Source: Patescibacteria group bacterium
GTDB lineage: Bacteria > Patescibacteriota > Doudnabacteria > UBA920
Assembly: GCA_013387205.1 (NCBI GenBank)
Contig: WARV01000011.1
Coordinates: forward strand, 1 to 56,570
Direction of reading: 5' to 3'
Length of the DNA stretch: 56,570 nucleotides
Shown: piece after piece, positions 1 to 56,570 of the stretch
How the letters are laid out: each line of letters begins with the position of its first letter
Numbering within the stretch: position 1 is the stretch's first letter
Position numbers and translations under genes: made by a program
The notes under the pieces: generated by a model
Databases searched by the model: none
Seen by the model: only the letters and a program-made list of their open reading frames with translations
What the model was told of the DNA's origin: nothing

Positions 1-2
1 AC

Positions 3-110
3 GAGGAGATTAGACGGGTAGAGTATGCCTTAAACACCAGGCCACGTAAACGCTTGGGCTGGAAGACACCGCTTGAAGTATTACAAAGGGGTGGTGCACT
101 TACTTGTTGA
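3..110 (+). mobile_element. C-terminal end of an IS30-family transposase, cut by the window edge; right end of the IS at ~91-116
   Basis: The frame from nt 3 reads EEIRRVEYALNTRPRKRLGWKTPLEVLQRGGALTC*, containing the LNxRPRKxLGWKTP motif of IS30 transposases. It is followed by GTGCACTTACTTGTTGAACCTAG, similar to IS30 right ends. Confidence 0.85.
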
Positions 111-140
111 ACCTAGTACGCCAGTTTTAAAGTGTTCGGT

Positions 141-174
141 AAAAAAAGAAGCTGCCACAAAGCGGCAGCTTCTT
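141..174 (-). terminator. Intrinsic terminator after the radical SAM gene
   Basis: Stem AAGAAGCTGCC / GGCAGCTTCTT with an A-run on the left (U-tract on the minus strand). Confidence 0.7.
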
Positions 175-181
175 ATGGTAA

Positions 182-1264
182 CTATTCCAGCCAGCAATGC
201 GGATCTGTTTCAAGATAGTTTCCCCTTTGGACGTGGGCTCTGGCTCTGCAGCCGCCGCATTGGTATTTGAGGTTGCATTTGCCGCACTTCCCATTGAAAT
301 TCCTGGAAAGCAGGTTTTTGACAACTTCACTGTTTTGGTAAGCCGTGGTAATCTCGCCGACCGACAATGGAAACACGTTCATTATCGGAATGTCTAAAAG
401 CGCGCATGGTGTCATTGTTCCGTTGGCATCAACATTGAAGGTAACTGCTGCTGCCCCGCAACCATTAAAGACAAGTTCTTCATCCTGGTTGCTGTCTTCA
501 TGGCTGCACGCCAGGCACTTTAACGGGTCGTTGGTGGAAACCTTTATGTCCGTGTACTTTTCCCGCAGTTCGTAGATGCGTTCTATGAAGGCCTTTTTTT
601 CTTCTTTGGCCATCCATAGGTCTTTGCGGGAAATCGCTCTGCCTGCCGGGTGTACTGGCGAAAAGCCAATCCGCTTGCAGCCCATGCTTCTGGCATGTTC
701 AACCATCGTCCCCATTTCGCCAATCTGTGACGCTTGGATTGTGGAGCGCATGGTAGAAATGAGGCCGGGGATATGGCTTTGCGCAACCAGGCGAAGAGCT
801 TGGTTGGCTTTTTCAAACGCTCCTTTGTGTTTCCGAAAAGCGTCGTGCTCCGTTGGATTAAGGTTGTCCAAACTGACCGACAAGGCAAGGCCTTTAAAGC
901 ACATCTTCTCAAAAAAGCGCAGGTGCTGCTCGGTCAGTAAAACGCCGTTGGTCGTCAGGGTCAGGTTTTTCACTCCCGCTGACCGGACGCTTCTTATAAC
1001 ATCAAAGAATTTACGGTGGATTAGCGGTTCTCCGCCGGAAATAACAATCTCGGCATCGTCCGGGCTGAACTGCCGGGCAAAGCTGATGATTTTTATTATC
1101 TGCGGAATTTCCATGTCCTTCCGTTCTTGGTACGCCGCCCGGCAATGCTGGCATTTCATGTTGCAGCGGCCGGTTATTTCAATCTGGACTTGGCCGAATT
1201 CTACTTCGTAGATGGTGTCGTCAACTTCAACTTCCAGCAATCTCATTGAATTATTTTCTTCCAT
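182..1264 (-). CDS. Radical SAM protein with C-terminal SPASM domain (putative peptide maturase)
   Basis: CNMKCQHC (CxxxCxxC), SGGEPL, TTNG and SLD motifs; SPASM cysteines in CGAA...GTMTPC...CGKCNLKYQCGGCRARA...DPHC. Confidence 0.92.
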   Translation of the reverse strand: MEENNSMRLLEVEVDDTIYEVEFGQVQIEITGRCNMKCQHCRAAYQERKDMEIPQIIKIISFARQFSPDDAEIVISGGEPLIHRKFFDVIRSVRSAGVKNLTLTTNGVLLTEQHLRFFEKMCFKGLALSVSLDNLNPTEHDAFRKHKGAFEKANQALRLVAQSHIPGLISTMRSTIQASQIGEMGTMVEHARSMGCKRIGFSPVHPAGRAISRKDLWMAKEEKKAFIERIYELREKYTDIKVSTNDPLKCLACSHEDSNQDEELVFNGCGAAAVTFNVDANGTMTPCALLDIPIMNVFPLSVGEITTAYQNSEVVKNLLSRNFNGKCGKCNLKYQCGGCRARAHVQRGNYLETDPHCWLE

Positions 1265-1295
1265 ATATCACCTGCCAATGTAAAAGTCCTTTTTG

Positions 1296-1332
1296 AAAAA
1301 ATAACGGGGAGGATTTGCTGTCCTCCCCGTTA
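1296..1332 (-). terminator. Hairpin/terminator between the precursor peptide gene and the radical SAM gene
   Basis: 12-bp stem TAACGGGGAGGA / TCCTCCCCGTTA followed on the minus strand by a U-run. Confidence 0.7.
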
Positions 1333-1343
1333 CCCGTTGATGC

Positions 1344-1424
1344 TTAGCCGTTAGTATCGCACGTTCTGCAGCCGTTCTGGCCAATGCGAACCTTCAGGCG
1401 TTTCTTTTGTTTCGGCTTTTTCAT
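1344..1424 (-). CDS. 26-aa Lys-rich peptide with CxxC, putative RiPP precursor (not in ORF track)
   Basis: Translates as MKKPKQKKRLKVRIGQNGCRTCDTNG*. AAAGGAGG Shine-Dalgarno just upstream of the ATG; co-oriented and directly upstream of the rSAM/SPASM gene. Confidence 0.7.
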   Translation of the reverse strand: MKKPKQKKRLKVRIGQNGCRTCDTNG

Positions 1425-1649
1425 AAAGCCTCCTTTGCGCTAATAGTAGCCTTTAGGACCTCGTTAGTCAATATCAAAATTCATTAAAATTTACTTTATT
1501 TATTGATAATAAGTTAAATTGCGAAAAACCTAAGGAAAAACTTGATATATTTAAGAAACACTTGATAAAAATAAGGAATTATGGTAAACTATCAAAGCAA
1601 ATAAGTATAGTCCTAAGTTCTTAGTACTAAGAACTAAGTACTCACAAAC

Positions 1650-1724
1650 GGCCCATTCGTCTAGTGGCTAGGACATCTGGTTTTCAGCCAGGTAACAGGA
1701 GTTCGATTCTCCTATGGGCTACCA
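1650..1724 (+). tRNA. tRNA-Glu (TTC)
   Basis: GGCCCAT/ATGGGCT acceptor stem, anticodon loop TT-TTC-AG, GTTCGATTC T-loop and encoded CCA. Confidence 0.95.
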
Positions 1725-1761
1725 ATTTAAAAAATCCCATAGCATTGGGATTTTTTAAATT
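1724..1761 (+). terminator. Hairpin/terminator after tRNA-Glu
   Basis: Inverted repeat AATTTAAAAAATCCCA...TGGGATTTTTTAAATT. Confidence 0.65.
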
Positions 1762-1830
1762 GTCTCGAGCGAAGTTCCGCTTCGCGGAACGAAGCCGAGA
1801 GGCACAAAAAATTGGTGCTATACTATAATC

Positions 1831-2079
1831 ATGTATTACTTTTATCTTTTCCGTACTCCCGATGATACTTTATATACTGGCGTAACCGGTAATTTAGATG
1901 ATCGCGAAAATCGCCATAACACCAGCCGCGGATCGAATTGGACCACTAATCACCGTGGCGGTCAAATCGTCTACACCGAAACCTACCCAACTCTCTCCGA
2001 AGCCCGCCGCCGCGAAATACAAGTAAAAAAATGGTCCAGGATTAAAAAGGAGAATTTGATCAAAAGATTCAAACCGTAG
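1831..2079 (+). CDS. Small GIY-YIG nuclease family protein (UPF0213-like)
   Basis: YYFYLF..LYTGVT..L..R...H N-terminus and EARRREIQVKKWSR C-terminus. Confidence 0.85.
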   Translation: MYYFYLFRTPDDTLYTGVTGNLDDRENRHNTSRGSNWTTNHRGGQIVYTETYPTLSEARRREIQVKKWSRIKKENLIKRFKP

Positions 2080-2233
2080 TAAACAACCTCACTCCCCGAA
2101 GTGGTGTTTTTGATTTGGTTTAATTGATGCAAAATGAGTTTTCCAAAATCCATTTGCTCAAGCAATAGGAACTGGAAAACTTTTTTGTTTCAAATAAAAC
2201 CAAATTGGGTATATACTGTAGATAAAATATATA

Positions 2234-2769
2234 TGATAACTGATTTAGAACGTATAAATAAATTTATTAATATTGTTGAGAAATTAAAAAATTCTCAATT
2301 TATTAAAACAACAAAAAATATTAAATTTGAGTTGAATGTTGAGATTGGAGAGAATATTAAACAACAAATATCAGGGTACGATGAAGACCAATTCCGCTCA
2401 ATGTTAATGGATTTAAGAAAGTTACTCATGGTTAAAGATGGGGTCAAATTAGACGAAATCTGTGACTTAATAGTAAAAAATACGAATAAACAGGACGTTA
2501 TTAAAAATGTTACAGATTGCAAGAGAGTATTTAAAGAGTTAATGGACAATCCTCCTATAAATATAATTAAAGACGGAGAATCCTTTAGCTCAGAAGATAT
2601 TATCAAACTTTGGCTGTATGGACATTATGTTCACGAAGACGACGACAAAACTAAAAGATTAAACAATATGGGACTTTCGGCGATGTTTATTAAATATAAC
2701 TTTACTACTGCCATAACAAAGTTATTAGATCTTTCCATAATTATTTCTAATAATGCAAAAATTTTATAA
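2234..2769 (+). CDS. Hypothetical protein (AT-rich island gene)
   Basis: Long AT-rich ORF; likely start is the ATG at 2234 rather than 2134. C-terminal LWLYGHYVHED motif; no confident family. Confidence 0.6.
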
Positions 2770-2788
2770 TACATTCTAATAAATATTT

Positions 2789-3640
2789 ATGGACGCCATA
2801 GATTTTTTAAAAGATAGGGACAATCTTCAACCTCTTAAATACAAAGAAGTAGAAGGTTATATACATAATGACCATCGTTTTTTACTCCCTTTGGTTTATA
2901 TAAGCCAAGAAAAAAGATTGCTTCCTAAGCCTTGTAAACTTATATTATTTGATGCCCATCATGACTCTTGCCCAGTAAACAAAGAACAATTGAAAGAAAT
3001 AGAAAAATTATTTAGTAATAAATATTCAATAAATGATTTAATAAAATTAACTGACAAGGTATTAGGTCAGAATGACGACGACTGGATTCAGGCAGGAATG
3101 CAGTTGAATCTATTTAGTGATGCTATTGTTTTTGGAGTGACCCAAAATCCCATTGACGATATGGAATGCCAAGAGATCGTTGATATTTCAGGAAACAAAC
3201 ATCATCTAGAGATTAGGCCCTTATTTCCTGGAGACATGCTTGAATATCAATGTTCTTTAAGTGATATAGCCTATGAAGAAAGATACAAGCATTTTTGGGA
3301 TTTGTTGGATTGGGAATTTGTACCTCGTGAAGGATTTAAATTTAGAGAGACTAATGAAAATATTGCAATTAGTATTGATTTAGATGCCTTTACCATACAC
3401 TGGGAACATTTTATTTTCCCTTGGGATAATGAAGTATTTATAGATAAATTCCTAAACGAATCAACTTATTGGACAACCCAAAATTGGTCAGGCAAAAAGG
3501 TGTTTGATAACTTTATAGAAAGATGCGGAATGTTTGCTATTGCGAGAGAACCTAGATACTGTGGAGGAGAAGAAAAAATGGAAAAAATCTATTCCAAAGT
3601 TAATGAATTTCTTTTTAACAACCTACTGATTCAATCTTAA
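2789..3640 (+). CDS. UPF0489-like arginase/deacetylase-fold protein
   Basis: HNDH, LILFDAHHD and SIDLDAF metal-binding motifs. Confidence 0.7.
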   Translation: MDAIDFLKDRDNLQPLKYKEVEGYIHNDHRFLLPLVYISQEKRLLPKPCKLILFDAHHDSCPVNKEQLKEIEKLFSNKYSINDLIKLTDKVLGQNDDDWIQAGMQLNLFSDAIVFGVTQNPIDDMECQEIVDISGNKHHLEIRPLFPGDMLEYQCSLSDIAYEERYKHFWDLLDWEFVPREGFKFRETNENIAISIDLDAFTIHWEHFIFPWDNEVFIDKFLNESTYWTTQNWSGKKVFDNFIERCGMFAIAREPRYCGGEEKMEKIYSKVNEFLFNNLLIQS

Positions 3641-4189
3641 AGGACCTTTGGTTTAAAATCGAATAAATTCCTTTTACCAGAACAAGAAAAGTTTTCCACT
3701 TGTCTCGAGATGGTCTATCAAGAAAAGTCCCCGAGTTTATCTCGGGGTTTTTTCGTGGTTAGTTCATGGTTAGGATAAGAACTCCTTCGGGTTCGACTAT
3801 GAGTCCTCCGTAGCTTAGCGAAGGAGAAAATTCCATACTTGTACTTGTTCCTACGAAGCTTTAGTGAAGTGGGATGGATTGCTACTAATCCACCACTAAA
3901 CATCGGGAATCCTTATATCTTGGGTCTTCCAAAATTAGGAAAGATTCTGTAGAATTTCTTTGCCTCATTAACTATTGAAAATCTTTTGATATTAGGGTGG
4001 TGCCTATGAGGCTCCGCTTTTTAAGATTACCCATTGAGTATTGAAGACTATAGAGCTTAGGTGGTTCCTAAAAACGTCAAAGATTTTAATAATGTGTTTT
4101 ACTCTATTAATAAATAAGAATATGTATGAACTACTTCACGTAATTATGAGGAAATGCATACCTTACTCTTATCGTATGTGGACAAATTA

Positions 4190-4219
4190 TTGACAAAGCC
4201 CGCATGTATCTGCTAAAAT
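4190..4219 (+). promoter_or_regulatory. Sigma70-type promoter of the HTH/AlbA_2/HEPN operon
   Basis: TTGACA at 4190-4195, 18-nt spacer, TG-c-TAAAAT extended -10. Confidence 0.55.
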
Positions 4220-4255
4220 TTAAGAAACCGTCCACTTATTAACTAAGAATATTAT

Positions 4256-4471
4256 ATGGATGATACAAAAACCTTTCAAAATATAGAAAAAAAACTTACT
4301 GCCATATTAGCTCTTTTAGTAGAGGAGCGAGAGCATAAGACTTACACCAAAGATCTCAATAAGATCGAAGTTGTTCTTAATAATTTAGGGTTCAGCAGCT
4401 CTGAAATCGCAAATATAATTCAAAAAAATCAAGTCGCAGTAATAAAATCCTTACAAAGGGCTAAAAAATAA
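4256..4471 (+). CDS. Small helix+HTH protein A
   Basis: KKLTAILALL amphipathic helix, then LGFSSSEIANIIQKNQVAV HTH-like segment. Confidence 0.75.
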   Translation: MDDTKTFQNIEKKLTAILALLVEEREHKTYTKDLNKIEVVLNNLGFSSSEIANIIQKNQVAVIKSLQRAKK

Positions 4472-4475
4472 CTCC

Positions 4476-4682
4476 ATGGAAAACAAATCAACCAATCAAG
4501 CCTTGCAAGAGTTAGTGATGCTTTTCACGATTATAGTGAAAAGAAGTGTGCCACAATCAACCCTCATTCAAGAAATGAATGCTGTGGGTTTTGAACCTAA
4601 AAGGATAGCCGAGCTATTGAGAACCACCCCTAATACTGTGAGTGTTGCAATCAATAGATTCAAAAAAATGAAAGGAAAATAA
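4476..4682 (+). CDS. Small helix+HTH protein B
   Basis: VGFEPKRIAELLRTTPNTVSVAINR HTH-like segment; tight operon spacing. Confidence 0.78.
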   Translation: MENKSTNQALQELVMLFTIIVKRSVPQSTLIQEMNAVGFEPKRIAELLRTTPNTVSVAINRFKKMKGK

Positions 4683-4683
4683 C

Positions 4684-4872
4684 ATGGGTAAAAATAGTCA
4701 AGAGAAACAAACACTTGATTGCAAATTAGACAAGATTATTAATTTACTACAATTACTTGTAGCAACTGAGCTTTATAGGGATGGTGTTGCAAAGTCCGAA
4801 ATTGGAAAGCAGCTCCATCTTGCAAAAGCATCAGTGGTAGCAATGCTGAAAGGCATTAAATTAAAGGAATAA
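4684..4872 (+). CDS. Small helix+HTH protein C
   Basis: KLDKIINLLQLL helix, then DGVAKSEIGKQLHLAKASV. Confidence 0.75.
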   Translation: MGKNSQEKQTLDCKLDKIINLLQLLVATELYRDGVAKSEIGKQLHLAKASVVAMLKGIKLKE

Positions 4873-4875
4873 TTT

Positions 4876-5103
4876 ATGGATGATAAACTTGGGGAATCTA
4901 TAGCCAAAAAACTGAATGTTCTAATTGCTTTGACACTAAACAGGGCTCTAAACAGTTCGCCATTTCAACACAATAAAAAAGAAACTGGAGACAAAATAAG
5001 GTATTTGGCTAGTTTTGGATTAAACCCTAATGACATAGCAGAAATTACAGGCTCTCCAGTTCAAAGTGTTAGAACCCTATTGACGCCTTCAAGAAAAAAA
5101 TAG
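4876..5103 (+). CDS. Small helix+HTH protein D
   Basis: KKLNVLIAL helix, then FGLNPNDIAEITGSPVQSVRT. Confidence 0.78.
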   Translation: MDDKLGESIAKKLNVLIALTLNRALNSSPFQHNKKETGDKIRYLASFGLNPNDIAEITGSPVQSVRTLLTPSRKK

Positions 5104-5112
5104 GCTAATTGT

Positions 5113-5904
5113 ATGGATATACAAGAACTAGTTGCCAGGGCACGTATAATCTTCAAGGGTTCTTCTAAGAGACCTAGGATTTTTAGCTTGGTAAATGGAA
5201 AGAGGTCGGCTAAAGAAATAGCACGCAAAGGTGGGTTCACGTTTGTATCCGCTCTGCAAGAATTACAAAAAATGAAAGATCTAGAGCTTGTTTATCCACG
5301 CAAAGATACGGACGGCAATCATCTGAAGAAAGATAATTCAGTGGTGTATGAAAAAGCCCCACTTCTTAAACATCTTCCCCCCTCTTATTTCTCTGAACCC
5401 ACAAAGCTGCCTATAGTGAGAAAGATTAAAAGTCAGAAAAGTAAAACTAAAAATAATTCAGCAACAGTTACTGTTCCAACAGAACAACGGATATTAGATA
5501 TATGCAATCACGGGGAAGATCAGCTATATGAATTCAAAGAGGCTGGCGTAGAAATGTCAAAATTATCAAAAGAAATAAGCGCTTTTGCTAATACTGAATT
5601 AGGGGGAATAATTTTTTATGGCATAGAGGATGACGGCTCCATAGGGGGCTCGGACAAAACACGCCAAACAATAGATCAATCATTACGCAATAGTATAAGA
5701 AACTCTATTTCTCCTTCTCTAAGTGTAAAGATCGTCGAAAAAGACGTCCTTGGTCATAAAATCATACTCATAGTTGTTCCTCCATGGAATAGAAAAGACG
5801 TATATCAATATGAAGGACGAATATATCTTAGAGATGGAACCAATGTATTTGTTGCAAAACCAGAAGAAGTAAGAAAGTTACACCTGGGTCAACCAGTAAG
5901 ATAA
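5113..5904 (+). CDS. N-terminal wHTH fused to an AlbA_2 (Schlafen-like) domain
   Basis: GKRSAKEIARK..SALQELQKMKDLELV HTH; GEDQLYEFKE...KEISAFANTELGGIIFYGIEDDG is the AlbA_2 signature. Confidence 0.85.
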   Translation: MDIQELVARARIIFKGSSKRPRIFSLVNGKRSAKEIARKGGFTFVSALQELQKMKDLELVYPRKDTDGNHLKKDNSVVYEKAPLLKHLPPSYFSEPTKLPIVRKIKSQKSKTKNNSATVTVPTEQRILDICNHGEDQLYEFKEAGVEMSKLSKEISAFANTELGGIIFYGIEDDGSIGGSDKTRQTIDQSLRNSIRNSISPSLSVKIVEKDVLGHKIILIVVPPWNRKDVYQYEGRIYLRDGTNVFVAKPEEVRKLHLGQPVR

Positions 5905-5906
5905 CA

Positions 5907-6740
5907 ATGAACAATACAACACTTCACAATCTTTTTGAGCGTTTACGAGTAGAGTTGAGGATAACAAAGCCGAAAACCTTACGAAAAAAAATTCAAAGGG
6001 AAGCTTCAAAACTAGGTCTTACCACTGATGAAGCGCTGTTTATATTGGCGAAAGAAAATGGTATAGGTTATCAAAGAGAATTTAGAAAATTGAAGCCTGA
6101 ATCCAGACAGTCCATAACCGATGCTATTAGAGAATATAGTTCAAACAGTTCCAATATCACAAATACCGCAAAGGCAAAAGCACCTTCTTTTCGTGGGAAA
6201 AATAGAACAACTACGATCAAAACTAAATTTGGTAGTATCACAGAACCTTATCTTCCTCATACGATTAACCAAGAAGCAGTTGATATGGCTGAGCAAGCTT
6301 ATTTAAGTTTGTATATATTAGAAAATTCAGTAAGGAGTTTTGTTCTAACTGTAATGAAGAAGAATTACGGAGAAGATTGGTGGAAACATAAAATGGGAAC
6401 AAAAAAATTAAAAGATATTGCTGCCAAGGTTACTGACAGACAAAAAACAGAAGAAAAAAATCGATGGCATGGCAAAAGGGGTGCTCACCCAATCTACTAT
6501 AGTGATTTTGGCGACTTATCTGTAATTATAGAAACCTATTGTTCTAATTTCCGTCCTTACTTCTCAAATTTGAAATATAAAGAGTCTTCGTTATTGCTAA
6601 AGTTAGCAGAAATAGAACCTTCTAGAAATGTTACAGCTCATCACAATCCACTAAAAAATAACGACTTGAATAGGGTTCATGGCTACTTAATAGACTGGGT
6701 AAGCCAGTTAGAATATATAAAAGACAACTATATCTTATAA
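5907..6740 (+). CDS. Swt1-like HEPN domain protein (predicted RNase) with N-terminal helical extension
   Basis: LYILENSVRSFV..YGEDWW..YSDFGDL..SRNVTAHHNP, including the RxxxxH HEPN motif. Confidence 0.85.
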   Translation: MNNTTLHNLFERLRVELRITKPKTLRKKIQREASKLGLTTDEALFILAKENGIGYQREFRKLKPESRQSITDAIREYSSNSSNITNTAKAKAPSFRGKNRTTTIKTKFGSITEPYLPHTINQEAVDMAEQAYLSLYILENSVRSFVLTVMKKNYGEDWWKHKMGTKKLKDIAAKVTDRQKTEEKNRWHGKRGAHPIYYSDFGDLSVIIETYCSNFRPYFSNLKYKESSLLLKLAEIEPSRNVTAHHNPLKNNDLNRVHGYLIDWVSQLEYIKDNYIL

Positions 6741-6756
6741 TTAATTAAAAATAGGC

Positions 6757-6930
6757 ATGGCTCAAAAGAAAAAGAATGTTCAGCTAGAGCCCCTTGAAGC
6801 TATAAAACGACTCATGATCTTGCAGTTATTAGCTCAAGGGGTGAAAACCGAATCCATTGCTGAGATGTTGCAAATCGACACCAGTACAATACGGCATATG
6901 GTTTCTGTAAGAGGTGTTAATTCTAAATAA
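6757..6930 (+). CDS. Small helix+HTH protein E (57 aa, not in ORF track)
   Basis: MAQKKKNVQLEPLEAIKRLMILQLLAQGVKTESIAEMLQIDTSTIRHMVSVRGVNSK*; same architecture as proteins A-D. Confidence 0.72.
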   Translation: MAQKKKNVQLEPLEAIKRLMILQLLAQGVKTESIAEMLQIDTSTIRHMVSVRGVNSK

Positions 6931-7238
6931 CATCTATAACAATTAAGGCAACTCAACTCGTTGTCTTTTTTGTTTTACTAAATATACTAACATTTTTGGA
7001 TACTCTAAGGGGTATTACTTCCCACTAAATAGGTATAGATTTACAGGTTTCTTTGAATGCCATAAGCTTCTCCAGTATATCCAGAATGGGTTAAGCACAA
7101 CGCTACCACAAAAGAACCAACCATCGGTTGGTTCTTTTGTGGCTGCAAAGATGTCTTTATACAAGAAATTTTTGAAATAAAAAAACAGGGGAAGAAGGTA
7201 ATTCTTCCCCTGCCGCGCACTTGGCACTGGGTGCAAAA

Positions 7239-7946
7239 TCACTGCACCCGAAAATCCCAGACAAGGCCCTGGAGCTCCTTGGTGACGGAGTCTGCCAGCG
7301 CCACGACGTATTCGCCGTTTTCAAGCAGAGACGTCGGCGTCAAGGATAAATCTCCATTATCCCTTTTTTCGAGCTTGCTGGAGATTTCTTTTTGTTCAAT
7401 CCCCAAAACTTGGGTTTGCATCGGATTGATAGCGCTCTTGGTCAGCTCAGTTAAGACGTGGGCCGCACGGATGATCCGCGCCTGATCCTTCGCCGATGGG
7501 CTGACCTTCAGCAGTATCGGAGTTGAATTTACTCCGTACGTCCGCATGGTTTCTGCCGAAACGACCAGGACAAGTTCGGACCCAGACACTGTTACCGAAG
7601 CGGTTAGTCCTTGCACAAATGAGAGATTGTAACTCTCAGTCTTGGTCTGCTTCTTATATAGCAGGCCTTTGGCTTTTCCGAAGCCAATCACCGCCGCTGT
7701 CCCGGCAATTGGAACGTGCGTTGCGACGCCGGCCAAAGCTGTGGAACCGACCCGGTTTGCCACCTCCTCTTTCGCCTCGTCTTTCAAAAATTCGGTCTTG
7801 TATCCGGCATGAGCCGGCAATGTTGTAGACGCAGAAGGGTGCGCCACCAACGAAACATTTTGGCCTTTGCTAGAGGCCGTTACCGTGATTGCCTGTGCCA
7901 GCATTGTGCTGACAATAAGAAAAAAAAGCGATGCAATACGAACCAT
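7239..7946 (-). CDS. Secreted hypothetical protein
   Basis: N-terminal signal peptide and AAGGAGG RBS. Composition is visibly more GC-rich than its neighbours. Confidence 0.7.
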   Translation of the reverse strand: MVRIASLFFLIVSTMLAQAITVTASSKGQNVSLVAHPSASTTLPAHAGYKTEFLKDEAKEEVANRVGSTALAGVATHVPIAGTAAVIGFGKAKGLLYKKQTKTESYNLSFVQGLTASVTVSGSELVLVVSAETMRTYGVNSTPILLKVSPSAKDQARIIRAAHVLTELTKSAINPMQTQVLGIEQKEISSKLEKRDNGDLSLTPTSLLENGEYVVALADSVTKELQGLVWDFRVQ

Positions 7947-8196
7947 ATTTGGCCCTCCTTATGGCCCTGTGTTCACCAAAGTAGTGGAAACACATTGCAA
8001 AATCTTCAAAAAAATTAAAAAATCTGCAACGAATTTCCTTGGTACCATTTTCAATATTGTAGCATTTATGTTATATTTTGTCAAGTTTAATTCTTAAACC
8101 AGGCTGAAATAAGCCATATTTATTTCTAAAAAATGGCACTAAATAATTATATTATTATAATAAATGATAGTTCAATTAAAGTCATTAAAACTCCTA

Positions 8197-8217
8197 GATT
8201 TTCCTAAGGGCTATCAA
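8197..8217 (+). repeat. Degenerate copy of the tRNA-Glu 3' end (att-like site)
   Basis: GATTTTCCTAAGGGCTATCAA matches 1705-1725 GATTCTCCTATGGGCTACCAA at 18 of 21 positions. Confidence 0.55.
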
Positions 8218-8270
8218 CAAAAACCCCCAAACACTGTTCGGAGGTTTTTGTAATACAGATAATTCCAGTT

Positions 8271-8486
8271 TTACATTTCCGGGGCGGCGTCAAATTTGGG
8301 CTGGAAGTCCGCCATCCATTGGGCGTTTTGTTCCGGGGTCATATTCTTCATTTGTTCGGCAATGTCGGGATGAGATTGCATGACATGCTCGCCTCCGTTC
8401 TTGGCCATTTCCTCGGCCGTTTCGCCGGTGACAACGAAGTTGCATTCAGCCGGCCCGCCCATTTGGGCACAAGTCATTTGTTTCAT
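8271..8486 (-). CDS. DUF1059-like small metal-binding protein
   Basis: MKQMTCAQMGGPAECNFVVTGETAEEM...HVMQSH (C..C..H..H); AAAGGAG RBS before the ATG at 8486. Confidence 0.8.
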   Translation of the reverse strand: MKQMTCAQMGGPAECNFVVTGETAEEMAKNGGEHVMQSHPDIAEQMKNMTPEQNAQWMADFQPKFDAAPEM

Positions 8487-8771
8487 ATTATCTCCTTTCT
8501 TTAATTGAGCTGGTCTCAAATGAGTTTTGAGACCAGCGTATTATATGTTTTGACGCAAAAATTTTCCGCGACTTATAAAATAATTATACCATTAAATGGA
8601 CATATATCAACATTATTTAAACGCCTGTTGGATAAGGCTGAGTATTTCGCAAGGCCGGGGGATAACAACCTATAAATAATATGCAGAAGTTAAAACAATA
8701 TTGATTAATAATTAACCCAGCATTTAATTCCTATTTTATGGAGATGTGATATAATTAAATTATAATTTAAG

Positions 8772-8920
8772 TGCCTAAACCCGAAGCTTCTTGGCTCGGG
8801 CATGGCATAAAAACCATTTGCACATAGAGACGGTCATCCGTCTTGTCTGACTGTGCAAATGGTTGTCGCTCGAAAGGGTGGCAGGTCCGCAAGGGCCAGG
8901 GCAAGCGGGTGGCCCTTTTT
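8772..8920 (+). ncRNA. Candidate structured leader RNA, copy 1
   Basis: GCCTAAAC..GCATGGC stem, 13-bp P2 with inner hairpin, GAAA and GCAA tetraloop hairpins, terminal hairpin plus U5. Homologous to 17612-17772 and 17988-18128 with compensatory changes. Confidence 0.75.
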
Positions 8921-8988
8921 GTATGCCACAAAAACTTGCCTGCCATAAACTGGCGTTAACGAAATAAAATTAATTTAAGAAATATAAT

Positions 8989-10968
8989 ATGCTAAGAAAC
9001 AAAAAATATTTTCTCTCTTTGTTTATAGCTGTTGTTTTAATAGCAACCAGCATTAGTACAGCTTACGCCTTGCCTTATGCTCCAGGAGAAACTTTGGATC
9101 CAACGTGTCATCCCGGCGATGCCAACTGTAATGTTATTATTCCATCCTTTACCGTTGGTGGTGATTTGTCCGGTACCAGTAAAGCCCAAACCGTTATTGG
9201 TCTGCAAGGTAATCCGGTCTCTTCTTCTACCCCTGCCTCCAACCAGGTCTTAGCCTGGAATGGTTCAGCCTGGGCTCCGGCTAACCCAGCTAGCGGCAGC
9301 CAGTGGAGTAACGTTTCAGGAGGAATTTCTTATAACTCTGGTAACGTGACGATCGACACTACGGTACTTCCGCATGGCGTTCCGGTGTCGGTTAAAGCCT
9401 CTCGGTTTGGCGCGGCGGGAGACGCACGGCAGGTCACAGACGGCGCGATTAACGTCGGCACGAACAATAAGCTACTCACCTCCGCAACGGCGGCGTTCGC
9501 GGCATCGGACATAGGCAAGACTATCGTGATTACCGGAGCGGGTGCGGCTGGTGCGAATCTGTCCACTACCATAACCTCTGTCATCAGTTCAACCAGTGTG
9601 ATGTTGACCGTCGCCGCGTCTATGACCGTGAGCGGCGCAACCGTGGTACTCGGCACTGATGACACCGCAGCCATTAATTCAGCCATCTCGTACTTGCAAA
9701 CCGTAAATCGCGGGTCGTTGTATTTCCCTTCCGGCCAATACCTCATCACAGGAGAGGGCTTAAATTTGGACCGTATACAATCGCAGGGTGTTCAGTTATC
9801 GGGAGACGGCCCTGGTCGTTCTGTTATATACGTCACCGGCAGCATCGGCCTTAATTTCCTGGGGACAAATGAGATGGCTGTGCGTGATCTTGGGATCGGG
9901 GGAGTCAATGCCGGGGTAGGTGTTCTGCTTGGCCGTTATACTGACGATCACACTAACGGGCAGGGCCGCTTTGAGAATGTGCATGTCAACGGTACGTTCA
10001 GGACAGCCGCTGTCTATAACATCTCCGCTGAAAGCGTGATCTGGTCGAATGTGTGGATTCAGAACTGGGCACCGGCCAGAGGCTTTTACACTAGCTCGAC
10101 GAACGACCTCAACGTTACACTTTCGCGGGGCACGATCGACACGGTTACTGATGTGCAGAACACGTTTATCGGGTCACACATCCAGACTTGTGCGATGGAT
10201 GCTGCCAGCACGGCAGTGGAGGTTCACGGGAACGTCTCCGTATTTGGCATGTTTAATAGCTATATCGGGACGAACGGAAAAGGCTTCTACCGGAGTGCAT
10301 CCGATACGAACGAGTATTCCGGAACTGTCAATATCATCGGCGGAGGAATTGAGAATTGTGTGGCGAACGGCGTTTCGACGGTGTATTGGCCAGTCTATTT
10401 CGATGGGGATAAATTCGATCACGTCACGATCCAAGGGTTGTCCATTTACCAGACCAGTATCAGCTCGCCGCATCCCGGAATCTATCAGGCAGATGGAGGA
10501 GAGATTGACGGCTCATCGTTCCTCAATATTTATACCGAAGGTACCGGAGGGGGTCCGAGTTTCTACAATCTCAGACATTCGACGGTACAGACTCTTTATC
10601 CGCTTGCCATTCGCCATGACGCCTACAACAACAACTTGAGCGCGTATTCGATCACGATTTCCGGAACGGACATTGGGTTCAACATCAAGAAGGCGTTTTC
10701 GCCGGGTTCGATGGCGATATCTGGCGCGGTGAACATCGACACCGTATCTGCGACAACGTTCATCGGCAAGCGCAGCGCGGGGACCCCCAATTACCCAGAC
10801 ATCTACGGAGGTGCAGTGGGAATTTGTCTAGCCAACGCCGCAACCCATGAGACTCAAATCTGCCTACAGCAAGGGAAGCTTATTATGACGGGTATTCCGA
10901 CCTCTTCTGCTGGCTTGACCAGCGGAATGGTGTGGAACAATGGCGGCGTATTGACCGTGGTTCCATAG
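8989..10968 (+). CDS. Secreted protein: conserved N-terminal module plus beta-helix (pectate lyase 3/tailspike-like) domain
   Basis: Signal peptide; shared PYAPGETLDPxCHPGDxNC module; FGAAGD...DDTAAINSAI...LYFPSGQYLI beta-helix cap motif. Confidence 0.8.
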   Translation: MLRNKKYFLSLFIAVVLIATSISTAYALPYAPGETLDPTCHPGDANCNVIIPSFTVGGDLSGTSKAQTVIGLQGNPVSSSTPASNQVLAWNGSAWAPANPASGSQWSNVSGGISYNSGNVTIDTTVLPHGVPVSVKASRFGAAGDARQVTDGAINVGTNNKLLTSATAAFAASDIGKTIVITGAGAAGANLSTTITSVISSTSVMLTVAASMTVSGATVVLGTDDTAAINSAISYLQTVNRGSLYFPSGQYLITGEGLNLDRIQSQGVQLSGDGPGRSVIYVTGSIGLNFLGTNEMAVRDLGIGGVNAGVGVLLGRYTDDHTNGQGRFENVHVNGTFRTAAVYNISAESVIWSNVWIQNWAPARGFYTSSTNDLNVTLSRGTIDTVTDVQNTFIGSHIQTCAMDAASTAVEVHGNVSVFGMFNSYIGTNGKGFYRSASDTNEYSGTVNIIGGGIENCVANGVSTVYWPVYFDGDKFDHVTIQGLSIYQTSISSPHPGIYQADGGEIDGSSFLNIYTEGTGGGPSFYNLRHSTVQTLYPLAIRHDAYNNNLSAYSITISGTDIGFNIKKAFSPGSMAISGAVNIDTVSATTFIGKRSAGTPNYPDIYGGAVGICLANAATHETQICLQQGKLIMTGIPTSSAGLTSGMVWNNGGVLTVVP

Positions 10969-11289
10969 GTACCGTAGTTATGTTATTACAACACCAACCC
11001 CAAACATAATTCCCAAACCAAAACTATGTTAGTTCGAGGGTTTCCCTCGTTGTAGCAAGAATGTGAGAATGTTAACGTAAAAATTAACGGCTAAAACGCC
11101 CAATTTCTGGGATTTAGCCGTTTATTTTTTGATTATTCCAATCGTTTCTGGTTGTTTTTGAATTTAGCACCTTGGTTGTCTAATTAAAAACTAGCTTGCT
11201 GTTTCTATTCTATGCAGGTGTGATATAATTTAATTACAATTTATGTACCAGTGTTCATGAAATAAAATTAGTTTAATGAATACAATATA

Positions 11290-12996
11290 ATGAGAAACAA
11301 AAAATACCTTCTCTCCTTACTTGCAGCTACCGTTTTGATGGTAATTAGCTTTGGCACAGCTCATGCCTTGCCCTATGCTCCAGGAGAAACTTTAGATCCT
11401 ACCTGTCATCCTGGAGATAGTAACTGCAATGTTATTATTCCATCCTTTACTCCTGGCGGGGATTTGTCTGGCACCAGCACATCTCAAACTGTCATTGGCT
11501 TGCAGGGAAACCCTATCTCTACCACTACTCCCACTTCAAATCAAATCCTTCAATGGAATGGTTCGGCTTGGGCCCCAGCAACTTCCACCAGTAGCCAGTG
11601 GACTACTAGTGGCAATGATATCTCTTACAATTTGGGGAACGTTAATGTCTGCAATACGATATCTAGCACGCCAGGCTACTTATGGTCTAATGCTAACCAG
11701 TGTGTAGAGGGGACAGTTGATAACGGCATTACTCGCGTATTCAAGACGCGCCCTGCCGCTGAGTCTAAACGCATTGTGATTATAGGGTCGTCCACTGCTG
11801 CCGGTACCGGAGCAAGCGATTATGCACATTCTTGGGCAGGGTTATTCACTGCGGCAATGACCGCGAAGGGTTATACAGTTTTTAATGTTTCAATTCCAGG
11901 CGACTGGTCTGGACAGCAGCATGACCGATTTTATAAAGACGTGGCCCCGCTCCTGCCGGATTTTGTGATTGACGCTCAATCCTTGCTTAACGATAATTTT
12001 TTTATTTCTAATGCCAGCGGAGGATACGACACGCACACAGCAGCTGTTCGCGCGTTTATCAAGATGGTCGAGGGTATTGGGGCTATTCCGGTGGTGATTG
12101 GCCAGTATCCAAATAATAATTTTACCGCAGAACATGTTTCTTATATAAAATCGCTCTATCAGGAATGGGAAAAGCTTGGGGTGCAAACCTGGGACTTTTG
12201 GGGTAATACCGCTGATGCGAACGGACACTATATTAATGGATTGACCGTTGATGGTGCTCATCCAACCAATGCAGGCCATCAAGCAATGTTTGATGCTATT
12301 CCACTTACGTATTTCGATGCTGCGTATACCAAGCACTCTAGTGAAACCCCTCTTGGGGCGGGCGTGTGGGTGGTGAACGGATCTGCCTTGCGGCCCATTG
12401 AAGTTGATTTGCCGTCTCCGGCTAGCTCGTGGAGTTACGCGTACTGGGCTCGAAACACTCTGGGAGGCACTAACCTTGCATGGAGCGGTATTACGCAAAA
12501 TCTTGTAAGAGTCAAGAATTCAGGGACCTCACCGAACAATTATTGGGCACTCTCTGATAATGTTGGAGATGCTGTACTTTCAACAGTTAATGGCGCAGAT
12601 AATACGTGGCATCATATTGCCGTAACATATAAAGCTCCAACCAACACGTTAACATTTTATGTGGACGGGGTTTCTATCGGAACTACTACAAGAGATACTT
12701 TAAGTAATCAAAGCCGCTTCGCCTTCGGTGGCAGAGATGATACGGCATTGAATGCTAATGGCGGACAATTAGCGCACATCGCGGTTTACCGAAGCTGTTT
12801 AGAGCCTGACGATATCGTGTCTCTCGCCAGTGGAAATATTGTTCGTAAGAGTTTGGAGGCATATCTGCCGCTTTCAACTGCTCCTGCCCCGGCTGCCTAT
12901 GTATTAAATATGGCTGATACTACCACCCGAGCCAAAGTCAATGGCAGCGTTACATCTGTCATTGTAAAAGCGGGAAGTACAATCTTGGCGCCGTAA
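11290..12996 (+). CDS. Secreted protein: conserved N-terminal module plus SGNH hydrolase plus LamG/concanavalin-like domain
   Basis: IVIIGSSTAAG, SLLND and DGAHPTNAGH (SGNH blocks); WHHIAVTY..LTFYVDGV (LamG). Confidence 0.85.
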   Translation: MRNKKYLLSLLAATVLMVISFGTAHALPYAPGETLDPTCHPGDSNCNVIIPSFTPGGDLSGTSTSQTVIGLQGNPISTTTPTSNQILQWNGSAWAPATSTSSQWTTSGNDISYNLGNVNVCNTISSTPGYLWSNANQCVEGTVDNGITRVFKTRPAAESKRIVIIGSSTAAGTGASDYAHSWAGLFTAAMTAKGYTVFNVSIPGDWSGQQHDRFYKDVAPLLPDFVIDAQSLLNDNFFISNASGGYDTHTAAVRAFIKMVEGIGAIPVVIGQYPNNNFTAEHVSYIKSLYQEWEKLGVQTWDFWGNTADANGHYINGLTVDGAHPTNAGHQAMFDAIPLTYFDAAYTKHSSETPLGAGVWVVNGSALRPIEVDLPSPASSWSYAYWARNTLGGTNLAWSGITQNLVRVKNSGTSPNNYWALSDNVGDAVLSTVNGADNTWHHIAVTYKAPTNTLTFYVDGVSIGTTTRDTLSNQSRFAFGGRDDTALNANGGQLAHIAVYRSCLEPDDIVSLASGNIVRKSLEAYLPLSTAPAPAAYVLNMADTTTRAKVNGSVTSVIVKAGSTILAP

Positions 12997-13071
12997 TCGT
13001 ATGGTATACTGTGTTATTTACCTAATGATCGAAATAACATGAAAGCAAAATAATTTAAACAATATCATATA

Positions 13072-14673
13072 ATGAAAAACAAAAAACACTTTTTCTCCTT
13101 GTTTGTAGCTGTTGTTTTGATGGCAACCAGCGTTAGTACAGCTTACGCCGTGCCTTATGCTCCGGGAGAAACTTTGGATCCTGCCTGTCATCCCGGTGAT
13201 GCTAACTGTAATGTTATTATCCCTTCTTTTACTGCTGGCGGAGATCTTGCAGGGACTAGCACTAATCAAACCGTCATTGGCTTGCAGGGGAACCCTGTCT
13301 CTTCCACTACCCCTGCCTCCAACCAGGTCCTGTCCTGGAACGGCTCGGCCTGGGCTCCGGCTAACCCGGCTAGTGGTAGTCAGTGGGCGACTTCTGGAAA
13401 TGATATTTCCTATAACTCGGGGAATGTAACGGTGGGGACTACGTTACAAGTCGATGGCCAGCTAACCAAGTCGGTGTGGCGGAAGTACGGTCAGGTGTTT
13501 GCATCTGCCGCTGAGCCGAGTGTGCTGTACGAGCAAAATGCACGTCTACTCGCTGTACCGGTCGCAACCAGTGTATTTAAGGCGTGGTACGACTGCACCC
13601 TCGGAACCTGCTACGCCGAAAGTCTGACTGCGCTGCCGGGAAGTTGGACAGTACAATCAACCCCGGCCCTTACTGGGTATCAACGCACGGTGGTGCGTCA
13701 TTACGGTTCACTGTATTACTTTTTCGGGTGTCGCATAGGAGATATGGGACACATCGACGTTTTCACGTCTGCTGATGGCACACGTTTCACACTGGCGCAA
13801 GCAAACATTATCACCACAGGTACTGCCGGCGCGTGGGACAGTCTTCAAATTTCGACTGGCACCGTTGATTACGATGGGACTACGTGGCGGACGCTGTATC
13901 AGGGAAAACCTGCGGGCGGTGTGTGGCAAATGGGGCTTGCCACTGCTACTTCGGCGACGGGACCATGGACGAAGTACGCTAGCAATCCCGTGTTCAAGAC
14001 TTCTGACGGTCCAGGTGGAATGGTCGGCGGTGGAACATCTCATTACAAGGATTTATCCGGCAATATCTGGATTTGGCCGCACTCATCTACGATAGGCGAT
14101 CTGCCCACCGACATTTACCGTTACACCTCAACCGACTGGATCCATTGGACCCGCAACCCGTTGCGGCCTGTGCTACAGCGCAGCGCAATTATTGAGGGCG
14201 CTGGATTATCGCAGGGCCAAGTAGCTGACTCGTCGTTGGTGGAAGCTAACGGCAAAACGTACATGTTCCACTCGACCATTCAAAACCAATCATCAGGTCC
14301 GTTTGGCGTCTCATTGGAGATAGCGCCCATGCCATTGGCACAGCTTGTGACCACTGACGAGGGTAGTCATGCTTACGTGGCTCCTGAGCAGGGTGTATCC
14401 AATTTGGGGATCGTTCCGCAATACGTCATTACGTCTGATGGATCGTTGCAGGATAAGAGTTTCCTAGTGCTTCGTCAGGGTACTTTCAATGTCGATGGGA
14501 ATAGTTTGGTGGTTTTCGGCGGTGCGGCGGTGTCCACTTCTGGGTACACTTGCACAGGCAGTTCCAATGGACCGACCAACGGCTCAATCCGGGTGAGGTA
14601 CGACGGACTAGATCGGTTGACGGTGTTCGGACCGCCCAACGAGGCATACTCGCTCTTGTGTTTCGCACGGTAA
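13072..14673 (+). CDS. Secreted protein: conserved N-terminal module plus five-bladed beta-propeller glycoside hydrolase-like domain
   Basis: AEPSV, FTSADG, GAWD, MGLATA..GPWTKYASNPV and TSTDWIHWTR..PVL repeats typical of GH32/43/130-like propellers. Confidence 0.75.
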   Translation: MKNKKHFFSLFVAVVLMATSVSTAYAVPYAPGETLDPACHPGDANCNVIIPSFTAGGDLAGTSTNQTVIGLQGNPVSSTTPASNQVLSWNGSAWAPANPASGSQWATSGNDISYNSGNVTVGTTLQVDGQLTKSVWRKYGQVFASAAEPSVLYEQNARLLAVPVATSVFKAWYDCTLGTCYAESLTALPGSWTVQSTPALTGYQRTVVRHYGSLYYFFGCRIGDMGHIDVFTSADGTRFTLAQANIITTGTAGAWDSLQISTGTVDYDGTTWRTLYQGKPAGGVWQMGLATATSATGPWTKYASNPVFKTSDGPGGMVGGGTSHYKDLSGNIWIWPHSSTIGDLPTDIYRYTSTDWIHWTRNPLRPVLQRSAIIEGAGLSQGQVADSSLVEANGKTYMFHSTIQNQSSGPFGVSLEIAPMPLAQLVTTDEGSHAYVAPEQGVSNLGIVPQYVITSDGSLQDKSFLVLRQGTFNVDGNSLVVFGGAAVSTSGYTCTGSSNGPTNGSIRVRYDGLDRLTVFGPPNEAYSLLCFAR

Positions 14674-14726
14674 CGTAGTCATGTTATTCCAACACTAACC
14701 CAAAATATAATTCTCAAACTAAAACT

Positions 14727-15917
14727 ATGATAAAATCACTTCGTTTAAAAATATTCATCAGCCTGGCGATTATTGCCCTAACCCCGCTTTCTGCTTTTGC
14801 CTCCACTGGCACTATTGACTCTACTAACAAGTACGCCTGGGGAGAGAAGTTGGGCTGGGTGAATTTTAACCCGACTAATGGTAGTGTCCAGGTTACGGAT
14901 AGCGGGATAACAGGTAACATTTGGAGCGCTAATTACGGCTGGATTAACTTAAGTCCAGCTAATGGCGGGGTGAAGAATGACGGGCATGGTAATCTCTCTG
15001 ACATGGCCTGGGGCAGTAATATTGGCTGGGTTGATTTTAGCGGAGTCAAAATTAACAGCAATGGCGTATTTAGTGGTACGTCTACGACTGATTCTTTAGG
15101 TAGCTTGACCTTTGATTGCGCTAACTGTAAGGTGTCTACTTCCTGGCGGCCCACTGTAGCTAGTTCTGGTGGGGGAGTAGTATACCCATCCATTTACCAG
15201 GTTACAGTTGCTACTACTACGGCCACTTCTGCTTTAATTACCTGGAGGACAGACTACAACACCACAGCTACAGTGGTTTATGGTACTTCCACTGCCTACG
15301 GTTTGTCTAAAGTTGACCAGACCGCTGCTACTACTCATTCTCTACTTATAGACAACCTTACCCCTGCCGCTTCCTACCAGTTCCGGGTCAAAGCTGTTTT
15401 AAACGGTATCACCACCACTTCCAGCAACTATGCCTTTACCACGTTGGCTAATCCTGTTGTTAGCATCACACCAACGGTTACTCCTGTTTCTACCCCGACT
15501 ACAACAGAAAATCAGCAGGCTAACAACAATTTGTCTTATCCCTCCGGTACTTTAGTTTCAGATAGAGGTGCGATTTATTTGATTATTGGCCAAACCAAAC
15601 TGGGCTTTGCCTCTATGAAAGCCTTTACAGGTTTGGGTTATTCGTTAAAGAACGTGGTTAAAGGCAATGCTTCTGCTTACAGTTTGTCCAAAACCATACT
15701 AAAATCTGCCACCCAGGCACATCCGGACGGCTCCTGGATTATTTCCGGCAAGGTGGTATTTTACGTTTCTGCTTCCGGATATATTCCCGTGCCTTCCTGG
15801 GACATATTTCTCTCTAACGGCGGCAAGGCCCAATACATTGTCAAAGCCAACCGCGCTGACCTTAAAGACAAACGGCCGATTGCTTCTCCAATGACTGCTA
15901 ATGATAACAGGCTGTAA
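14727..15917 (+). CDS. Secreted surface protein with AW..xGWI repeats, fibronectin-III domain and conserved C-terminal domain
   Basis: YAWGEKLGWV, IWSANYGWI and AWGSNIGWV repeats; ALITWRTD...VVYG...LTPAASYQFRV FN3 pattern. C-terminus is homologous to that of 27298-29376. Confidence 0.8.
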   Translation: MIKSLRLKIFISLAIIALTPLSAFASTGTIDSTNKYAWGEKLGWVNFNPTNGSVQVTDSGITGNIWSANYGWINLSPANGGVKNDGHGNLSDMAWGSNIGWVDFSGVKINSNGVFSGTSTTDSLGSLTFDCANCKVSTSWRPTVASSGGGVVYPSIYQVTVATTTATSALITWRTDYNTTATVVYGTSTAYGLSKVDQTAATTHSLLIDNLTPAASYQFRVKAVLNGITTTSSNYAFTTLANPVVSITPTVTPVSTPTTTENQQANNNLSYPSGTLVSDRGAIYLIIGQTKLGFASMKAFTGLGYSLKNVVKGNASAYSLSKTILKSATQAHPDGSWIISGKVVFYVSASGYIPVPSWDIFLSNGGKAQYIVKANRADLKDKRPIASPMTANDNRL

Positions 15918-15931
15918 TAGTAAATAATAAA

Positions 15932-16178
15932 GAAGTGGTCTCAAAACTTCATTTTGACTGCAATTTTATTATTTCGGGGTTAAGCTGGCAACTGGCAGAG
16001 CCAGATTGCCATTAAAGCTCCATTCGGCCATAAAAATTTCTCCGCTTAGCCTCCGTTCAGTCTCCTCATGGGGCTGAGCCCCATGAGGCATGATTACGGC
16101 TAAACATCGAAATTTATTAAGTCCGACTGTCTCGAAATTCTAAACTTTCGACTTAAAAGCAAGTTTTGAGACCACTTC
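15932..16178. mobile_element. MITE-like element with 18-bp terminal inverted repeats
   Basis: GAAGTGGTCTCAAAACTT ... AAGTTTTGAGACCACTTC; a shorter relative lies at 22446-22518. Confidence 0.65.
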
Positions 16179-16330
16179 AAAGTAAAAACCGCCCCTCGAC
16201 AAGTGAGGGGCGGTTTTTGGTATAGCTATCCACAGCCAAGCGCTTGCATAAAAGTATTTGTAGTTCTATAATTATTTTAAAGGGTGAACGATTGTATACT
16301 ATTTTGTATTTGAACTAATGACTATAAATT

Positions 16331-16846
16331 ATGTATACGGCACTTCAAAATTTATGTCCTTGCGCCGTTATGGAGCGTTCGGTTCCGTATCGTTGTTATT
16401 CCGCGCTCCGCATTATTTGCGATGCCTGTTGTCGCGTACCTGAAGAAAGGCAACACATTTTGCCGCATAAGGCGCGGGGCAAGGCGGCCTGCGGATACAT
16501 AATGCTGGATAATAGCGACTCTCTGGTAGAGCAAAAGGCAAAGTATTTGGGGGAGTGCACGGTTGACCAGGCTGAATACCAAGCGATAATTTTTGCGCTC
16601 GACCGCGCTGCGGCTTTTTGCCGGGAGAAAATCGTAATTTGGCTAGATAGCGAAGTGATTGCCGGGCAGCTAAGCGGATGGTATTGCCTGCGCTCCGAAC
16701 TAATAAAGCCCTTATTCGATGAAGTCAAGAAGCTTGAACTGCGCTACAAGTCCGTAACTTACTTCCACCATAGCCGCGGCAGCTTCTGGGCCAGGGCCGC
16801 GGACAAGCTTGCCAACGAAGAATACAGCCGTCTGCAAAAAGGATAA
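16331..16846 (+). CDS. Ribonuclease HI-family protein
   Basis: Acidic tetrad IICD / AEY / LDSE / ADKLAN. The start codon is uncertain. Confidence 0.8.
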   Translation: MYTALQNLCPCAVMERSVPYRCYSALRIICDACCRVPEERQHILPHKARGKAACGYIMLDNSDSLVEQKAKYLGECTVDQAEYQAIIFALDRAAAFCREKIVIWLDSEVIAGQLSGWYCLRSELIKPLFDEVKKLELRYKSVTYFHHSRGSFWARAADKLANEEYSRLQKG

Positions 16847-16848
16847 GT

Positions 16849-16883
16849 ACGAGGGTTCCCCTCGGGCCGAGGGGAACCCTCGT
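16849..16883. repeat. REP doublet upstream of the Y1 transposase
   Basis: Palindrome ACGAGGGTTCCCCTCGG-G-CCGAGGGGAACCCTCGT; related copies at 17542-17560, 18391-18440 and 11036-11050. Confidence 0.8.
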
Positions 16884-16905
16884 TAGTCCGTAACATGATA
16901 CAAAA

Positions 16906-17526
16906 ATGAAAAATCGCGATTATAAAATATTCCGCAAGGGTGAATATTACCACATATTCAACCGAGGTAATAACAAAGACCCAATATTCTTAGACGACCA
17001 GGATTATTTGAATTATTTAAAAAGGATTAAGCTGGTTTTAAATATCGGCTCTTTAAGCGGCAAGCCTGCGGCCTCGGTCACCCGAATACGTCCGTTACCG
17101 AACGATGCTTTTTCTATTGTTTCTTACATACTGGTTCCAAACCATTTCCATTTCATTATAAAGCAGAATACAGATTTAGGAATTGATAAATTTATGCTTA
17201 AGCTTACTACCAGCTATGCCTCGTACTTTAATAAAAAGTACAATCATATTGGAAACGTATTTCAAGATGCATTTAAAGCCAAGTTAATAAATAACGACTC
17301 CTATTTATTGTCTCTTACCGCGTATGTTCATAATAATGTTAGTAATCCTATGGAATATCCGTATTCTAGCTTTTTAGATATAATTGACAAGCGGAATGGA
17401 GAAGTTTGTAAAAAAGACATTATTTTAAAGTGGTTTGATGGAGACCCGGAAAAATATAAAAATTTTGTTTTGAATTTTGCTGACAAAGATTCGCAAAACA
17501 TCCAGCACTTGATATTGGAAGATTGA
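16906..17526 (+). mobile_element. REP-associated tyrosine (Y1/HUH) transposase, TnpA-REP/RAYT-like
   Basis: YYHIFNRGNNK, PNHFHF (HUH), FQDAFKAKLI and YVHNN motifs; flanked by REP palindromes. Confidence 0.88.
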
Positions 17527-17611
17527 CCAACGGGGCTGGTTAACGAGGGGAACCCTCGTTCCTCGCTACAACGAAAAACTAAAACATGATATAATTCCAA
17601 TACAATTGAAT

Positions 17612-17772
17612 TGCCTAAACCTTGGCTTTTAACGAAACCAAGGCATGGCTCAAAAACCATACCTACACAGAGACGGTCATCCGTCTTGCTTCCTGTAGGT
17701 ATGGTCATCGCTCGAAAGGGTGATGGGGTGGGTGCGTAAGTGCCCATCCGGCAAGCGCGGGTGGCCCTTTTT
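17612..17772 (+). ncRNA. Candidate structured leader RNA, copy 2
   Basis: Same architecture as copy 1. P2 is ACCATACCTACA/TGTAGGTATGGT, with GAAA and GTAA tetraloop hairpins and a GGGTGGCCCTTTTT end. Preceded by TGATATAAT. Confidence 0.75.
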
Positions 17773-17798
17773 GTATGCAAAAATAACTACACAAAATT

Positions 17799-17972
17799 AT
17801 GCCTAAATTTAAAATTGACTTCTGGTTTGATCAGGAGCCTAGAAAGCTGCGCTTAGGAGTAGTTGTTGTTCAGGCTAAAACCGAAGAAGAAGCCTACAGG
17901 CTGGCATGGCAGAGAACAGAGCTGTGGCCGATCGGCGAAGTCAAAAAAGGGAGGTCGAAGCTAAGGCGATGA
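17799..17972 (+). CDS. 57-aa small protein, paralog of 18155-18388 (not in ORF track)
   Basis: MPKFKIDFWFDQEPRKLRLGVVVVQAKTEEEAYRLAWQRTELWPIGEVKKGRSKLRR*, which aligns without gaps to the neighbouring ORF. Confidence 0.8.
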   Translation: MPKFKIDFWFDQEPRKLRLGVVVVQAKTEEEAYRLAWQRTELWPIGEVKKGRSKLRR

Positions 17973-17987
17973 TCATAAAATCAAAAT

Positions 17988-18128
17988 TGCCTAAACCCGT
18001 GGGCTAAGCTCCGGGCATGGCGCTAAAACCAACATAGATAAAGAACCCTCATCGGGGTTCTATGTTGGTCGTATGGGGAAACCCATGCGTTCGGCCCGAA
18101 AGGGTCGAGCTCCCGATGGGGGCTTTTT
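17988..18128 (+). ncRNA. Candidate structured leader RNA, copy 3 (divergent)
   Basis: GCCTAAACCCG..CGGGCATGGC; P2 ACCAACATAGA/TCTATGTTGGT; two GAAA hairpins; GCTCCCGATGGGGGCTTTTT end. Confidence 0.72.
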
Positions 18129-18154
18129 GTATCTAAATAATTAATAAGGATACT

Positions 18155-18388
18155 ATGCCGAAGTACAAAATCGATATCTGGTTCGACCAAAAACCAAAAA
18201 AGCTGCGCTTGGGATCGGTGGTCGTGGAAGCAGAAACCGAAGAAGAAGCGTATAAGACTGCGTGGCATAAAACTGAGCATTGGATGCTGGGAAAGGTTAA
18301 AGAACCTGCCCAAATCCGGAGCGATCAAGTCAAACGTGATATGGCCGCGCGGGCGGCAAAGGACGGAAAATTTAGACTGCCCAGATAA
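18155..18388 (+). CDS. Small hypothetical protein with VxVEAExEEEA motif (DpnD/PcfM-like pattern)
   Basis: AAGGA RBS; paralog of 17799-17972. Confidence 0.75.
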   Translation: MPKYKIDIWFDQKPKKLRLGSVVVEAETEEEAYKTAWHKTEHWMLGKVKEPAQIRSDQVKRDMAARAAKDGKFRLPR

Positions 18389-18390
18389 GT

Positions 18391-18440
18391 ACGAGGGTTC
18401 CCCTCGGCTAAATTTGCTAAGCCCCGAGGGGAACCCTCGT
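18391..18440. repeat. REP doublet closing the RAYT locus
   Basis: GATAAGTACGAGGGTTCCCCTCGG is identical at 16842 and 18384, with the inverted partner CCGAGGGGAACCCTCGT. Confidence 0.8.
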
Positions 18441-18541
18441 TATTAAGAAAGACGAAGCCCTTTTGTCCTCGCAATGACACAAGGGCAGTAAGCATTTACT
18501 ATTTTTTAAGTTTCATTTAATAGCAATTTTATATATAATTA

Positions 18542-19645
18542 ATGTATATGAAAGGTGTTATCGAAACAATTGAAGACCTGGGTTACAATGCTTTTTTTGA
18601 ATCTAATCGCAAAGAATTGAAATTAGACGGCTTTTTGGTTGCTCGGGTCACAGCCGAACATAAAGGGGCTTACAAGGTCAGGAGCGCAAATGGCGAATAT
18701 TTAGCAAAGATAACCGGAAAGCAGATGTTTAATGCTGTATCCAGAGAAGACTATCCTGCTGTAGGCGACTGGGTGGTAATTACCGAACTCGATAAGGATA
18801 AAGCAGTAATCCAAGGGATATTGCCGAGAAAGACAATAATAAAAAGAAAACATGGCGGCAAAAACGAAACGCAAATTATAGCGGCTAATATTGACGTTGC
18901 GTTTGTTATTGAATCGTTGGATAGGGACTATAACCTAAACCGCTTTGAAAGGTATCTCGCCATAGCAAAAGAAGAGGGTGTGGAGCCATGCATAATATTA
19001 AATAAAATAGACTTAATCTCTAAAGAAGGTCTGGATTTGAAATTAGCCCAAATAAGAAACAGGCTGCCTGGTGTTGATGTTATTCCAACCAGCATTGTAA
19101 CCGAGAAGGGGTTAGATGAATTAAAAAGATACATCGCAAAAGGAAAAACTTATTGTTTTCTTGGCTCAAGCGGCGTTGGAAAATCCTCCCTGATCAATAA
19201 GCTCATTGGGGATGAAAGTATTAAAACCGGAGATATAGGTCTAGGTACCGGCAGGGGAAAACATACGACTACAAGCAGAGAAATGTATTTTTTGGAAAAC
19301 GGCGGGCTGGTAATAGACAACCCCGGAATGCGGGAAGTGGGAATAACAGACGCAAAGGAAGGTGTAGAGAATGTATTTGATGAAATAACTATTTTGGCAA
19401 ATAAATGCAAGTTTGCTGACTGCACGCACACCCACGAACCGGGATGCGAAGTGTTGCTTGCAGTAAAATCTGGCAAGTTGGAAGAAGACAAATATTCCAA
19501 TTACATTGGCTTGAAAAAGGAAGCGGAATATTACAAGATGACTGAATTTGAAAAGAGGAAAAAAGACCGCCAATTTGGAAAGTTCGTTAAGAACGCGAAA
19601 AAGGAGTTAAGGAGTTACAGGCATAAAAATAAGCAGTGGGACTAG
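18542..19645 (+). CDS. rsgA: Ribosome small subunit-dependent GTPase A
   Basis: PAVGDWV, NKID, GSSGVGKS, GKHTT and CKFADCTHTHEPGC zinc finger. Confidence 0.95.
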   Translation: MYMKGVIETIEDLGYNAFFESNRKELKLDGFLVARVTAEHKGAYKVRSANGEYLAKITGKQMFNAVSREDYPAVGDWVVITELDKDKAVIQGILPRKTIIKRKHGGKNETQIIAANIDVAFVIESLDRDYNLNRFERYLAIAKEEGVEPCIILNKIDLISKEGLDLKLAQIRNRLPGVDVIPTSIVTEKGLDELKRYIAKGKTYCFLGSSGVGKSSLINKLIGDESIKTGDIGLGTGRGKHTTTSREMYFLENGGLVIDNPGMREVGITDAKEGVENVFDEITILANKCKFADCTHTHEPGCEVLLAVKSGKLEEDKYSNYIGLKKEAEYYKMTEFEKRKKDRQFGKFVKNAKKELRSYRHKNKQWD

Positions 19646-19808
19646 AATAAAATTGCCTAATTAATTCTATCCAAGTTTTCTACCAGTCTTGATTTTGGGC
19701 TATTACTAAAAATTCCCGAGTTTATCTCGGGTTTTTGTTATCAAAATGTAATTTTATTATATAGTGTTTGTATGATAAAATGATTAAGCGATATTAAAAA
19801 TTATTGAC

Positions 19809-20606
19809 ATGAACATAATTGAAGCTAGTAATCTGACAAAAACGTTTGGGGATTTTACGGCCGTAAATAACGTCAGTTTTTCCGTAGGCCAAGGGGAAAT
19901 TTTTGCTTTTTTGGGGCCGAACGGCGCGGGTAAGTCCACAACCATCAAAATGCTGACCACTTTGCTCAAGCCCACGAAAGGTGAAGTTTTACTTAACGGC
20001 AAAAATTCCCTTACCCAGCAGGATGAAGTCCGCAAAACTTTTGGCATTGTTTTCCAGGACCCGAGCCTGGACGAGGAATTAACTGCTTACGAGAACATGA
20101 AATTCCACGCTGTCTTGTATAAGGTATCCAAAAAGGGTTTGGATGAAAAAATAAAAAGCTTGCTCGAGTTCGTGGATTTGTGGGACAGGAAGGATAGTTT
20201 GGTTAAGCAGTTTTCCGGAGGCATGAAGCGGCGATTGGAGATTGCCAGGGGATTATTGCATCATCCCAGGATTTTATTTTTAGACGAGCCGACTTTGGGG
20301 CTGGACCCTCAGACCAGGAACCACTTGTGGAGCTATATTAAAAATTTGAACCAGACCGAACAGTTGACAGTGTTTTTGACCACGCACTACATGGAAGAGG
20401 CGGAAAAAATCGCTGACCGCATTGCTATTATTGACCACGGGAAAATTATCGCCCAAGGTACGGCAGAAGAATTAAAAGCACAGACTCAAACCGCTTCTTT
20501 GGAAGAAGCCTTCCTGAGTCTGACCGGCCACGCCATAAGGGAAGAGGGGGCTACCGGCTTAGACCGCATGAGGGAAATGCGCCAGCGCAGGGCTGGAAGA
20601 AGGTAA
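19809..20606 (+). CDS. ABC-2 exporter ATP-binding subunit (DrrA-like)
   Basis: GPNGAGKS, FSGGMKRRLEIARGL, LFLDEPT and TTHYMEEA motifs. Confidence 0.93.
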   Translation: MNIIEASNLTKTFGDFTAVNNVSFSVGQGEIFAFLGPNGAGKSTTIKMLTTLLKPTKGEVLLNGKNSLTQQDEVRKTFGIVFQDPSLDEELTAYENMKFHAVLYKVSKKGLDEKIKSLLEFVDLWDRKDSLVKQFSGGMKRRLEIARGLLHHPRILFLDEPTLGLDPQTRNHLWSYIKNLNQTEQLTVFLTTHYMEEAEKIADRIAIIDHGKIIAQGTAEELKAQTQTASLEEAFLSLTGHAIREEGATGLDRMREMRQRRAGRR

Positions 20607-20638
20607 AGAAGAATTTCTAATTATTCTAATTTCTAATT

Positions 20639-20654
20639 TCCGCCAGCTGGCGGA
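20639..20654. repeat. 16-bp perfect palindrome TCCGCCAGCTGGCGGA (dispersed repeat)
   Basis: Also at 23657, 24162, 42708 and 49128, and with one mismatch at 31640. Confidence 0.85.
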
Positions 20655-20859
20655 CTAAACAAATCCCAATTCCCAATTTCTAATACCAACTCCCTCTGTC
20701 TCCCTCTTTAGAAAAGAGGGAGAACATGCTAAGCCAGATTTGCTGATAGTTATCAGTTAGCCTTGCTTAGCTGGTTCCTTCTCTTATTCTTAAGAGAAGG
20801 GCAGGATGAGTTAATAATAATTAGAGCAATTAGGTCAATTAGGAATAATTTAAAACCCC

Positions 20860-21606
20860 ATGTCCACAATTTACATTTTATGGTTAAGGCAAATAAAGAG
20901 ATATTTAAGGTCCCGCTCGCGCATAATAGGCAGCTTGGGCCAGCCATTGCTGTTTTTGCTGGCTTTGGGTTACGGCTTTGGCCCGGTTTTTAAGAATGCC
21001 GGGCAAGGCAACTACATCCAGTTTTTAGCGCCCGGCATTATTGCCATGAGCATATTATTCACCTCTATTTTTACCGGCGTGGAAATGATTTGGGACAGGC
21101 AGTTCGGGTTTTTAAAAGAAACTTTGGTTGCGCCGGTGTCGCGCTTTAACATTATGATGGGCAGGGTTTTGGGCGGTGCTACGGTGGCCGCATTCCAGGG
21201 CCTTATTGTTTTGATAATTTCCATTTTGGCCGGCTTTCGCATCCATCACTGGCAATCTTTCCCTTTGGCAATTTTGTTCATGCTGCTTATTGCCTTGCTA
21301 TTTACTGCGCTAGGGACTGCCATTGCTTCTATGCTGGAAGACTTCCAGGGCTTCCAGCTGATTATGAGCTTTGTGGTTATGCCGATTTATTTTTTATCCG
21401 GTGCAATATTCCCTTTGGCCAATTTGCCGGTTGTTTTAAATTACATCACCAGGGTTAATCCTTTGTCTTACGGAGTGGATGGGCTTAGGATAGCGCTCAT
21501 CCAGCAGCAGCACTTTAATGTAGGTTTGGATTTGTTCTTGCTCAGCGCCTTAAGTATCTTGCTGGTGGCGTTTGGCAGCTACCTTTTCTCCAAAATCCAG
21601 GTTTAA
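20860..21606 (+). CDS. ABC-2 exporter permease (DrrB-like)
   Basis: About six hydrophobic segments; DRQFGFLKETLVAPVSR and NPLSYGVDGLR motifs. Confidence 0.92.
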   Translation: MSTIYILWLRQIKRYLRSRSRIIGSLGQPLLFLLALGYGFGPVFKNAGQGNYIQFLAPGIIAMSILFTSIFTGVEMIWDRQFGFLKETLVAPVSRFNIMMGRVLGGATVAAFQGLIVLIISILAGFRIHHWQSFPLAILFMLLIALLFTALGTAIASMLEDFQGFQLIMSFVVMPIYFLSGAIFPLANLPVVLNYITRVNPLSYGVDGLRIALIQQQHFNVGLDLFLLSALSILLVAFGSYLFSKIQV

Positions 21607-21876
21607 GGGAGAAAGGGAGTATACTAAACCACAATAAAATCAGGCAAACGAATGGCTCAACCCCGGTTGAGCCATTTGTCTTATTCAGATGATGTAGGGG
21701 CGGATATTATCCGCCCGATAAAAGGCAGGCCACCTGTGGCGTTAGCACAGTAGTGCAGGCCCTTGGCCTGTCTATCTGTTAGCAGGCTCTCAGCCTGCAC
21801 TACAAAAACAAAGGACGGCTTTCAAAGCCGTCCTTATAACACCACTCTCACTACCGCAAAATGGTACAATCTTATT

Positions 21877-21975
21877 TTATTCAGTGCCGAAGCCGTTGCC
21901 GGTCTTTTCTCCTGAGTCCGGCGCGTCAGTCCTGCCAAAGCCGCGGCCTGTTCCTTGGTTTAATACTTTAAGCAT
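21877..21975 (-). CDS. Possible 32-aa peptide with repeated TGxGFG (not in ORF track)
   Basis: MLKVLNQGTGRGFGRTDAPDSGEKTGNGFGTE*; G-rich RBS upstream and hairpin+U terminator downstream (21805-21835). Confidence 0.4.
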   Translation of the reverse strand: MLKVLNQGTGRGFGRTDAPDSGEKTGNGFGTE

Positions 21976-22100
21976 AATACCACCCCCTTTATAATGATAA
22001 AATTTTTGGTACTAGTGTGCTGACGGCTGAAGAATTTGTTCCTTACGATTGACAGGGGTTTTTGGCAATGGTAGAATACGTTACGTTTAAGGAGGTAGTA

Positions 22101-22385
22101 ATGGAAGTTATAAGTGTTGGAAGCATCAGCGAGGCTGAGAAGAAGATTTGTGATACAGTTTGCAGCCAGTGCAACGGGAAAGGTTTAACGGTTGTTGCCA
22201 TAAAGCCTTTCCATTGCGACGAGCCAGAGCATCAAGAAAAGTACCTGCTCGTATTTAACACCATGTGCACCTCGTGTTCACATTCGGCTGACGTGGTGTT
22301 CGATTTGACTGACTACTACGTCAACTTAGTCGCGAATCGTATGTTGGCCCAGGCGAACAACCCCATACCTTTGGGGCCTCAATGA
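22101..22385 (+). CDS. Small Cys-rich (zinc-ribbon-like) hypothetical protein
   Basis: CSQC...CTSC; AAGGAGG RBS; TTGACA-17-TAGAAT promoter at 22049-22077. Confidence 0.7.
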   Translation: MEVISVGSISEAEKKICDTVCSQCNGKGLTVVAIKPFHCDEPEHQEKYLLVFNTMCTSCSHSADVVFDLTDYYVNLVANRMLAQANNPIPLGPQ

Positions 22386-22445
22386 AACAGGAATCAAACC
22401 ATTACCGGTCCGTACGTAACCCGTACGGACCAGTTTTTATTTATA

Positions 22446-22518
22446 GAAACTGTCTCCAAACTTCATTTTGTCTGCAATTCTAAAATTCCGCCTTAAAAGC
22501 AAGTTTGGAGACAGTTTC
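22446..22518. mobile_element. Short MITE-like relative of 15932-16178
   Basis: GAAACTGTCTCCAAACTT...AAGTTTGGAGACAGTTTC with the same internal ends (CATTTTG.CTGCAATT and CTTAAAAGC). Confidence 0.6.
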
Positions 22519-22550
22519 CTAGGTATTTGTTATAATTTAAATATCACTTT

Positions 22551-23438
22551 ATGGAAAAAAATATAGACGGAATAAAGAAAATTGCAAAAAAACCTGTAGT
22601 TGTCAGGCCAGTCATTAGAATTACTGTTGTTAAGCAAAGACCGCCTCAGCCAGCTGCCCCAAAATTTTTTGATACCGCTCCCGAGCGCATTGGAAAAATT
22701 TTATTATCTTTGGCAGAAAAAAAGGATAAAATTAAACGCAAGATTTCTTTTGATTTTCCAAACAAGAAAGTTTTTCAATTTAACCGTTCTGCATGGGTAA
22801 CCGCATTTTTAGTTTTGGCTTTAACCGCATCTTTCGGTTTTGGTTTTTGGGCGGCCTTGACCACTCCAAAATCCATAGCTGATGACGAGCAGCAAGCGGC
22901 AAAGCCTGTTGTTTATGAAATGCCTCTGCCTGACGTTAAGCTGCTCAACCAGCCTAATATCTCCACCAATGACGCGCTGTTTACCATGCCCATCAACCAG
23001 TTGGAAGCGTTCTTAAAGCAGCAGCAGGGGCAAGACAAGCCAAGTAAACCAGTTAAGGATTTGCTGGCCGAGCGCACAGAAAAACTCAAAATTTATTTGG
23101 CGGAAAAGAAATCGCCGTTCGTGGAAATCGCGGATACGATTGCCGGCTTAAAGCACTGGAAGCTGGTTTTAGCCATTTCTAACGCGGAAAGCACGCTGGG
23201 CAAGCATTGTTCCAGCAACAACTGCAGCGGCATTGGCGTGGACCCCAGCCATCCGTTGTGGCGCAAGTATGAATCTACCAGGGACTGGGCCAAAGACTTA
23301 GACAGGCTTTTGGAAAAGAGATATAAAGATTGGACTTTGGAAAAAATGAACGGGGTTTATAACCAACCCGGAAGCCAAAACTGGCTTTTGGCCACCAGGC
23401 AGATATTGGCTGAATTGGCGGAAAGAAATGTTGAGTAA
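22551..23438 (+). CDS. Membrane-anchored protein with C-terminal lysozyme-like domain
   Basis: One TM helix; LVLAISNAESTLGK...NNCSGI resembles a lysozyme-fold catalytic helix. Confidence 0.6.
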   Translation: MEKNIDGIKKIAKKPVVVRPVIRITVVKQRPPQPAAPKFFDTAPERIGKILLSLAEKKDKIKRKISFDFPNKKVFQFNRSAWVTAFLVLALTASFGFGFWAALTTPKSIADDEQQAAKPVVYEMPLPDVKLLNQPNISTNDALFTMPINQLEAFLKQQQGQDKPSKPVKDLLAERTEKLKIYLAEKKSPFVEIADTIAGLKHWKLVLAISNAESTLGKHCSSNNCSGIGVDPSHPLWRKYESTRDWAKDLDRLLEKRYKDWTLEKMNGVYNQPGSQNWLLATRQILAELAERNVE

Positions 23439-23533
23439 TTTTTGATTTTAGATTTGAGATTTTAGATTTTTGCATTTTAAGGCGGGGAACATTAAGAAAG
23501 GCGCTTCAAGGTGAGTCGAGTGCCTTTTTAAAC

Positions 23534-23588
23534 TTGACATCCGTCAAAAGGGGTATATACTAGAATAGTAGACCCCCCTATGGGGGGT
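23534..23588 (+). promoter_or_regulatory. csoR promoter with CsoR-type operator
   Basis: TTGACA...TATACT followed by the ACCCCCC-TAT-GGGGGGT C/G-tract palindrome (23572-23588) characteristic of CsoR/RcnR operators. Confidence 0.75.
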
Positions 23589-23773
23589 ATGATAGAAGCT
23601 TTTGATATTTTCAGTAAAGACATTATAAATTAACCTAATTTCTAATTAACCTAATTTCCGCCAGCTGGCGGACTAAACAAATCCCAAATTCTAATGCCTA
23701 AATTATGAAATTGGGAAATTAGATATTGTTTAGAGCTTAGAAATTAGTAATTAGAATATTTTTTCAAATATCT

Positions 23774-24058
23774 ATGAAATCAGTTGATAGCCAAGGTAAA
23801 AACAAAAAAGACGTTGTAAAAAGATTGCACTACGCCCAGGGGCATTTGAAGGCCGTCTGCAAAATGATAGAAGGTGACGCGTATTGCCTGGATATCATCA
23901 ACCAGAACCACGCGGTTATTGAAGCGTTAAAAAAAGTGAATCAAATGGTGCTGGAAGGCCATTTGGGCGTGTGCGCCTGGGACGCGGTTAACAGCAAGAA
24001 CACGGCTAAAAGGAAGAAGGCGATAGAAGAATTGGTGAAGTTGTACGGCAGACAATAG
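23774..24058 (+). CDS. csoR: CsoR-family metal-sensing transcriptional repressor
   Basis: RL...GHL..V.KMIE..YCLDIINQ...LEGHLGVC, with Cys-His-Cys ligands. Confidence 0.88.
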   Translation: MKSVDSQGKNKKDVVKRLHYAQGHLKAVCKMIEGDAYCLDIINQNHAVIEALKKVNQMVLEGHLGVCAWDAVNSKNTAKRKKAIEELVKLYGRQ

Positions 24059-24253
24059 ATAAATTAACCTAATTTCTAATTATTCTAATTGACCTAAATA
24101 ATGCCTAAGTCCCAATGTCTAATATTTGGGTATTAGTAATTAGGAATTGGGATTTGTTTAGTCCGCCAGCTGGCGGAAATTAGAGCAATTAGGTTAATTA
24201 GGAATTAATTTTCAGAAAAAATATCTATAAATAATTAAAATGTAAAATATATT

Positions 24254-25231
24254 ATGAACAATGCAAATGTGAAAAATGTTGTAATTATCGGCAGTGGGCC
24301 AGCTGGGCTGACCGCGGCAATTTATGCGGCCAGAGCAGAACTTAAGCCTGTGGTTTTGGCAGGTTTGACTCCCGGCGGGCAATTGATGCAAACAACGGAA
24401 GTGGAAAATTTTCCGGGATTCATTAACGGCATTATGGGGCCGCAGCTTATGGATAACATGATAAAGCAGGCAGAAAGGTTTGGCGCGGAAATAATTTTGG
24501 AAAACGCGGTTTCCGCGGATTTTTTCAAAAAGCCTTTTTCCGTTAAAACCGATAAAACTGAATACTTGGCTAAGGCTGTGATTATCGCTACGGGTGCGGA
24601 AGCTAATTGGCTTAATTTGGAAAGCGAACAGCGCTTGCGCGGCAAAGGCGTGTCAGCCTGCGCTACTTGCGACGGGTTTTTCTTTAAGGACAAGGAAGTC
24701 GCGGTTATCGGCGGGGGAGACAGTGCCATGGAAGAAGCCAACTTTTTGACCAAGTTTGCCAAAAAAGTGACCGTTATCCATCGCCGCGAAGAATTCAGGG
24801 CTTCCAAGATTATGTTGGAGAGGGCCAAGAGCAACCCGAAAATATCTTTTGTAACCAACGCCCAAGTTTTGGAAGTGCTGGGGGAAAAATCCGTGGAAGG
24901 AATTAAAATAAAAGATAACGCCACTGGCGGGGAAAAAACCATTCCCATCCAGGGCTATTTTGCGGCTATTGGCCACACCCCGACTACCAAAATTTTTGCC
25001 GCTGCCGGAATTAAAGTCGACCAAAAGGGTTATATTGAAGTTCTAAACCATACCCGCACCAATATTGAAGGCGTGTTCGTGGCCGGTGACGTGTCTGATC
25101 CGCGCTACCGCCAGGCCGTATCCGCGTCCGGCATGGGCTGCATGGCCGCCTTGGATATGGAAAAATATCTGGCCGAACACGAAGAGATAGAATCTAAAAC
25201 AGTGGAACAAGTCCAAGAATCAAAAACCTAA
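24254..25231 (+). CDS. trxB: Thioredoxin-disulfide reductase
   Basis: GSGPAG, CATCDG, GGGDSAMEEA, HRR and FVAGDV motifs. Confidence 0.96.
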   Translation: MNNANVKNVVIIGSGPAGLTAAIYAARAELKPVVLAGLTPGGQLMQTTEVENFPGFINGIMGPQLMDNMIKQAERFGAEIILENAVSADFFKKPFSVKTDKTEYLAKAVIIATGAEANWLNLESEQRLRGKGVSACATCDGFFFKDKEVAVIGGGDSAMEEANFLTKFAKKVTVIHRREEFRASKIMLERAKSNPKISFVTNAQVLEVLGEKSVEGIKIKDNATGGEKTIPIQGYFAAIGHTPTTKIFAAAGIKVDQKGYIEVLNHTRTNIEGVFVAGDVSDPRYRQAVSASGMGCMAALDMEKYLAEHEEIESKTVEQVQESKT

Positions 25232-25277
25232 CAGAACAAATCCTAAAACTTATATCATAAATCTTAAATCTAAATAA

Positions 25278-26518
25278 ATGTCTAATCCTTTTGAATCCGC
25301 CAGGCGCCAGCTTGACGAAGCGGCAAAAATTGCCGGGCTCGACAGCCAAAAAATCGAGAGGTTAAAATCTCCAGACCGTTATGTGGAAGTTTCTATTCCC
25401 GTTATAATGGATGACGCCAGCCAAAAAATATTTACGGGGTTTAGAAGCCAGCACAATAACGCCCGCGGCCCTTACAAGGGCGGCATAAGGTTTCATCAGC
25501 AGGTTAATTTAGACGAGGTTAGGGCTTTAAGCTTTTGGATGAGCTTTAAAAACGCGGTGGTCAACGTGCCTTTTGGCGGCGGCAAAGGAGGGGTTGTTGT
25601 AAATCCCAAAGAGCTGTCGCAAAACGAGCTGGAAAAATTAAGCCGCGGTTACGTGCAGAAAATTTACCCCGTCATAGGGCCGGAGGTTGATGTGCCTGCT
25701 CCGGATGTAAATACCAACGGGCAAATTATGTCCTGGATGCTGGATGAATATATTAAGTTATCCCTTGATGGTCACCATCAAGGGAGGCTGCTGGCAACCT
25801 TTACCGGCAAGCCTTTGGATAACGGCGGGAGCCAGGGCAGGGAAGAGGCAACTGGTTTTGGCGGCACCAGGGTTTTAAGAGAAGCGTTAAAAGCCAAGCT
25901 TGCAGATATTCCAGAAGGAGCCAGTATTGCTATTCAAGGGTTTGGCAATGTGGCGACATTTTTTGCGGAAACCGCCAAAGAATTGGACTGAAAGTTGTGG
26001 CAGTTTCTGACAGCAAAGGCGGGATATATAATCCCGAAGGGCTTGATATCAAAACCGTACAGAGCCAAAAAAAGCAAACTAAGTCAGTAAAAGGTTTTTC
26101 CGGCGCAAAAGACATCACTAATGAAGAACTTTTGGAATTGCCGGTTGATATTCTAGTCCCCGCCGCTTTAGAAAACGTGTTGACCGGAGAAAACGCGGAG
26201 AAAATTAAAGCAAAATTAATTGTGGAAATGGCCAATGGCCCGACTACGCCGGAAGCAGATGAAATTTTTGCCAAAAAAGGCATTGTGCTGATTCCGGACA
26301 TTTTGGCTAACAGCGGAGGGGTTTGTACTTCGTATTTTGAATGGTACCAGAACATGCATCAAGAAAGCTGGAGCCGCGACCAGGTTTTGGAAAAATTAGA
26401 CAAGCAAATGGTTCAGGCGTTTAGTGACGTGTTGGAAATTAAGAATAAATTCAACACCACTTTCCGCAACGCCGCGTATATTCTGGCCGCACAAAGAATT
26501 ATCAGCGCGATGAAATAA
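25278..26518 (+). pseudogene. gdhA: Glu/Leu/Phe/Val dehydrogenase (glutamate dehydrogenase) split by a single-base frameshift
   Basis: GPYKGGIRF, GGGKGG, PAPDV and QGFGNV in ORF1; EMANGP and PDILANSGGV in ORF2. Adding one G at TTGGACTG (~25986) restores KELGLKVVAVSDS. Confidence 0.85.
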
Positions 26519-26608
26519 ATTGTCCACAGATGCACAGATAACACAAATTACACAGATTTACCCCGCCCTTTAAGAGGGCGGGGTTTTAAAATAGTGTATA
26601 ATTAAAAT

Positions 26609-27121
26609 ATGCACGACGTAATTATAATTGGCTGCGGGCCGGCAGGAATGAGTGCTGCAATTTATGCGGCCGCAAACAAATTAAAAACTTTAGTTATAGC
26701 CAAGGAGTTGCCGGACAGGAAAGGCGATGATTTTGAAATTGTCGGACAAACTGAAATCGCACAGAAATTCCAAAAGGCCTTAAAGGACTATCCGAAGACT
26801 TTGGAGTTAAAGGATAAAACCGAGGTGGTGACGCTTGAAAAGAATGTTGTCAGTTTTTCGGTGGAATTGGCATCCGGACTAATTTTTTACGGCAAGACAG
26901 TAATTATCGCCAGCGGAAAAGAGTCTTCAAGTTTTGACATGCTGACAAACAAGGATGCGCACGATAATATAAAGGCAGATGTTAATATGAATACAAGTAT
27001 TCCGGGAATTTTTGCCGTAGGTGATTGTATTGGAGAAGAGAGTAAAGGTGTTCTGGTTTGCGCCGGCGAAGGCGCAAAAGCCGCGCTTTCTGCTTTGAAA
27101 TACCTAAGACGGGATCAGTAA
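26609..27121 (+). CDS. Short TrxB-like FAD-binding protein lacking the NADPH/CxxC domain
   Basis: DVIIIGCGPAG, IIASG and TSIPGIFAVGD within only 170 aa. Confidence 0.75.
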   Translation: MHDVIIIGCGPAGMSAAIYAAANKLKTLVIAKELPDRKGDDFEIVGQTEIAQKFQKALKDYPKTLELKDKTEVVTLEKNVVSFSVELASGLIFYGKTVIIASGKESSSFDMLTNKDAHDNIKADVNMNTSIPGIFAVGDCIGEESKGVLVCAGEGAKAALSALKYLRRDQ

Positions 27122-27297
27122 ATTTCATTTCATTCCTCGATATTTCACGGCCGTGAAATATCGAGGAATTACTCTAAATTACGTAATCAATTACGTAATT
27201 TTTTTTATTAAAAAGGCGATTGAAATTAGTTAAAATTGTTGTTGACAAAACAGTGAAAATTTATAATAATTTAGTGTTAAACCTTAATCAAAAACAT

Positions 27298-29376
27298 ATG
27301 AGAAACTCTCTTAAACTCTTCTCGTTTACAGCTTTAATTGCTGTTTTTTTCGGGTTTTCGGCTTCGGTTTTAGCTTATGGATCCAATTTATCTATCACTG
27401 ATGCCGGAGGTGGAAATGCAAATATTATGGTCAGTAATGCTCCGGCCTATTCCTCTATCCAGCTTTCTTATACTGTGCCCGGATCCTCTTTGCCTACTAC
27501 AATTGGCAACTTCGGCACTACTGGCAGCAACGGATATTTTTCCACGACTATCAGCAGCAGCGCCTACGGGATAAACAATGGCGCGCAAGTTTACGTAACA
27601 GTGGGCGGTCAGCAATCTAATAGCGTACAATATGGCAGCTCCAGTTATTGGGGAGGCAATTACAGCGTTGGAGGCTTGAATTTGAGCCAGGGTAATGTCA
27701 ATTTAAACATCGGCCAGTCAACGACAATTACTGCCGGAAGCGGCGTTTATAATCCCAGCTATTACGTTGCCAGCAACAGCAATTCAAACGTGGCTTCGGC
27801 ATATGCAAGCGGCAATCAAATTACCATAACCGGAAATAATTCCGGCAATGCCACAATCGGCATCTGCTTGTCCGGTAATTCCAGCATGTGCTCAAATGTG
27901 TACGTAACCGTTAATGGCGGGTACAACTACGGCAATTTAAATTTTTCCCAAAACAATATCACGATTAACGCCGGGCAAAGCGCCAGCGTCAACATTTATA
28001 GCAGTTACTCTGGGACTTATTACGTCTCCAGTAATTCCAACAGCAGCGTAGTTTCTGCCAGCGTTAGCGGCGCAACAGTCAACCTTTACGGGCAGAATAC
28101 CGGCAGCAGCAACGTTACGGTCTGCCAAAACAACGGCAGTACTTGCGGGACGATTTACGTAACTGTCCAGGGAAGCAGCAGCGGGTCTGTGACTTTCAGC
28201 CAGAATAATTTGAATTTGAATGCCAGCCAGTCCCAAAGCGTCACCCTTTACGGATATTACTCGAACAATAATTTTTACATTAACGGTAATACCAATTCAA
28301 ATGCCGTATCAACCAGCTTAAGCGGCAGCCAATTGACAATAACCGGGCAGAACAGCGGGTCGTCCACTATCACGGTTTGCCAGAGCGGGGTTTCTAACTG
28401 CGGCTCGCTTTATGTCAATGTTTCCGGCAGCGGCTCTGGTTTTTCCGCATCGCAGAATAATATTTATTTAAATCAAGGCCAGAGCTCGTCAGTCACCTTT
28501 AGCGGTAATTGGGGCAGCTTGAATGTATCCAGTAATTCCAATTCTTACGTTGCTACAGCCAGTTTATCCGGCAATAACTTAAATATTTACGCCAACAACA
28601 ACGGCACTGCCGTGATAACGGTTTGTGCCAATTATTCCAGCAACTGCCAGGCAATAAACGTTACCGTTGGCTTGGGTAATAATTATAGCGGTAATCTGTC
28701 TTTTACCAGCACGAATTTGCCCCAGCCAGTGGTCGGCCAGAATTATAATTACCAGTTGCAGGTAACTGGCGGCAATAGCCCTTATACTTTTGCTTTGAAT
28801 AACGGCAGTTTGCCGGCTGGTTTGGGATTATTGTCTAACGGTGCCATTAACGGCACGCCGCAGAACAATAATTCTGCCAGTTTCTCCATCCGCGCAACCG
28901 ATGCTTCAGGAAGGGTTATCACAACCGGTTTTACTTTAAACCCAACCGGATCTTCCGGTGTCCAGTACCAGACTGGCGCAGTGTTAGGCTTGAGCATGTA
29001 TAACAACGGCGCGCTTATTTCAGAAAATGGCACGGTATATATTGCCTATAAAAATACCAAAACCGGTTTTGCCAGCGCCTCTGTCTTTAAAGCATTGGGA
29101 TATAATTTTGCGAACGTGATAAACGCTTCTAATTCCGGCTTGGCTGATTCAGGTTTTGTCGTTACCACAGCCAGCGCTTCCCATCCCTGGGGCAGCTGGA
29201 TAAAAAGCGGCGCGACCGTTTATTTTGTCCACGAGCTCGGATTAATCCCGGTGGGGGATTATAACACTTTCCTTAATAACGGCGGCGATGAAAGGCTTGT
29301 GGTGCCGGCTAATAGCTACGACTTCCGCTTGCCAATGCTTTCTATTATGATGACGGGGGATTCGAGACTTAGGTAA
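27298..29376 (+). CDS. Ser/Asn/Gly-rich surface protein with four tandem Ig-like repeats, a He_PIG-type Ig domain and a conserved C-terminal domain
   Basis: Signal peptide; repeats of SQNNxxLNxGQS...SNSNS.V..AS.SG...TVC...C..IYV.V; YNYQLQVTGGNSPYTF..GSLPAGL..GAINGTP. Confidence 0.82.
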   Translation: MRNSLKLFSFTALIAVFFGFSASVLAYGSNLSITDAGGGNANIMVSNAPAYSSIQLSYTVPGSSLPTTIGNFGTTGSNGYFSTTISSSAYGINNGAQVYVTVGGQQSNSVQYGSSSYWGGNYSVGGLNLSQGNVNLNIGQSTTITAGSGVYNPSYYVASNSNSNVASAYASGNQITITGNNSGNATIGICLSGNSSMCSNVYVTVNGGYNYGNLNFSQNNITINAGQSASVNIYSSYSGTYYVSSNSNSSVVSASVSGATVNLYGQNTGSSNVTVCQNNGSTCGTIYVTVQGSSSGSVTFSQNNLNLNASQSQSVTLYGYYSNNNFYINGNTNSNAVSTSLSGSQLTITGQNSGSSTITVCQSGVSNCGSLYVNVSGSGSGFSASQNNIYLNQGQSSSVTFSGNWGSLNVSSNSNSYVATASLSGNNLNIYANNNGTAVITVCANYSSNCQAINVTVGLGNNYSGNLSFTSTNLPQPVVGQNYNYQLQVTGGNSPYTFALNNGSLPAGLGLLSNGAINGTPQNNNSASFSIRATDASGRVITTGFTLNPTGSSGVQYQTGAVLGLSMYNNGALISENGTVYIAYKNTKTGFASASVFKALGYNFANVINASNSGLADSGFVVTTASASHPWGSWIKSGATVYFVHELGLIPVGDYNTFLNNGGDERLVVPANSYDFRLPMLSIMMTGDSRLR

Positions 29377-29482
29377 CGAAGTAACACGAACGGATAACGA
29401 ACGGGCACAAATGTACGAATGCTAAAACCCCGCCTCTCGCGAGAGGCGGGGTTTCTAATAACTAACATCTAAAACTTAATAT

Positions 29483-30043
29483 TTATTGCGAAGCTCTTTC
29501 CACGTATTCACCGGTAACTGTTGAGATGCGGATAACTTCGCCTTCTTTGATGAACATGGGAGCATTTACTGTCAGTCCGGTTTCCAGCTTGACTGGCTTG
29601 GTAATGTTTCCGCCGCTGTTGCCTTTGACATCCGGCGGGGCCTCTACGACTTTCAATTCGACTTTAACCGGCAATTCCACTGAAACCGGCTTGCCGTTAA
29701 AGCGGACAATGGTCACTTCCAAGCCTTCTTTTAAGAACGGTTCCTGTTCGGCGGTAGCTTCTTTTTGTATGTCAACGGTTTCAAAAGTTTCCTGGTTCAT
29801 GAAGTGAGTACCTCCGTCGTCTGCGTAAAGGAAACTGGCTTTTTCCCTGGTGACATCGGCTTCTTCGATTTTTTCGCCGAACTTGAAAGAGTATTCAATA
29901 ACTTTGCCGGAAATAATATTGCGCAGTTTTGTCTGCATGACCGGTTTTCTTTGCGCCGTGCGCATGCGGTTTGACCAGATTATCTGGCAAGGATCGCCAT
30001 TGTAGAGAATAATGGCGCCTAATTTGATATCGGAAATATCCAT
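29483..30043 (-). CDS. efp: Elongation factor P
   Basis: FLYAD, FMNQETFE, KPVKLETG and GEYVER motifs. Confidence 0.95.
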   Translation of the reverse strand: MDISDIKLGAIILYNGDPCQIIWSNRMRTAQRKPVMQTKLRNIISGKVIEYSFKFGEKIEEADVTREKASFLYADDGGTHFMNQETFETVDIQKEATAEQEPFLKEGLEVTIVRFNGKPVSVELPVKVELKVVEAPPDVKGNSGGNITKPVKLETGLTVNAPMFIKEGEVIRISTVTGEYVERASQ

Positions 30044-30146
30044 TTTATAATCCTAATGCCCCGAATTACCATCCGAATGCCCCAAACGATTCCTTTTCGG
30101 GTCATTTGGATAAATATTCTGGTAATTCGGATTATATTAATTTGTT

Positions 30147-30377
30147 TTAAGAGGCAACAAAAGGTAAAAGTGCCATGTGGCGCGCGCGCTTTAAGGCTTT
30201 GGTAACCAGGCGCTGGTGCTTGGGGCAGGTGCCGGTGCGGTTGTGGTTTAAGATTTTAGAATGGGGCGACATAAAGCGCCTTAAGGTCTGGGTGTCTTTG
30301 TAGTCCACGGTGGAAAGCTTGTTGGAGCAGAAGTAGCAGACCTTTTTTGTGGGTTGGGTATTATTAGATGGTCGCAT
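30147..30377 (-). CDS. rpsR: 30S ribosomal protein S18
   Basis: CYFC..DYKD..LRRF..TGTCPKHQR..KRARHMALLPF. Confidence 0.96.
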   Translation of the reverse strand: MRPSNNTQPTKKVCYFCSNKLSTVDYKDTQTLRRFMSPHSKILNHNRTGTCPKHQRLVTKALKRARHMALLPFVAS

Positions 30378-30497
30378 AAATTGATTAAAAGATTTTATGA
30401 TTAAAGAGTTTTCTACTAAATACTAATTTTTACTAAAAGTACTAAATTACGAAATCAAAGTTTAGTATTTTTAGTACATTTTTCGTATTTAGTAGAG

Positions 30498-30974
30498 TTA
30501 AAATGGAATGTCTTCTACATTAACGTCTTCGTTTTGCTGGATGGTGGGAAGCTCTTCGGCAGGGGTTTCCTGGGAAGCTCCGTTGTTCCTGCTTGGGGCA
30601 GAAGATTCCCCGTTAAAGCCTGTAGAAGCCTGGCCTTGGCCGTTGCCGCCGTCGAGCATTATCATGTTATCGGCGACAATTTCCGTGCGGTTTTTCTTTT
30701 GTCCGTCCTTGCTGTCCCAGGTTCGGGTCTGCAAGCGGCCTTCAATGTAAACCCTGCGGCCTTTTTTCAGGTATTGGGCGGCAATTTCCGCAAGCTTCCT
30801 CCACATGACAATGTTGTGGTATTCCACTTGCTCGACTTTTTGCCCGGTCTGCTGGTTGTTGTAGACGTAGTTGGTCGCAACGCCCAATTGGCAGACGCTG
30901 GCTCCCCCCGGAGTAGTGCGAAGTTCCGGATCGCGGGTAAGCCTGCCGATGATCATAACTTTGTTTAAGTCCAT
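30498..30974 (-). CDS. ssb: Single-stranded DNA-binding protein
   Basis: LNKVMIIGRLTRDPELR, EGRLQTRTW and C-terminal DIPF. Confidence 0.97.
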   Translation of the reverse strand: MDLNKVMIIGRLTRDPELRTTPGGASVCQLGVATNYVYNNQQTGQKVEQVEYHNIVMWRKLAEIAAQYLKKGRRVYIEGRLQTRTWDSKDGQKKNRTEIVADNMIMLDGGNGQGQASTGFNGESSAPSRNNGASQETPAEELPTIQQNEDVNVEDIPF

Positions 30975-31079
30975 AAAGTTACCAATATTATAATCCTAAT
31001 GCCCCGGATTAGTATCCGAATGCTCCAAATAATATTCGGGTCATTTGGATAAATATTCGGGTAATTCGGATTATATTAA

Positions 31080-31568
31080 TTATTTGGTTATATCTTCGTT
31101 CAGGGCTTCTTCAATCTTCTTGTCCAAATCTTCCTGGTTTAAGTCGATTATCGGCTCTGCGGCAACTTTTTCTTTCTTGGGGGCCGGTTCGGGAGCCACC
31201 GCTGCGGAAGCTTCCGCAACCGGAGCGCGGCGGACCAGTTTAGCCTGGGCAGCCTTATCTTTTTCCATTCTTTCCAGATGTTCGTCCAAATTGACGATTA
31301 TGTAGCGGATGATGGAATTTTCCTGGCTGCGTACTCTGGCATCAAAATCATTAATGCCTTTGCCGTCCATTTCGAAATTAACCACAACATAATGGCCGTT
31401 GCGGGTTTTCTTTATTGGATAGGCCAGCTTTTTCTTGCCAAGCTGGGTTTCTTTGATTTCCTTAGCGCCGAGGTCTTCAGCAAATTTTACGATTTGCTGG
31501 GAAATCTTGCTGACTTCGTCGTCGGCTACGTGCGAGCCGAGAAGGTACATAAGCTCATATTGAGGCAT
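31080..31568 (-). CDS. rpsF: 30S ribosomal protein S6
   Basis: YELMYLL, GKKKLAYPIKK and GHY motifs; rpsF-ssb-rpsR synteny. Confidence 0.95.
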   Translation of the reverse strand: MPQYELMYLLGSHVADDEVSKISQQIVKFAEDLGAKEIKETQLGKKKLAYPIKKTRNGHYVVVNFEMDGKGINDFDARVRSQENSIIRYIIVNLDEHLERMEKDKAAQAKLVRRAPVAEASAAVAPEPAPKKEKVAAEPIIDLNQEDLDKKIEEALNEDITK

Positions 31569-31678
31569 AGAAGTGTTCCTTCTATCCCTATCTCAATCAG
31601 GATAGGGAATATGATAATTATTAGTGTCTAGCGGCTAAGTTCGCCAGCTGGCGGAAGCGACTAGATTGATTTGCATAA

Positions 31679-31740
31679 ATTATAGCATTTTTAGGGGTTT
31701 TTAGTCAACCATTGACAGAAAGCCAAAAAAGTGCTATAAT
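31679..31740. promoter_or_regulatory. Back-to-back sigma70 promoters (rpsF operon and 31757 ORF)
   Basis: Plus strand TTGACA(31712)-17-TATAAT(31735); minus strand TTGACT(31708)...TGCTATAAT(31679). Confidence 0.7.
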
Positions 31741-31756
31741 TTGAGCCTGTGCCTTT

Positions 31757-32128
31757 ATGGCCAGGCTGTTAGAAATAACAGATTTGATGAAGGAGGGTAT
31801 CTTTATGATCCCGAAAGTCGAGCCTTGGGCTCACATTAAGATTTTCTCTGGCCCTGGAAAGTTTGACCTGTTATGTTTGGGTCTGGGCGCGCAAATACCC
31901 ATGATTTTTCAGGTGGCGGAAGACTTGGCGCCCTGCAAAATAACAAAGAGAATCTTTGTGACCGCCCTCGAGATAGAAGAGAACCTGCATGGGCAGGAGT
32001 GGTACCGGATCGCCGGTTACGAGCGGTATTCAGAATCGTCCGGTGCTGTCGAAAAGTACGTCTTAAGATATGTGGTTAGCGGTCCTGCTATCGGGTCGGT
32101 TAGGGGTTATATGAAAAGGGTAGTATAG
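31757..32128 (+). CDS. Hypothetical protein
   Basis: ORF with consensus promoter, an internal AAGGAGG-ATG alternative start and a downstream hairpin+U terminator. Confidence 0.6.
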   Translation: MARLLEITDLMKEGIFMIPKVEPWAHIKIFSGPGKFDLLCLGLGAQIPMIFQVAEDLAPCKITKRIFVTALEIEENLHGQEWYRIAGYERYSESSGAVEKYVLRYVVSGPAIGSVRGYMKRVV

Positions 32129-32225
32129 CGCAATAGCCGGCGCACGCGTAATAGCGTGCGCCGGTTTTTTTGCCAAAATAATTTTATCTTATCCGTCATA
32201 TATAAGAGAAGTAAAAGGAGGTGGG

Positions 32226-32612
32226 ATGCCAAAGCCGCTTTCAAAGAAAAAGGTGCACAGCATTTTGGATTTGATGAAAAAAATTGTGGTTGCGGGAAAA
32301 GACATTAACCTGTCGGTGGCGGATTTTATCAACGAGCTTAGGCAGGTGGAAAGTGAAATTTGCCAGCGCCTTGCCGCGAGCACCGAAGACCTTGCCAAAC
32401 TGGCCGAGGTTCTGGAAAAGGCAGGAAATATGCCTGATGCTGCCGTAAAAGCCGAAAAAGCCAAAGAAGTGCTGGAAGACTCCGCGGTTAGCCACATGTT
32501 CTTTTTTCAGTTGGTCAGCCAGATGGCCGACGAACTGCATTCCTGGCGATTGCTTAACCGCGCCAGCCAGGCAAAAAAACCGGAAGCAGGAAAACATCCA
32601 GAAAAAAAATAG
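32226..32612 (+). CDS. Hypothetical helical protein
   Basis: AAGGAGGT RBS; coiled-coil-like composition. Confidence 0.65.
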   Translation: MPKPLSKKKVHSILDLMKKIVVAGKDINLSVADFINELRQVESEICQRLAASTEDLAKLAEVLEKAGNMPDAAVKAEKAKEVLEDSAVSHMFFFQLVSQMADELHSWRLLNRASQAKKPEAGKHPEKK

Positions 32613-32703
32613 GCGGCACAAAAAAAGAGCCTTTTGCAGCGGCAAGGGGTTCTTTTTGTCTTGCCACGCCGAAGTTTCAACGCAGGCGAGTTTTGCCACG
32701 CCA

Positions 32704-32954
32704 TTGGTCAAAGAGAGCACCTTTGACCGTGTGTCATTGCGAGTGCAGCCGACCTGTCCTCCGACTTGTCCGACGTAGCTTTAGCGAAGGGGGAAGCAAT
32801 CTATTTAAAGATCCTTCACCCTCAGATGCATTCGGGTTCAGGATGACGCCTAAAGGCGTTAAGATTGCCACGCTCGGATGCCCCAAAGGGGCCTCTTTGA
32901 GGCACTCGCTCGCAATGACAGTGAGCGACGTTGGCCAAAGAGCACCTTTGGCCA
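32704..32954. repeat. Composite nested palindromic element
   Basis: TTGG(T/C)CAAAG..CTTTG(A/G)CC hairpins enclosing GTCATTGCGAG..GAAGCAATCT..GATTGC..CTCGCAATGAC; near copy at 48386-48553. Confidence 0.75.
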
Positions 32955-33026
32955 GGTGTTATTGATATTTTTTCCCTTGCATTTTTTCAAGGTTTTATAT
33001 ATCCTTTGTTAGATAAGGAGGAGTGC

Positions 33027-33632
33027 ATGAGGTGTGTATTGGCTATTTTGTTGAGCTTTTTGCCGCTTTCCTGTTTCGGTCAAAATCAGAAAATTGACGG
33101 GCTAAGAATTATCGTGGCGAGCTCTGGCAGTGATTTGCGGGAAAACCTTAAGGCTTTTGCCGGCAGCTACGAGGCGGCGGAATCTTTGGAGTCCATGCTG
33201 GCAGATGAATCTAAAAGGCCGCTTTGGCCTAAGGTTATCAAAGCCATTGGCCTTGTTTCGCCGCCGGACGAAAGGATTTACAACCGGCTGGTTAATTTTC
33301 TGGAGAGCGACAAGCCTTTCAAGGATTGCCCGTATTCAACTCCTGGTGAATTTTTGAAGGAAGTTCTTCCCATAGAGCCCGCAGTGCTTAGTAAGGACAA
33401 TTACGACCCGAAGATGGGCGTGATTGAAGTCTTGTGGCTGATTGCGAAAAGGAATCCGGATGATCCTTTGGTTAGCAAGGGGGTATGGAAGTATCTGCAG
33501 CTCGGCAGGTCATGGGCTTACTGGGAATACCATCTCCGCTGGCAGGCAAAAGAAGATTACCTGTCCGGAAAAAAGTTGTGGGATGAACTTGCTAGGCAGG
33601 CCAGGTCCGCGGCAGTCATGCCGTTGAGGTAA
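33027..33632 (+). CDS. Secreted hypothetical protein
   Basis: AAGGAGGAG RBS, signal-peptide-like N-terminus and downstream terminator. Confidence 0.65.
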   Translation: MRCVLAILLSFLPLSCFGQNQKIDGLRIIVASSGSDLRENLKAFAGSYEAAESLESMLADESKRPLWPKVIKAIGLVSPPDERIYNRLVNFLESDKPFKDCPYSTPGEFLKEVLPIEPAVLSKDNYDPKMGVIEVLWLIAKRNPDDPLVSKGVWKYLQLGRSWAYWEYHLRWQAKEDYLSGKKLWDELARQARSAAVMPLR

Positions 33633-33715
33633 TTAAGCCAGTATTGTTACAGGGCGCCCCAGTTATGGTAGCGCCCTGTTTTTTTAATATCACCCAAATT
33701 TTAACAGAGTAAGGA

Positions 33716-34864
33716 TTATACATTAAACCTAAAATGAACCACATCGCCATCTTGTATGGTATATTCCTTGCCTTCCACGCGCAGCCAGCCTTTGTCTCTG
33801 GATCCGCCGTAGCCGCCAGCTTCCAATAATTTGTCCCACTGGATGACTTCGGCACGGATAAAGCCTTTTTCAAAATCCGTGTGGATTTTTCCGGCAGCCT
33901 GCGGTGCCTTGGTGCCGACAGTACATGTCCAGGCTTTGGATTCTTTTGGCCCGGCAGTAATAAAAGTAATGAGTCCCAAAGTTTTGTATGCGGCTTTGAT
34001 AATTTTATCAAGTCCGGATTCCGGCAGGCCAAGCTCTTTTAAATAATCAGCGCGCTCGGCATCGTCAAGTTCAGCAAGTTCGCTTTCCAGCTGCGCGTCT
34101 ATCCTGATCACGGCGTCATTCTGATGGAGTGCATCCGACCGAAGAATCTCTTTTTGGAATTGAGATCCTTCAGCCTCGGATGCACTCGGCTTCAGGATGA
34201 CGCCAGAAGAAGTAAATTCTTTTTTATCCAAATCAAATTTATCATTAGCGACAAACATAATAGGTTTTGTCGTTAAAAGCTGGATGTCCTTGCTGTTTTC
34301 TTTCTCCTCATCGGACAAAATAACGGTGTTGGCCATTTGTCCTTTTTCCAGGGCAGCTTTGTATTTTTCCAAAACCGCTTTTTTAACAATCATTTCCCGG
34401 TCGCCGGATTTAGCGGCACGGGATACGGTTTCCATGCGCTTGTCTACGTTCTGTAAATCCGCCAGTTGCAGCTCAATGGCAATGGTTTCCATGTCCCTTT
34501 GCGGGTCAATGTTGCCCTGTACGTGGATAATATCTTTGTTTTCAAAAAACCTGATTACCTCCATAATCGCGTCCACTTCGCGGATATGGGACAAAAATTG
34601 GTTGCCCAAGCCTTCGCCAGCGCTGGCACCTTTGACTAATCCGGCAATATCCACGAACTCGATCGTTGTCGGTACAATCTTTTCTGATTTCTCCTGCTTA
34701 GCCAATTTGGCCAGGCGTTCGTCCGGAACGGCAACCACGCCTATGTTTGGGTCAATCGTGGCAAAAGGATAATTGGCAGCTTCTACTTTAGATTTAGTGA
34801 TGGCATTAAAAAGTGTTGACTTGCCGACATTGGGCAATCCGACAATTCCTATCTTAAAACTCAT
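33716..34864 (-). CDS. ychF: Redox-regulated ATPase YchF, with an in-frame palindromic insertion
   Basis: GIVGLPNVGKST, NYPFATIDPN, DIAGLV and TGS domain. The start is probably the ATG at 34864. Confidence 0.96.
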   Translation of the reverse strand: MSFKIGIVGLPNVGKSTLFNAITKSKVEAANYPFATIDPNIGVVAVPDERLAKLAKQEKSEKIVPTTIEFVDIAGLVKGASAGEGLGNQFLSHIREVDAIMEVIRFFENKDIIHVQGNIDPQRDMETIAIELQLADLQNVDKRMETVSRAAKSGDREMIVKKAVLEKYKAALEKGQMANTVILSDEEKENSKDIQLLTTKPIMFVANDKFDLDKKEFTSSGVILKPSASEAEGSQFQKEILRSDALHQNDAVIRIDAQLESELAELDDAERADYLKELGLPESGLDKIIKAAYKTLGLITFITAGPKESKAWTCTVGTKAPQAAGKIHTDFEKGFIRAEVIQWDKLLEAGGYGGSRDKGWLRVEGKEYTIQDGDVVHFRFNV

Positions 34865-35053
34865 ATTTTCTCCCGGCGTCATTCTGAGCGGAGCGAAGAA
34901 TCTCTATCTCAAAATTTTGACGATTATTACTATCATATTTTAAAGCAGATTTAGGATTTAGCCAAGGGCTTGACGAGTAATTAAATCAACGATATTATTT
35001 TTGTATTATTGCCGAGGTTTGGCGAATCATTCGAACAATGGAAGGAGGATTCC

Positions 35054-35308
35054 ATGAGCAGATTTATTCCAGTTCAGAATCATGGACTGGGTGGGGGAGT
35101 TTCTCACGACACGCCTCGAATCCCGAAAAGCCATGATAGGCCGAAAAACCAGCTCCGTAAATCCCATCCGGGCCTAACGCCGTCTATGCGGATGGAGATG
35201 GGCCGGACTCGCGGCACCATGAGCCATGAGAAGGATATCGGCAGAGCCGATTCTCACAACAGCACATCGCATTCTCATGGTAATAGCAGGGGATGGGGGC
35301 ACTGGTAA
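35054..35308 (+). CDS. Small His/Ser/Gly-rich, probably disordered protein
   Basis: GAAGGAGG RBS, TTGACG..TATTAT promoter and downstream hairpin. Confidence 0.55.
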   Translation: MSRFIPVQNHGLGGGVSHDTPRIPKSHDRPKNQLRKSHPGLTPSMRMEMGRTRGTMSHEKDIGRADSHNSTSHSHGNSRGWGHW

Positions 35309-35962
35309 AACGCCAACTCATTTCGCTTCGTGGCGACAGCTGAAAGCTGTCGCCACTTTGATTTTATCCACCACTTAAAATCTTGACTTAAATAAAGGAA
35401 AAGAGTAAGATATTTGGCATGGGACGCTAGATATGCGTTTCCAAATCCAATTTGCAAGAGGGATGTAGAATGTTTAATCGGAAATTTGATTTTTTCTCTT
35501 TGCCTAAGAACCAGGCGATGCATCGTGCTTTTCGTAGCAGTCATCTTATTAACCGCCGCCATTGCCCCAACCGGGGCAACCACCAGAGGGGCTGGCATCA
35601 CAAGTGGGTAGAGAACTAATCAAGCAGGCGGGACAGCAAACATTGCTGTCCCGCTTTCAAATTGGCAAAAGAAGAGCGCACAACAACGTGTGCGCTTGCC
35701 GGATAAACCGGTTAGAATTGCCTGTGCTGGACCACCTCCTTTCCCGCAAGTAGCGGCTCGTCTGCGCGAGCTTAATCCTCTTAAGATGTTGAACACCTGT
35801 GTGTTATTAGCTACTGGGGAAAGGAGGTATTTTAATTTGGATCATACGATCCTCCTTACCCCTAATATACCATAGAATGAGATTTGACCAAAATTTCAGG
35901 CAGACGTAAAATTGAAACAGTGGTAATGCTGTTATTCCCGAAAGTTAGAAGGAGGCAGAAAG

Positions 35963-36379
35963 TTGTTGCATTTTAATCGCGACAATACGCACAATGCCAA
36001 GCGCAACGGGGAAACCTTCTCCCGCGCCAAGCAAGAGAAGCGGAACTTCGTCAAGGGCAAGCTGTTCGTAAACAGGCTTATTCCGGAGATCCATCACCGG
36101 CAGATTCTCTGGATTTGCGCAGCCATTAGCGAATCAAGAAGTTTGCAGACTACCAACAGCTCCCGCGCGTTTGCCGAATCCCTAGACGGCATCGGCAAAC
36201 AGTTCAAGATCAAAAAGGTCCAGTATTGCGAAGCTTGTGTAGCGGCAAGCGTGGGTGGCGTGATGGTTTGGGGATCGCCAAAGGCTTTCAGGAAACTTCT
36301 GGCTTCCGAAAAAGTTGCCCGCAGCGCGTTTGAGCGCAGCCAAGCCGGCGTCTTAACGGCCAAAATGGCATTTGCGTAA
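35963..36379 (+). CDS. Hypothetical protein
   Basis: GAAGGAGG RBS with TTG start; hairpin+U terminator at ~36395-36429. Confidence 0.55.
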   Translation: MLHFNRDNTHNAKRNGETFSRAKQEKRNFVKGKLFVNRLIPEIHHRQILWICAAISESRSLQTTNSSRAFAESLDGIGKQFKIKKVQYCEACVAASVGGVMVWGSPKAFRKLLASEKVARSAFERSQAGVLTAKMAFA

Positions 36380-36590
36380 CCTTTCAGGAATTATGCAGGG
36401 GGTGCCCACACTGCCCCCTGCTATTTTTATGCTAAAATGTAATAGCAGATTATTTAAAACGTTTTTATTAATATAATATTAATTGTCCACGAACACACTA
36501 ATTATCACGAATATCACTAATATAGCATTAGTGTAATTAGTGTTTATTCGTGAATTAGTGGATGGGCAATTTATGGAATATAATAAGGTT

Positions 36591-37943
36591 ATGGAAAAAG
36601 TAGATCCTACAATTTTTAAAGCTTACGATATCCGCGGGGTTTATCCGAGCCAGATTAACGAAGATACGGCATATAAGATTGCGCAGGCTTACGCAAAATT
36701 CATTGGCCCGAAAACCGTAGTGCTCGGGCGCGACGTTAGGTTGTCCGGGCCGAAATTATTCGAAGCAGCCAAGCAGGGTTTGGTTGACCATGGCGTAAAT
36801 GTCATCGATATTGGCGTAATCACCACTGACATGATGTATTTTGCCGTGGTGCATCTGAATGCCGATGGCGGTTTAGCTGTGACTGCTTCGCATAACCCCA
36901 AAGAATTTAACGGGTTTAAAATGGTCAGGGCCAAAGCCGCTCCGATTTCCGGAGATACCGGCATTATGGATATCCGTGATTTGGCTGCGCAAGGGTATAA
37001 TTTCAAGTCAGAAATTTTAGGGCAAGTATCAACCGTTGATATTTTGCAAGACTATATTAAAAAAATCGTGTCTGTGGTTGATGTTGCTAAAATCAAGAAA
37101 TTCAAAATCGTGGCCAATGCCAATTTTGGCGCCATCGGCAAAAACTTAAAAGCTTTGGCCGAAAAATTGCCCATGGAAATCGTTTGGATTAATGAGCAGC
37201 CTGACGGTAGTTTTCCCAAAGGCCGGCCGGACCCTTTAATCCCCGAAAACCGCACGGAAACATCGGAAATAATAAAATCTTCTGGCGCGGATTTTGGCGT
37301 GGCCTGGGACGCGGATGCGGACCGCTGTTTCTTTTTTGACGAGACCGGCCGTTTTTTGAGCGGCTACTTTACCACCGCAATTTTGGCCGAGCTGTTTTTG
37401 AAACGCTACGGCCCAAGCAAAGTTTTGGTGGATTCCAAATTGAACTGGGCAACCATGGATGTGGTAAAAAAGTACGGGGGAGAAGCCTTGATGACCCGGA
37501 CCGGGCACAGCTTTTATAAAGCAAAAATGATTGAGCTCGGCGCGGTGTTCGGCGGGGAAGTATCAGCGCATTATTACTTTAAGGATTTTTATTTTTTGGA
37601 TAACGGGCTAATGCCGTTCGTGTTCATGCTGCAGCTGCTTTCCGAAACCGGCAAAAAGATGAGCGGGATTTACCAGCCTTTGTTCGAAAAATATTTCATT
37701 ATTGATGAAACTAATTTTACGGTCAGAAACGTAGACGAAGCCGTTAAGGCCGCAAAAGAAAAATTTTCCGGCGGCAAGCTTTCGGAAATTGACGGCGTAG
37801 CTATGGAGTTTGTTGATTGGAGATATTCCGTCCGCGGCTCCAATACTGAGCCGATTATCAGGCTGAACATGGAAGCCAAAAGCGCCGAGGTTTTGGCGGA
37901 AAAACAGAAAGAGATGGTGGAGTTTATTAAGCGGTTTGTGTAA
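36591..37943 (+). CDS. Phosphomannomutase/phosphoglucomutase
   Basis: FKAYDIRG, TASHNP, DADADR, GEVSAH and RGSNTEP motifs. Confidence 0.95.
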   Translation: MEKVDPTIFKAYDIRGVYPSQINEDTAYKIAQAYAKFIGPKTVVLGRDVRLSGPKLFEAAKQGLVDHGVNVIDIGVITTDMMYFAVVHLNADGGLAVTASHNPKEFNGFKMVRAKAAPISGDTGIMDIRDLAAQGYNFKSEILGQVSTVDILQDYIKKIVSVVDVAKIKKFKIVANANFGAIGKNLKALAEKLPMEIVWINEQPDGSFPKGRPDPLIPENRTETSEIIKSSGADFGVAWDADADRCFFFDETGRFLSGYFTTAILAELFLKRYGPSKVLVDSKLNWATMDVVKKYGGEALMTRTGHSFYKAKMIELGAVFGGEVSAHYYFKDFYFLDNGLMPFVFMLQLLSETGKKMSGIYQPLFEKYFIIDETNFTVRNVDEAVKAAKEKFSGGKLSEIDGVAMEFVDWRYSVRGSNTEPIIRLNMEAKSAEVLAEKQKEMVEFIKRFV

Positions 37944-38087
37944 GTCGCCTCTTCGGCGACCCGCCGATAAGGCGGGTCGCAAGTAGCAAGAATCAAGTGA
38001 TTATCAAACAAGGGGAACCCTGTATCTGATACAGGGTTCCCCTTAAATAAGGGGCGCCCCGGGGAAATACGCCGGGGCGCCTGGCTG

Positions 38088-38474
38088 TCACGCAGCGGCA
38101 GCGATTTGTTTGCCGGAATATTCAAGTACTTCGGAGTTACAAGGAAGTTTTTTCTTTATTACTTGCTGGATGTTGGCGCCTTTGGTCAGTTCTACCTTAT
38201 ACACTCCTGGGAATATTCCGAAAATATCCTTGACCGCTTGATCCAAATCGGCCTCCATGTCAAGGCATGCGGCAAATACTGCCGAGCCTTGTATGACAAT
38301 GTCGACATGGCTCATTAGGTGAAAATGCTTAAGCCAGGGAGTGTTGTCACTTCTGGTGTCTTTCATGTTTTTGCGCATTCGTTTGGCTCTGCTGACGGCC
38401 TCTGCAAAACTTAGCGAACAGGAATCAAAACTGATCCGCAAAACATAAATCATCATGCGCGGTTGCGGCTGCAC
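38088..38474 (-). CDS. Hypothetical protein
   Basis: 128-aa ORF downstream of trpS with a GGAGG RBS. Confidence 0.5.
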   Translation of the reverse strand: MQPQPRMMIYVLRISFDSCSLSFAEAVSRAKRMRKNMKDTRSDNTPWLKHFHLMSHVDIVIQGSAVFAACLDMEADLDQAVKDIFGIFPGVYKVELTKGANIQQVIKKKLPCNSEVLEYSGKQIAAAA

Positions 38475-38528
38475 TTTGTCCCCTCCATTTTTGTTTCTTT
38501 GCTTAAATCCAAAATAAAAAATCGGACT

Positions 38529-39518
38529 TTAAATAAGTCCGATTTTTTGTTTGACTTCAAATATGGTTTCCCTGGCCGCTCCTGCAGCCTTGCTTGCGCC
38601 CTGGGCCAGCACTTCTGCCAGAAACTCTGGACGGGCCAAGAGTTCTTGTTTCTTCTCGCGGAACTGTTCGAAGTATTCAGAAATATCCCGTGCCAAATTT
38701 TCCTTGAGTTCACTGTATTTGAGCGTGCCGGAGTTTTGGGCATCGGCAAAATAAGTAATCTGCTCTTTGCTGCCAAAATGGGTAAGTAACAGCATTAAAT
38801 TTTCTTCACCCGGGGATTTTTTTCCTGGCTCGGAAGCTGTGACTGCTTTTTTCAGTTTCCTGCTAATTTCTTCCGGCGAATCGTCGAGCAGCAAGCTTTC
38901 GTCCCCGGTCTTGCTCATTTTTTTGTTAGGGTCGCTAAGGCTCATTATCCTCAAAGGCTTTTGCAAATAAGTTTTCGGTTCCGGAAAAGTCTGGCCAAAG
39001 CGGTTGTTGAATTTGCGGGCCACGATGCGCGCCAATTCCACGTGCTGAACCTGGTCTTCGCCCACGGGCACGGCCCGGCCCTTGTATATCAAAATGTCAG
39101 CAGCCATCAAGGCCGGGTAAGTCAGAAGGCCGGCATTAATGTTGGCTTTGTGCTGTTTGGCCTTGTCTTTGTATTGGGTCATTCTTTCCAGTTCAGGCAA
39201 AGGCAGTAGGCAGTTGAAAATCCAGGACAAAAAGGCATGCTCGCCAACCTGGCTTTGCGGGAAAAACACGCACTTGTCAGGGTTTAATCCAAGAGCCAAA
39301 TAAGTGGCAGTAACGTCTAAAATGTTTTGGCTTAATTCTTTCGGCTCAAACGGAGTGGTTAAGGCGTGCAAATCGGCAATAAAAAAATAGCACTGTTTGG
39401 TATTGTCTTCGGAAAGTTCGATAAAATTCTTTAAGGCGCCCAAGTAGTTGCCGATATGCAGCTTGCCGCTGGTCCTGATTCCCGCAACGATTGTTTCTTT
39501 AGTATTTTTCGTATTCAT
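38529..39518 (-). CDS. trpS: Tryptophan--tRNA ligase
   Basis: HIGN, YPALMAADIL, VPVGEDQ and KMSK motifs. Confidence 0.97.
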   Translation of the reverse strand: MNTKNTKETIVAGIRTSGKLHIGNYLGALKNFIELSEDNTKQCYFFIADLHALTTPFEPKELSQNILDVTATYLALGLNPDKCVFFPQSQVGEHAFLSWIFNCLLPLPELERMTQYKDKAKQHKANINAGLLTYPALMAADILIYKGRAVPVGEDQVQHVELARIVARKFNNRFGQTFPEPKTYLQKPLRIMSLSDPNKKMSKTGDESLLLDDSPEEISRKLKKAVTASEPGKKSPGEENLMLLLTHFGSKEQITYFADAQNSGTLKYSELKENLARDISEYFEQFREKKQELLARPEFLAEVLAQGASKAAGAARETIFEVKQKIGLI

Positions 39519-39601
39519 AAGGATATTATAGCATTTTTTGTTAAATATAAAAATAAAAGCCGCGGGCGCTTCGTTTAAAGCGCGCCCGCGGATAAATGGC
39601 C

Positions 39602-39754
39602 TTAGAAGCTCTCGCTCCTGAACGCCAAGTCCTCTTGGAGCCTTGATATCTGCTCTGATGAGAGATTGTCAGGTGGTTGTTCTTGTTCCGGTTGAGGGGG
39701 TTGAGATGGGGTCCGTCCCCTAAAGACGTCTGAGAAGAATTTAAGTAATTCCAT
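39602..39754 (-). CDS. 50-aa Pro/Gln/Glu-rich small protein (not in ORF track)
   Basis: GGAGG RBS; MELLKFFSDVFRGRTPSQPPQPEQEQPPDNLSSEQISRLQEDLAFRSESF*; GC hairpin+U terminator at 39550-39592. Confidence 0.5.
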   Translation of the reverse strand: MELLKFFSDVFRGRTPSQPPQPEQEQPPDNLSSEQISRLQEDLAFRSESF

Positions 39755-39878
39755 GACGCCTCCAAGTCAAATTAACTATAGCTTAACGGAATTTCGTTGG
39801 TTCGTCAAAAAGTAAAAATTGTCCAAAAAAGAAGACCGGCAAGTTCGACGTTTCAGTCGAACTTGCCGGTTATGGCAC

Positions 39879-40103
39879 TTAAGGCTGTTCTGTCAGCCGG
39901 CCGCATTCTGCCTGCATTTCTTGACGCTGGTTGGACGGGATTGTCTTCGTTCGGTGCGCGTGCACCGTTTGGTTGATCCTGTTGACTGCAGGATCTCCTG
40001 GTGTCACTCGTCCTGGTTCATGTGTACTGCTTGCCTGGTCTGATAATTCCACTTGCCTTTCATCCCGGGCCCTGGAAAGATTGTAATGCGCTGTCATGCA
40101 CAT
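39879..40103 (-). CDS. Small hydrophilic hypothetical protein
   Basis: Purine-rich RBS and a long terminator hairpin at 39825-39870. Confidence 0.45.
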   Translation of the reverse strand: MCMTAHYNLSRARDERQVELSDQASSTHEPGRVTPGDPAVNRINQTVHAHRTKTIPSNQRQEMQAECGRLTEQP

Positions 40104-40358
40104 ACCGCTCCTCCTTGCCAGATTTCCTCCTGGCTATTTCCAGAATATTTTACATGTAATACGGAAAAATGTAAATAGGGGATACTTTTGCCAAAACTAC
40201 GATAAATGACGGCCGTCATTTATCGTAGTTGTTTTAGATAACAAGGAAATATCATCAAAACAATGGAAAGATGGGATAAAAGGGATTGATGGGAATAAAG
40301 GGAAAGAGAAAAGGGCGGTCAAATGACCGCCCTTTTGTTTGCTACATGCTACCAACTA

Positions 40359-42263
40359 CTATACCTCTATCACCACTGGTAAGATCATCGGTCTGCGCTC
40401 GGTTTTTTGGTATAAGTATTCTCCAATTTCATCACGCACGACGTTTCTTAAGTATGCCCAGTTGGGTTCCAGCTTTTCCTTGCCCTTGGATTCCACCAGT
40501 TTCCTGACTTCGTGTTTGACCTCGCGGATTAAGTCATCGTTGCCTTTCATGTAAATGAACCCGCGGGAAATAATGTCCGGCTGGTTGACCAGTTTGCCGT
40601 TGCGTCTGTCCAAAGTCATAATGACCACAAACATCCCGTCCTGGGCCATGACCTGGCGGTCGCGGATGACAACTTCGCCGACATCACCAATACCTAAGCC
40701 GTCAATGAACACGTAGCCGCTGGCGATTTTGGAATCTTCCGTGGCTTTGGCCGTTCCGGCAGAACTGATTTCCAGAATCTGCCCGTTGTCCAAAGAAAAG
40801 ATGTTTTCTTTGGGTATGCTCATGCTTTCGCCGAGCTCCGCGTGCCTGACAATCATGTGGTGTTCGCCGTGTATTGGCATGAAGAATTTCGGCCTGGTTA
40901 AGGCTATCATCAATTTCAGTTCTTCCTGGTGGGCGTGTCCGGAAGTGTGGATGTCCAAGATTTTATTATAGATAACATGTGCCCCGAGCCTGGTGAGGTT
41001 AGAAAGCACAGCGGCAATTGCCCGCTCGTTCCCCGGAATAGGGGAGGCGGACACAATGGCCGTGTCGCCGGTTTTAAGCTTTATAGTCTTGTGGTCGCCG
41101 CGGGCAATGCGCGCCAAGCCGGCTGCGTCTTCGCCCTGCGAGCCAGTGGTCAATACGACAATCTGGTTGTCCGGATATTTTTTGGCCTGTTCTGACTTGA
41201 TAATAATTTTCGGCTGGATTTTCAGGTAGCCGAGAGACAAAGCAATCTCAATGTTGTTTACCAAGCTGCGGCCCGTGACAATGACCTTGCGGTTGTATTT
41301 GGCCGCGGCGTTAAAGACTTGCTGCACGCGCGAAATGTTGGTCGAGAAGGTGGCAAAAATTATGCGTCCTTTTATATCGGAAAAAGTCCTGTCAATTGTC
41401 AGCCCCAAATCTCTTTCTGACATGCAGTAGCCAGGCTTTTCCGCGTTGGTCGAATCGGACATGAGTAGCGTTACGCCTTCGGAGGCGAACTTGGCGATTT
41501 TTTGGAATTCGCTGGGTTTGCCGTCTGCCGGCGTGTGGTCGAATTTCCAGTCAGTGGCATAAATAACCTGGCCGACCGGCGTGACAATGGACAAACCGAT
41601 GCTGTCAGGAATATTGTGGTTAAGCCCAAAGAAGCGAACCTTAAAGTTGCCCAAAGCCAACACGTCGTCTTTGCTTAATACGTTAATGCGGCTGCGGCCC
41701 AAAAGCCCGAACTCTTCCAAGCGCTTTTTAATGAACCCGGCGGTCAAAGGCATGGTGTAAATCGGCGGATCGCCGAGTTTGGGTAAGATGTAAGGAATGG
41801 CTCCAATGTGGTCCAAGTGTCCGTGGGTGATAATGACTCCGCGAATGCGCCTTTTGTTTTCTTCCAGCCATTTGGTGTCGGGGATAATGTAATCGATTCC
41901 TGGCATGGTTTCGTCCGGAAAAGCCAATCCCATATCAACGACAATAATATCGTCGCCATATTCAAAGACTGTCAGGTTTTCTCCGACTTCTTCTACTCCG
42001 CCCATCGGGATAATCCTTAAATTCTGGCGGGAAGCGGTATAGCGGGAAGTGTTCAAGGTTTGCGCCTTGTGCACATCCAAAGCCGTGGCCTTGTTGATTA
42101 GCGCGTCCAGGCGGTCCTGGCTTTTTGCGCCCGTTGTTGCGGTTTGGCCGCGGTTTTTATCCGGGCGGTGGCCCGGGATCCGCATATCGCTTTGCTTATT
42201 GTGCTGGGAAGCGTTTTGGTTTTGCTTGCCAGACTGTGAATGATATAAAGTTTTCCTTATCAT
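40359..42263 (-). CDS. rnj: Ribonuclease J
   Basis: THGHLDHIG, HNIPD, DSTNA, HTSGHA, PIHGE and RRPMILPV motifs. Confidence 0.96.
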   Translation of the reverse strand: MIRKTLYHSQSGKQNQNASQHNKQSDMRIPGHRPDKNRGQTATTGAKSQDRLDALINKATALDVHKAQTLNTSRYTASRQNLRIIPMGGVEEVGENLTVFEYGDDIIVVDMGLAFPDETMPGIDYIIPDTKWLEENKRRIRGVIITHGHLDHIGAIPYILPKLGDPPIYTMPLTAGFIKKRLEEFGLLGRSRINVLSKDDVLALGNFKVRFFGLNHNIPDSIGLSIVTPVGQVIYATDWKFDHTPADGKPSEFQKIAKFASEGVTLLMSDSTNAEKPGYCMSERDLGLTIDRTFSDIKGRIIFATFSTNISRVQQVFNAAAKYNRKVIVTGRSLVNNIEIALSLGYLKIQPKIIIKSEQAKKYPDNQIVVLTTGSQGEDAAGLARIARGDHKTIKLKTGDTAIVSASPIPGNERAIAAVLSNLTRLGAHVIYNKILDIHTSGHAHQEELKLMIALTRPKFFMPIHGEHHMIVRHAELGESMSIPKENIFSLDNGQILEISSAGTAKATEDSKIASGYVFIDGLGIGDVGEVVIRDRQVMAQDGMFVVIMTLDRRNGKLVNQPDIISRGFIYMKGNDDLIREVKHEVRKLVESKGKEKLEPNWAYLRNVVRDEIGEYLYQKTERRPMILPVVIEV

Positions 42264-42981
42264 ATCGTTACTTTATTTTTTGGCCGTGACGTGACGGCCA
42301 TTATTGCAAGTTTTCTACCCCCACACCAACTTTCACCAAGTGTTGATTATTTATCAAGTCTGATTGTAATCGGTGAGTGTGCGATACACACAATGCTTGA
42401 CGGAAATTGGCGCCGGGGTAAACCCAAATAAACACTAATTTCCAGCAATAGAGGGCTGGTTACTTATTATTATTTGCTAGTCTATATTTATCTAAGTTAA
42501 GTGGCCTGTTCAGCCGACCTAGATTAGACTTTACTCGATGGAGTAATTAACAAATGAAAACCAAAAAGGTTTTTTAGCTTTCACCTGTCAATTTTCCTTT
42601 TGTTTCAAGGGATTTCTTGCTTTGTACTAATATTATATCATACCTGGCATTTTTCGTCAATATCAATGATTGTTTAATTGAATGCTGTTATTGCGAGCAA
42701 TTTAAGGTCCGCCAGCTGGCGGATTAGCTTAAATATTGCGTGGCAATCTGAATTTTCACAGGGAAGATTGCTTCGTTGCCAAAGATAAAGCCCTTTGGCT
42801 CCTCACAATGACATGGGGTAGGTGATATCGACGATCGCCAAATCCATGATTAATTTGACGTGCGTAGTGGAAATACTTAAAGAAAAAACCGCCATTTGGC
42901 GGAATTGTTTGTAGCCCTGAACCGTACGTGTCCCGCACCTTTTGAACATACGCCTTAAAAAAGAAAAAACTTCCAGTCAAT

Positions 42982-43068
42982 TGGTGGGCGGGGAGGGAGT
43001 TGAACCCTCACGGGAGTGATCCCACACGGCCCTGAACCGTGCGCGTCTGCCAATTCCGCCACTCGCCC
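42982..43068 (-). tRNA. tRNA-Leu (CAG)
   Basis: GGGCGAGTGGCGGAATTGGCAGACGCG, anticodon arm CACGG-TTCAGGG-CCGTG, long variable arm, GGTTCAACTCC and CCA end. Confidence 0.93.
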
Positions 43069-43348
43069 TCCAATTGACCGCAAGCGTAATAATTTTAGAA
43101 ATATAGTATAAGGTGCGGGGTAAATCTGCCAGCTTGCCCCGTAGAAATCCGCTGCAAGCGGATATTCTACTGGGGTTCCACCACATCCCCAAAATAACTA
43201 CTTGTATATTTTATATGAATATTTATTTTACTTCAACTATAATCCTACAGATTTACAGATTTCCTACTGATCTACTGATAACTACAGATATTTTCTAAGC
43301 GAATCTGTAGGTATCTGTAGATTCGGATACATTCGTAGATCTGTAGTT

Positions 43349-45064
43349 TTATTTCCACACCCTGTTCTCTTTAATATACCATTCCGGCAGATTGTAGAAC
43401 CTTTGGCTCGGTTCGAAGATTTTTTGCAGGCTGACATTTTTGATGTTTTTATCAATGGCGTAAACGTAAACAGCCTGGTCTAAAAAGATTGCCGGAACTT
43501 TATCCGCGAGCAGCTTGTTTAGTTCCTGGTATTTTTGCTCCCTCAAAGCCTGGTCAGTACTGGTCCTGGCATCTGTTATCAGCTGGTCGGCCTTTTGGTC
43601 GGCAAAGCCCGTTAAGTTGTAGCCCGGGTCTTTGGCCTGGCTGCTGTGCCAGAAGGGGAATGGATCCGGGTCTGCCCCGAATTTTAGCGGGAACAGTAAG
43701 ATGTCAAAGTTGCGCGGCTGGATGACGTTTTCAGTCAGTTCTTTTATTGGTAAAATTTTTAAATTTGTCTTGATGTTCAAAGCTTGCCACTGGCTTAACA
43801 CTTCTTCCGACGCCTTGGAGTTAATAAGGTTATCGCTGGTAGTTAAAGTCAGCTCAAGGACGGAACTCTTTTTGGTCCTTAAGTTAGTTTTAGGGTCAAT
43901 TTTCCACCCCGCCGTATCCAGCAGCGCTTTGGCCTGTTCAAGGTTGTATCCATTTCCTGGCAGTAAGGGGGGCAATGCGCTGTCTTTGAGCGCATTTTTT
44001 ATGACCTGATTTTTATCAAGGCCCAAAGAAAGCGCCATGCGCACGCTTTGGTCAGATAAAACCTTGTTGTTTAAATTGAAAAATATCACCTGGTATTGGG
44101 GGAGGGGGAATTTCAAAATTTGCGCGTTGTTTTGCTCGGCGTCTATGTTCAAATTGTCGCCCAAAGGGATAAAACCAAAGCCTGAAATTTCCCTGCTATG
44201 GAAAGCGTTGCGCAAGTCTTCCTCGGTGTCGTAGAATTTTATGTTGACCTGGCCGATTTTGGTTTGCCCCTGGCTGTATCCGGAAAAGGGAATTAAGGCA
44301 ATCTGCTGGATTTTTCCGCTGGGCAGTTTCTTTATTTCTTTAATGGAATACGGTCCGGTGCCGACAGCTTCCAAATTAAACTTAGACAGCAAAAAGTTTT
44401 GCGGCTCCACCCTGCTCCAAATGGCTTTGGGCAGCATGGGCAGAGTCAGGTTATAAATGAACGGCCCGGAAACATCCTTGGTGGTAAATTTTACCGAATA
44501 GTCAGACAGTTTTTCCACGGAGGTGGACATCCACAAATTGCGCAGCGGGCTTTTGTATGCCGGATCCTTTAATATCTGGATGGTGAATACCACGTCGTCC
44601 GCGTTAAACGGCTTGTCGTTATGCCACTTGATATCCTTTTTTAAGTTGATGGTGTATGTTTTCTGGTCAGGGGAGATTTCGGGTAAGCCGTCTGCCAAGT
44701 CAGGCTGCAATTGCCCTTTATTATCAAATTTGTAAAGGCCGGAAAAAACCAGTTTGGTCAAAGCCAAATCTGATTCCTGGTGTGCCAAAAGCGGGTTAAT
44801 ATAAGTGGGCTGGCCTAAGATTCCTTCACTGTATTCGCCTCCCTTGGCCGGTGCGGCAGTTGTGCGCGTGATATAAAAGTTTTTCAATGACCAGGATAAA
44901 GAGGCTAAAGCGACCAGTAAAAGCGACAGCACTGCGATTTTTTCCCTCTTGCCCATTAAAGAAAAAACTTTCCTTAAGGAGGAAAGGCTGATGTTTTTTA
45001 TTTCTTTGAATCCCGAAATTACCTGCCGGCTGTAAGTTATGAAGTTGTGGGTTTTACCGTTCAT
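43349..45064 (-). CDS. ABC transporter substrate-binding protein, family 5 (peptide/nickel), membrane-anchored
   Basis: PDLA, WHNDKPFNADDVVFT, GTGPY and AKALLDTAGW motifs. Confidence 0.9.
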   Translation of the reverse strand: MNGKTHNFITYSRQVISGFKEIKNISLSSLRKVFSLMGKREKIAVLSLLLVALASLSWSLKNFYITRTTAAPAKGGEYSEGILGQPTYINPLLAHQESDLALTKLVFSGLYKFDNKGQLQPDLADGLPEISPDQKTYTINLKKDIKWHNDKPFNADDVVFTIQILKDPAYKSPLRNLWMSTSVEKLSDYSVKFTTKDVSGPFIYNLTLPMLPKAIWSRVEPQNFLLSKFNLEAVGTGPYSIKEIKKLPSGKIQQIALIPFSGYSQGQTKIGQVNIKFYDTEEDLRNAFHSREISGFGFIPLGDNLNIDAEQNNAQILKFPLPQYQVIFFNLNNKVLSDQSVRMALSLGLDKNQVIKNALKDSALPPLLPGNGYNLEQAKALLDTAGWKIDPKTNLRTKKSSVLELTLTTSDNLINSKASEEVLSQWQALNIKTNLKILPIKELTENVIQPRNFDILLFPLKFGADPDPFPFWHSSQAKDPGYNLTGFADQKADQLITDARTSTDQALREQKYQELNKLLADKVPAIFLDQAVYVYAIDKNIKNVSLQKIFEPSQRFYNLPEWYIKENRVWK

Positions 45065-45122
45065 TCAGGCTAATGCGAAAGATGCGAAATAGTATGCGAA
45101 TGATGCGAAAATTAAAGCAAAA

Positions 45123-45347
45123 TTAGATTAAAAATGTGGTAATTGTTAATCCGACAAAGAGAATTCCCAAAACAATTGTCGCGTAAAACAGCCATTTTTC
45201 AAACCCGCGCCTAGTCTGGACAATATTGCCGGCGCCGCCAAAAACATTGGAAAGCCCGGAGGATTTGTTTTGCAGGGCAATGACAATAACCAGCAAAACC
45301 ATGATTAAAACGTTGATTAATTGGAAGGTTTGGGATAAATTTTTCAT
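45123..45347 (-). CDS. secG: Preprotein translocase subunit SecG
   Basis: LQNKSSGLSNVFGG..TRRGFEK between two TM helices. Confidence 0.92.
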   Translation of the reverse strand: MKNLSQTFQLINVLIMVLLVIVIALQNKSSGLSNVFGGAGNIVQTRRGFEKWLFYATIVLGILFVGLTITTFLI

Positions 45348-45530
45348 GTTTCAAGAAAATAAAAATTAACTGTTAAATTATATCGTAAATGCCAGTTAAG
45401 GTCAAGCTTGACAAAATATTAAAAAAAATGTTTAATGTAATCTAAATTTTAGCTATAGCCGGTTGCCTAAAAAAGAAAGCACTCGTTTGGCTGGATGGGC
45501 CAAACGAGTGCGAAGGGGGAACTGCATGGT

Positions 45531-46217
45531 TCACTGGATCTCCGTGGGAGCACTGATGCTCTTATTGATTGAGAAGGCGCTGGCAATGGCTGGGCCTACC
45601 TTCACCAAGCCACACTTTAATGCGTGCACGGCCATTTCGGTCGTTGAACGGACACTTAGTACCTTCTTAATCCTGAACTTGTGGAATTCAACAGTTTTCG
45701 GAGAGATGCTCAAGAACACGGCAATCTCTTTTGCGGTTTTGCCGCAAGCAACCAACTCCAGGATTTCAAGCTGTCTGGCGGTAAGGTTTTTTTCTTTTCC
45801 CCACTTGCCTTTGGGAACAGGTTCATAGATTGCCTGCCTGCAGAATTCCCTGAAAGATTTTGCCGCAATGAGGCTGGCAATCAATTCCTCTTTGGTGAAA
45901 TTGCTTTGGACGAGCCCGCAGACTCCGTTTTGAAGGAGTTGAGGGATGGCAGATGGTTTGGCGGGCGGTATTCCGATGATAACCACGGGAGGTATGGTTT
46001 TAACCATAACCTTCACGAGCGCTAGAAATCTTTCGGTCGGCATGTCGTCGATGCTTGTGCCAATGACAAGCACGTCGATGTCCAATAGCCGGGAGTATTC
46101 AAACCCCGCGGCTGAATTAAAAGCCCAGGCAATGCGGGCTTCTGAACCGTCGAGCGCGCTCATGATTCCTGCTCTGACGACTTGGCCAGGATATAAAACT
46201 CCGATTCTGATACCCAT
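45531..46217 (-). CDS. NarL/LuxR-type regulator with degenerate receiver domain
   Basis: LTARQLEILELVACGKTAKEIAVFLSISPKTVEFHK HTH. The receiver has DVLVIG where the phospho-Asp is expected. Confidence 0.85.
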   Translation of the reverse strand: MGIRIGVLYPGQVVRAGIMSALDGSEARIAWAFNSAAGFEYSRLLDIDVLVIGTSIDDMPTERFLALVKVMVKTIPPVVIIGIPPAKPSAIPQLLQNGVCGLVQSNFTKEELIASLIAAKSFREFCRQAIYEPVPKGKWGKEKNLTARQLEILELVACGKTAKEIAVFLSISPKTVEFHKFRIKKVLSVRSTTEMAVHALKCGLVKVGPAIASAFSINKSISAPTEIQ

Positions 46218-46420
46218 TTCTCTATTGTCTCTCCTTGGGACGTAACAAATGTCTTATTTATAACAAAAATTTTGGGGTTTGTAAACAATTAACTAATCAT
46301 GTAACCAATCTACGAATTCATACTAATAATAACTAATGACAACTAATATTCTTCTAAGGGTATTAGTTGTCATTCGCTTTATTCGTTACATTAGTTGATT
46401 AGCCAATCTGATTGGTTAAT

Positions 46421-48304
46421 CTATAACGAAAGTTTTATAAGTTCCGCTAAGCGCTCGCCTACGACTGCCGCAAGTTCGTCCAAACTGGCTTGGCGGATGT
46501 TTTTGACTGTGCCGAATTTTTCTTTCAAAAGTTTTTTAGTTTTATGGCCTATGCCCGGAATGTCGTCAAGCGCGGACCTGACCGCTTGCTTGCTGCGCAG
46601 GTTCCTGTGGTAAGTTATGCCAAAGCGGTGTGCTTCGTCCCTTAGGCGCTGCAATAACTGCAGGGCAGGGTTGTCTATTGGCAGCACAATGGGATCTTTT
46701 TTATTAGGCAAATATATTTCTTCCAGCCTTTTTGCCAAACCAATCACTGGAATTTTGAATTTGGAATTTTGAATTATGGAAGCCGCAATCCCTAATTGTC
46801 CTTTTCCGCCATCAATGACAATGAGGTCGGGTATCGGCCAGGTATTTTTGTCTTTAATGCTTGATTCTTGATTCTTAATTCTTACTACTCTGCGTTCAAG
46901 CATTTCCTTCATCATCGCAAAATCGTCAGGTGTGGATTTGGAGCGGATCTTGAACTTGCGGTATTCGGATTTTGCAGGCAAGCCGTCTTTAAACACTACC
47001 ATGCTGCCTACGGCATTGGTACCTTGGATGTTGCTGATATCGTATCCTTCAATCCTTTTTGGGACAGAAGGCAGGCTGAGCTGTTCTTTAAGCTCGGTAA
47101 GCCCGGCGTTAATCCGGTCTAAGTGCCCGGCTTGGCTTGTTAGCCAGTTTTTCAAATATTCGCTCGCATTGGTTTCGCCCATAGTCATTAGTTCCTTGGT
47201 TTTGCCTTTTTTGGGAACAGAAATATCCGCCTTTTTGGAAAACCTGGCCTTGAAAAGTTCGGTTAGAGTTTGCCTGTTGTCTATTTCGTAAGGGATGTAG
47301 ACGCGGGACGGGACGCTGCTAGTTTCCATATAATAATTTTCCAAAAAAGTTTCGAGTACTGTGCCGGTGGCACGCCCTGCATACAGCGATGTGTCGTAAA
47401 CGAAATTTTCTTTGTCGAACAGCTTGCCTTTCCTGACTTTAAATAAATTGGCGCAGGCATAGCCCTGGTCAAAATTTATTGATACCACGTCCCAGTTTAC
47501 GGCTTTGGGTAAAATGACAATTTGTTTTTCTTCCAAAAGCTCTAAAGATTTCAACTGGTCGCGGATTTTGGCCGCGGCTTCGAAATTTTTTATTTTGGAT
47601 TGCCTGGCCATCTCATTCTTTAATTCTTTGATGACGCCGGACGTGTTGCCGGATAGGAACATGGCAATTTTTTCCAGTTGTTTGTTGTATTCATCTAAAG
47701 TAATTTTGCCTACGCAAACTCCAGGGCAGCGGTGCAGATAATAATAAAAGCAGGGCCGGCCGGAAACTTCCTGAGCTGAACAGTAGGGGAAAATCCTGCG
47801 GATCATGTTTAAAGTGCTGCGGATTTTGTACGCAGCGGTAAAAGGACCGAAATAGCGCGCTTTTGGCGTCATCCTGAACGAAGTGAATGATCTTTTTTGT
47901 TGAGATTCTTCGTCGTCTGACTCCTCAGAATGACGCCGAAGATCGTCAATCTTCCTTACTATTACAATCTGAGGTATTTGCGTTGAATAATCTATTTTTA
48001 TAAACGCGTAGTTTTTGTCGTCCCGCAGCATGATGTTGTATTTGGGAAGGTACTGCTTTATAAGCGTGCTTTCCAAAAACAAGCTTTCCAGTTCGCTGCT
48101 GACTACTATATAATCCACGTCCGTGGCTTCTTCCATCAAGTAGGGGATTTGTTCGCGCTCGTCGTGGCCTTTAAAATACTGGTTGACCCTGGCTTTTAAG
48201 TTTTTCGCTTTGCCAACGTAAATTACCTCGCCGCCTTTATTGTAAAATTTGTAGACGCCAGGAGATTTTGGAATGTCCTTGATTTTGTTTTCCAAATTAT
48301 TCAT
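46421..48304 (-). CDS. uvrC: Excinuclease ABC subunit C
   Basis: PGVY..YVGKAKNL, YDISN, DGGKGQL, RDEAHRF and HhH motifs. Start ATG at 48304. Confidence 0.96.
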   Translation of the reverse strand: MNNLENKIKDIPKSPGVYKFYNKGGEVIYVGKAKNLKARVNQYFKGHDEREQIPYLMEEATDVDYIVVSSELESLFLESTLIKQYLPKYNIMLRDDKNYAFIKIDYSTQIPQIVIVRKIDDLRRHSEESDDEESQQKRSFTSFRMTPKARYFGPFTAAYKIRSTLNMIRRIFPYCSAQEVSGRPCFYYYLHRCPGVCVGKITLDEYNKQLEKIAMFLSGNTSGVIKELKNEMARQSKIKNFEAAAKIRDQLKSLELLEEKQIVILPKAVNWDVVSINFDQGYACANLFKVRKGKLFDKENFVYDTSLYAGRATGTVLETFLENYYMETSSVPSRVYIPYEIDNRQTLTELFKARFSKKADISVPKKGKTKELMTMGETNASEYLKNWLTSQAGHLDRINAGLTELKEQLSLPSVPKRIEGYDISNIQGTNAVGSMVVFKDGLPAKSEYRKFKIRSKSTPDDFAMMKEMLERRVVRIKNQESSIKDKNTWPIPDLIVIDGGKGQLGIAASIIQNSKFKIPVIGLAKRLEEIYLPNKKDPIVLPIDNPALQLLQRLRDEAHRFGITYHRNLRSKQAVRSALDDIPGIGHKTKKLLKEKFGTVKNIRQASLDELAAVVGERLAELIKLSL

Positions 48305-48385
48305 AAGTGTATTATAACTATCGATATTGCTAACGTCCAATCATCTTTTCAACGGCTAAAACGATGTTTTAGCCGTTGGTATAAG

Positions 48386-48553
48386 TTGGCCAAAGATGCT
48401 CTTTGACCATGTGTCATTGCGAGTGCATCCGACCTGTCCTCCGTAGCTTTAGCGAAGGGGGAAGCAATCTTATCAATGAGTGATCGCCGTGTTGCCCTGC
48501 GGGCTCCTCGCGATGACATAATGAGATCTTAGTCAAAGAGCACCTTTGGCCAA
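48386..48553. repeat. Composite palindromic element (sibling of 32704-32954)
   Basis: Shared GTGTCATTGCGAGTGCA.CCGACCTGTCCTCCG..TAGCTTTAGCGAAGGGGGAAGCAATCT and flanking CAAAGAGCACCTTTGGCCA. Confidence 0.75.
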
Positions 48554-48611
48554 TAGCGGCTTTGACATATTCATCAACAATAAGTATAATCTGTCCTAAG
48601 AAGGGGGAAGC

Positions 48612-48764
48612 ATGGTTTTCAGCGGAATCTACGATTTTTGCGCCAAGACAATGTGCGGAGCACTTTTGCTTACTGGTTCTCTGTACGTATCGGCAATGTA
48701 TTTGCTCATCGGTCTTGCGTTCGTGGCGGATTTCACCATCAAGTTTGTTTTACATATAGCCTAA
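48612..48764 (+). CDS. 50-aa hydrophobic small protein (not in ORF track)
   Basis: MVFSGIYDFCAKTMCGALLLTGSLYVSAMYLLIGLAFVADFTIKFVLHIA*; follows a TTGACA..TATAAT promoter and G-rich RBS. Confidence 0.45.
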   Translation: MVFSGIYDFCAKTMCGALLLTGSLYVSAMYLLIGLAFVADFTIKFVLHIA

Positions 48765-48775
48765 GGAGAAAACAG

Positions 48776-48964
48776 ATGTTCCAGGATCTGGTTGTAAAAG
48801 ATGTCAATCCGAACGACCTCAGTATGCCTGTTGTCAAATCCATGGTCAATGAGAAGTTCGGCAAAGGTGCAATTCCAAAAGGATGGGCAATGAGAAAGCC
48901 GTTAAAACCCGAAGATGGGAACGGCTCTGGCCACCTCGCAATTGTTTACAAGATAGCTTGTTAA
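48776..48964 (+). CDS. 62-aa hypothetical protein
   Basis: AAGGAG RBS overlapping the previous stop codon; hairpin downstream. Confidence 0.5.
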   Translation: MFQDLVVKDVNPNDLSMPVVKSMVNEKFGKGAIPKGWAMRKPLKPEDGNGSGHLAIVYKIAC

Positions 48965-49214
48965 ACCTTTGCGCCCAAGGCGCTGGCTTACACGCATTTT
49001 GCGTGCTTAGCTAGCGCCTTGATTTTATTTAATCAGGTTTGCCCCTAGTCCCTTGCTTACCCTTGACATTCGTGGTAAAATTATGACTAGTTTATCTGCA
49101 AAAATATAATCCGAATTGCCCGAATAATCCGCCAGCTGGCGGACCAAATGACCCGAAAAGGGAAGAAAACATTTGGGGCATTCGGATGCTAATTCGGGGT
49201 ATTAGGATTCTACT

Positions 49215-52118
49215 ATGGGTAACGATATTATTTCTATCCGCGGGGCGCGGCAGCACAATTTAAAAAATTTGGACGTGGATTTGCCAAGGAACAAGCTCGT
49301 GGTCATGACCGGCTTGTCCGGAAGCGGCAAATCGTCTTTGGCTTTTGATACTATTTATGCCGAAGGACAGCGTCGCTATGTGGAAAGCTTGTCAGCTTAC
49401 GCCCGCCAATTCATTGGCCTTATGGACAAGCCGGATGTGGACAAGATTGAAGGCTTGTCCCCGGCGATTTCCATTGACCAAAAGAGCGCGTCGCATAACC
49501 CCAGGTCCACTGTCGGCACTGTCACGGAAATTTACGACTACATGAGGCTGCTTTGGGCACGCGTAGGTATTCCGCATTGTCCGGTTTGCGGCAAAAAAAT
49601 CGTCGGCCAAACTCCGCAAGCCATGGTTGACCAGCTCATGAATTTGCCGCAAAACACCAGGCTCATTTTGCTGGCCCCGTTCATCAAGGACCAAAAAGGG
49701 GAGCATAAAGTTATTTTTGAACAGATTAAAAAAGCCGGTTTCGCCCGCGTGCGCGTGGACAAGGTGATTATGGATTTGAACGAGGCGCAGCGCCTGAATT
49801 TGGACAAGCAAAAAAAGCACAGTATTGACGTGGTGGTCGACAGGATAACAGTCTTGCCGTCTGACAGGGGGCGTATTGCCGAAAGTTTGGAAAAAGCTTT
49901 GGATTTGGGAGACGGCCTTGCTATCGCGTTACGTGTAAATTCAGCCGATGTAGGGGCGGATCTTATCCGCCCAAATGACGGGAAGATGAGATCTTCCCCT
50001 ACAGGGAATACCGAAATTCCCCTCTCTCAAAAATTCGCATGTCCGGACGGGCACATCTCGCTAGCCGAGCTGGACCCTCGAGACTTCAGCTTTAACAGCC
50101 CGCATGGAGCTTGTCTTGATTGTAAAGGTTTGGGCACCAAGCTGACCGTGGAGCCGGATTTGGTTATTCCAAATCCCAAATTGACTTTGGCCGAAGGCGC
50201 TATCCGTCCCTGGAGCAAAACCACTTCCAGGCTGTCATGGTACGGCAGGATTTTGGAAGCCGTGGCCAAAGAATACGGGTTTTCTACCAATACTCCGATC
50301 AAGGATTTGCCAAAGAAAATTGTGGACGTTATTCTATACGGCACGGGCGACAAGAAAGTCAGGGTTTCCGGGGAATTTTCTTCCCGCGACGGGCAGTTTG
50401 AAATGAACACTGCGTTCGAGGGTGTTATCAAAAATTTGGAAAGGCGCTACAAAGAAACCGATTCCGATTACATGCGCGGCGAAATTGAAAATTACATGAG
50501 AATTCGGCAGTGTCCGACCTGTAAAGGCCAGCGCCTTAAGCCCGAAGTCTTGGCAGTGACAGTCGGCGGCAAGGGGATTGTGGAAGTGGTAAATATGACC
50601 ATTGAAAAAGCGGCTGTTTTCTTTAAGGACTTGGCGAAAAATTTGTCGCAAAAAGATTCTACTATTGCCAGGCAGGTGCTAAAGGAAATAAACGCGCGTT
50701 TGCAGTTTTTACTGAATGTCGGGCTGTCTTATTTGTCTTTGGACAGAACTGCTGACACGCTCTCTGGCGGGGAAGCGCAGCGCATCAGGCTGGCAACCCA
50801 AATCGGTTCCGGGCTGACCGGCGTGCTCTATATATTAGATGAGCCGTCCATCGGCTTGCACCAGCGCGACAACAGGAGACTGCTGGAAACCTTAAAGGAT
50901 TTGCGCGATTTGGGCAACACTGTCATTGTGGTGGAACATGATGAAGAAACTATCCGCGAAGCTGACTGGGTAGTGGATATTGGCCCAGGCGCAGGCAAGC
51001 ACGGCGGCGAACTGGTGGCTCAGGGTAAGCCGGTTGATATAGAAAAAAATTCCAAGAGCTTGACCGGGCAATATTTGGCCGGTAAGGAATTTATTTCCGT
51101 GCCTCCCAGAAGGCGCCCGGGTAACGGCAAAAAGCTGTCGATTTTCGGGGCAGAAGAATTTAACTTAAAAGGGGTGAATGTCGATATTCCTTTGGGAAAA
51201 TTTGTCTGCGTGACCGGCGTGTCCGGCAGCGGCAAATCGACTTTGCTCAATGATATTTTAGCCAAGGCCCTTTATAGGCATTTCTTTAACAGCAAAGACG
51301 AGCCGGGCAAGCATAAAAAAATTTTGGGGCTGGACCATTTGGACAAAATCATCAACATTGACCAAAGTCCCATTGGCCGCACGCCGCGCTCCAACCCGGC
51401 TACATATACCGGAGTCTTTACTCCTATCCGCGATTTATTCGCCTCAACGCGCGAAGCTGAGATGCGCGGTTACAAAGCCGGCAGGTTTTCGTTTAACGTC
51501 AAAGGCGGCCGCTGCGAAAAATGTTTCGGTGACGGCGTACTGCGCGTGGAAATGAATTTCCTGCCGGACGTCTATATCACCTGCGACGAGTGCCACGGCA
51601 AACGCTACAACCGCGAAGCTTTGGAAATCCATTACAAGGAAAAAACCATTGCCGACGTTTTGGAAATGACCGTGGACGAAGCCAAAATGTTTTTTGCCAG
51701 CATTCCGCAAATCCACAAGAAACTGCAGACTTTGAGTGAAGTCGGATTGGGTTACATGAGGCTGGGGCAGAACGCCACGACGCTGTCGGGCGGGGAAGCG
51801 CAGCGCATCAAGCTGGCTTCCGAATTATCCCGCGCCTCAACCGGGCGCACGCTTTATCTGCTCGACGAACCGACCACTGGTTTGCACTTTGCGGACATTA
51901 AGAGATTAATCACCGTGTTAAACAAGCTGGTGGAAAAAGGCAATACCATTGTTGTCATTGAGCATAACTTGGACATGATAAAAACTTCCGACTGGATTAT
52001 TGACCTTGGCCCCGAAGGCGGGGACAAAGGCGGGGAAGTGGTGGCTGTGGGGACCCCGGAAGACGTGGCTAAGGTGAAGAAAAGTTATACTGGACAATAC
52101 CTAAAGAAAATTTTGTAG
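49215..52118 (+). CDS. uvrA: Excinuclease ABC subunit A
   Basis: GARQHNLKN, two Walker A motifs ([16 protein letters not shown]), two LSGGEAQRI signatures and zinc fingers. Confidence 0.98.
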
Positions 52119-52431
52119 TGACAAATTTATAATATCAGGATATCTAAGGGGCGCCTTGTGCAGGTTGCCCCTTAGTTTTATTCAGTAAAATCAGGCATTT
52201 TGAATGGCTCAACCCCGGTTGAGCCATTCATCATTTTTATAGTAAGAGTATTTGCAGTTTCCCGTTTTTTAATAATAGCTGTTATACCCAAAAAATATCC
52301 TAATTTTTCTTTAAGGGGCTTTTGTTTTAAGAAATAAAATCCAATTGATTTAAGCGGTTTTTCAGCTTAAGTCTTTTTGGGATACTTCAATAACAAAGAA
52401 TCAATAGAAACAGTAAAAATATAGAAAAGTC

Positions 52432-55400
52432 ATGAAAGTAAATGTCATATACCAGCAGCCGCCGGAAAAGATAAAAAAAACTCCGCTAAAAACTAAGACT
52501 TACAAAGATGCGGGTAGCCAAGAAATCGGCCTGGTAGATTATCTACCTGGGCCGGATTTGGAATTTGAAAAAAACTTGCCGCATACTGTTTTGGCTGAAC
52601 ACGAAACTGCGGCAAAAATTTTGACCAAAGGCCAAAAGGTTTTAATATTGGCCGCCGGCGTGACTTTAACTGCGGCTTTGATTGTAAATTGGCATGCCGT
52701 AGTTTTCAGCCTGCTGGCGGCGTTTACGATAATATATTTTTTCGATTTGGTTTTCAGTATGGTTTTGGTTTTCCAAAGTTTTAAGGCCGGCCAGGAAATT
52801 ACAATCTCTGAATCGGAAAAAAATACAGCGCCGATTGGCGGCTGGCCGCTTTACACCGTATTTTGTCCCTTGTACCACGAATGGCAGGTGGCGCCGCAGT
52901 TCGTTAGAGCCATGCAGGCTTTGGATTATCCTAAAGACAAATTGGAAATATTTTTATTGCTCGAAGAAGATGATGAGGAGACTGTAAATAAAATCGGCGA
53001 ATTGCAGCTGCCCGAAAACATTAAAGCCATTGTTGTTCCCCATTCTTTGCCCAAGACCAAGCCCAAAGCTTTGAATTACGGCTTGCGTTTTGCCCGCGGA
53101 GAATTTACGGTCGTTTATGACGCCGAAGACGTTCCTGATTCCGACCAACTCAAGAAGGCTGTGACGGCTTTTGCCAAATCTTCGGACAATACCATTTGCG
53201 TCCAGGCCAAACTGAATTTTTATAACCCGCGGCAAAACCTGTTGACCAAAATTTTTACCGCCGAATACAGTTTGTGGTTCGATTTAATTTTGCCCGGACT
53301 GCAGGCGCTTTTTGCGCCTATCCCTTTGGGCGGGACGTCCAACCATTTTCGGACCAGCGCCATAAAACAAATTGGGGGCTGGGACGGTTACAATGTCACC
53401 GAAGACTGCGATTTGGGGATTAGGATTTCCAAAAAAGGCTATCAGACCAGGATAATGGATTCGACCACCTGGGAAGAAGCTAATTCCCAATTCGGCAACT
53501 GGTACCGGCAGCGCAGCCGCTGGGTTAAAGGCTACATGCAGACTTACCTGGTCCATATGAGGCAATGGAAAGAATTTATTTCAAGCGGCAGGCGCCGCAA
53601 TCTTTTCTTTTTCCAGCTGACCGTGGGCGGAAAAGTTATTTCCATGTTCGTGAATCCTTTCATGTGGCTGTTCACCATCGCGTATTTTTCGTTCCGGCCG
53701 CAGGTTGGGCCGATTATCGAATCTTTTTTTCCAAGCCCTTTGCTTTACATGGGAGTGTTTTCGTTCGTTTTCGGCAACTTTTTTTATTTATACAATTACA
53801 TGATCGGGCTTGCCAAGCGGGAATTTGACGGGCTTATTAAATACGTTTTTTTCGTGCCGCTGTATTGGCTGGGCATGAGTTTAGCCGCATGGAAAGCTTT
53901 ATACGAATTGGTTATTAAACCCCATTACTGGGCTAAAACCAAACACGGTTTGCATTTACAGAAGCAGTCAAAGCCCCAAAAGATTCAAGAAGAAAAGCAA
54001 AAGCTAAATATGTGGCCGGGTTTGAAAAATGCCTGGCAGGCTGTTAAAACAAATTTGTTTGCTTTCAGCGGAAGTTTTTTGGTAGGCGCGGTTATTGCTT
54101 CGGATTTTACCAATTTTTTGTTTACTGTCATGCTAGGCAGGTTTTTGAGCTTGGAAGAATTTGGTGTGATTGTCCTGTTTAACAACTTCATGCTGTATTT
54201 GGCAATTATCACTTCCGCTTTGGCCGCTACCGTCAATCACCGGGTGGCTTTTCTTACTGCCAAAGGGACTGCTTTAGGAGGCAGTGTCTTTCGTGTCGCG
54301 ACAAAAAAGAAAGCACTGGCCGCGGCTTTGGGTTTCACTTTACTGTGGCTTTTAAGCTCCACTTTACTTGCCGCCTTTTTCAATGTACCCAATGTGTATT
54401 TGGCTTGGCTGTTTTCGCCCGTGGCGGTTTTCGGGTTTATGGCAGCCACTGACCGCGGGTTTTTGCTTGGCACATCCAGTTTTATTAAAGCAGGTACTGT
54501 GCTTTTGGCCGAATCCGTGGTGAAATTTTTAGTGTCTGGAATTTTAATCTTGCTTGGTTTGCAAATGTGGGTGGCGGCGTCTTTGCCCGTATCTTTAGGA
54601 TTCGCTTTCCTGTTGACTTGGTATTTGGCCCGCGTAGCCGAAAAGCAATCTGGCAAAGAAAACACGCTGGCCGTAAACAAACAGGATGCCAAGCGCTTTC
54701 CGCGCAGGTTTTTTACCGCAGCTGTTTTAACCGGCTTGTCTTCAACTGCGTTTTTGAGCCTGGATGTCATTTTGGCCAAACATTTTTTGGGAGTTTCCGA
54801 AGCCGGGCAGTATGCCTTGCTGTCTCTCATTGGAAAAATGGTTTTTTATTTCGGTTCGCTGCTTAGCGTGTTTATTATCACCTTTACCAGCCAGGATGAA
54901 GGGGCAAACAGGAATCCGAACCATAGATTCTATAAAATTTTAAAATGGACTTTGCTTCTTGTCGGCTTGGCCTGGGTGCCTCTGGGCCTTCTTGGTAAAT
55001 TCACCGCGCCATTGATTTTTGGCGCCAAAGCCGCAAACCTTGGCCCCCTTTTGCCGCTTTATACCGCGGGCGCCGCGCTTTATGCCATAGCTAACGCTTT
55101 TGTGGTTTATCATTTGGCCCGCAAGCACCTACTGTTCTCTTTTGTCTCTCTTTTCAGCGTGGCGCTTTTGGCCATAGGGATATTTAAATACCACGATTCT
55201 ATTGCCAGTCTCGCCCACGTGCTGTTTGCGGTTTCTTTGGTAAATTTGATTTTAATGGGCCTGCTTCATCTGCTGCAGCGCAACGGCCGGTTTATTGTCA
55301 GGAACCTGGTTGATTTGGTTGACGCGTTTTTCCCTTTAGCCCAGCCCCGTGCGGCCTTAGGAGGTAAAAGGATTTTAGTTTTCAACTGGCGCGACACCAA

Positions 55401-56451
55401 ACATGTATTTGCGGGGGGAGCCGAAGTTTATATTCATGAATTAGCCAAACGCTGGGTAAAAGAAGGCCATCATGTCACGGTGTTCTGCGGCAATGACGGA
55501 CAAACCTCCCGCCAGGAAACAATTGACGGAGTCAGGATTATAAGGCGCGGCGGCTTTTATATGGTTTACGTCTGGGCTTTTGTCTATTATCTGTTGCAGT
55601 TCCGCGGCAGGTTCGACCTAATCATAGATTGCGAAAACGGCATCCCGTTTTTCACCCCGCTTTATGCCAAAGAAAAAGTGGTTTGTTTGCTGCATCATGT
55701 GCATCAACAGGTTTTTAGGAAATATTTAATCGCGCCTTTGGCATTTTTCGCATCCATTTTGGAAAACCGGGTCATGCCTTGGGCATACAGGCAGGCTAAA
55801 TTCATTACCATCTCCGATTCTTCCAAAGATGATTTATTGGACCTTGGTTTGGGATTAAACGGCGTGAAGATAATCCACCCGGGCATAAACTTAGATGTTC
55901 TGCGTCCCGGCCAAAAAGAAAAATTTCCCTTGGTACTTTATCTGGGAAGATTAAAAGCGTATAAATCCGTTGATGTGCTGATAAAAGCTTTTAAAAATAT
56001 TGTCGCCAAGATTCCGCAAGCGCGGCTGGTGATAGCCGGCAGCGGGGAAGAAGAGCGGAATTTAAAAAACCTGGCGGCGGAACTGGCCTTAAGCCAGGTA
56101 ATATTTGCCGGCAAGGTCAGCGAAGAGGAAAAATTGAGCCTTTTGCAGAAAGCCTGGGTTTTGGTTAATCCTTCCATGATTGAAGGCTGGGGGATTACCA
56201 CTATTGAAGCCAACGCCTGCAGTGTGCCAGTGGTCGCAGCTGACGTGCCAGGCCTGCGCGATTCCGTGAGAAACCCCCATACTGGCTACCTGGTGCCGCA
56301 CGGCGACGTGGAAGGGTTTAGCAGGAGAATTACCGAATTGCTTATGGACCACAAGCTCCGGGGAAAAATGGGAAGATATGCGGTGCTGTGGGCTAAAAAA
56401 TTCGACTGGAACAATATTTCTGAGCAGGGACTGAAGGTGATATACGAATAA
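52432..56451 (+). CDS. Three-domain fusion: processive GT2 glycosyltransferase, Wzx/MOP-like flippase and GT4 (GT-B) glycosyltransferase
   Basis: KPKALN, YDAED, TEDCD and QRSRW (GT2); a central block of many TM helices; GGAE, LGRLKAYK and EGWGITTIEA (GT4). Confidence 0.88.
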   Translation: MKVNVIYQQPPEKIKKTPLKTKTYKDAGSQEIGLVDYLPGPDLEFEKNLPHTVLAEHETAAKILTKGQKVLILAAGVTLTAALIVNWHAVVFSLLAAFTIIYFFDLVFSMVLVFQSFKAGQEITISESEKNTAPIGGWPLYTVFCPLYHEWQVAPQFVRAMQALDYPKDKLEIFLLLEEDDEETVNKIGELQLPENIKAIVVPHSLPKTKPKALNYGLRFARGEFTVVYDAEDVPDSDQLKKAVTAFAKSSDNTICVQAKLNFYNPRQNLLTKIFTAEYSLWFDLILPGLQALFAPIPLGGTSNHFRTSAIKQIGGWDGYNVTEDCDLGIRISKKGYQTRIMDSTTWEEANSQFGNWYRQRSRWVKGYMQTYLVHMRQWKEFISSGRRRNLFFFQLTVGGKVISMFVNPFMWLFTIAYFSFRPQVGPIIESFFPSPLLYMGVFSFVFGNFFYLYNYMIGLAKREFDGLIKYVFFVPLYWLGMSLAAWKALYELVIKPHYWAKTKHGLHLQKQSKPQKIQEEKQKLNMWPGLKNAWQAVKTNLFAFSGSFLVGAVIASDFTNFLFTVMLGRFLSLEEFGVIVLFNNFMLYLAIITSALAATVNHRVAFLTAKGTALGGSVFRVATKKKALAAALGFTLLWLLSSTLLAAFFNVPNVYLAWLFSPVAVFGFMAATDRGFLLGTSSFIKAGTVLLAESVVKFLVSGILILLGLQMWVAASLPVSLGFAFLLTWYLARVAEKQSGKENTLAVNKQDAKRFPRRFFTAAVLTGLSSTAFLSLDVILAKHFLGVSEAGQYALLSLIGKMVFYFGSLLSVFIITFTSQDEGANRNPNHRFYKILKWTLLLVGLAWVPLGLLGKFTAPLIFGAKAANLGPLLPLYTAGAALYAIANAFVVYHLARKHLLFSFVSLFSVALLAIGIFKYHDSIASLAHVLFAVSLVNLILMGLLHLLQRNGRFIVRNLVDLVDAFFPLAQPRAALGGKRILVFNWRDTKHVFAGGAEVYIHELAKRWVKEGHHVTVFCGNDGQTSRQETIDGVRIIRRGGFYMVYVWAFVYYLLQFRGRFDLIIDCENGIPFFTPLYAKEKVVCLLHHVHQQVFRKYLIAPLAFFASILENRVMPWAYRQAKFITISDSSKDDLLDLGLGLNGVKIIHPGINLDVLRPGQKEKFPLVLYLGRLKAYKSVDVLIKAFKNIVAKIPQARLVIAGSGEEERNLKNLAAELALSQVIFAGKVSEEEKLSLLQKAWVLVNPSMIEGWGITTIEANACSVPVVAADVPGLRDSVRNPHTGYLVPHGDVEGFSRRITELLMDHKLRGKMGRYAVLWAKKFDWNNISEQGLKVIYE

Positions 56452-56570
56452 TAATATGATACTAATATACTAATGGTACTAATGATACCAATAATACGAA
56501 TAATTACTAAGAATAATCTTCTAAGAATATTAGTATTGTTAGTATCATTCGCATGTATTCGTATATTGGT

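Follow-up and report, generated by a model that had tools for sequence, protein, structure and literature searches.

LOOT RNA as a candidate two-state leader of mostly membrane- and secreted-protein genes in CPR bacteria

What is the structured RNA that recurs three times within a 56,570-nucleotide stretch of Patescibacteria DNA (the window), each time just ahead of a gene, and what might it do to that gene? An initial annotation of this DNA treated the motif as potentially new, and proposed either a riboswitch/attenuator or an antisense-type regulator resembling phage P1 C4 or P4 CI RNA. Using cmscan at the Rfam gathering threshold, we found that all three copies are full-length matches (model positions 1–121, all on the + strand) to a catalogued Rfam family, LOOT RNA (RF03000), so the motif is not new. 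The matches fall where the annotation had placed the copies:

8772–8897, + strand: copy 1, LOOT core (RF03000, 79.1 bits, model 1–121), comprising the P1 receptor-like loop, P2, an inner hairpin (8829–8842), a GAAA hairpin and a GCAA hairpin; the MFE structure reproduces this fold
17612–17748, + strand: copy 2, LOOT core (RF03000, 73.5 bits)
17988–18107, + strand: copy 3, LOOT core (RF03000, 79.1 bits)

Membership was set at the curated gathering score of 46.4 bits over the full length. The E-values of the three matches range from 1e-12 to 1e-13 within the window, and LOOT was found in none of 14 control genomes. Chance is excluded as the source of these matches, and all three elements belong to the LOOT family. 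Two further copies, scoring 87.3 and 77.5 bits, lie in the same genome outside the window. Scans of the whole window and, more permissively (E up to 1), of positions 6500–19000 returned only LOOT, tRNA and two chance-level matches. The permissive scan revealed no additional LOOT copy, including before the paralogous genes 11290 and 13072. Neither scan matched the C4-type antisense families (C4, c4-2 and c4-a1b1) or the c-di-GMP-I (RF01051) and Moco (RF01055) riboswitches, two motifs that, according to the annotation, the element order does not fit.

LOOT has been an orphan RNA. The motif stems from the 2017 survey of Weinberg et al., the main text of which does not mention it. The Rfam 14 paper (PMC7779021) shows a drawing of it, Rfam 15 (PMC11701678) lists it as having gained two covarying pairs, and the CaCoFold paper (PMC7657543) assigns it about 43 base pairs in six helices and 28 cross-covariations. 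In the literature searched, LOOT is named only by Rfam and method papers, and no function is given for it. The present analysis provides it with hosts, a predicted location at the 5′ end of mRNA, and third and fourth pairing partners outside the Rfam model. LOOT is present in 76 of 151 related Patescibacteria genomes and in 30 of 151 in a phylum-wide sample, and the records of its relatives are filed as Patescibacteria, Parcubacteria or Paceibacterota.

In the cmscan alignments, P1, which contains an internal loop, comes first; it is followed by a long P2 with the inner hairpin inside it and then by two hairpins with tetraloops. The four hairpins are reproduced by MFE folds in 102 of 113 loci (a 97-nt partial match without P1, L112, was left out of all RNA analyses), and the P2 arms quoted in the annotation were all found in the sequence. 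Its suggestion of a tetraloop/receptor pair extends to the family: the receptor-like P1 loop, which faces [C/U]AUGG, reads CCUAA[A/C] in 111/113 loci, and the loop of the third hairpin is GAAA in 94/104, the loop of the last hairpin being variable. The inner hairpin is conserved, with 99% of cells paired in the 51 class I rows and 92% in the 32 class II rows. The most conserved nucleotides belong to known structural modules (receptor and GAAA loop), and no pocket is evident on limited inspection.

The apex of P2 has a second potential partner. Across 109 loci, a segment just 3′ of the Rfam model, S3, is complementary to the P2 apex. In every one of them S3 runs into a U-tract, and the strand ahead of this tract is rich in G+C. 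Four loci in which the U-tract was mislocated (L031, L046, L078 and L090) were left out of the pairing, fold-energy and S3:S4 analyses. In the window, the relevant segments are:

8832–8840, + strand: copy 1, apical P2 strand GGTCATCCG, whose partner is the inner hairpin or S3
8898–8915, + strand: copy 1, S3, conserved and 3′ of the Rfam model; its core CGGGTGGCC (8906–8914) pairs with 8832–8840
8916–8922, + strand: copy 1, U-tract (TTTTTGT), adjoining S3
17672–17685, + strand: copy 2, inner hairpin
17675–17683, + strand: copy 2, apical P2 strand GGTCATCCG
17749–17767, + strand: copy 2, S3, with core CGGGTGGCC at 17758–17766
17768–17774, + strand: copy 2, U-tract
18046–18056, + strand: copy 3, apical P2 strand CCCTCATCGGG
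18108–18123, + strand: copy 3, S3, with core CCCGATGGGGG at 18112–18122; forms a 26-pair duplex with the P2 apex
18124–18130, + strand: copy 3, U-tract

The alternative pairs that the annotation had listed (GGTCATCCG with CGGGTGGCC in copies 1 and 2, CCCTCATCGGG with CCCGATGGGGG in copy 3) are present, as are the ends it gave for the copies, with a G-rich segment and T5 run, near 8922, 17774 and 18130. The covariation of this pairing, first inferred from three copies, holds on 109 loci from 70+ genomes. Cognate P2 × S3 duplexes have a mean energy of −29.9 kcal/mol, compared with −22.9 kcal/mol for non-cognate combinations, and 0 of 5000 permutations are as low, although this and the other permutation counts given here overstate significance because related loci are not independent. 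In a MAFFT alignment built from sequence only, without fitting to structure, pairing reaches 88.8% of cells, compared with 72.7% when shuffled (0/500) and 43–52% in slid registers. Both sides have changed in 12 of the 15 pairs of the helix, and there are 227 compensatory cells versus 77 in shuffles. The mean length of the long-range duplex, 20.7 pairs, comes from energy-optimised duplexes, which lean towards pairing; the controls on the duplexes chosen by the optimiser were the cognate permutations, the sequence-only alignment and a comparison with local partners. Many of the pairs are U–G, which fixes the strand. Because these pairs exist on the + strand only and the orientation of the element relative to promoter and gene is constant, a reading as a DNA-level repeat or mobile element is rejected.

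The 10 nt before the U-tract find a better partner in the P2 apex than in any local strand in 91 of 109 loci, and a cognate advantage exists for the P2 partner only (0/2000 permutations, versus 1600/2000 for the local partner). The conserved long-range helix adjoining the U-tract is new here. A local terminator formed by the P4 3′ arm or the linker was rejected as a conserved design on the same permutations; it does exist in copies 2 and 3, where a simple terminator scan locates a hairpin at 17744–17764 followed by CCCTTTTTGT and a terminator-like hairpin at 18107–18125, respectively. If these local hairpins were real terminators, the long-range helix would become an anti-terminator and the sign of regulation would be flipped.

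The two pairings of the P2 apex compete. The fold of LOOT alone already pairs at least four core partner bases in 104/109 loci. When enforced, the long-range fold lies on average 4.9 kcal/mol above the MFE, and in 41/109 loci it coincides with the MFE. For copy 3 the difference is 2.0 kcal/mol. A switch is least convincing in copies 1 and 2, whose long-range folds have predicted energies 9.9 and 15.9 kcal/mol above the MFE.

Each copy stands just upstream of an ORF, as the annotation had said, with starts at 8989, 17799 and 18155:

8747–8755, + strand: copy 1, extended −10-like box TGATATAAT; 16 nt separate it from the LOOT match downstream
17587–17595, + strand: copy 2, extended −10-like box TGATATAAT
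8989–10968, + strand: gene behind copy 1, encoding 659 aa, with a signal-like hydrophobic segment at the N terminus and no Pfam match
17799–17972, + strand: gene behind copy 2, a 57-aa ORF assigned to no family, 69% identical to the copy 3 ORF
18155–18388, + strand: gene behind copy 3, a 77-aa ORF, paralogue of 17799–17972

This arrangement recurs throughout the family. A −10-like hexamer lies within 45 nt upstream in 105/112 loci, compared with 23/109 control windows inside ORFs, and in 92 of the 105 it ends 13–24 nt before the match. A same-strand ATG ORF follows within 400 nt in 110/114 loci; 102 of these start 17–95 nt after the match (median 51), with starts assigned by a first-ATG rule that may misplace some of them. 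Among public RNA runs, none was listed as containing positions 17560–18420 of the window. The window also contains a natural control, namely two paralogous genes with a common promoter, one with LOOT and one without: gene 11290 has the same promoter box and RBS-proximal leader as the copy 1 gene and lacks LOOT. The genes behind LOOT encode membrane, secreted and mobile-island accessory proteins. A hydrophobic segment is found in 83 of 107 downstream proteins, versus a background of 38%. These 107 proteins are otherwise heterogeneous, with 44 Pfam families, none in more than six; the commonest are DUF4352 (6), zinc ribbons (5), DNA methylase (3) and bPH_2 (3). No common pathway pointing to a ligand was found among them, the only common theme being membrane or secreted location.

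Downstream of the U-tract, S3 has a second partner, S4, which is also new here and is present at copy 1 and absent from copies 2 and 3:

8925–8954, + strand: copy 1, S4 (GCCAC, CTTGCC, CTGGC), downstream partner of S3; predicted duplex −23.7 kcal/mol

Across families, cognate S3 × S4 duplexes have a mean of −14.0 kcal/mol versus −10.9 kcal/mol for non-cognate ones, with 0/5000 permutations as low. The ribosome-binding region provides a further link to the core in part of the family: it repeats one P2 strand (at least 9 nt in common) in 20 of 109 loci, compared with 0.7% of non-cognate pairs. This repeat is absent from all three window copies, and a 7-nt match in copy 2 is within noise. Over all loci, pairing between the RBS region and the complete P2 domain gives a weak signal (cognate −10.2 versus −9.5; 18/5000) that is carried by a subset of loci.

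These findings suggest that LOOT is a two-state leader, mostly of membrane- and secreted-protein genes of the ultra-small CPR bacteria. On the basis of sequence comparison and predicted folds, we favor, with a probability of roughly 0.6, a cis-acting, attenuator-type leader located behind its own promoter at the 5′ end of the mRNA. In this model, state A would be the catalogued LOOT fold, with the P1 receptor-like loop, P2 and its inner hairpin, the GAAA hairpin, which is probably docked into P1, and one last, fourth hairpin. State B would instead pair the P2 apex (the loop and 3′ arm of the inner hairpin and the preceding purine-rich strand) with both S3 and the U-tract. Since the long-range helix is the only conserved helix ending at the U-tract, it is the candidate intrinsic-terminator stem, and the inner hairpin would serve as anti-terminator. 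State A would thus permit read-through and state B would yield a short, terminated RNA. The apex and S3 strands are ~75–90 nt apart and enclose two hairpins, which would be unusual for a terminator stem. After read-through, S4 could capture S3 in copy 1. In about one fifth of the family, in which a copy of the P2 5′ strand spans the RBS region, opening of P2 may allow the P2 3′ strand to block translation. Candidates for a signal that would tip the balance include a small ligand, Mg2+, a protein or temperature.

A broader speculation, to which we give little credence, is that LOOT, as a widespread regulatory class, senses a physiological signal across CPR bacteria and uses the long-range terminator to gate the surface and accessory genes with which the episymbiotic cells and their mobile islands face their surroundings, and that terminated LOOT RNAs might act in trans on copies of their own apex/S3 class, an immunity-like cross-talk among islands. 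CPR bacteria have few known regulators and cannot be cultured alone, and a common, self-contained RNA switch would offer a rare handle on the control of their surface genes.

Several other readings were weighed against the attenuator-type leader. The first, which we consider unlikely, is that LOOT is a stand-alone, trans-acting sRNA whose helix and U-tract form a constitutive terminator, the gene behind it being reached by leak-through or being unrelated; in a C4/CI-like variant, S3 segments of other copies would be the trans targets with which the apex pairs. This reading agrees with the sRNA type given by Rfam, with the helix and U-tract that end every locus analysed, and with a contig, filed as viral, where LOOT lies beside genes for terminase and ParB-methylase. 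The apex and S3 of copies 1 and 2 are also interchangeable, with cross duplexes at −36.8 and −39.3 kcal/mol and own duplexes at −36.4 and −36.2 kcal/mol. However, the ~15–60 nt between U-tract and start codon are too few to hold a second promoter in most loci, and both the RBS repeat and the S3/S4 covariation make sense only on one continuous transcript. Copies are also no more and no less cross-compatible within genomes than between them (30% versus 26% within 3 kcal/mol), so that neither orthogonality nor co-ordination of copies within a genome was retained as a candidate. Together with the lack of C4-type matches in either window scan, this leaves nothing to favor the antisense regulator of the initial annotation, and LOOT is probably not a free-standing small RNA.

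It also seems improbable to us that LOOT is a constitutive structural leader, a 5′ RNA cap for mRNA stability or processing without a regulated switch, in which the alternative pairings would arise in the course of folding or form stems for processing such as an RNase III site. The placement of the −10 boxes puts LOOT at the very beginning of the transcript, and the genes behind it are very diverse; a duplex of ~20 pairs would moreover suit a double-strand-specific nuclease. Nevertheless, two mutually exclusive helices close in energy are both kept by compensatory change, and a passive stabilizer needs neither RBS-occluding repeats nor a U-tract that in all classes sits exactly where the helix ends.

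Least probable, and in our view very doubtful, is a classical metabolite or ion riboswitch in which a ligand stabilizes state A or state B of an aptamer. LOOT does place a conserved structured domain in a 5′ leader, with a promoter upstream and an ORF downstream, and computationally it has mutually exclusive, near-isoenergetic structures that overlap the would-be sensing domain. Its complex core carries the tetraloop/receptor-like pair and is joined to at least two downstream platforms (the U-tract only, or the U-tract with S4 and the RBS repeat). Against this stand the lack of a coherent regulon among the 107 downstream proteins, which have only their membrane or secreted location in common, and the placement of the most conserved nucleotides in known modules, with no pocket evident on limited inspection. 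Of the riboswitch/attenuator first proposed, the data favor the attenuator; a strict riboswitch lacks support, since the data point to no ligand, and the downstream genes are heterogeneous.

The attenuator-type leader can be compared with several known systems. The elements described here have the same P1, long P2 with inner hairpin and two tetraloop hairpins as the Rfam LOOT model, which they match over its full length. The Rfam model, however, stops before S3 and the U-tract, and its entry is typed as sRNA (Gene; sRNA) of metagenomic origin, whereas LOOT here has named host lineages, a promoter, a competing conserved 3′ extension and a gene directly behind it. The canonical 11-nt receptor of the GAAA tetraloop, CCUAAG...UAUGG, is used in c-di-GMP-I riboswitches and group I introns. 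LOOT P1, with CCUAA[A/C] opposite [C/U]AUGG and a GAAA loop in the third hairpin, resembles it but has A/C opposite C/U at the closing position instead of the canonical G·U, and the docking is putative.

In the P1/P7 C4 and P4 CI immunity RNAs, a loop of the leader RNA is complementary to a downstream site and causes premature termination or a translational block. LOOT is likewise a structured leader with an apex complementary to a downstream site on the same transcript, and is associated with mobile elements. It differs in that it matched none of these families in either window scan, that its partner lies 75–90 nt away on the same molecule, and that processing or action in trans is without support. 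A canonical intrinsic terminator is a compact, G+C-rich hairpin with a short loop and a U-tract; in LOOT the conserved partner of the strand before the U-tract is ~75–90 nt upstream, and the small local hairpins of copies 2 and 3 do not covary across the family.

A further parallel is offered by the trp-leader-type attenuators, in which overlapping helices follow a 1:2, 2:3, 3:4 logic. LOOT similarly has four overlapping segments (the 5′ arm of the inner hairpin, the apex with the 3′ arm, S3 and S4), one helix of which is followed by a U-tract. In contrast to those leaders, LOOT has no leader peptide, its segments 2 and 3 are ~75–90 nt apart with two hairpins between them, and its U-tract comes after segment 3 rather than segment 4, which makes the middle helix the terminator candidate.

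Scanned against Rfam at curated thresholds, the whole window yields three full-length matches to LOOT RNA (RF03000, cut-off 46.4 bits):

8772-8897, + strand: copy 1, LOOT RNA (RF03000), full-length match, 79.1 bits
17612-17748, + strand: copy 2, LOOT RNA (RF03000), full-length match, 73.5 bits
17988-18107, + strand: copy 3, LOOT RNA (RF03000), full-length match, 79.1 bits

At these thresholds the only further match is to a tRNA. Scanning 6500-19000 permissively gave no credible addition, the extra listings (MIR319 and Alpha_RBS) being at chance level, and contained no riboswitch or C4-type family. The elements described in the initial annotation are all present in the sequence: the P1 loop, three long P2 stems that differ in sequence yet are always paired, the inner hairpin enclosed by P2, two tetraloop hairpins, a G-rich segment followed by a T5 run, and bases of the inner hairpin that can pair instead with the 3' segment. 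The observation is confirmed. The same annotation held that a significant Rfam hit would remove the novelty of the motif, and RF03000 is such a hit. The motif is a known family, and the three window copies are therefore further examples of it. The genome to which the window belongs (1.30 Mb, 24 contigs, 98% complete) carries two further copies on other contigs.

LOOT appears in a figure legend as a "metagenomic-based" RNA (Rfam 14, PMC7779021), in a table row with 2 extra covarying pairs (Rfam 15, PMC11701678), and in one sentence that counts six helices with ~43 base pairs and 28 cross-covariations (CaCoFold, PMC7657543). Our literature search found the name only in these three papers and found no functional study; the name is missing from the main text of the discovery paper (PMC5737381).

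Relatives found via the RsgA protein of the window include members of the Patescibacteria group, Parcubacteria group and Candidatus Paceibacterota. Of 151 related genomes, 76 contain LOOT (~125 matches in all), including 57 of 90 from the same family and others from further families of the order; the count is 30 of 151 genomes in an even phylum sample and 0 of 14 in control genomes. One 1.6-Mb relative holds ten copies of several sequence classes, the maximum among the 151 genomes. For analysis we used 114 loci with flanks, oriented on the RNA strand, comprising the 34 first collected and 80 of the 85 remaining above-threshold matches. A 97-nt partial match (L112, G103:C18:25058-25154; 51.2 bits) without P1 or a clear U-tract was excluded from the RNA analyses and may be a decayed copy.

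LOOT occupies a leader position. In 110 of 114 loci an ATG ORF on the same strand, at least 40 codons long, begins within 400 nt, and two of the four exceptions have flanks shorter than 170 nt. By our count of the ORF list, 102 loci have this start 17-95 nt past the Rfam match, with a median of 51 nt. Of 112 loci, 105 have a -10-like hexamer no more than 45 nt upstream, compared with 23 of 109 when the identical test is applied inside the downstream ORFs; in 92 of the 105 the distance from its end to the first match base is 13-24 nt, and 43 loci have a TG extension. The gene behind copy 1 has a paralogue at 11290 that shares with it the TGTGATATAAT extended -10 box and a 60-nt RBS-proximal leader (11205-11296 compared with 8725-8995) and is without the ~176 nt that hold LOOT in the copy-1 leader. 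These two genes are a natural pair with and without LOOT in the window. The Rfam type of LOOT is "Gene; sRNA".

A conserved segment, S3, stands directly 3' of the Rfam model in every locus; its main classes are GCUGGCG-N-GGGGC and GGCAAGCGGGUGGCC. A U-tract (UUUGUGUU or UUUUUGU) comes immediately after it. Automatic placement of the tract succeeded in 109 of 113 loci; four mislocated cases were dropped, although they carry the tract by eye. S3 is complementary to the P2 apex (the loop and 3' arm region of the inner hairpin), with duplex energies averaging -29.9 kcal/mol for cognate versus -22.9 kcal/mol for non-cognate pairs (none of 5000 permutations was as low). With the U-tract as anchor, each of positions -13 to -2 is paired in 75-109 of the 109 loci and shows up to six types of pair; these counts come from an energy optimiser and are biased towards pairing. 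In the same duplexes the U-tract pairs with a purine-rich strand before the inner hairpin. In a sequence-only MAFFT alignment, 88.8% of the 1505 cells of a 15-pair core are paired, versus 72.7% in shuffles (0 of 500) and 43-52% in slid registers. Twelve of the 15 pairs vary on both sides, compensatory cells number 227 versus 77 in shuffles, and the covariation score is 0.491 versus 0.222 (0 of 500 shuffles). Because many pairs are U-G, this long-range helix is a + strand RNA helix. The apex/S3 classes are wholly unlike in sequence: the window has GGUCAUCCG/CGGGUGGCC and CCCUCAUCGGG/CCCGAUGGGGG, with copies 2 and 3 in different classes, and other loci include CCCUACG/CGUGGGG, CCCGUCG/CGGCGGG and the 14-pair GGUCUCUUAACCGC/GCGGUUGGGAGGCC.

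The long-range helix and the catalogued LOOT fold are mutually exclusive. In the MFE fold of LOOT alone, at least four core bases of the helix are already paired in 104 of 109 loci. The inner hairpin, too, is conserved (296 of 300 cells paired in 51 class I rows, 173 of 189 in 32 class II rows). Enforcing the helix raises the leader energy by a mean of 4.9 kcal/mol above the MFE; the gap is no more than 3 kcal/mol in 56 of 109 loci, and in 41 the helix forms in the MFE fold without any constraint. The window gaps are 2.0 (copy 3), 9.9 (copy 1) and 15.9 kcal/mol (copy 2). For the 10 nt before the U-tract, the P2 apex beats any partner in the preceding 42 nt in 91 of 109 loci, a local partner being superior in 2, and the cognate advantage is limited to the P2 partner (0 of 2000 permutations versus 1600 of 2000 for the local option). 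Thus, the long-range helix is the only conserved helix ending at the U-tract, and for this reason we read it as the putative terminator stem; the inner hairpin would be the anti-terminator. Small local hairpins at copies 2 and 3 are terminator-like by a simple scan, and if these are the terminators used, the sign of regulation is reversed. Most likely, with a probability of roughly 0.6, LOOT is a cis-acting two-state attenuator-type leader; less probably, it could be a free sRNA, a passive structural leader or a true ligand riboswitch.

Further partners lie downstream. S4, a segment that follows the U-tract and precedes the start codon, pairs with S3 (on average -14.0 kcal/mol for cognate versus -10.9 kcal/mol for non-cognate pairs; none of 5000 permutations was as low), reaching -10 or better in 72 of 95 loci; it is present at copy 1 (-23.7) and absent at copies 2 and 3. 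In 20 of 109 loci, compared with 0.7% of non-cognate pairs, 9-15 nt of the P2 5' strand are repeated exactly in the ribosome-binding region, so that the P2 3' strand could cover the Shine-Dalgarno-to-start-codon region whenever P2 is open. This repeat is absent from all three window copies and was seen by eye at the contig-20 copy of the same genome (L004).

A simple hydropathy rule assigns a hydrophobic TM-like segment to 83 of 107 downstream proteins (background 38% of 1268 crude gene models of the window's genome, 24-41% in the matching size range), and 16 have an N-terminal CxxC...CxxC zinc ribbon. The 107 proteins span 44 Pfam families, led by DUF4352 (6), Zn_ribbon_3 (5), N6_N4 DNA methylase (3), bPH_2 (3), Glucodextran_B (3), Ltp lipoprotein (2), DUF2726 (2) and SHOCT (2), from which no shared pathway emerges.

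Copy 1 precedes the first of three consecutive secreted paralogues (8989-14673) with nearly identical N-terminal ~100 residues and differing C-terminal parts; Pfam gives no match for the first, GDSL lipase and LamG-like domains for the second, and a weak GH43-like match for the third. Copies 2 and 3 and their small ORFs form a tandem duplicated cassette (17587-18388), the ORFs (57 and 77 aa) being 69% identical paralogues with no Pfam family. A homologous 51-aa ORF also stands behind LOOT in another genome (L106:442-594). Two ORFs, one RNase H-like (RVT_3) and one resembling an IS200-like Y1 transposase, occupy 16331-17526 directly upstream of copy 2. Elsewhere in the window, at 5907-6740, a 57-aa ORF follows one with a Swt1-like HEPN domain. 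An IMG/VR contig filed as viral (L131; genes at 3008-4099, 4933-6462 and 6856-8238) has a copy at 2928-3050 (93.8 bits) that precedes a zinc-ribbon/Glucodextran_B protein and adjoins a terminase large subunit, an HTH protein and a ParB_N-N6_N4 methylase.

The 5' side of P1 reads CCUAA[A/C] in 111 of 113 loci, and its 3' side is mostly GCAUGG, the commonest variants being GCACGG, GUAUGG and AUAUGG. Of 104 loci, 94 have GAAA as the loop of the third hairpin; the last loop varies (GCAA 41, GAAA 39, GUAA 11, UUCG 5). Compared with the canonical 11-nt receptor sequence, the P1 loop and the third-hairpin loop fit a putative GAAA/11-nt-receptor-like contact, in line with the tetraloop/receptor pair first proposed for the window copies.

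Follow-up and report, generated by a model that had tools for sequence, protein, structure and literature searches.

A Patescibacteria locus of three tandem genes combining a common, predicted trimeric N-terminal module with unrelated enzyme-like heads

Arrangement of the locus

The window analysed here is the whole of a 56,570-nucleotide stretch of DNA (contig WARV01000011.1) from a Patescibacteria group bacterium. It contains three adjacent genes, g1, g2 and g3, followed directly by a fourth, g4, and several putative regulatory elements:

8728..8775, plus strand: promoter-like box with an extended -10 (TGTGATATAAT), read from the sequence
8772..8897, plus strand: LOOT RNA (RF03000) in the g1 leader; Rfam, 79.1 bits against a gathering threshold of 46.4, E 5e-14, model positions 1-121 of 121
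8893-8915: hairpin after the LOOT RNA, then a T run to 8920
8989..10968, plus strand: g1, 659 aa; signal peptide 8989-9069, stalk 9070-9363; head (9364-10965) a putative beta-helix of pectin-lyase-like type
11079..11129, plus strand: terminator-like element downstream of g1, a hairpin plus T run (I8, an inverted repeat with 17-nt arms, 94% complementary)
11202-11249: second copy of the promoter-like box, upstream of g2 (direct repeat D2, 83% identical)
11290..12996, plus strand: g2, 568 aa; signal peptide 11290-11367, stalk 11368-11658; head with an SGNH/GDSL esterase (~11767-12300) and a LamG-like domain (~12421-12816), then a C-terminal tail
13072..14673, plus strand: g3, 533 aa; signal peptide 13072-13149, stalk 13150-13443; head a five-bladed beta-propeller (~13471-14364), then a C-terminal ~100 aa
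14727..15917, plus strand: g4, 396 aa, with a signal peptide; directly after g3

The open reading frames of g1, g2 and g3 lie exactly where the original prediction had placed them, all on the plus strand, and the four genes stand in tandem with gaps of 321, 75 and 53 nt (g1-g2, g2-g3 and g3-g4, respectively). The flanks carry housekeeping and defence-type genes, with one IS200-like and one RNase H-like gene just downstream. Contigs compared with the stretch were at least 99% identical in 44 of 46 pieces and free of insertions and deletions; the sequencing runs that contain it are three DNA runs from one soil study, with no RNA run listed. A small contig in X2 links position 14781 back to 13147, with 49 letters on the shorter side; its junction may be an assembly artefact or derive from a paralog of a relative, and it was not used as evidence. 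The LOOT RNA is present in five copies in the genome, each preceded by a -10-like box and followed by a hairpin/T run, with a gene downstream; a literature search on this RNA listed one incidental mention. Scanning g1-g4 against NCBIfam returned no family name.

A common N-terminal module

The three proteins share an N-terminus and then part abruptly, as had been predicted: in the alignment they are near-identical to about residue 125, with nothing in common after it. By BLASTP the N-terminal parts are 68-81% identical (E 3e-60 to 1e-77), and no pair of heads does better than E 1.7, so that the likeness of the N-terminal parts is far beyond chance. The order of parts is common to all three: a Sec-type signal peptide (AxA cleavage site), then, as the first residues of the mature protein, a 23-residue Cys-loop (PYAPGxTLDPxCxPGxxNCxV, hereafter the N-cap), a single fibre repeat, a connector (SQW...ISYNxGNVxVGTT) that joins repeat to head, and the head itself. 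The mature stalk of 98 residues is 75% and 85% identical between g1 and the two other proteins.

These stalks are old paralogs under purifying selection, with pairwise dS values of 1.10-1.91 and dN/dS ratios of 0.094-0.116. Because their synonymous divergence is near saturation, the arrangement is old and does not reflect active capture; recent gene conversion of the stalks was rejected on dS values above 1.

A profile search with the stalk matched 5183 cluster representatives at E<=1e-3. In 148 listed proteins besides g1 and g3, 3 to 34 stretches each match the stalk profile, mostly over its positions 25-77, and the ~50 residues at the centre of the stalk thus appear, from sequence, to be a single unit of a very widespread fibre repeat. 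In one of the proteins found (P0062), the stalk profile and Pfam DUF5907 (83.8 bits) cover identical residues. DUF5907 (PF19264) did not match the three stalks even at E<=10, a level at which Pfam gave sub-threshold chance matches only; a literature search found no paper on DUF5907, and a PDB profile search with the stalk found no solved structure alike by sequence. The connector and repeat also precede related heads in other proteins. As these are generic fibre parts, the lineage-specific constant part is the signal peptide plus the N-cap, not the whole stalk.

A compositional contrast had also been proposed, with the heads of g1 and g3 richer in GC and in CG-containing codons than the stalks; its direction is correct, but it is weaker than proposed. 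Third-position GC content is lower in the stalk than in the head of g1 (0.43 vs 0.62) and g3 (0.47 vs 0.57), with g2 at 0.40 vs 0.42. Measured against 264 other long open reading frames of the genome, only the difference in g1 is significant, at the 0.8% tail, with g3 at 8.7% and g2 at 34%. The break seen for g1 is gradual, since GC3 rises from codon 1 with no step at YNxGNV. In CpG content it is the stalks and not the heads that deviate (observed/expected 0.76, 0.26 and 0.58 vs a genome mean of 1.02).

Three unrelated heads

The assignment of the heads to a probable beta-helix (g1), an SGNH esterase with a LamG domain (g2) and a GH43-like propeller (g3) holds. Residues 117-374 of g1 match phrog_32881, 'pectin lyase activity' (E 2.3e-26), and precomputed annotation places PF12708 and/or PF13229 in 6 of 28 relatives of the g1 head; Pfam gave no match on g1 itself at E<=0.01. 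The AlphaFold2 model of g1 has a mean pLDDT of 54 and is confident only for mature residues 105-245, and a Foldseek search with this poor model returned nothing at E<=0.001, the top weak rows being phage proteins, which we take as a lead only.

The g2 head is assigned by Lipase_GDSL_2 (PF13472, 45.5 bits vs a Pfam gathering cut-off of 32.9) and, over residues 378-509, by Laminin_G_3 (PF13385, 48.9 bits vs 27.6). Residues G43/S44/S45, D198 and H201 (head numbering), which from known SGNH motifs we take to be catalytic, are invariant in all six aligned g2-type heads.

The g3 model is a five-bladed propeller with pLDDT above 90 across most of mature residues 108-405. Foldseek with this model retrieved GH137, GH43, GH117 and GH130 structures (E 2e-10 to 1e-7, TM on target 0.5-0.64); since the five-bladed fold is common to all four, the head is placed in a fold class and not in one family. 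In Pfam, GH43 (PF04616) scored 18.1 bits on g3, below its cut-off of 32.2. Seven acidic positions are kept in at least 77% of 30-31 relatives. A polymorphic-toxin reading was rejected, Pfam having identified no toxin or immunity domain in proteins whose heads are of CAZyme type.

A constant front with variable heads is therefore real at this locus. The further proposal that the heads are captured foreign domains stands in part: full-length orthologs were not found in 94 other genomes of the same family, a search of 300 sampled genomes of the phylum did not find the heads or gave only weak partial matches to them, and the best relatives of each head family carry quite different N-termini, but the age of the stalks speaks against capture as an active process. 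A phage derivation of the heads is unproven. Viral contigs hold 154 relatives of the initial ~120 residues of the g1 head, and the g3-type propeller occurs in a phage structural module, in tailspike position (contig G112), with a 65%-identical copy on a terminase-bearing contig (G111); for the g2 head, in contrast, no relatives were found in viral contigs. Single-protein scans of viral contigs returned nothing with g1 or g3 and weak LamG matches only with g2.

A predicted trimeric stalk

Folded as a monomer, the stalk region reaches a pLDDT of only ~40. Modelled as a homotrimer, the g3 stalk gave ipSAE values of 0.74, 0.76 and 0.74, with 0.00 for the best of three controls, a partner pLDDT of 75 or more, and 83% or more of the contacts common to the runs. 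In the calibration, which was based on two copies and other alignments, 20 of the 30 proteins whose solved form is a pair attained the ipSAE mark, as did 1 of the 23 whose solved form is a single chain; the stalk job used three copies and a 13-row alignment made here. The N-cap lies outside the predicted interface, which comprises residues 26-96 and falls where the stalk is most conserved. The expectation of a trimer was thus supported, by prediction and with controls, and the products of g1, g2 and g3 are probably homotrimeric, judging from this model. We note that the trimeric part spans only ~70 residues, which is short for a fibre that needs to reach beyond the cell wall.

The N-cap and its neighbour gene

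Named Patescibacteria MAGs contain the N-cap at 16 loci, where it begins exported proteins whose lengths range from 332 to more than 1395 aa. These proteins come from distant Patescibacteria and are otherwise unrelated; the N-cap lies at their exact mature N-terminus, including that of chromosomal giant surface proteins of CPR bacteria. Peptidase_S74 was found in 3 of the 12 N-cap proteins scanned, and 4 of 300 sampled genomes of the phylum contain an N-cap. In 2.9 million viral contigs, a first pattern scan confirmed no relatives and a second gave a single stretch (L165) lacking the Cys loop, a chance match. Scanning metagenome contigs yielded 12 loci, only one of them a true relative (L153) and the rest 9-residue pattern matches, and among the stalk-profile matches inspected the N-cap part was matched in none except the window's own proteins. 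A literature search on CPR fibre and tail-fibre-like surface proteins returned no title or abstract start that describes an N-cap family; the Pam pilus, as presented in the excerpt of its preprint (PMC13278184), is a different system with Ig-like pilins.

Behind its signal peptide, the g4 product has an N-domain of AWGxxxGWxNF repeats (residues 25-147) and an FN3-like domain (158-239); a Pro/Thr linker then leads to the C-terminal domain, which has two paralogs in the genome. An ESM Atlas search with the N-domain was uninformative (scores <=0.76). By tblastn and by comparison of gene neighbourhoods, 8 genomes have a g4-like gene adjoining N-cap genes, at 10 loci in total and in either order (the window; G041, two loci; L024; L030; G296; G179; G382, two loci; G021), a recurrence that is hard to explain without a shared function. 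In the 300-genome sample, 8 genomes have a strong g4-like match, and all 4 N-cap-positive genomes are among them. The pairing is not universal: with the profiles used, a strong g4-like gene occurs without a detected N-cap in G148, G195, G207, G366, G085 and G097, and the complete N-cap genes L031 and L032 have no g4-like gene within 1-3 kb downstream.

Discussion

On balance, we consider it fairly probable that g1-g3 are old paralogs whose products this Patescibacteria (CPR) bacterium exports as tailspike-like enzymes, each a homotrimer mounted via the N-cap. In such a model, the common 5' module would have been duplicated and the heads swapped long ago by recombination in or near the generic connector. 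Repeat and connector would wind three chains together, and the N-cap would stay free and plug the three enzymes into one common surface partner, for which the g4 product is the candidate. Held on that partner, the heads would bind, de-esterify and cut glycans of the surface or matrix of another cell. An epibiont lifestyle, with host polysaccharide as the target, may be envisaged, as the original prediction did.

It is tempting to go a step further and to speculate that the N-cap and the g4-type protein form an undescribed plug-and-socket display system scattered across Patescibacteria, in which any N-cap trimeric fibre, be it a giant adhesin or a compact enzyme, would dock on cell-bound g4, and in which heads from other bacteria or phages would be mounted by recombination in the connector. 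The LOOT RNA and its terminator could then be a cis-acting switch that times deployment of the toolkit. This wider scheme is put forward tentatively, and we think it rather less likely to be right than not.

Somewhat more doubtful still is a simpler account in which g1-g3 are freely secreted scavenging enzymes, the module a lineage-specific leader for export and trimerisation that docks on nothing, and g4 an unrelated surface protein. The signal peptides do look cleavable, no lipobox, LPXTG or C-terminal membrane helix was recognised in g1-g3, the heads have standard CAZyme-type folds, and g2-type heads elsewhere sit behind plain signal peptides, with the N-cap absent. What this account struggles with is the retention of the N-cap at the exact mature N-terminus of otherwise unrelated proteins in distant Patescibacteria, the strong purifying selection on the stalk, and the adjacency of g4-like and N-cap genes at so many loci in both orders.

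Tandem genes on one strand with short gaps, and stalks that are 75-85% identical with their interface residues in the most conserved part, could also be read as a sign that g1, g2 and g3 chains mix, giving one short fibre with two or three heads (lyase-like, esterase and glycosidase-like) as a multi-enzyme tool. We regard this as improbable, given that g1 and g2 each have their own promoter-like box, that a terminator-like hairpin follows g1, and that beta-helix tailspike heads are themselves usually homotrimeric. That the locus represents what is left of a prophage or phage-tail-like particle with g1-g3 as its tailspikes, as the phage contigs bearing g1 and g3 head families, the g3-like heads in a phage structural module and the nearby IS200-like and RNase H-like genes might suggest, is very improbable in view of the Sec signal peptides on all three proteins, flanks lacking phage structural, packaging and lysis genes, the want of any true N-cap match in viral contigs, its place at the head of chromosomal giant CPR surface proteins, and stalks that are old paralogs under selection.

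The locus offers three expressible candidates with predictable activities: a putative beta-helix resembling lyases or hydrolases, an esterase coupled to a lectin-like domain, and a glycosidase-like propeller head. All three have one presumed mounting module in common, and a candidate socket gene adjoins them. The N-cap is a short, searchable motif by which such proteins can be sought in other CPR genomes. The locus bears on the ways in which the surfaces of other cells are recognised, held and processed by ultra-small CPR bacteria; the identification and binding of hosts by these bacteria is described as largely unknown in the abstract of PMC12206443.

Relation to known systems

Similar in build are bacterial surface proteins with DUF5907-type repeats ('tail fibre domain'), some of which end in Peptidase_S74 or LamG: the centre of the stalk would be one such repeat unit, and similar heads are found among them, a beta-helix-like one in P0010 and LamG in P0027. 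They differ in having 3-34 repeat units as opposed to the single one in the window proteins. In working, though with no relation of sequence or fold being claimed, the locus would resemble the dockerin-cohesin arrangement of cellulosomes, in which different glycan-active enzymes carry one small docking module for a common surface scaffold, if the docking reading is right; the module here is, by contrast, N-terminal and trimer-linked, and its docking is a conjecture.

Phage tailspikes and depolymerases likewise combine a constant N-terminal part with enzymatic heads that vary and form trimers, as is predicted here, and SGNH-type and probably also beta-helix heads are common to both; the beta-helix tailspikes phi297 gp61 and LKA1 gp49 and the endosialidases gave weak structural matches only. 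Esterase tailspikes are also described for Schitoviridae, in the excerpt of PMC11654681. What sets the window proteins apart from tailspikes is their Sec signal peptides, the lack of phage genes in their chromosomal surroundings and an N-cap with no true match in viral contigs, and the combination of a phage structural module with a virion-attachment N-terminus is absent from the locus.

Finally, the mosaic adhesive trimer (MAT) fibres of Bdellovibrio bacteriovorus are, going by the excerpted text of Caulton et al. 2024 (PMC10769870), likewise an exported multi-paralog family with a constant N-module after the signal peptide, a trimeric shaft (a predicted trimer here) and swappable C-terminal domains. 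Some members of the wider family terminate in Peptidase_S74, a domain carried here by 3 of the 12 N-cap proteins scanned. Their N-terminal domain is proposed in that text to bind an element of the cell's own surface that is not identified there, whereas here a conserved partner gene, g4, provides a candidate. The MAT N-domain is beta-rich and ~130 aa long and the shafts are ~1000 aa, compared with a 23-residue N-cap plus one repeat in a 98-residue stalk, and none of the window proteins has a beta-prism shaft of such length. The MAT structures solved so far cover C-terminal fragments, and the tips are binding folds (beta-sandwich, TNF-like, C-type lectin), in contrast to the enzyme folds of g1-g3. 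The locus may be seen as the constant base with swappable tips familiar from phages and Bdellovibrio, in a minimal form and with enzymes as the tips.

A common front end on three adjacent genes

The original prediction had placed three adjacent genes at 8989..14673, sharing an N-terminus and then switching abruptly to unrelated C-termini, and both claims were borne out. Three same-strand ORFs occupy exactly these coordinates, and their alignment is near-invariant to about residue 125 and unalignable beyond it.

8989–10968, + strand: g1, ORF of 659 aa (probable beta-helix head)
11290–12996, + strand: g2, ORF of 568 aa (SGNH esterase and LamG head)
13072–14673, + strand: g3, ORF of 533 aa (GH43-like propeller head)

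By BLASTP the N-terminal parts match one another at 68–81% identity (E 3e-60 to 1e-77); the best match between heads has an E of only 1.7. Each protein opens with a signal peptide, assigned by eye from its basic n-region, hydrophobic core and AxA site (AYA|LP, AHA|LP and AYA|VP), and each start codon is preceded by a conserved stretch of ~45 nt. The mature stalks are 98, 97 and 98 residues long in g1, g2 and g3, with 75% (g2) and 85% (g3) identity to that of g1, and these are the only copies in the genome (1.30 Mb, 24 contigs, 98.3% complete). As nucleotide sequences the stalks share only 71–77% identity. With a dS of 1.10–1.91 and a dN/dS of 0.094–0.116 they are old paralogs under strong purifying selection, neither recent duplicates nor copies homogenised by conversion.

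In a small contig of run X2 (depth 8), position 14781 is joined to 13147, so that the beginning of the next gene (g4) is linked back to that of the g3 stalk; the shorter side of the join has 49 letters, and three variant letters lie at 13179–13185. This could be a repeat-caused assembly artefact or an extra paralog in a related strain.

The N-cap and its distribution

The mature proteins open with an N-cap, PYAPGETLDPxCHPGDxNCNV, which contains two cysteines. With one genome scanned for each prokaryote species, 20 loci were returned, of which 16 are convincing (L019–L034). Fifteen of these 16 lie in MAGs labelled Candidatus Doudnabacteria, Paceibacterota, Paceibacteria, Minisyncoccia or Patescibacteria group, and one (L028) in a MAG labelled uncultured Gammaproteobacteria. 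In the MAG loci the ORFs are 332 to >1395 aa long and open with a hydrophobic leader, behind which the N-cap sits. Positions Y2, P4, G5, T7, L8, P10, C12, P14 and C19 are invariant across 17 aligned sequences, and Peptidase_S74, the chaperone that checks trimers in tail fibres, was found in 3 of 12 scanned N-cap proteins.

Among 300 sampled other genomes of the phylum, four have the N-cap, in ORFs of up to 2862 aa. Of 94 other genomes in the family, four were matched by the A3 profile at E<=1e-3: G041 and G021 matched its N-cap part, G010 and G062 the repeat or connector only, and the whole stalk was found in none of the four. The proteins of G041 are the same as those at loci labelled Candidatus Doudnabacteria, which puts the family of the window's genome within the CPR. 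A first pattern scan of 2.9 million viral contigs confirmed no N-cap relative; the single stretch from a second such scan lacks the Cys loop and was rejected. On this distribution the N-cap is a feature of Patescibacteria.

The N-cap genes and g4-like gene of G041 are in pieces, for example of 84+316 aa and 102+106+248 aa (L017, G041:C32, 4210–6520; L018, G041:C16, 1895–4113), and these may be either real pseudogenes or frameshift errors in a MAG that is 76% complete.

A widespread repeat and its predicted trimer

Directly after the N-cap comes PSFTxGGDLxGTxxxQTVIGLQGNPVSxxxPxxNQVLxWNGSAWAP, a single copy of a repeat that occurs very widely. A profile built from the stalks of g1–g3 matched 5183 cluster representatives at E<=1e-3, and 1445 at E<=1e-10, among 1.84 billion proteins; a majority of the 1522 local domain matches cover profile positions 25–77, and among the proteins listed, 148 besides g1 and g3 are each matched in 3 to 34 stretches. 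Of 26 repeat-bearing proteins searched against Pfam, 16 have a weak DUF6087 match and three a DUF5907 match; one ends in Peptidase_S74 and another in Laminin_G_3. The best DUF5907 match (relative protein P0062, 83.8 bits) falls on the very residues matched by the stalk profile; DUF5907 gave no score on the stalks of g1–g3 themselves.

The stalk closes with a connector, SQWxTSGxxISYNxGNVxVGTT, whose motif also occurs in giant fibre-like proteins of the relative G010. Because head homology extends into the connector in some relatives, and because another relative, P0185, has a partial GGDLxGT repeat ahead of its propeller, the connector is a generic joint common to many fibre proteins. It is also a plausible site of head exchange, although that heads are exchanged there is something that we infer.

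Modelled singly, the stalk had a pLDDT of ~40 in each of two AlphaFold2 runs. When the g3 stalk was modelled in three copies, with a 13-row alignment of its own, the ipSAE values were 0.74, 0.76 and 0.74 (best of three controls, 0.00); partner pLDDT was 75 or more, and the runs shared no fewer than 83% of their contacts. In the calibration of the method the mark was reached by 20 out of 30 proteins whose solved structure is a pair and by 1 of 23 whose solved structure is a single chain, counts that apply only roughly to a calculation with three copies and its own alignment. The confident interface of the predicted trimer spans residues 26–96, the repeat and connector, and leaves the N-cap outside. 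No solved structure resembling the stalk by sequence was found, so that recall of a known structure by the predictor is not an obvious explanation of the score, though a possible one.

The heads

The g2 head has Pfam matches to Lipase_GDSL_2 (45.5 bits; cut-off 32.9) and Laminin_G_3 (48.9 bits; cut-off 27.6). Six aligned g2-type heads all keep G-S-S, D and H, residues that fit the SGNH Ser...Asp-x-x-His pattern. Seven proteins share the SGNH and LamG unit at 38–52% identity; six of them open with a short hydrophobic leader and none has the N-cap.

Residues 117–374 of g1 match phrog_32881, 'pectin lyase activity', at E 2.3e-26. The g1 head has 28 relatives, the best at 52% identity across 23% of the head, and PF12708 and/or PF13229 are found in six of them; the model is confident at mature residues 105–245 only. 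The last ~25 residues of g1, PTSSAGLTSGMVWNNGGVLTVVP (window 10894–10965), recur at the C-terminus of P0151 and of no other among the 28, a small terminal motif shared by these two proteins.

The g3 head was modelled as a five-bladed propeller, for which Foldseek returned BT_0996 (E 2e-10) as well as GH43, GH117 and GH130 structures. Seven acidic positions are conserved, and the score against Pfam GH43 was under the cut-off. Four relatives (P0179–P0182) share the head at 57–64% identity and differ from g3 in their N-termini and C-terminal extensions.

Head homology begins at residues 123–166 in g1 (133–141 in 22 of 27 relatives), at 101–144 in g2 (190 for one N-terminally truncated relative) and at 108–135 in g3 (closest relatives).

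Are the heads foreign?

It had been suggested that the heads are possibly phage-derived, and that those of g1 and g3 are richer in GC and CG than their stalks. The compositional claim held in part. The genome has a GC of 43.0% and a GC3 of 0.477 +/- 0.074 (822 ORFs), and the g1 and g3 heads are indeed higher, with GC of 0.537 and 0.542 (~99th percentile) and GC3 of 0.617 and 0.571. However, RNase J, SSB and like housekeeping genes reach the same level; a stalk-to-head GC3 difference as low is found in 0.8% (g1), 8.7% (g3) and 34% (g2) of 264 control ORFs, so that only g1 is extreme; and the GC3 climb is gradual, beginning at codon 1. The CpG oddity lies in the stalks (0.76, 0.26 and 0.58 in g1–g3), not in the heads.

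A foreign origin of the heads is plausible. A sample of 300 genomes of the phylum yielded no g1 head, three weak partial matches to the g3 head and 13 such matches to the g2 head, mainly to its LamG part within giant ORFs. Of the three heads only that of g1 had a match among 50,697 phage records, in Burkholderia phage BcepMigl alone, with 47% identity over its opening 130 residues. A search of IMG/VR gave 154 relatives of that g1 module, about 30–60% identical to it, as well as 17 loci for the g3 head and none for the g2 head. The closest viral-contig relative of g3 (65% over 300 residues) forms the C-terminal end of a protein of at least 1516 aa that has a hydrophobic leader; its gene lies at one end of a 22.7-kb contig on which a terminase large subunit (E 3e-13) is also encoded. 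Since a 349-aa ORF, read by eye as TnpB/IS605 OrfB-type, lies beside it, this relative could be host DNA next to a prophage. Another g3 relative (44%, 751 aa) lies within a clear phage structural module, with a major head protein (E 1e-56) and scaffold, head closure and DNA ejection genes. A phage link is real for the g1 and g3 head families.

A conserved neighbour

The next gene starts 53 nt past g3.

14727–15917: g4, with a signal peptide, N-domain, FN3-like domain, Pro/Thr linker and C-terminal domain, in that order

The N-domain is unannotated and has three AWGxxxGWxNF repeats; the C-terminal domain has two paralogs in the genome. Genes with a g4-like N-domain adjoin N-cap genes on the same strand in G041 (two loci), L024, L030, G296, G179, G382 (two loci) and G021, in all 10 loci in 8 genomes with the window included, and in both gene orders; some of these genomes are kin and so non-independent, and the positives span five different families. 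Strong full-length matches (E<=1e-24) occur in eight genomes of the phylum sample, including all four that have the N-cap, and all four judgeable sites there are adjacent. Of the 16 MAG N-cap loci, four have a g4-like gene; at nine the N-cap ORF extends past the examined DNA, and one more stops at a contig end. At L031 and L032 none was found within 1–3 kb downstream, and six genomes (G148, G195, G207, G366, G085 and G097) have a g4-like gene with no detected N-cap. We regard g4 as a candidate conserved partner of N-cap genes.

The surrounding DNA

The flanks are chromosomal (rsgA, EF-P, SSB, S6, RNase J, uvrA/C), and near the locus lie a Schlafen/AlbA_2 and HEPN pair, an RNase H-like gene and an IS200-like gene. 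Because the module in G041 has different surrounding genes, among them a serine-recombinase-like fragment and one read by eye as metK, the module is conserved but its neighbourhood is not.

Five copies of LOOT RNA (RF03000) were found in the genome.

8772–8897: between a duplicated promoter-like box and g1, 79.1 bits vs 46.4
17612–17748
17988–18107
G000:C24:4388–4504 (another contig of this genome)
G000:C20:65399–65521 (another contig of this genome)

The copy at g1 is followed by a hairpin and T run, and in G041 a copy lies 62 nt upstream of the first N-cap gene (L017:7839–7953). At least four of the five have a TATAAT-like box no more than ~30 nt ahead, four have a GC-rich stretch and T run no more than ~30 nt past them (the C24 copy is less clear), and genes of varied kind begin 17–91 nt downstream. 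This layout looks like that of a riboswitch or attenuator; Rfam classes LOOT as sRNA.

Palindromes of CGAGGGGAACCCTCG (16849–16883 and 17544–17560) flank the IS200-like Y1 transposase gene (16906–17526), and a variant lies at 11035–11051, directly past the g1 stop codon; the arrangement resembles REP/RAYT. The Schlafen/AlbA_2-domain gene (5113–5904) adjoins a Swt1-like HEPN gene (5907–6740); the two lie 2 kb upstream of the locus and are a candidate defence pair. A Glu/Leu/Phe/Val dehydrogenase lies in two adjacent ORFs (25278–25991 and 25997–26518), which suggests a stop or frameshift between them, and is followed by a truncated, 170-aa pyridine-nucleotide disulphide oxidoreductase (26609–27121); pseudogenes and sequencing errors are both possible. 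A 1339-aa ORF (52432–56451) fuses GT2 and GT4 glycosyltransferase domains.

Comparison with known systems

Judged by their context, g1–g3 are not phage tailspikes. No paper that deals with the N-cap family or with its candidate partner came up in our literature searches. Of the systems described, the MAT fibres of Bdellovibrio come closest: a signal peptide and constant N-domain precede a trimeric shaft with swappable tips (PMC10769870). The likeness is one of design: MAT fibres have a long shaft whereas the proteins here do not, and for that reason we do not claim that g1–g3 are members of the family. By analogy they would work like a miniature, enzyme-tipped MAT fibre.
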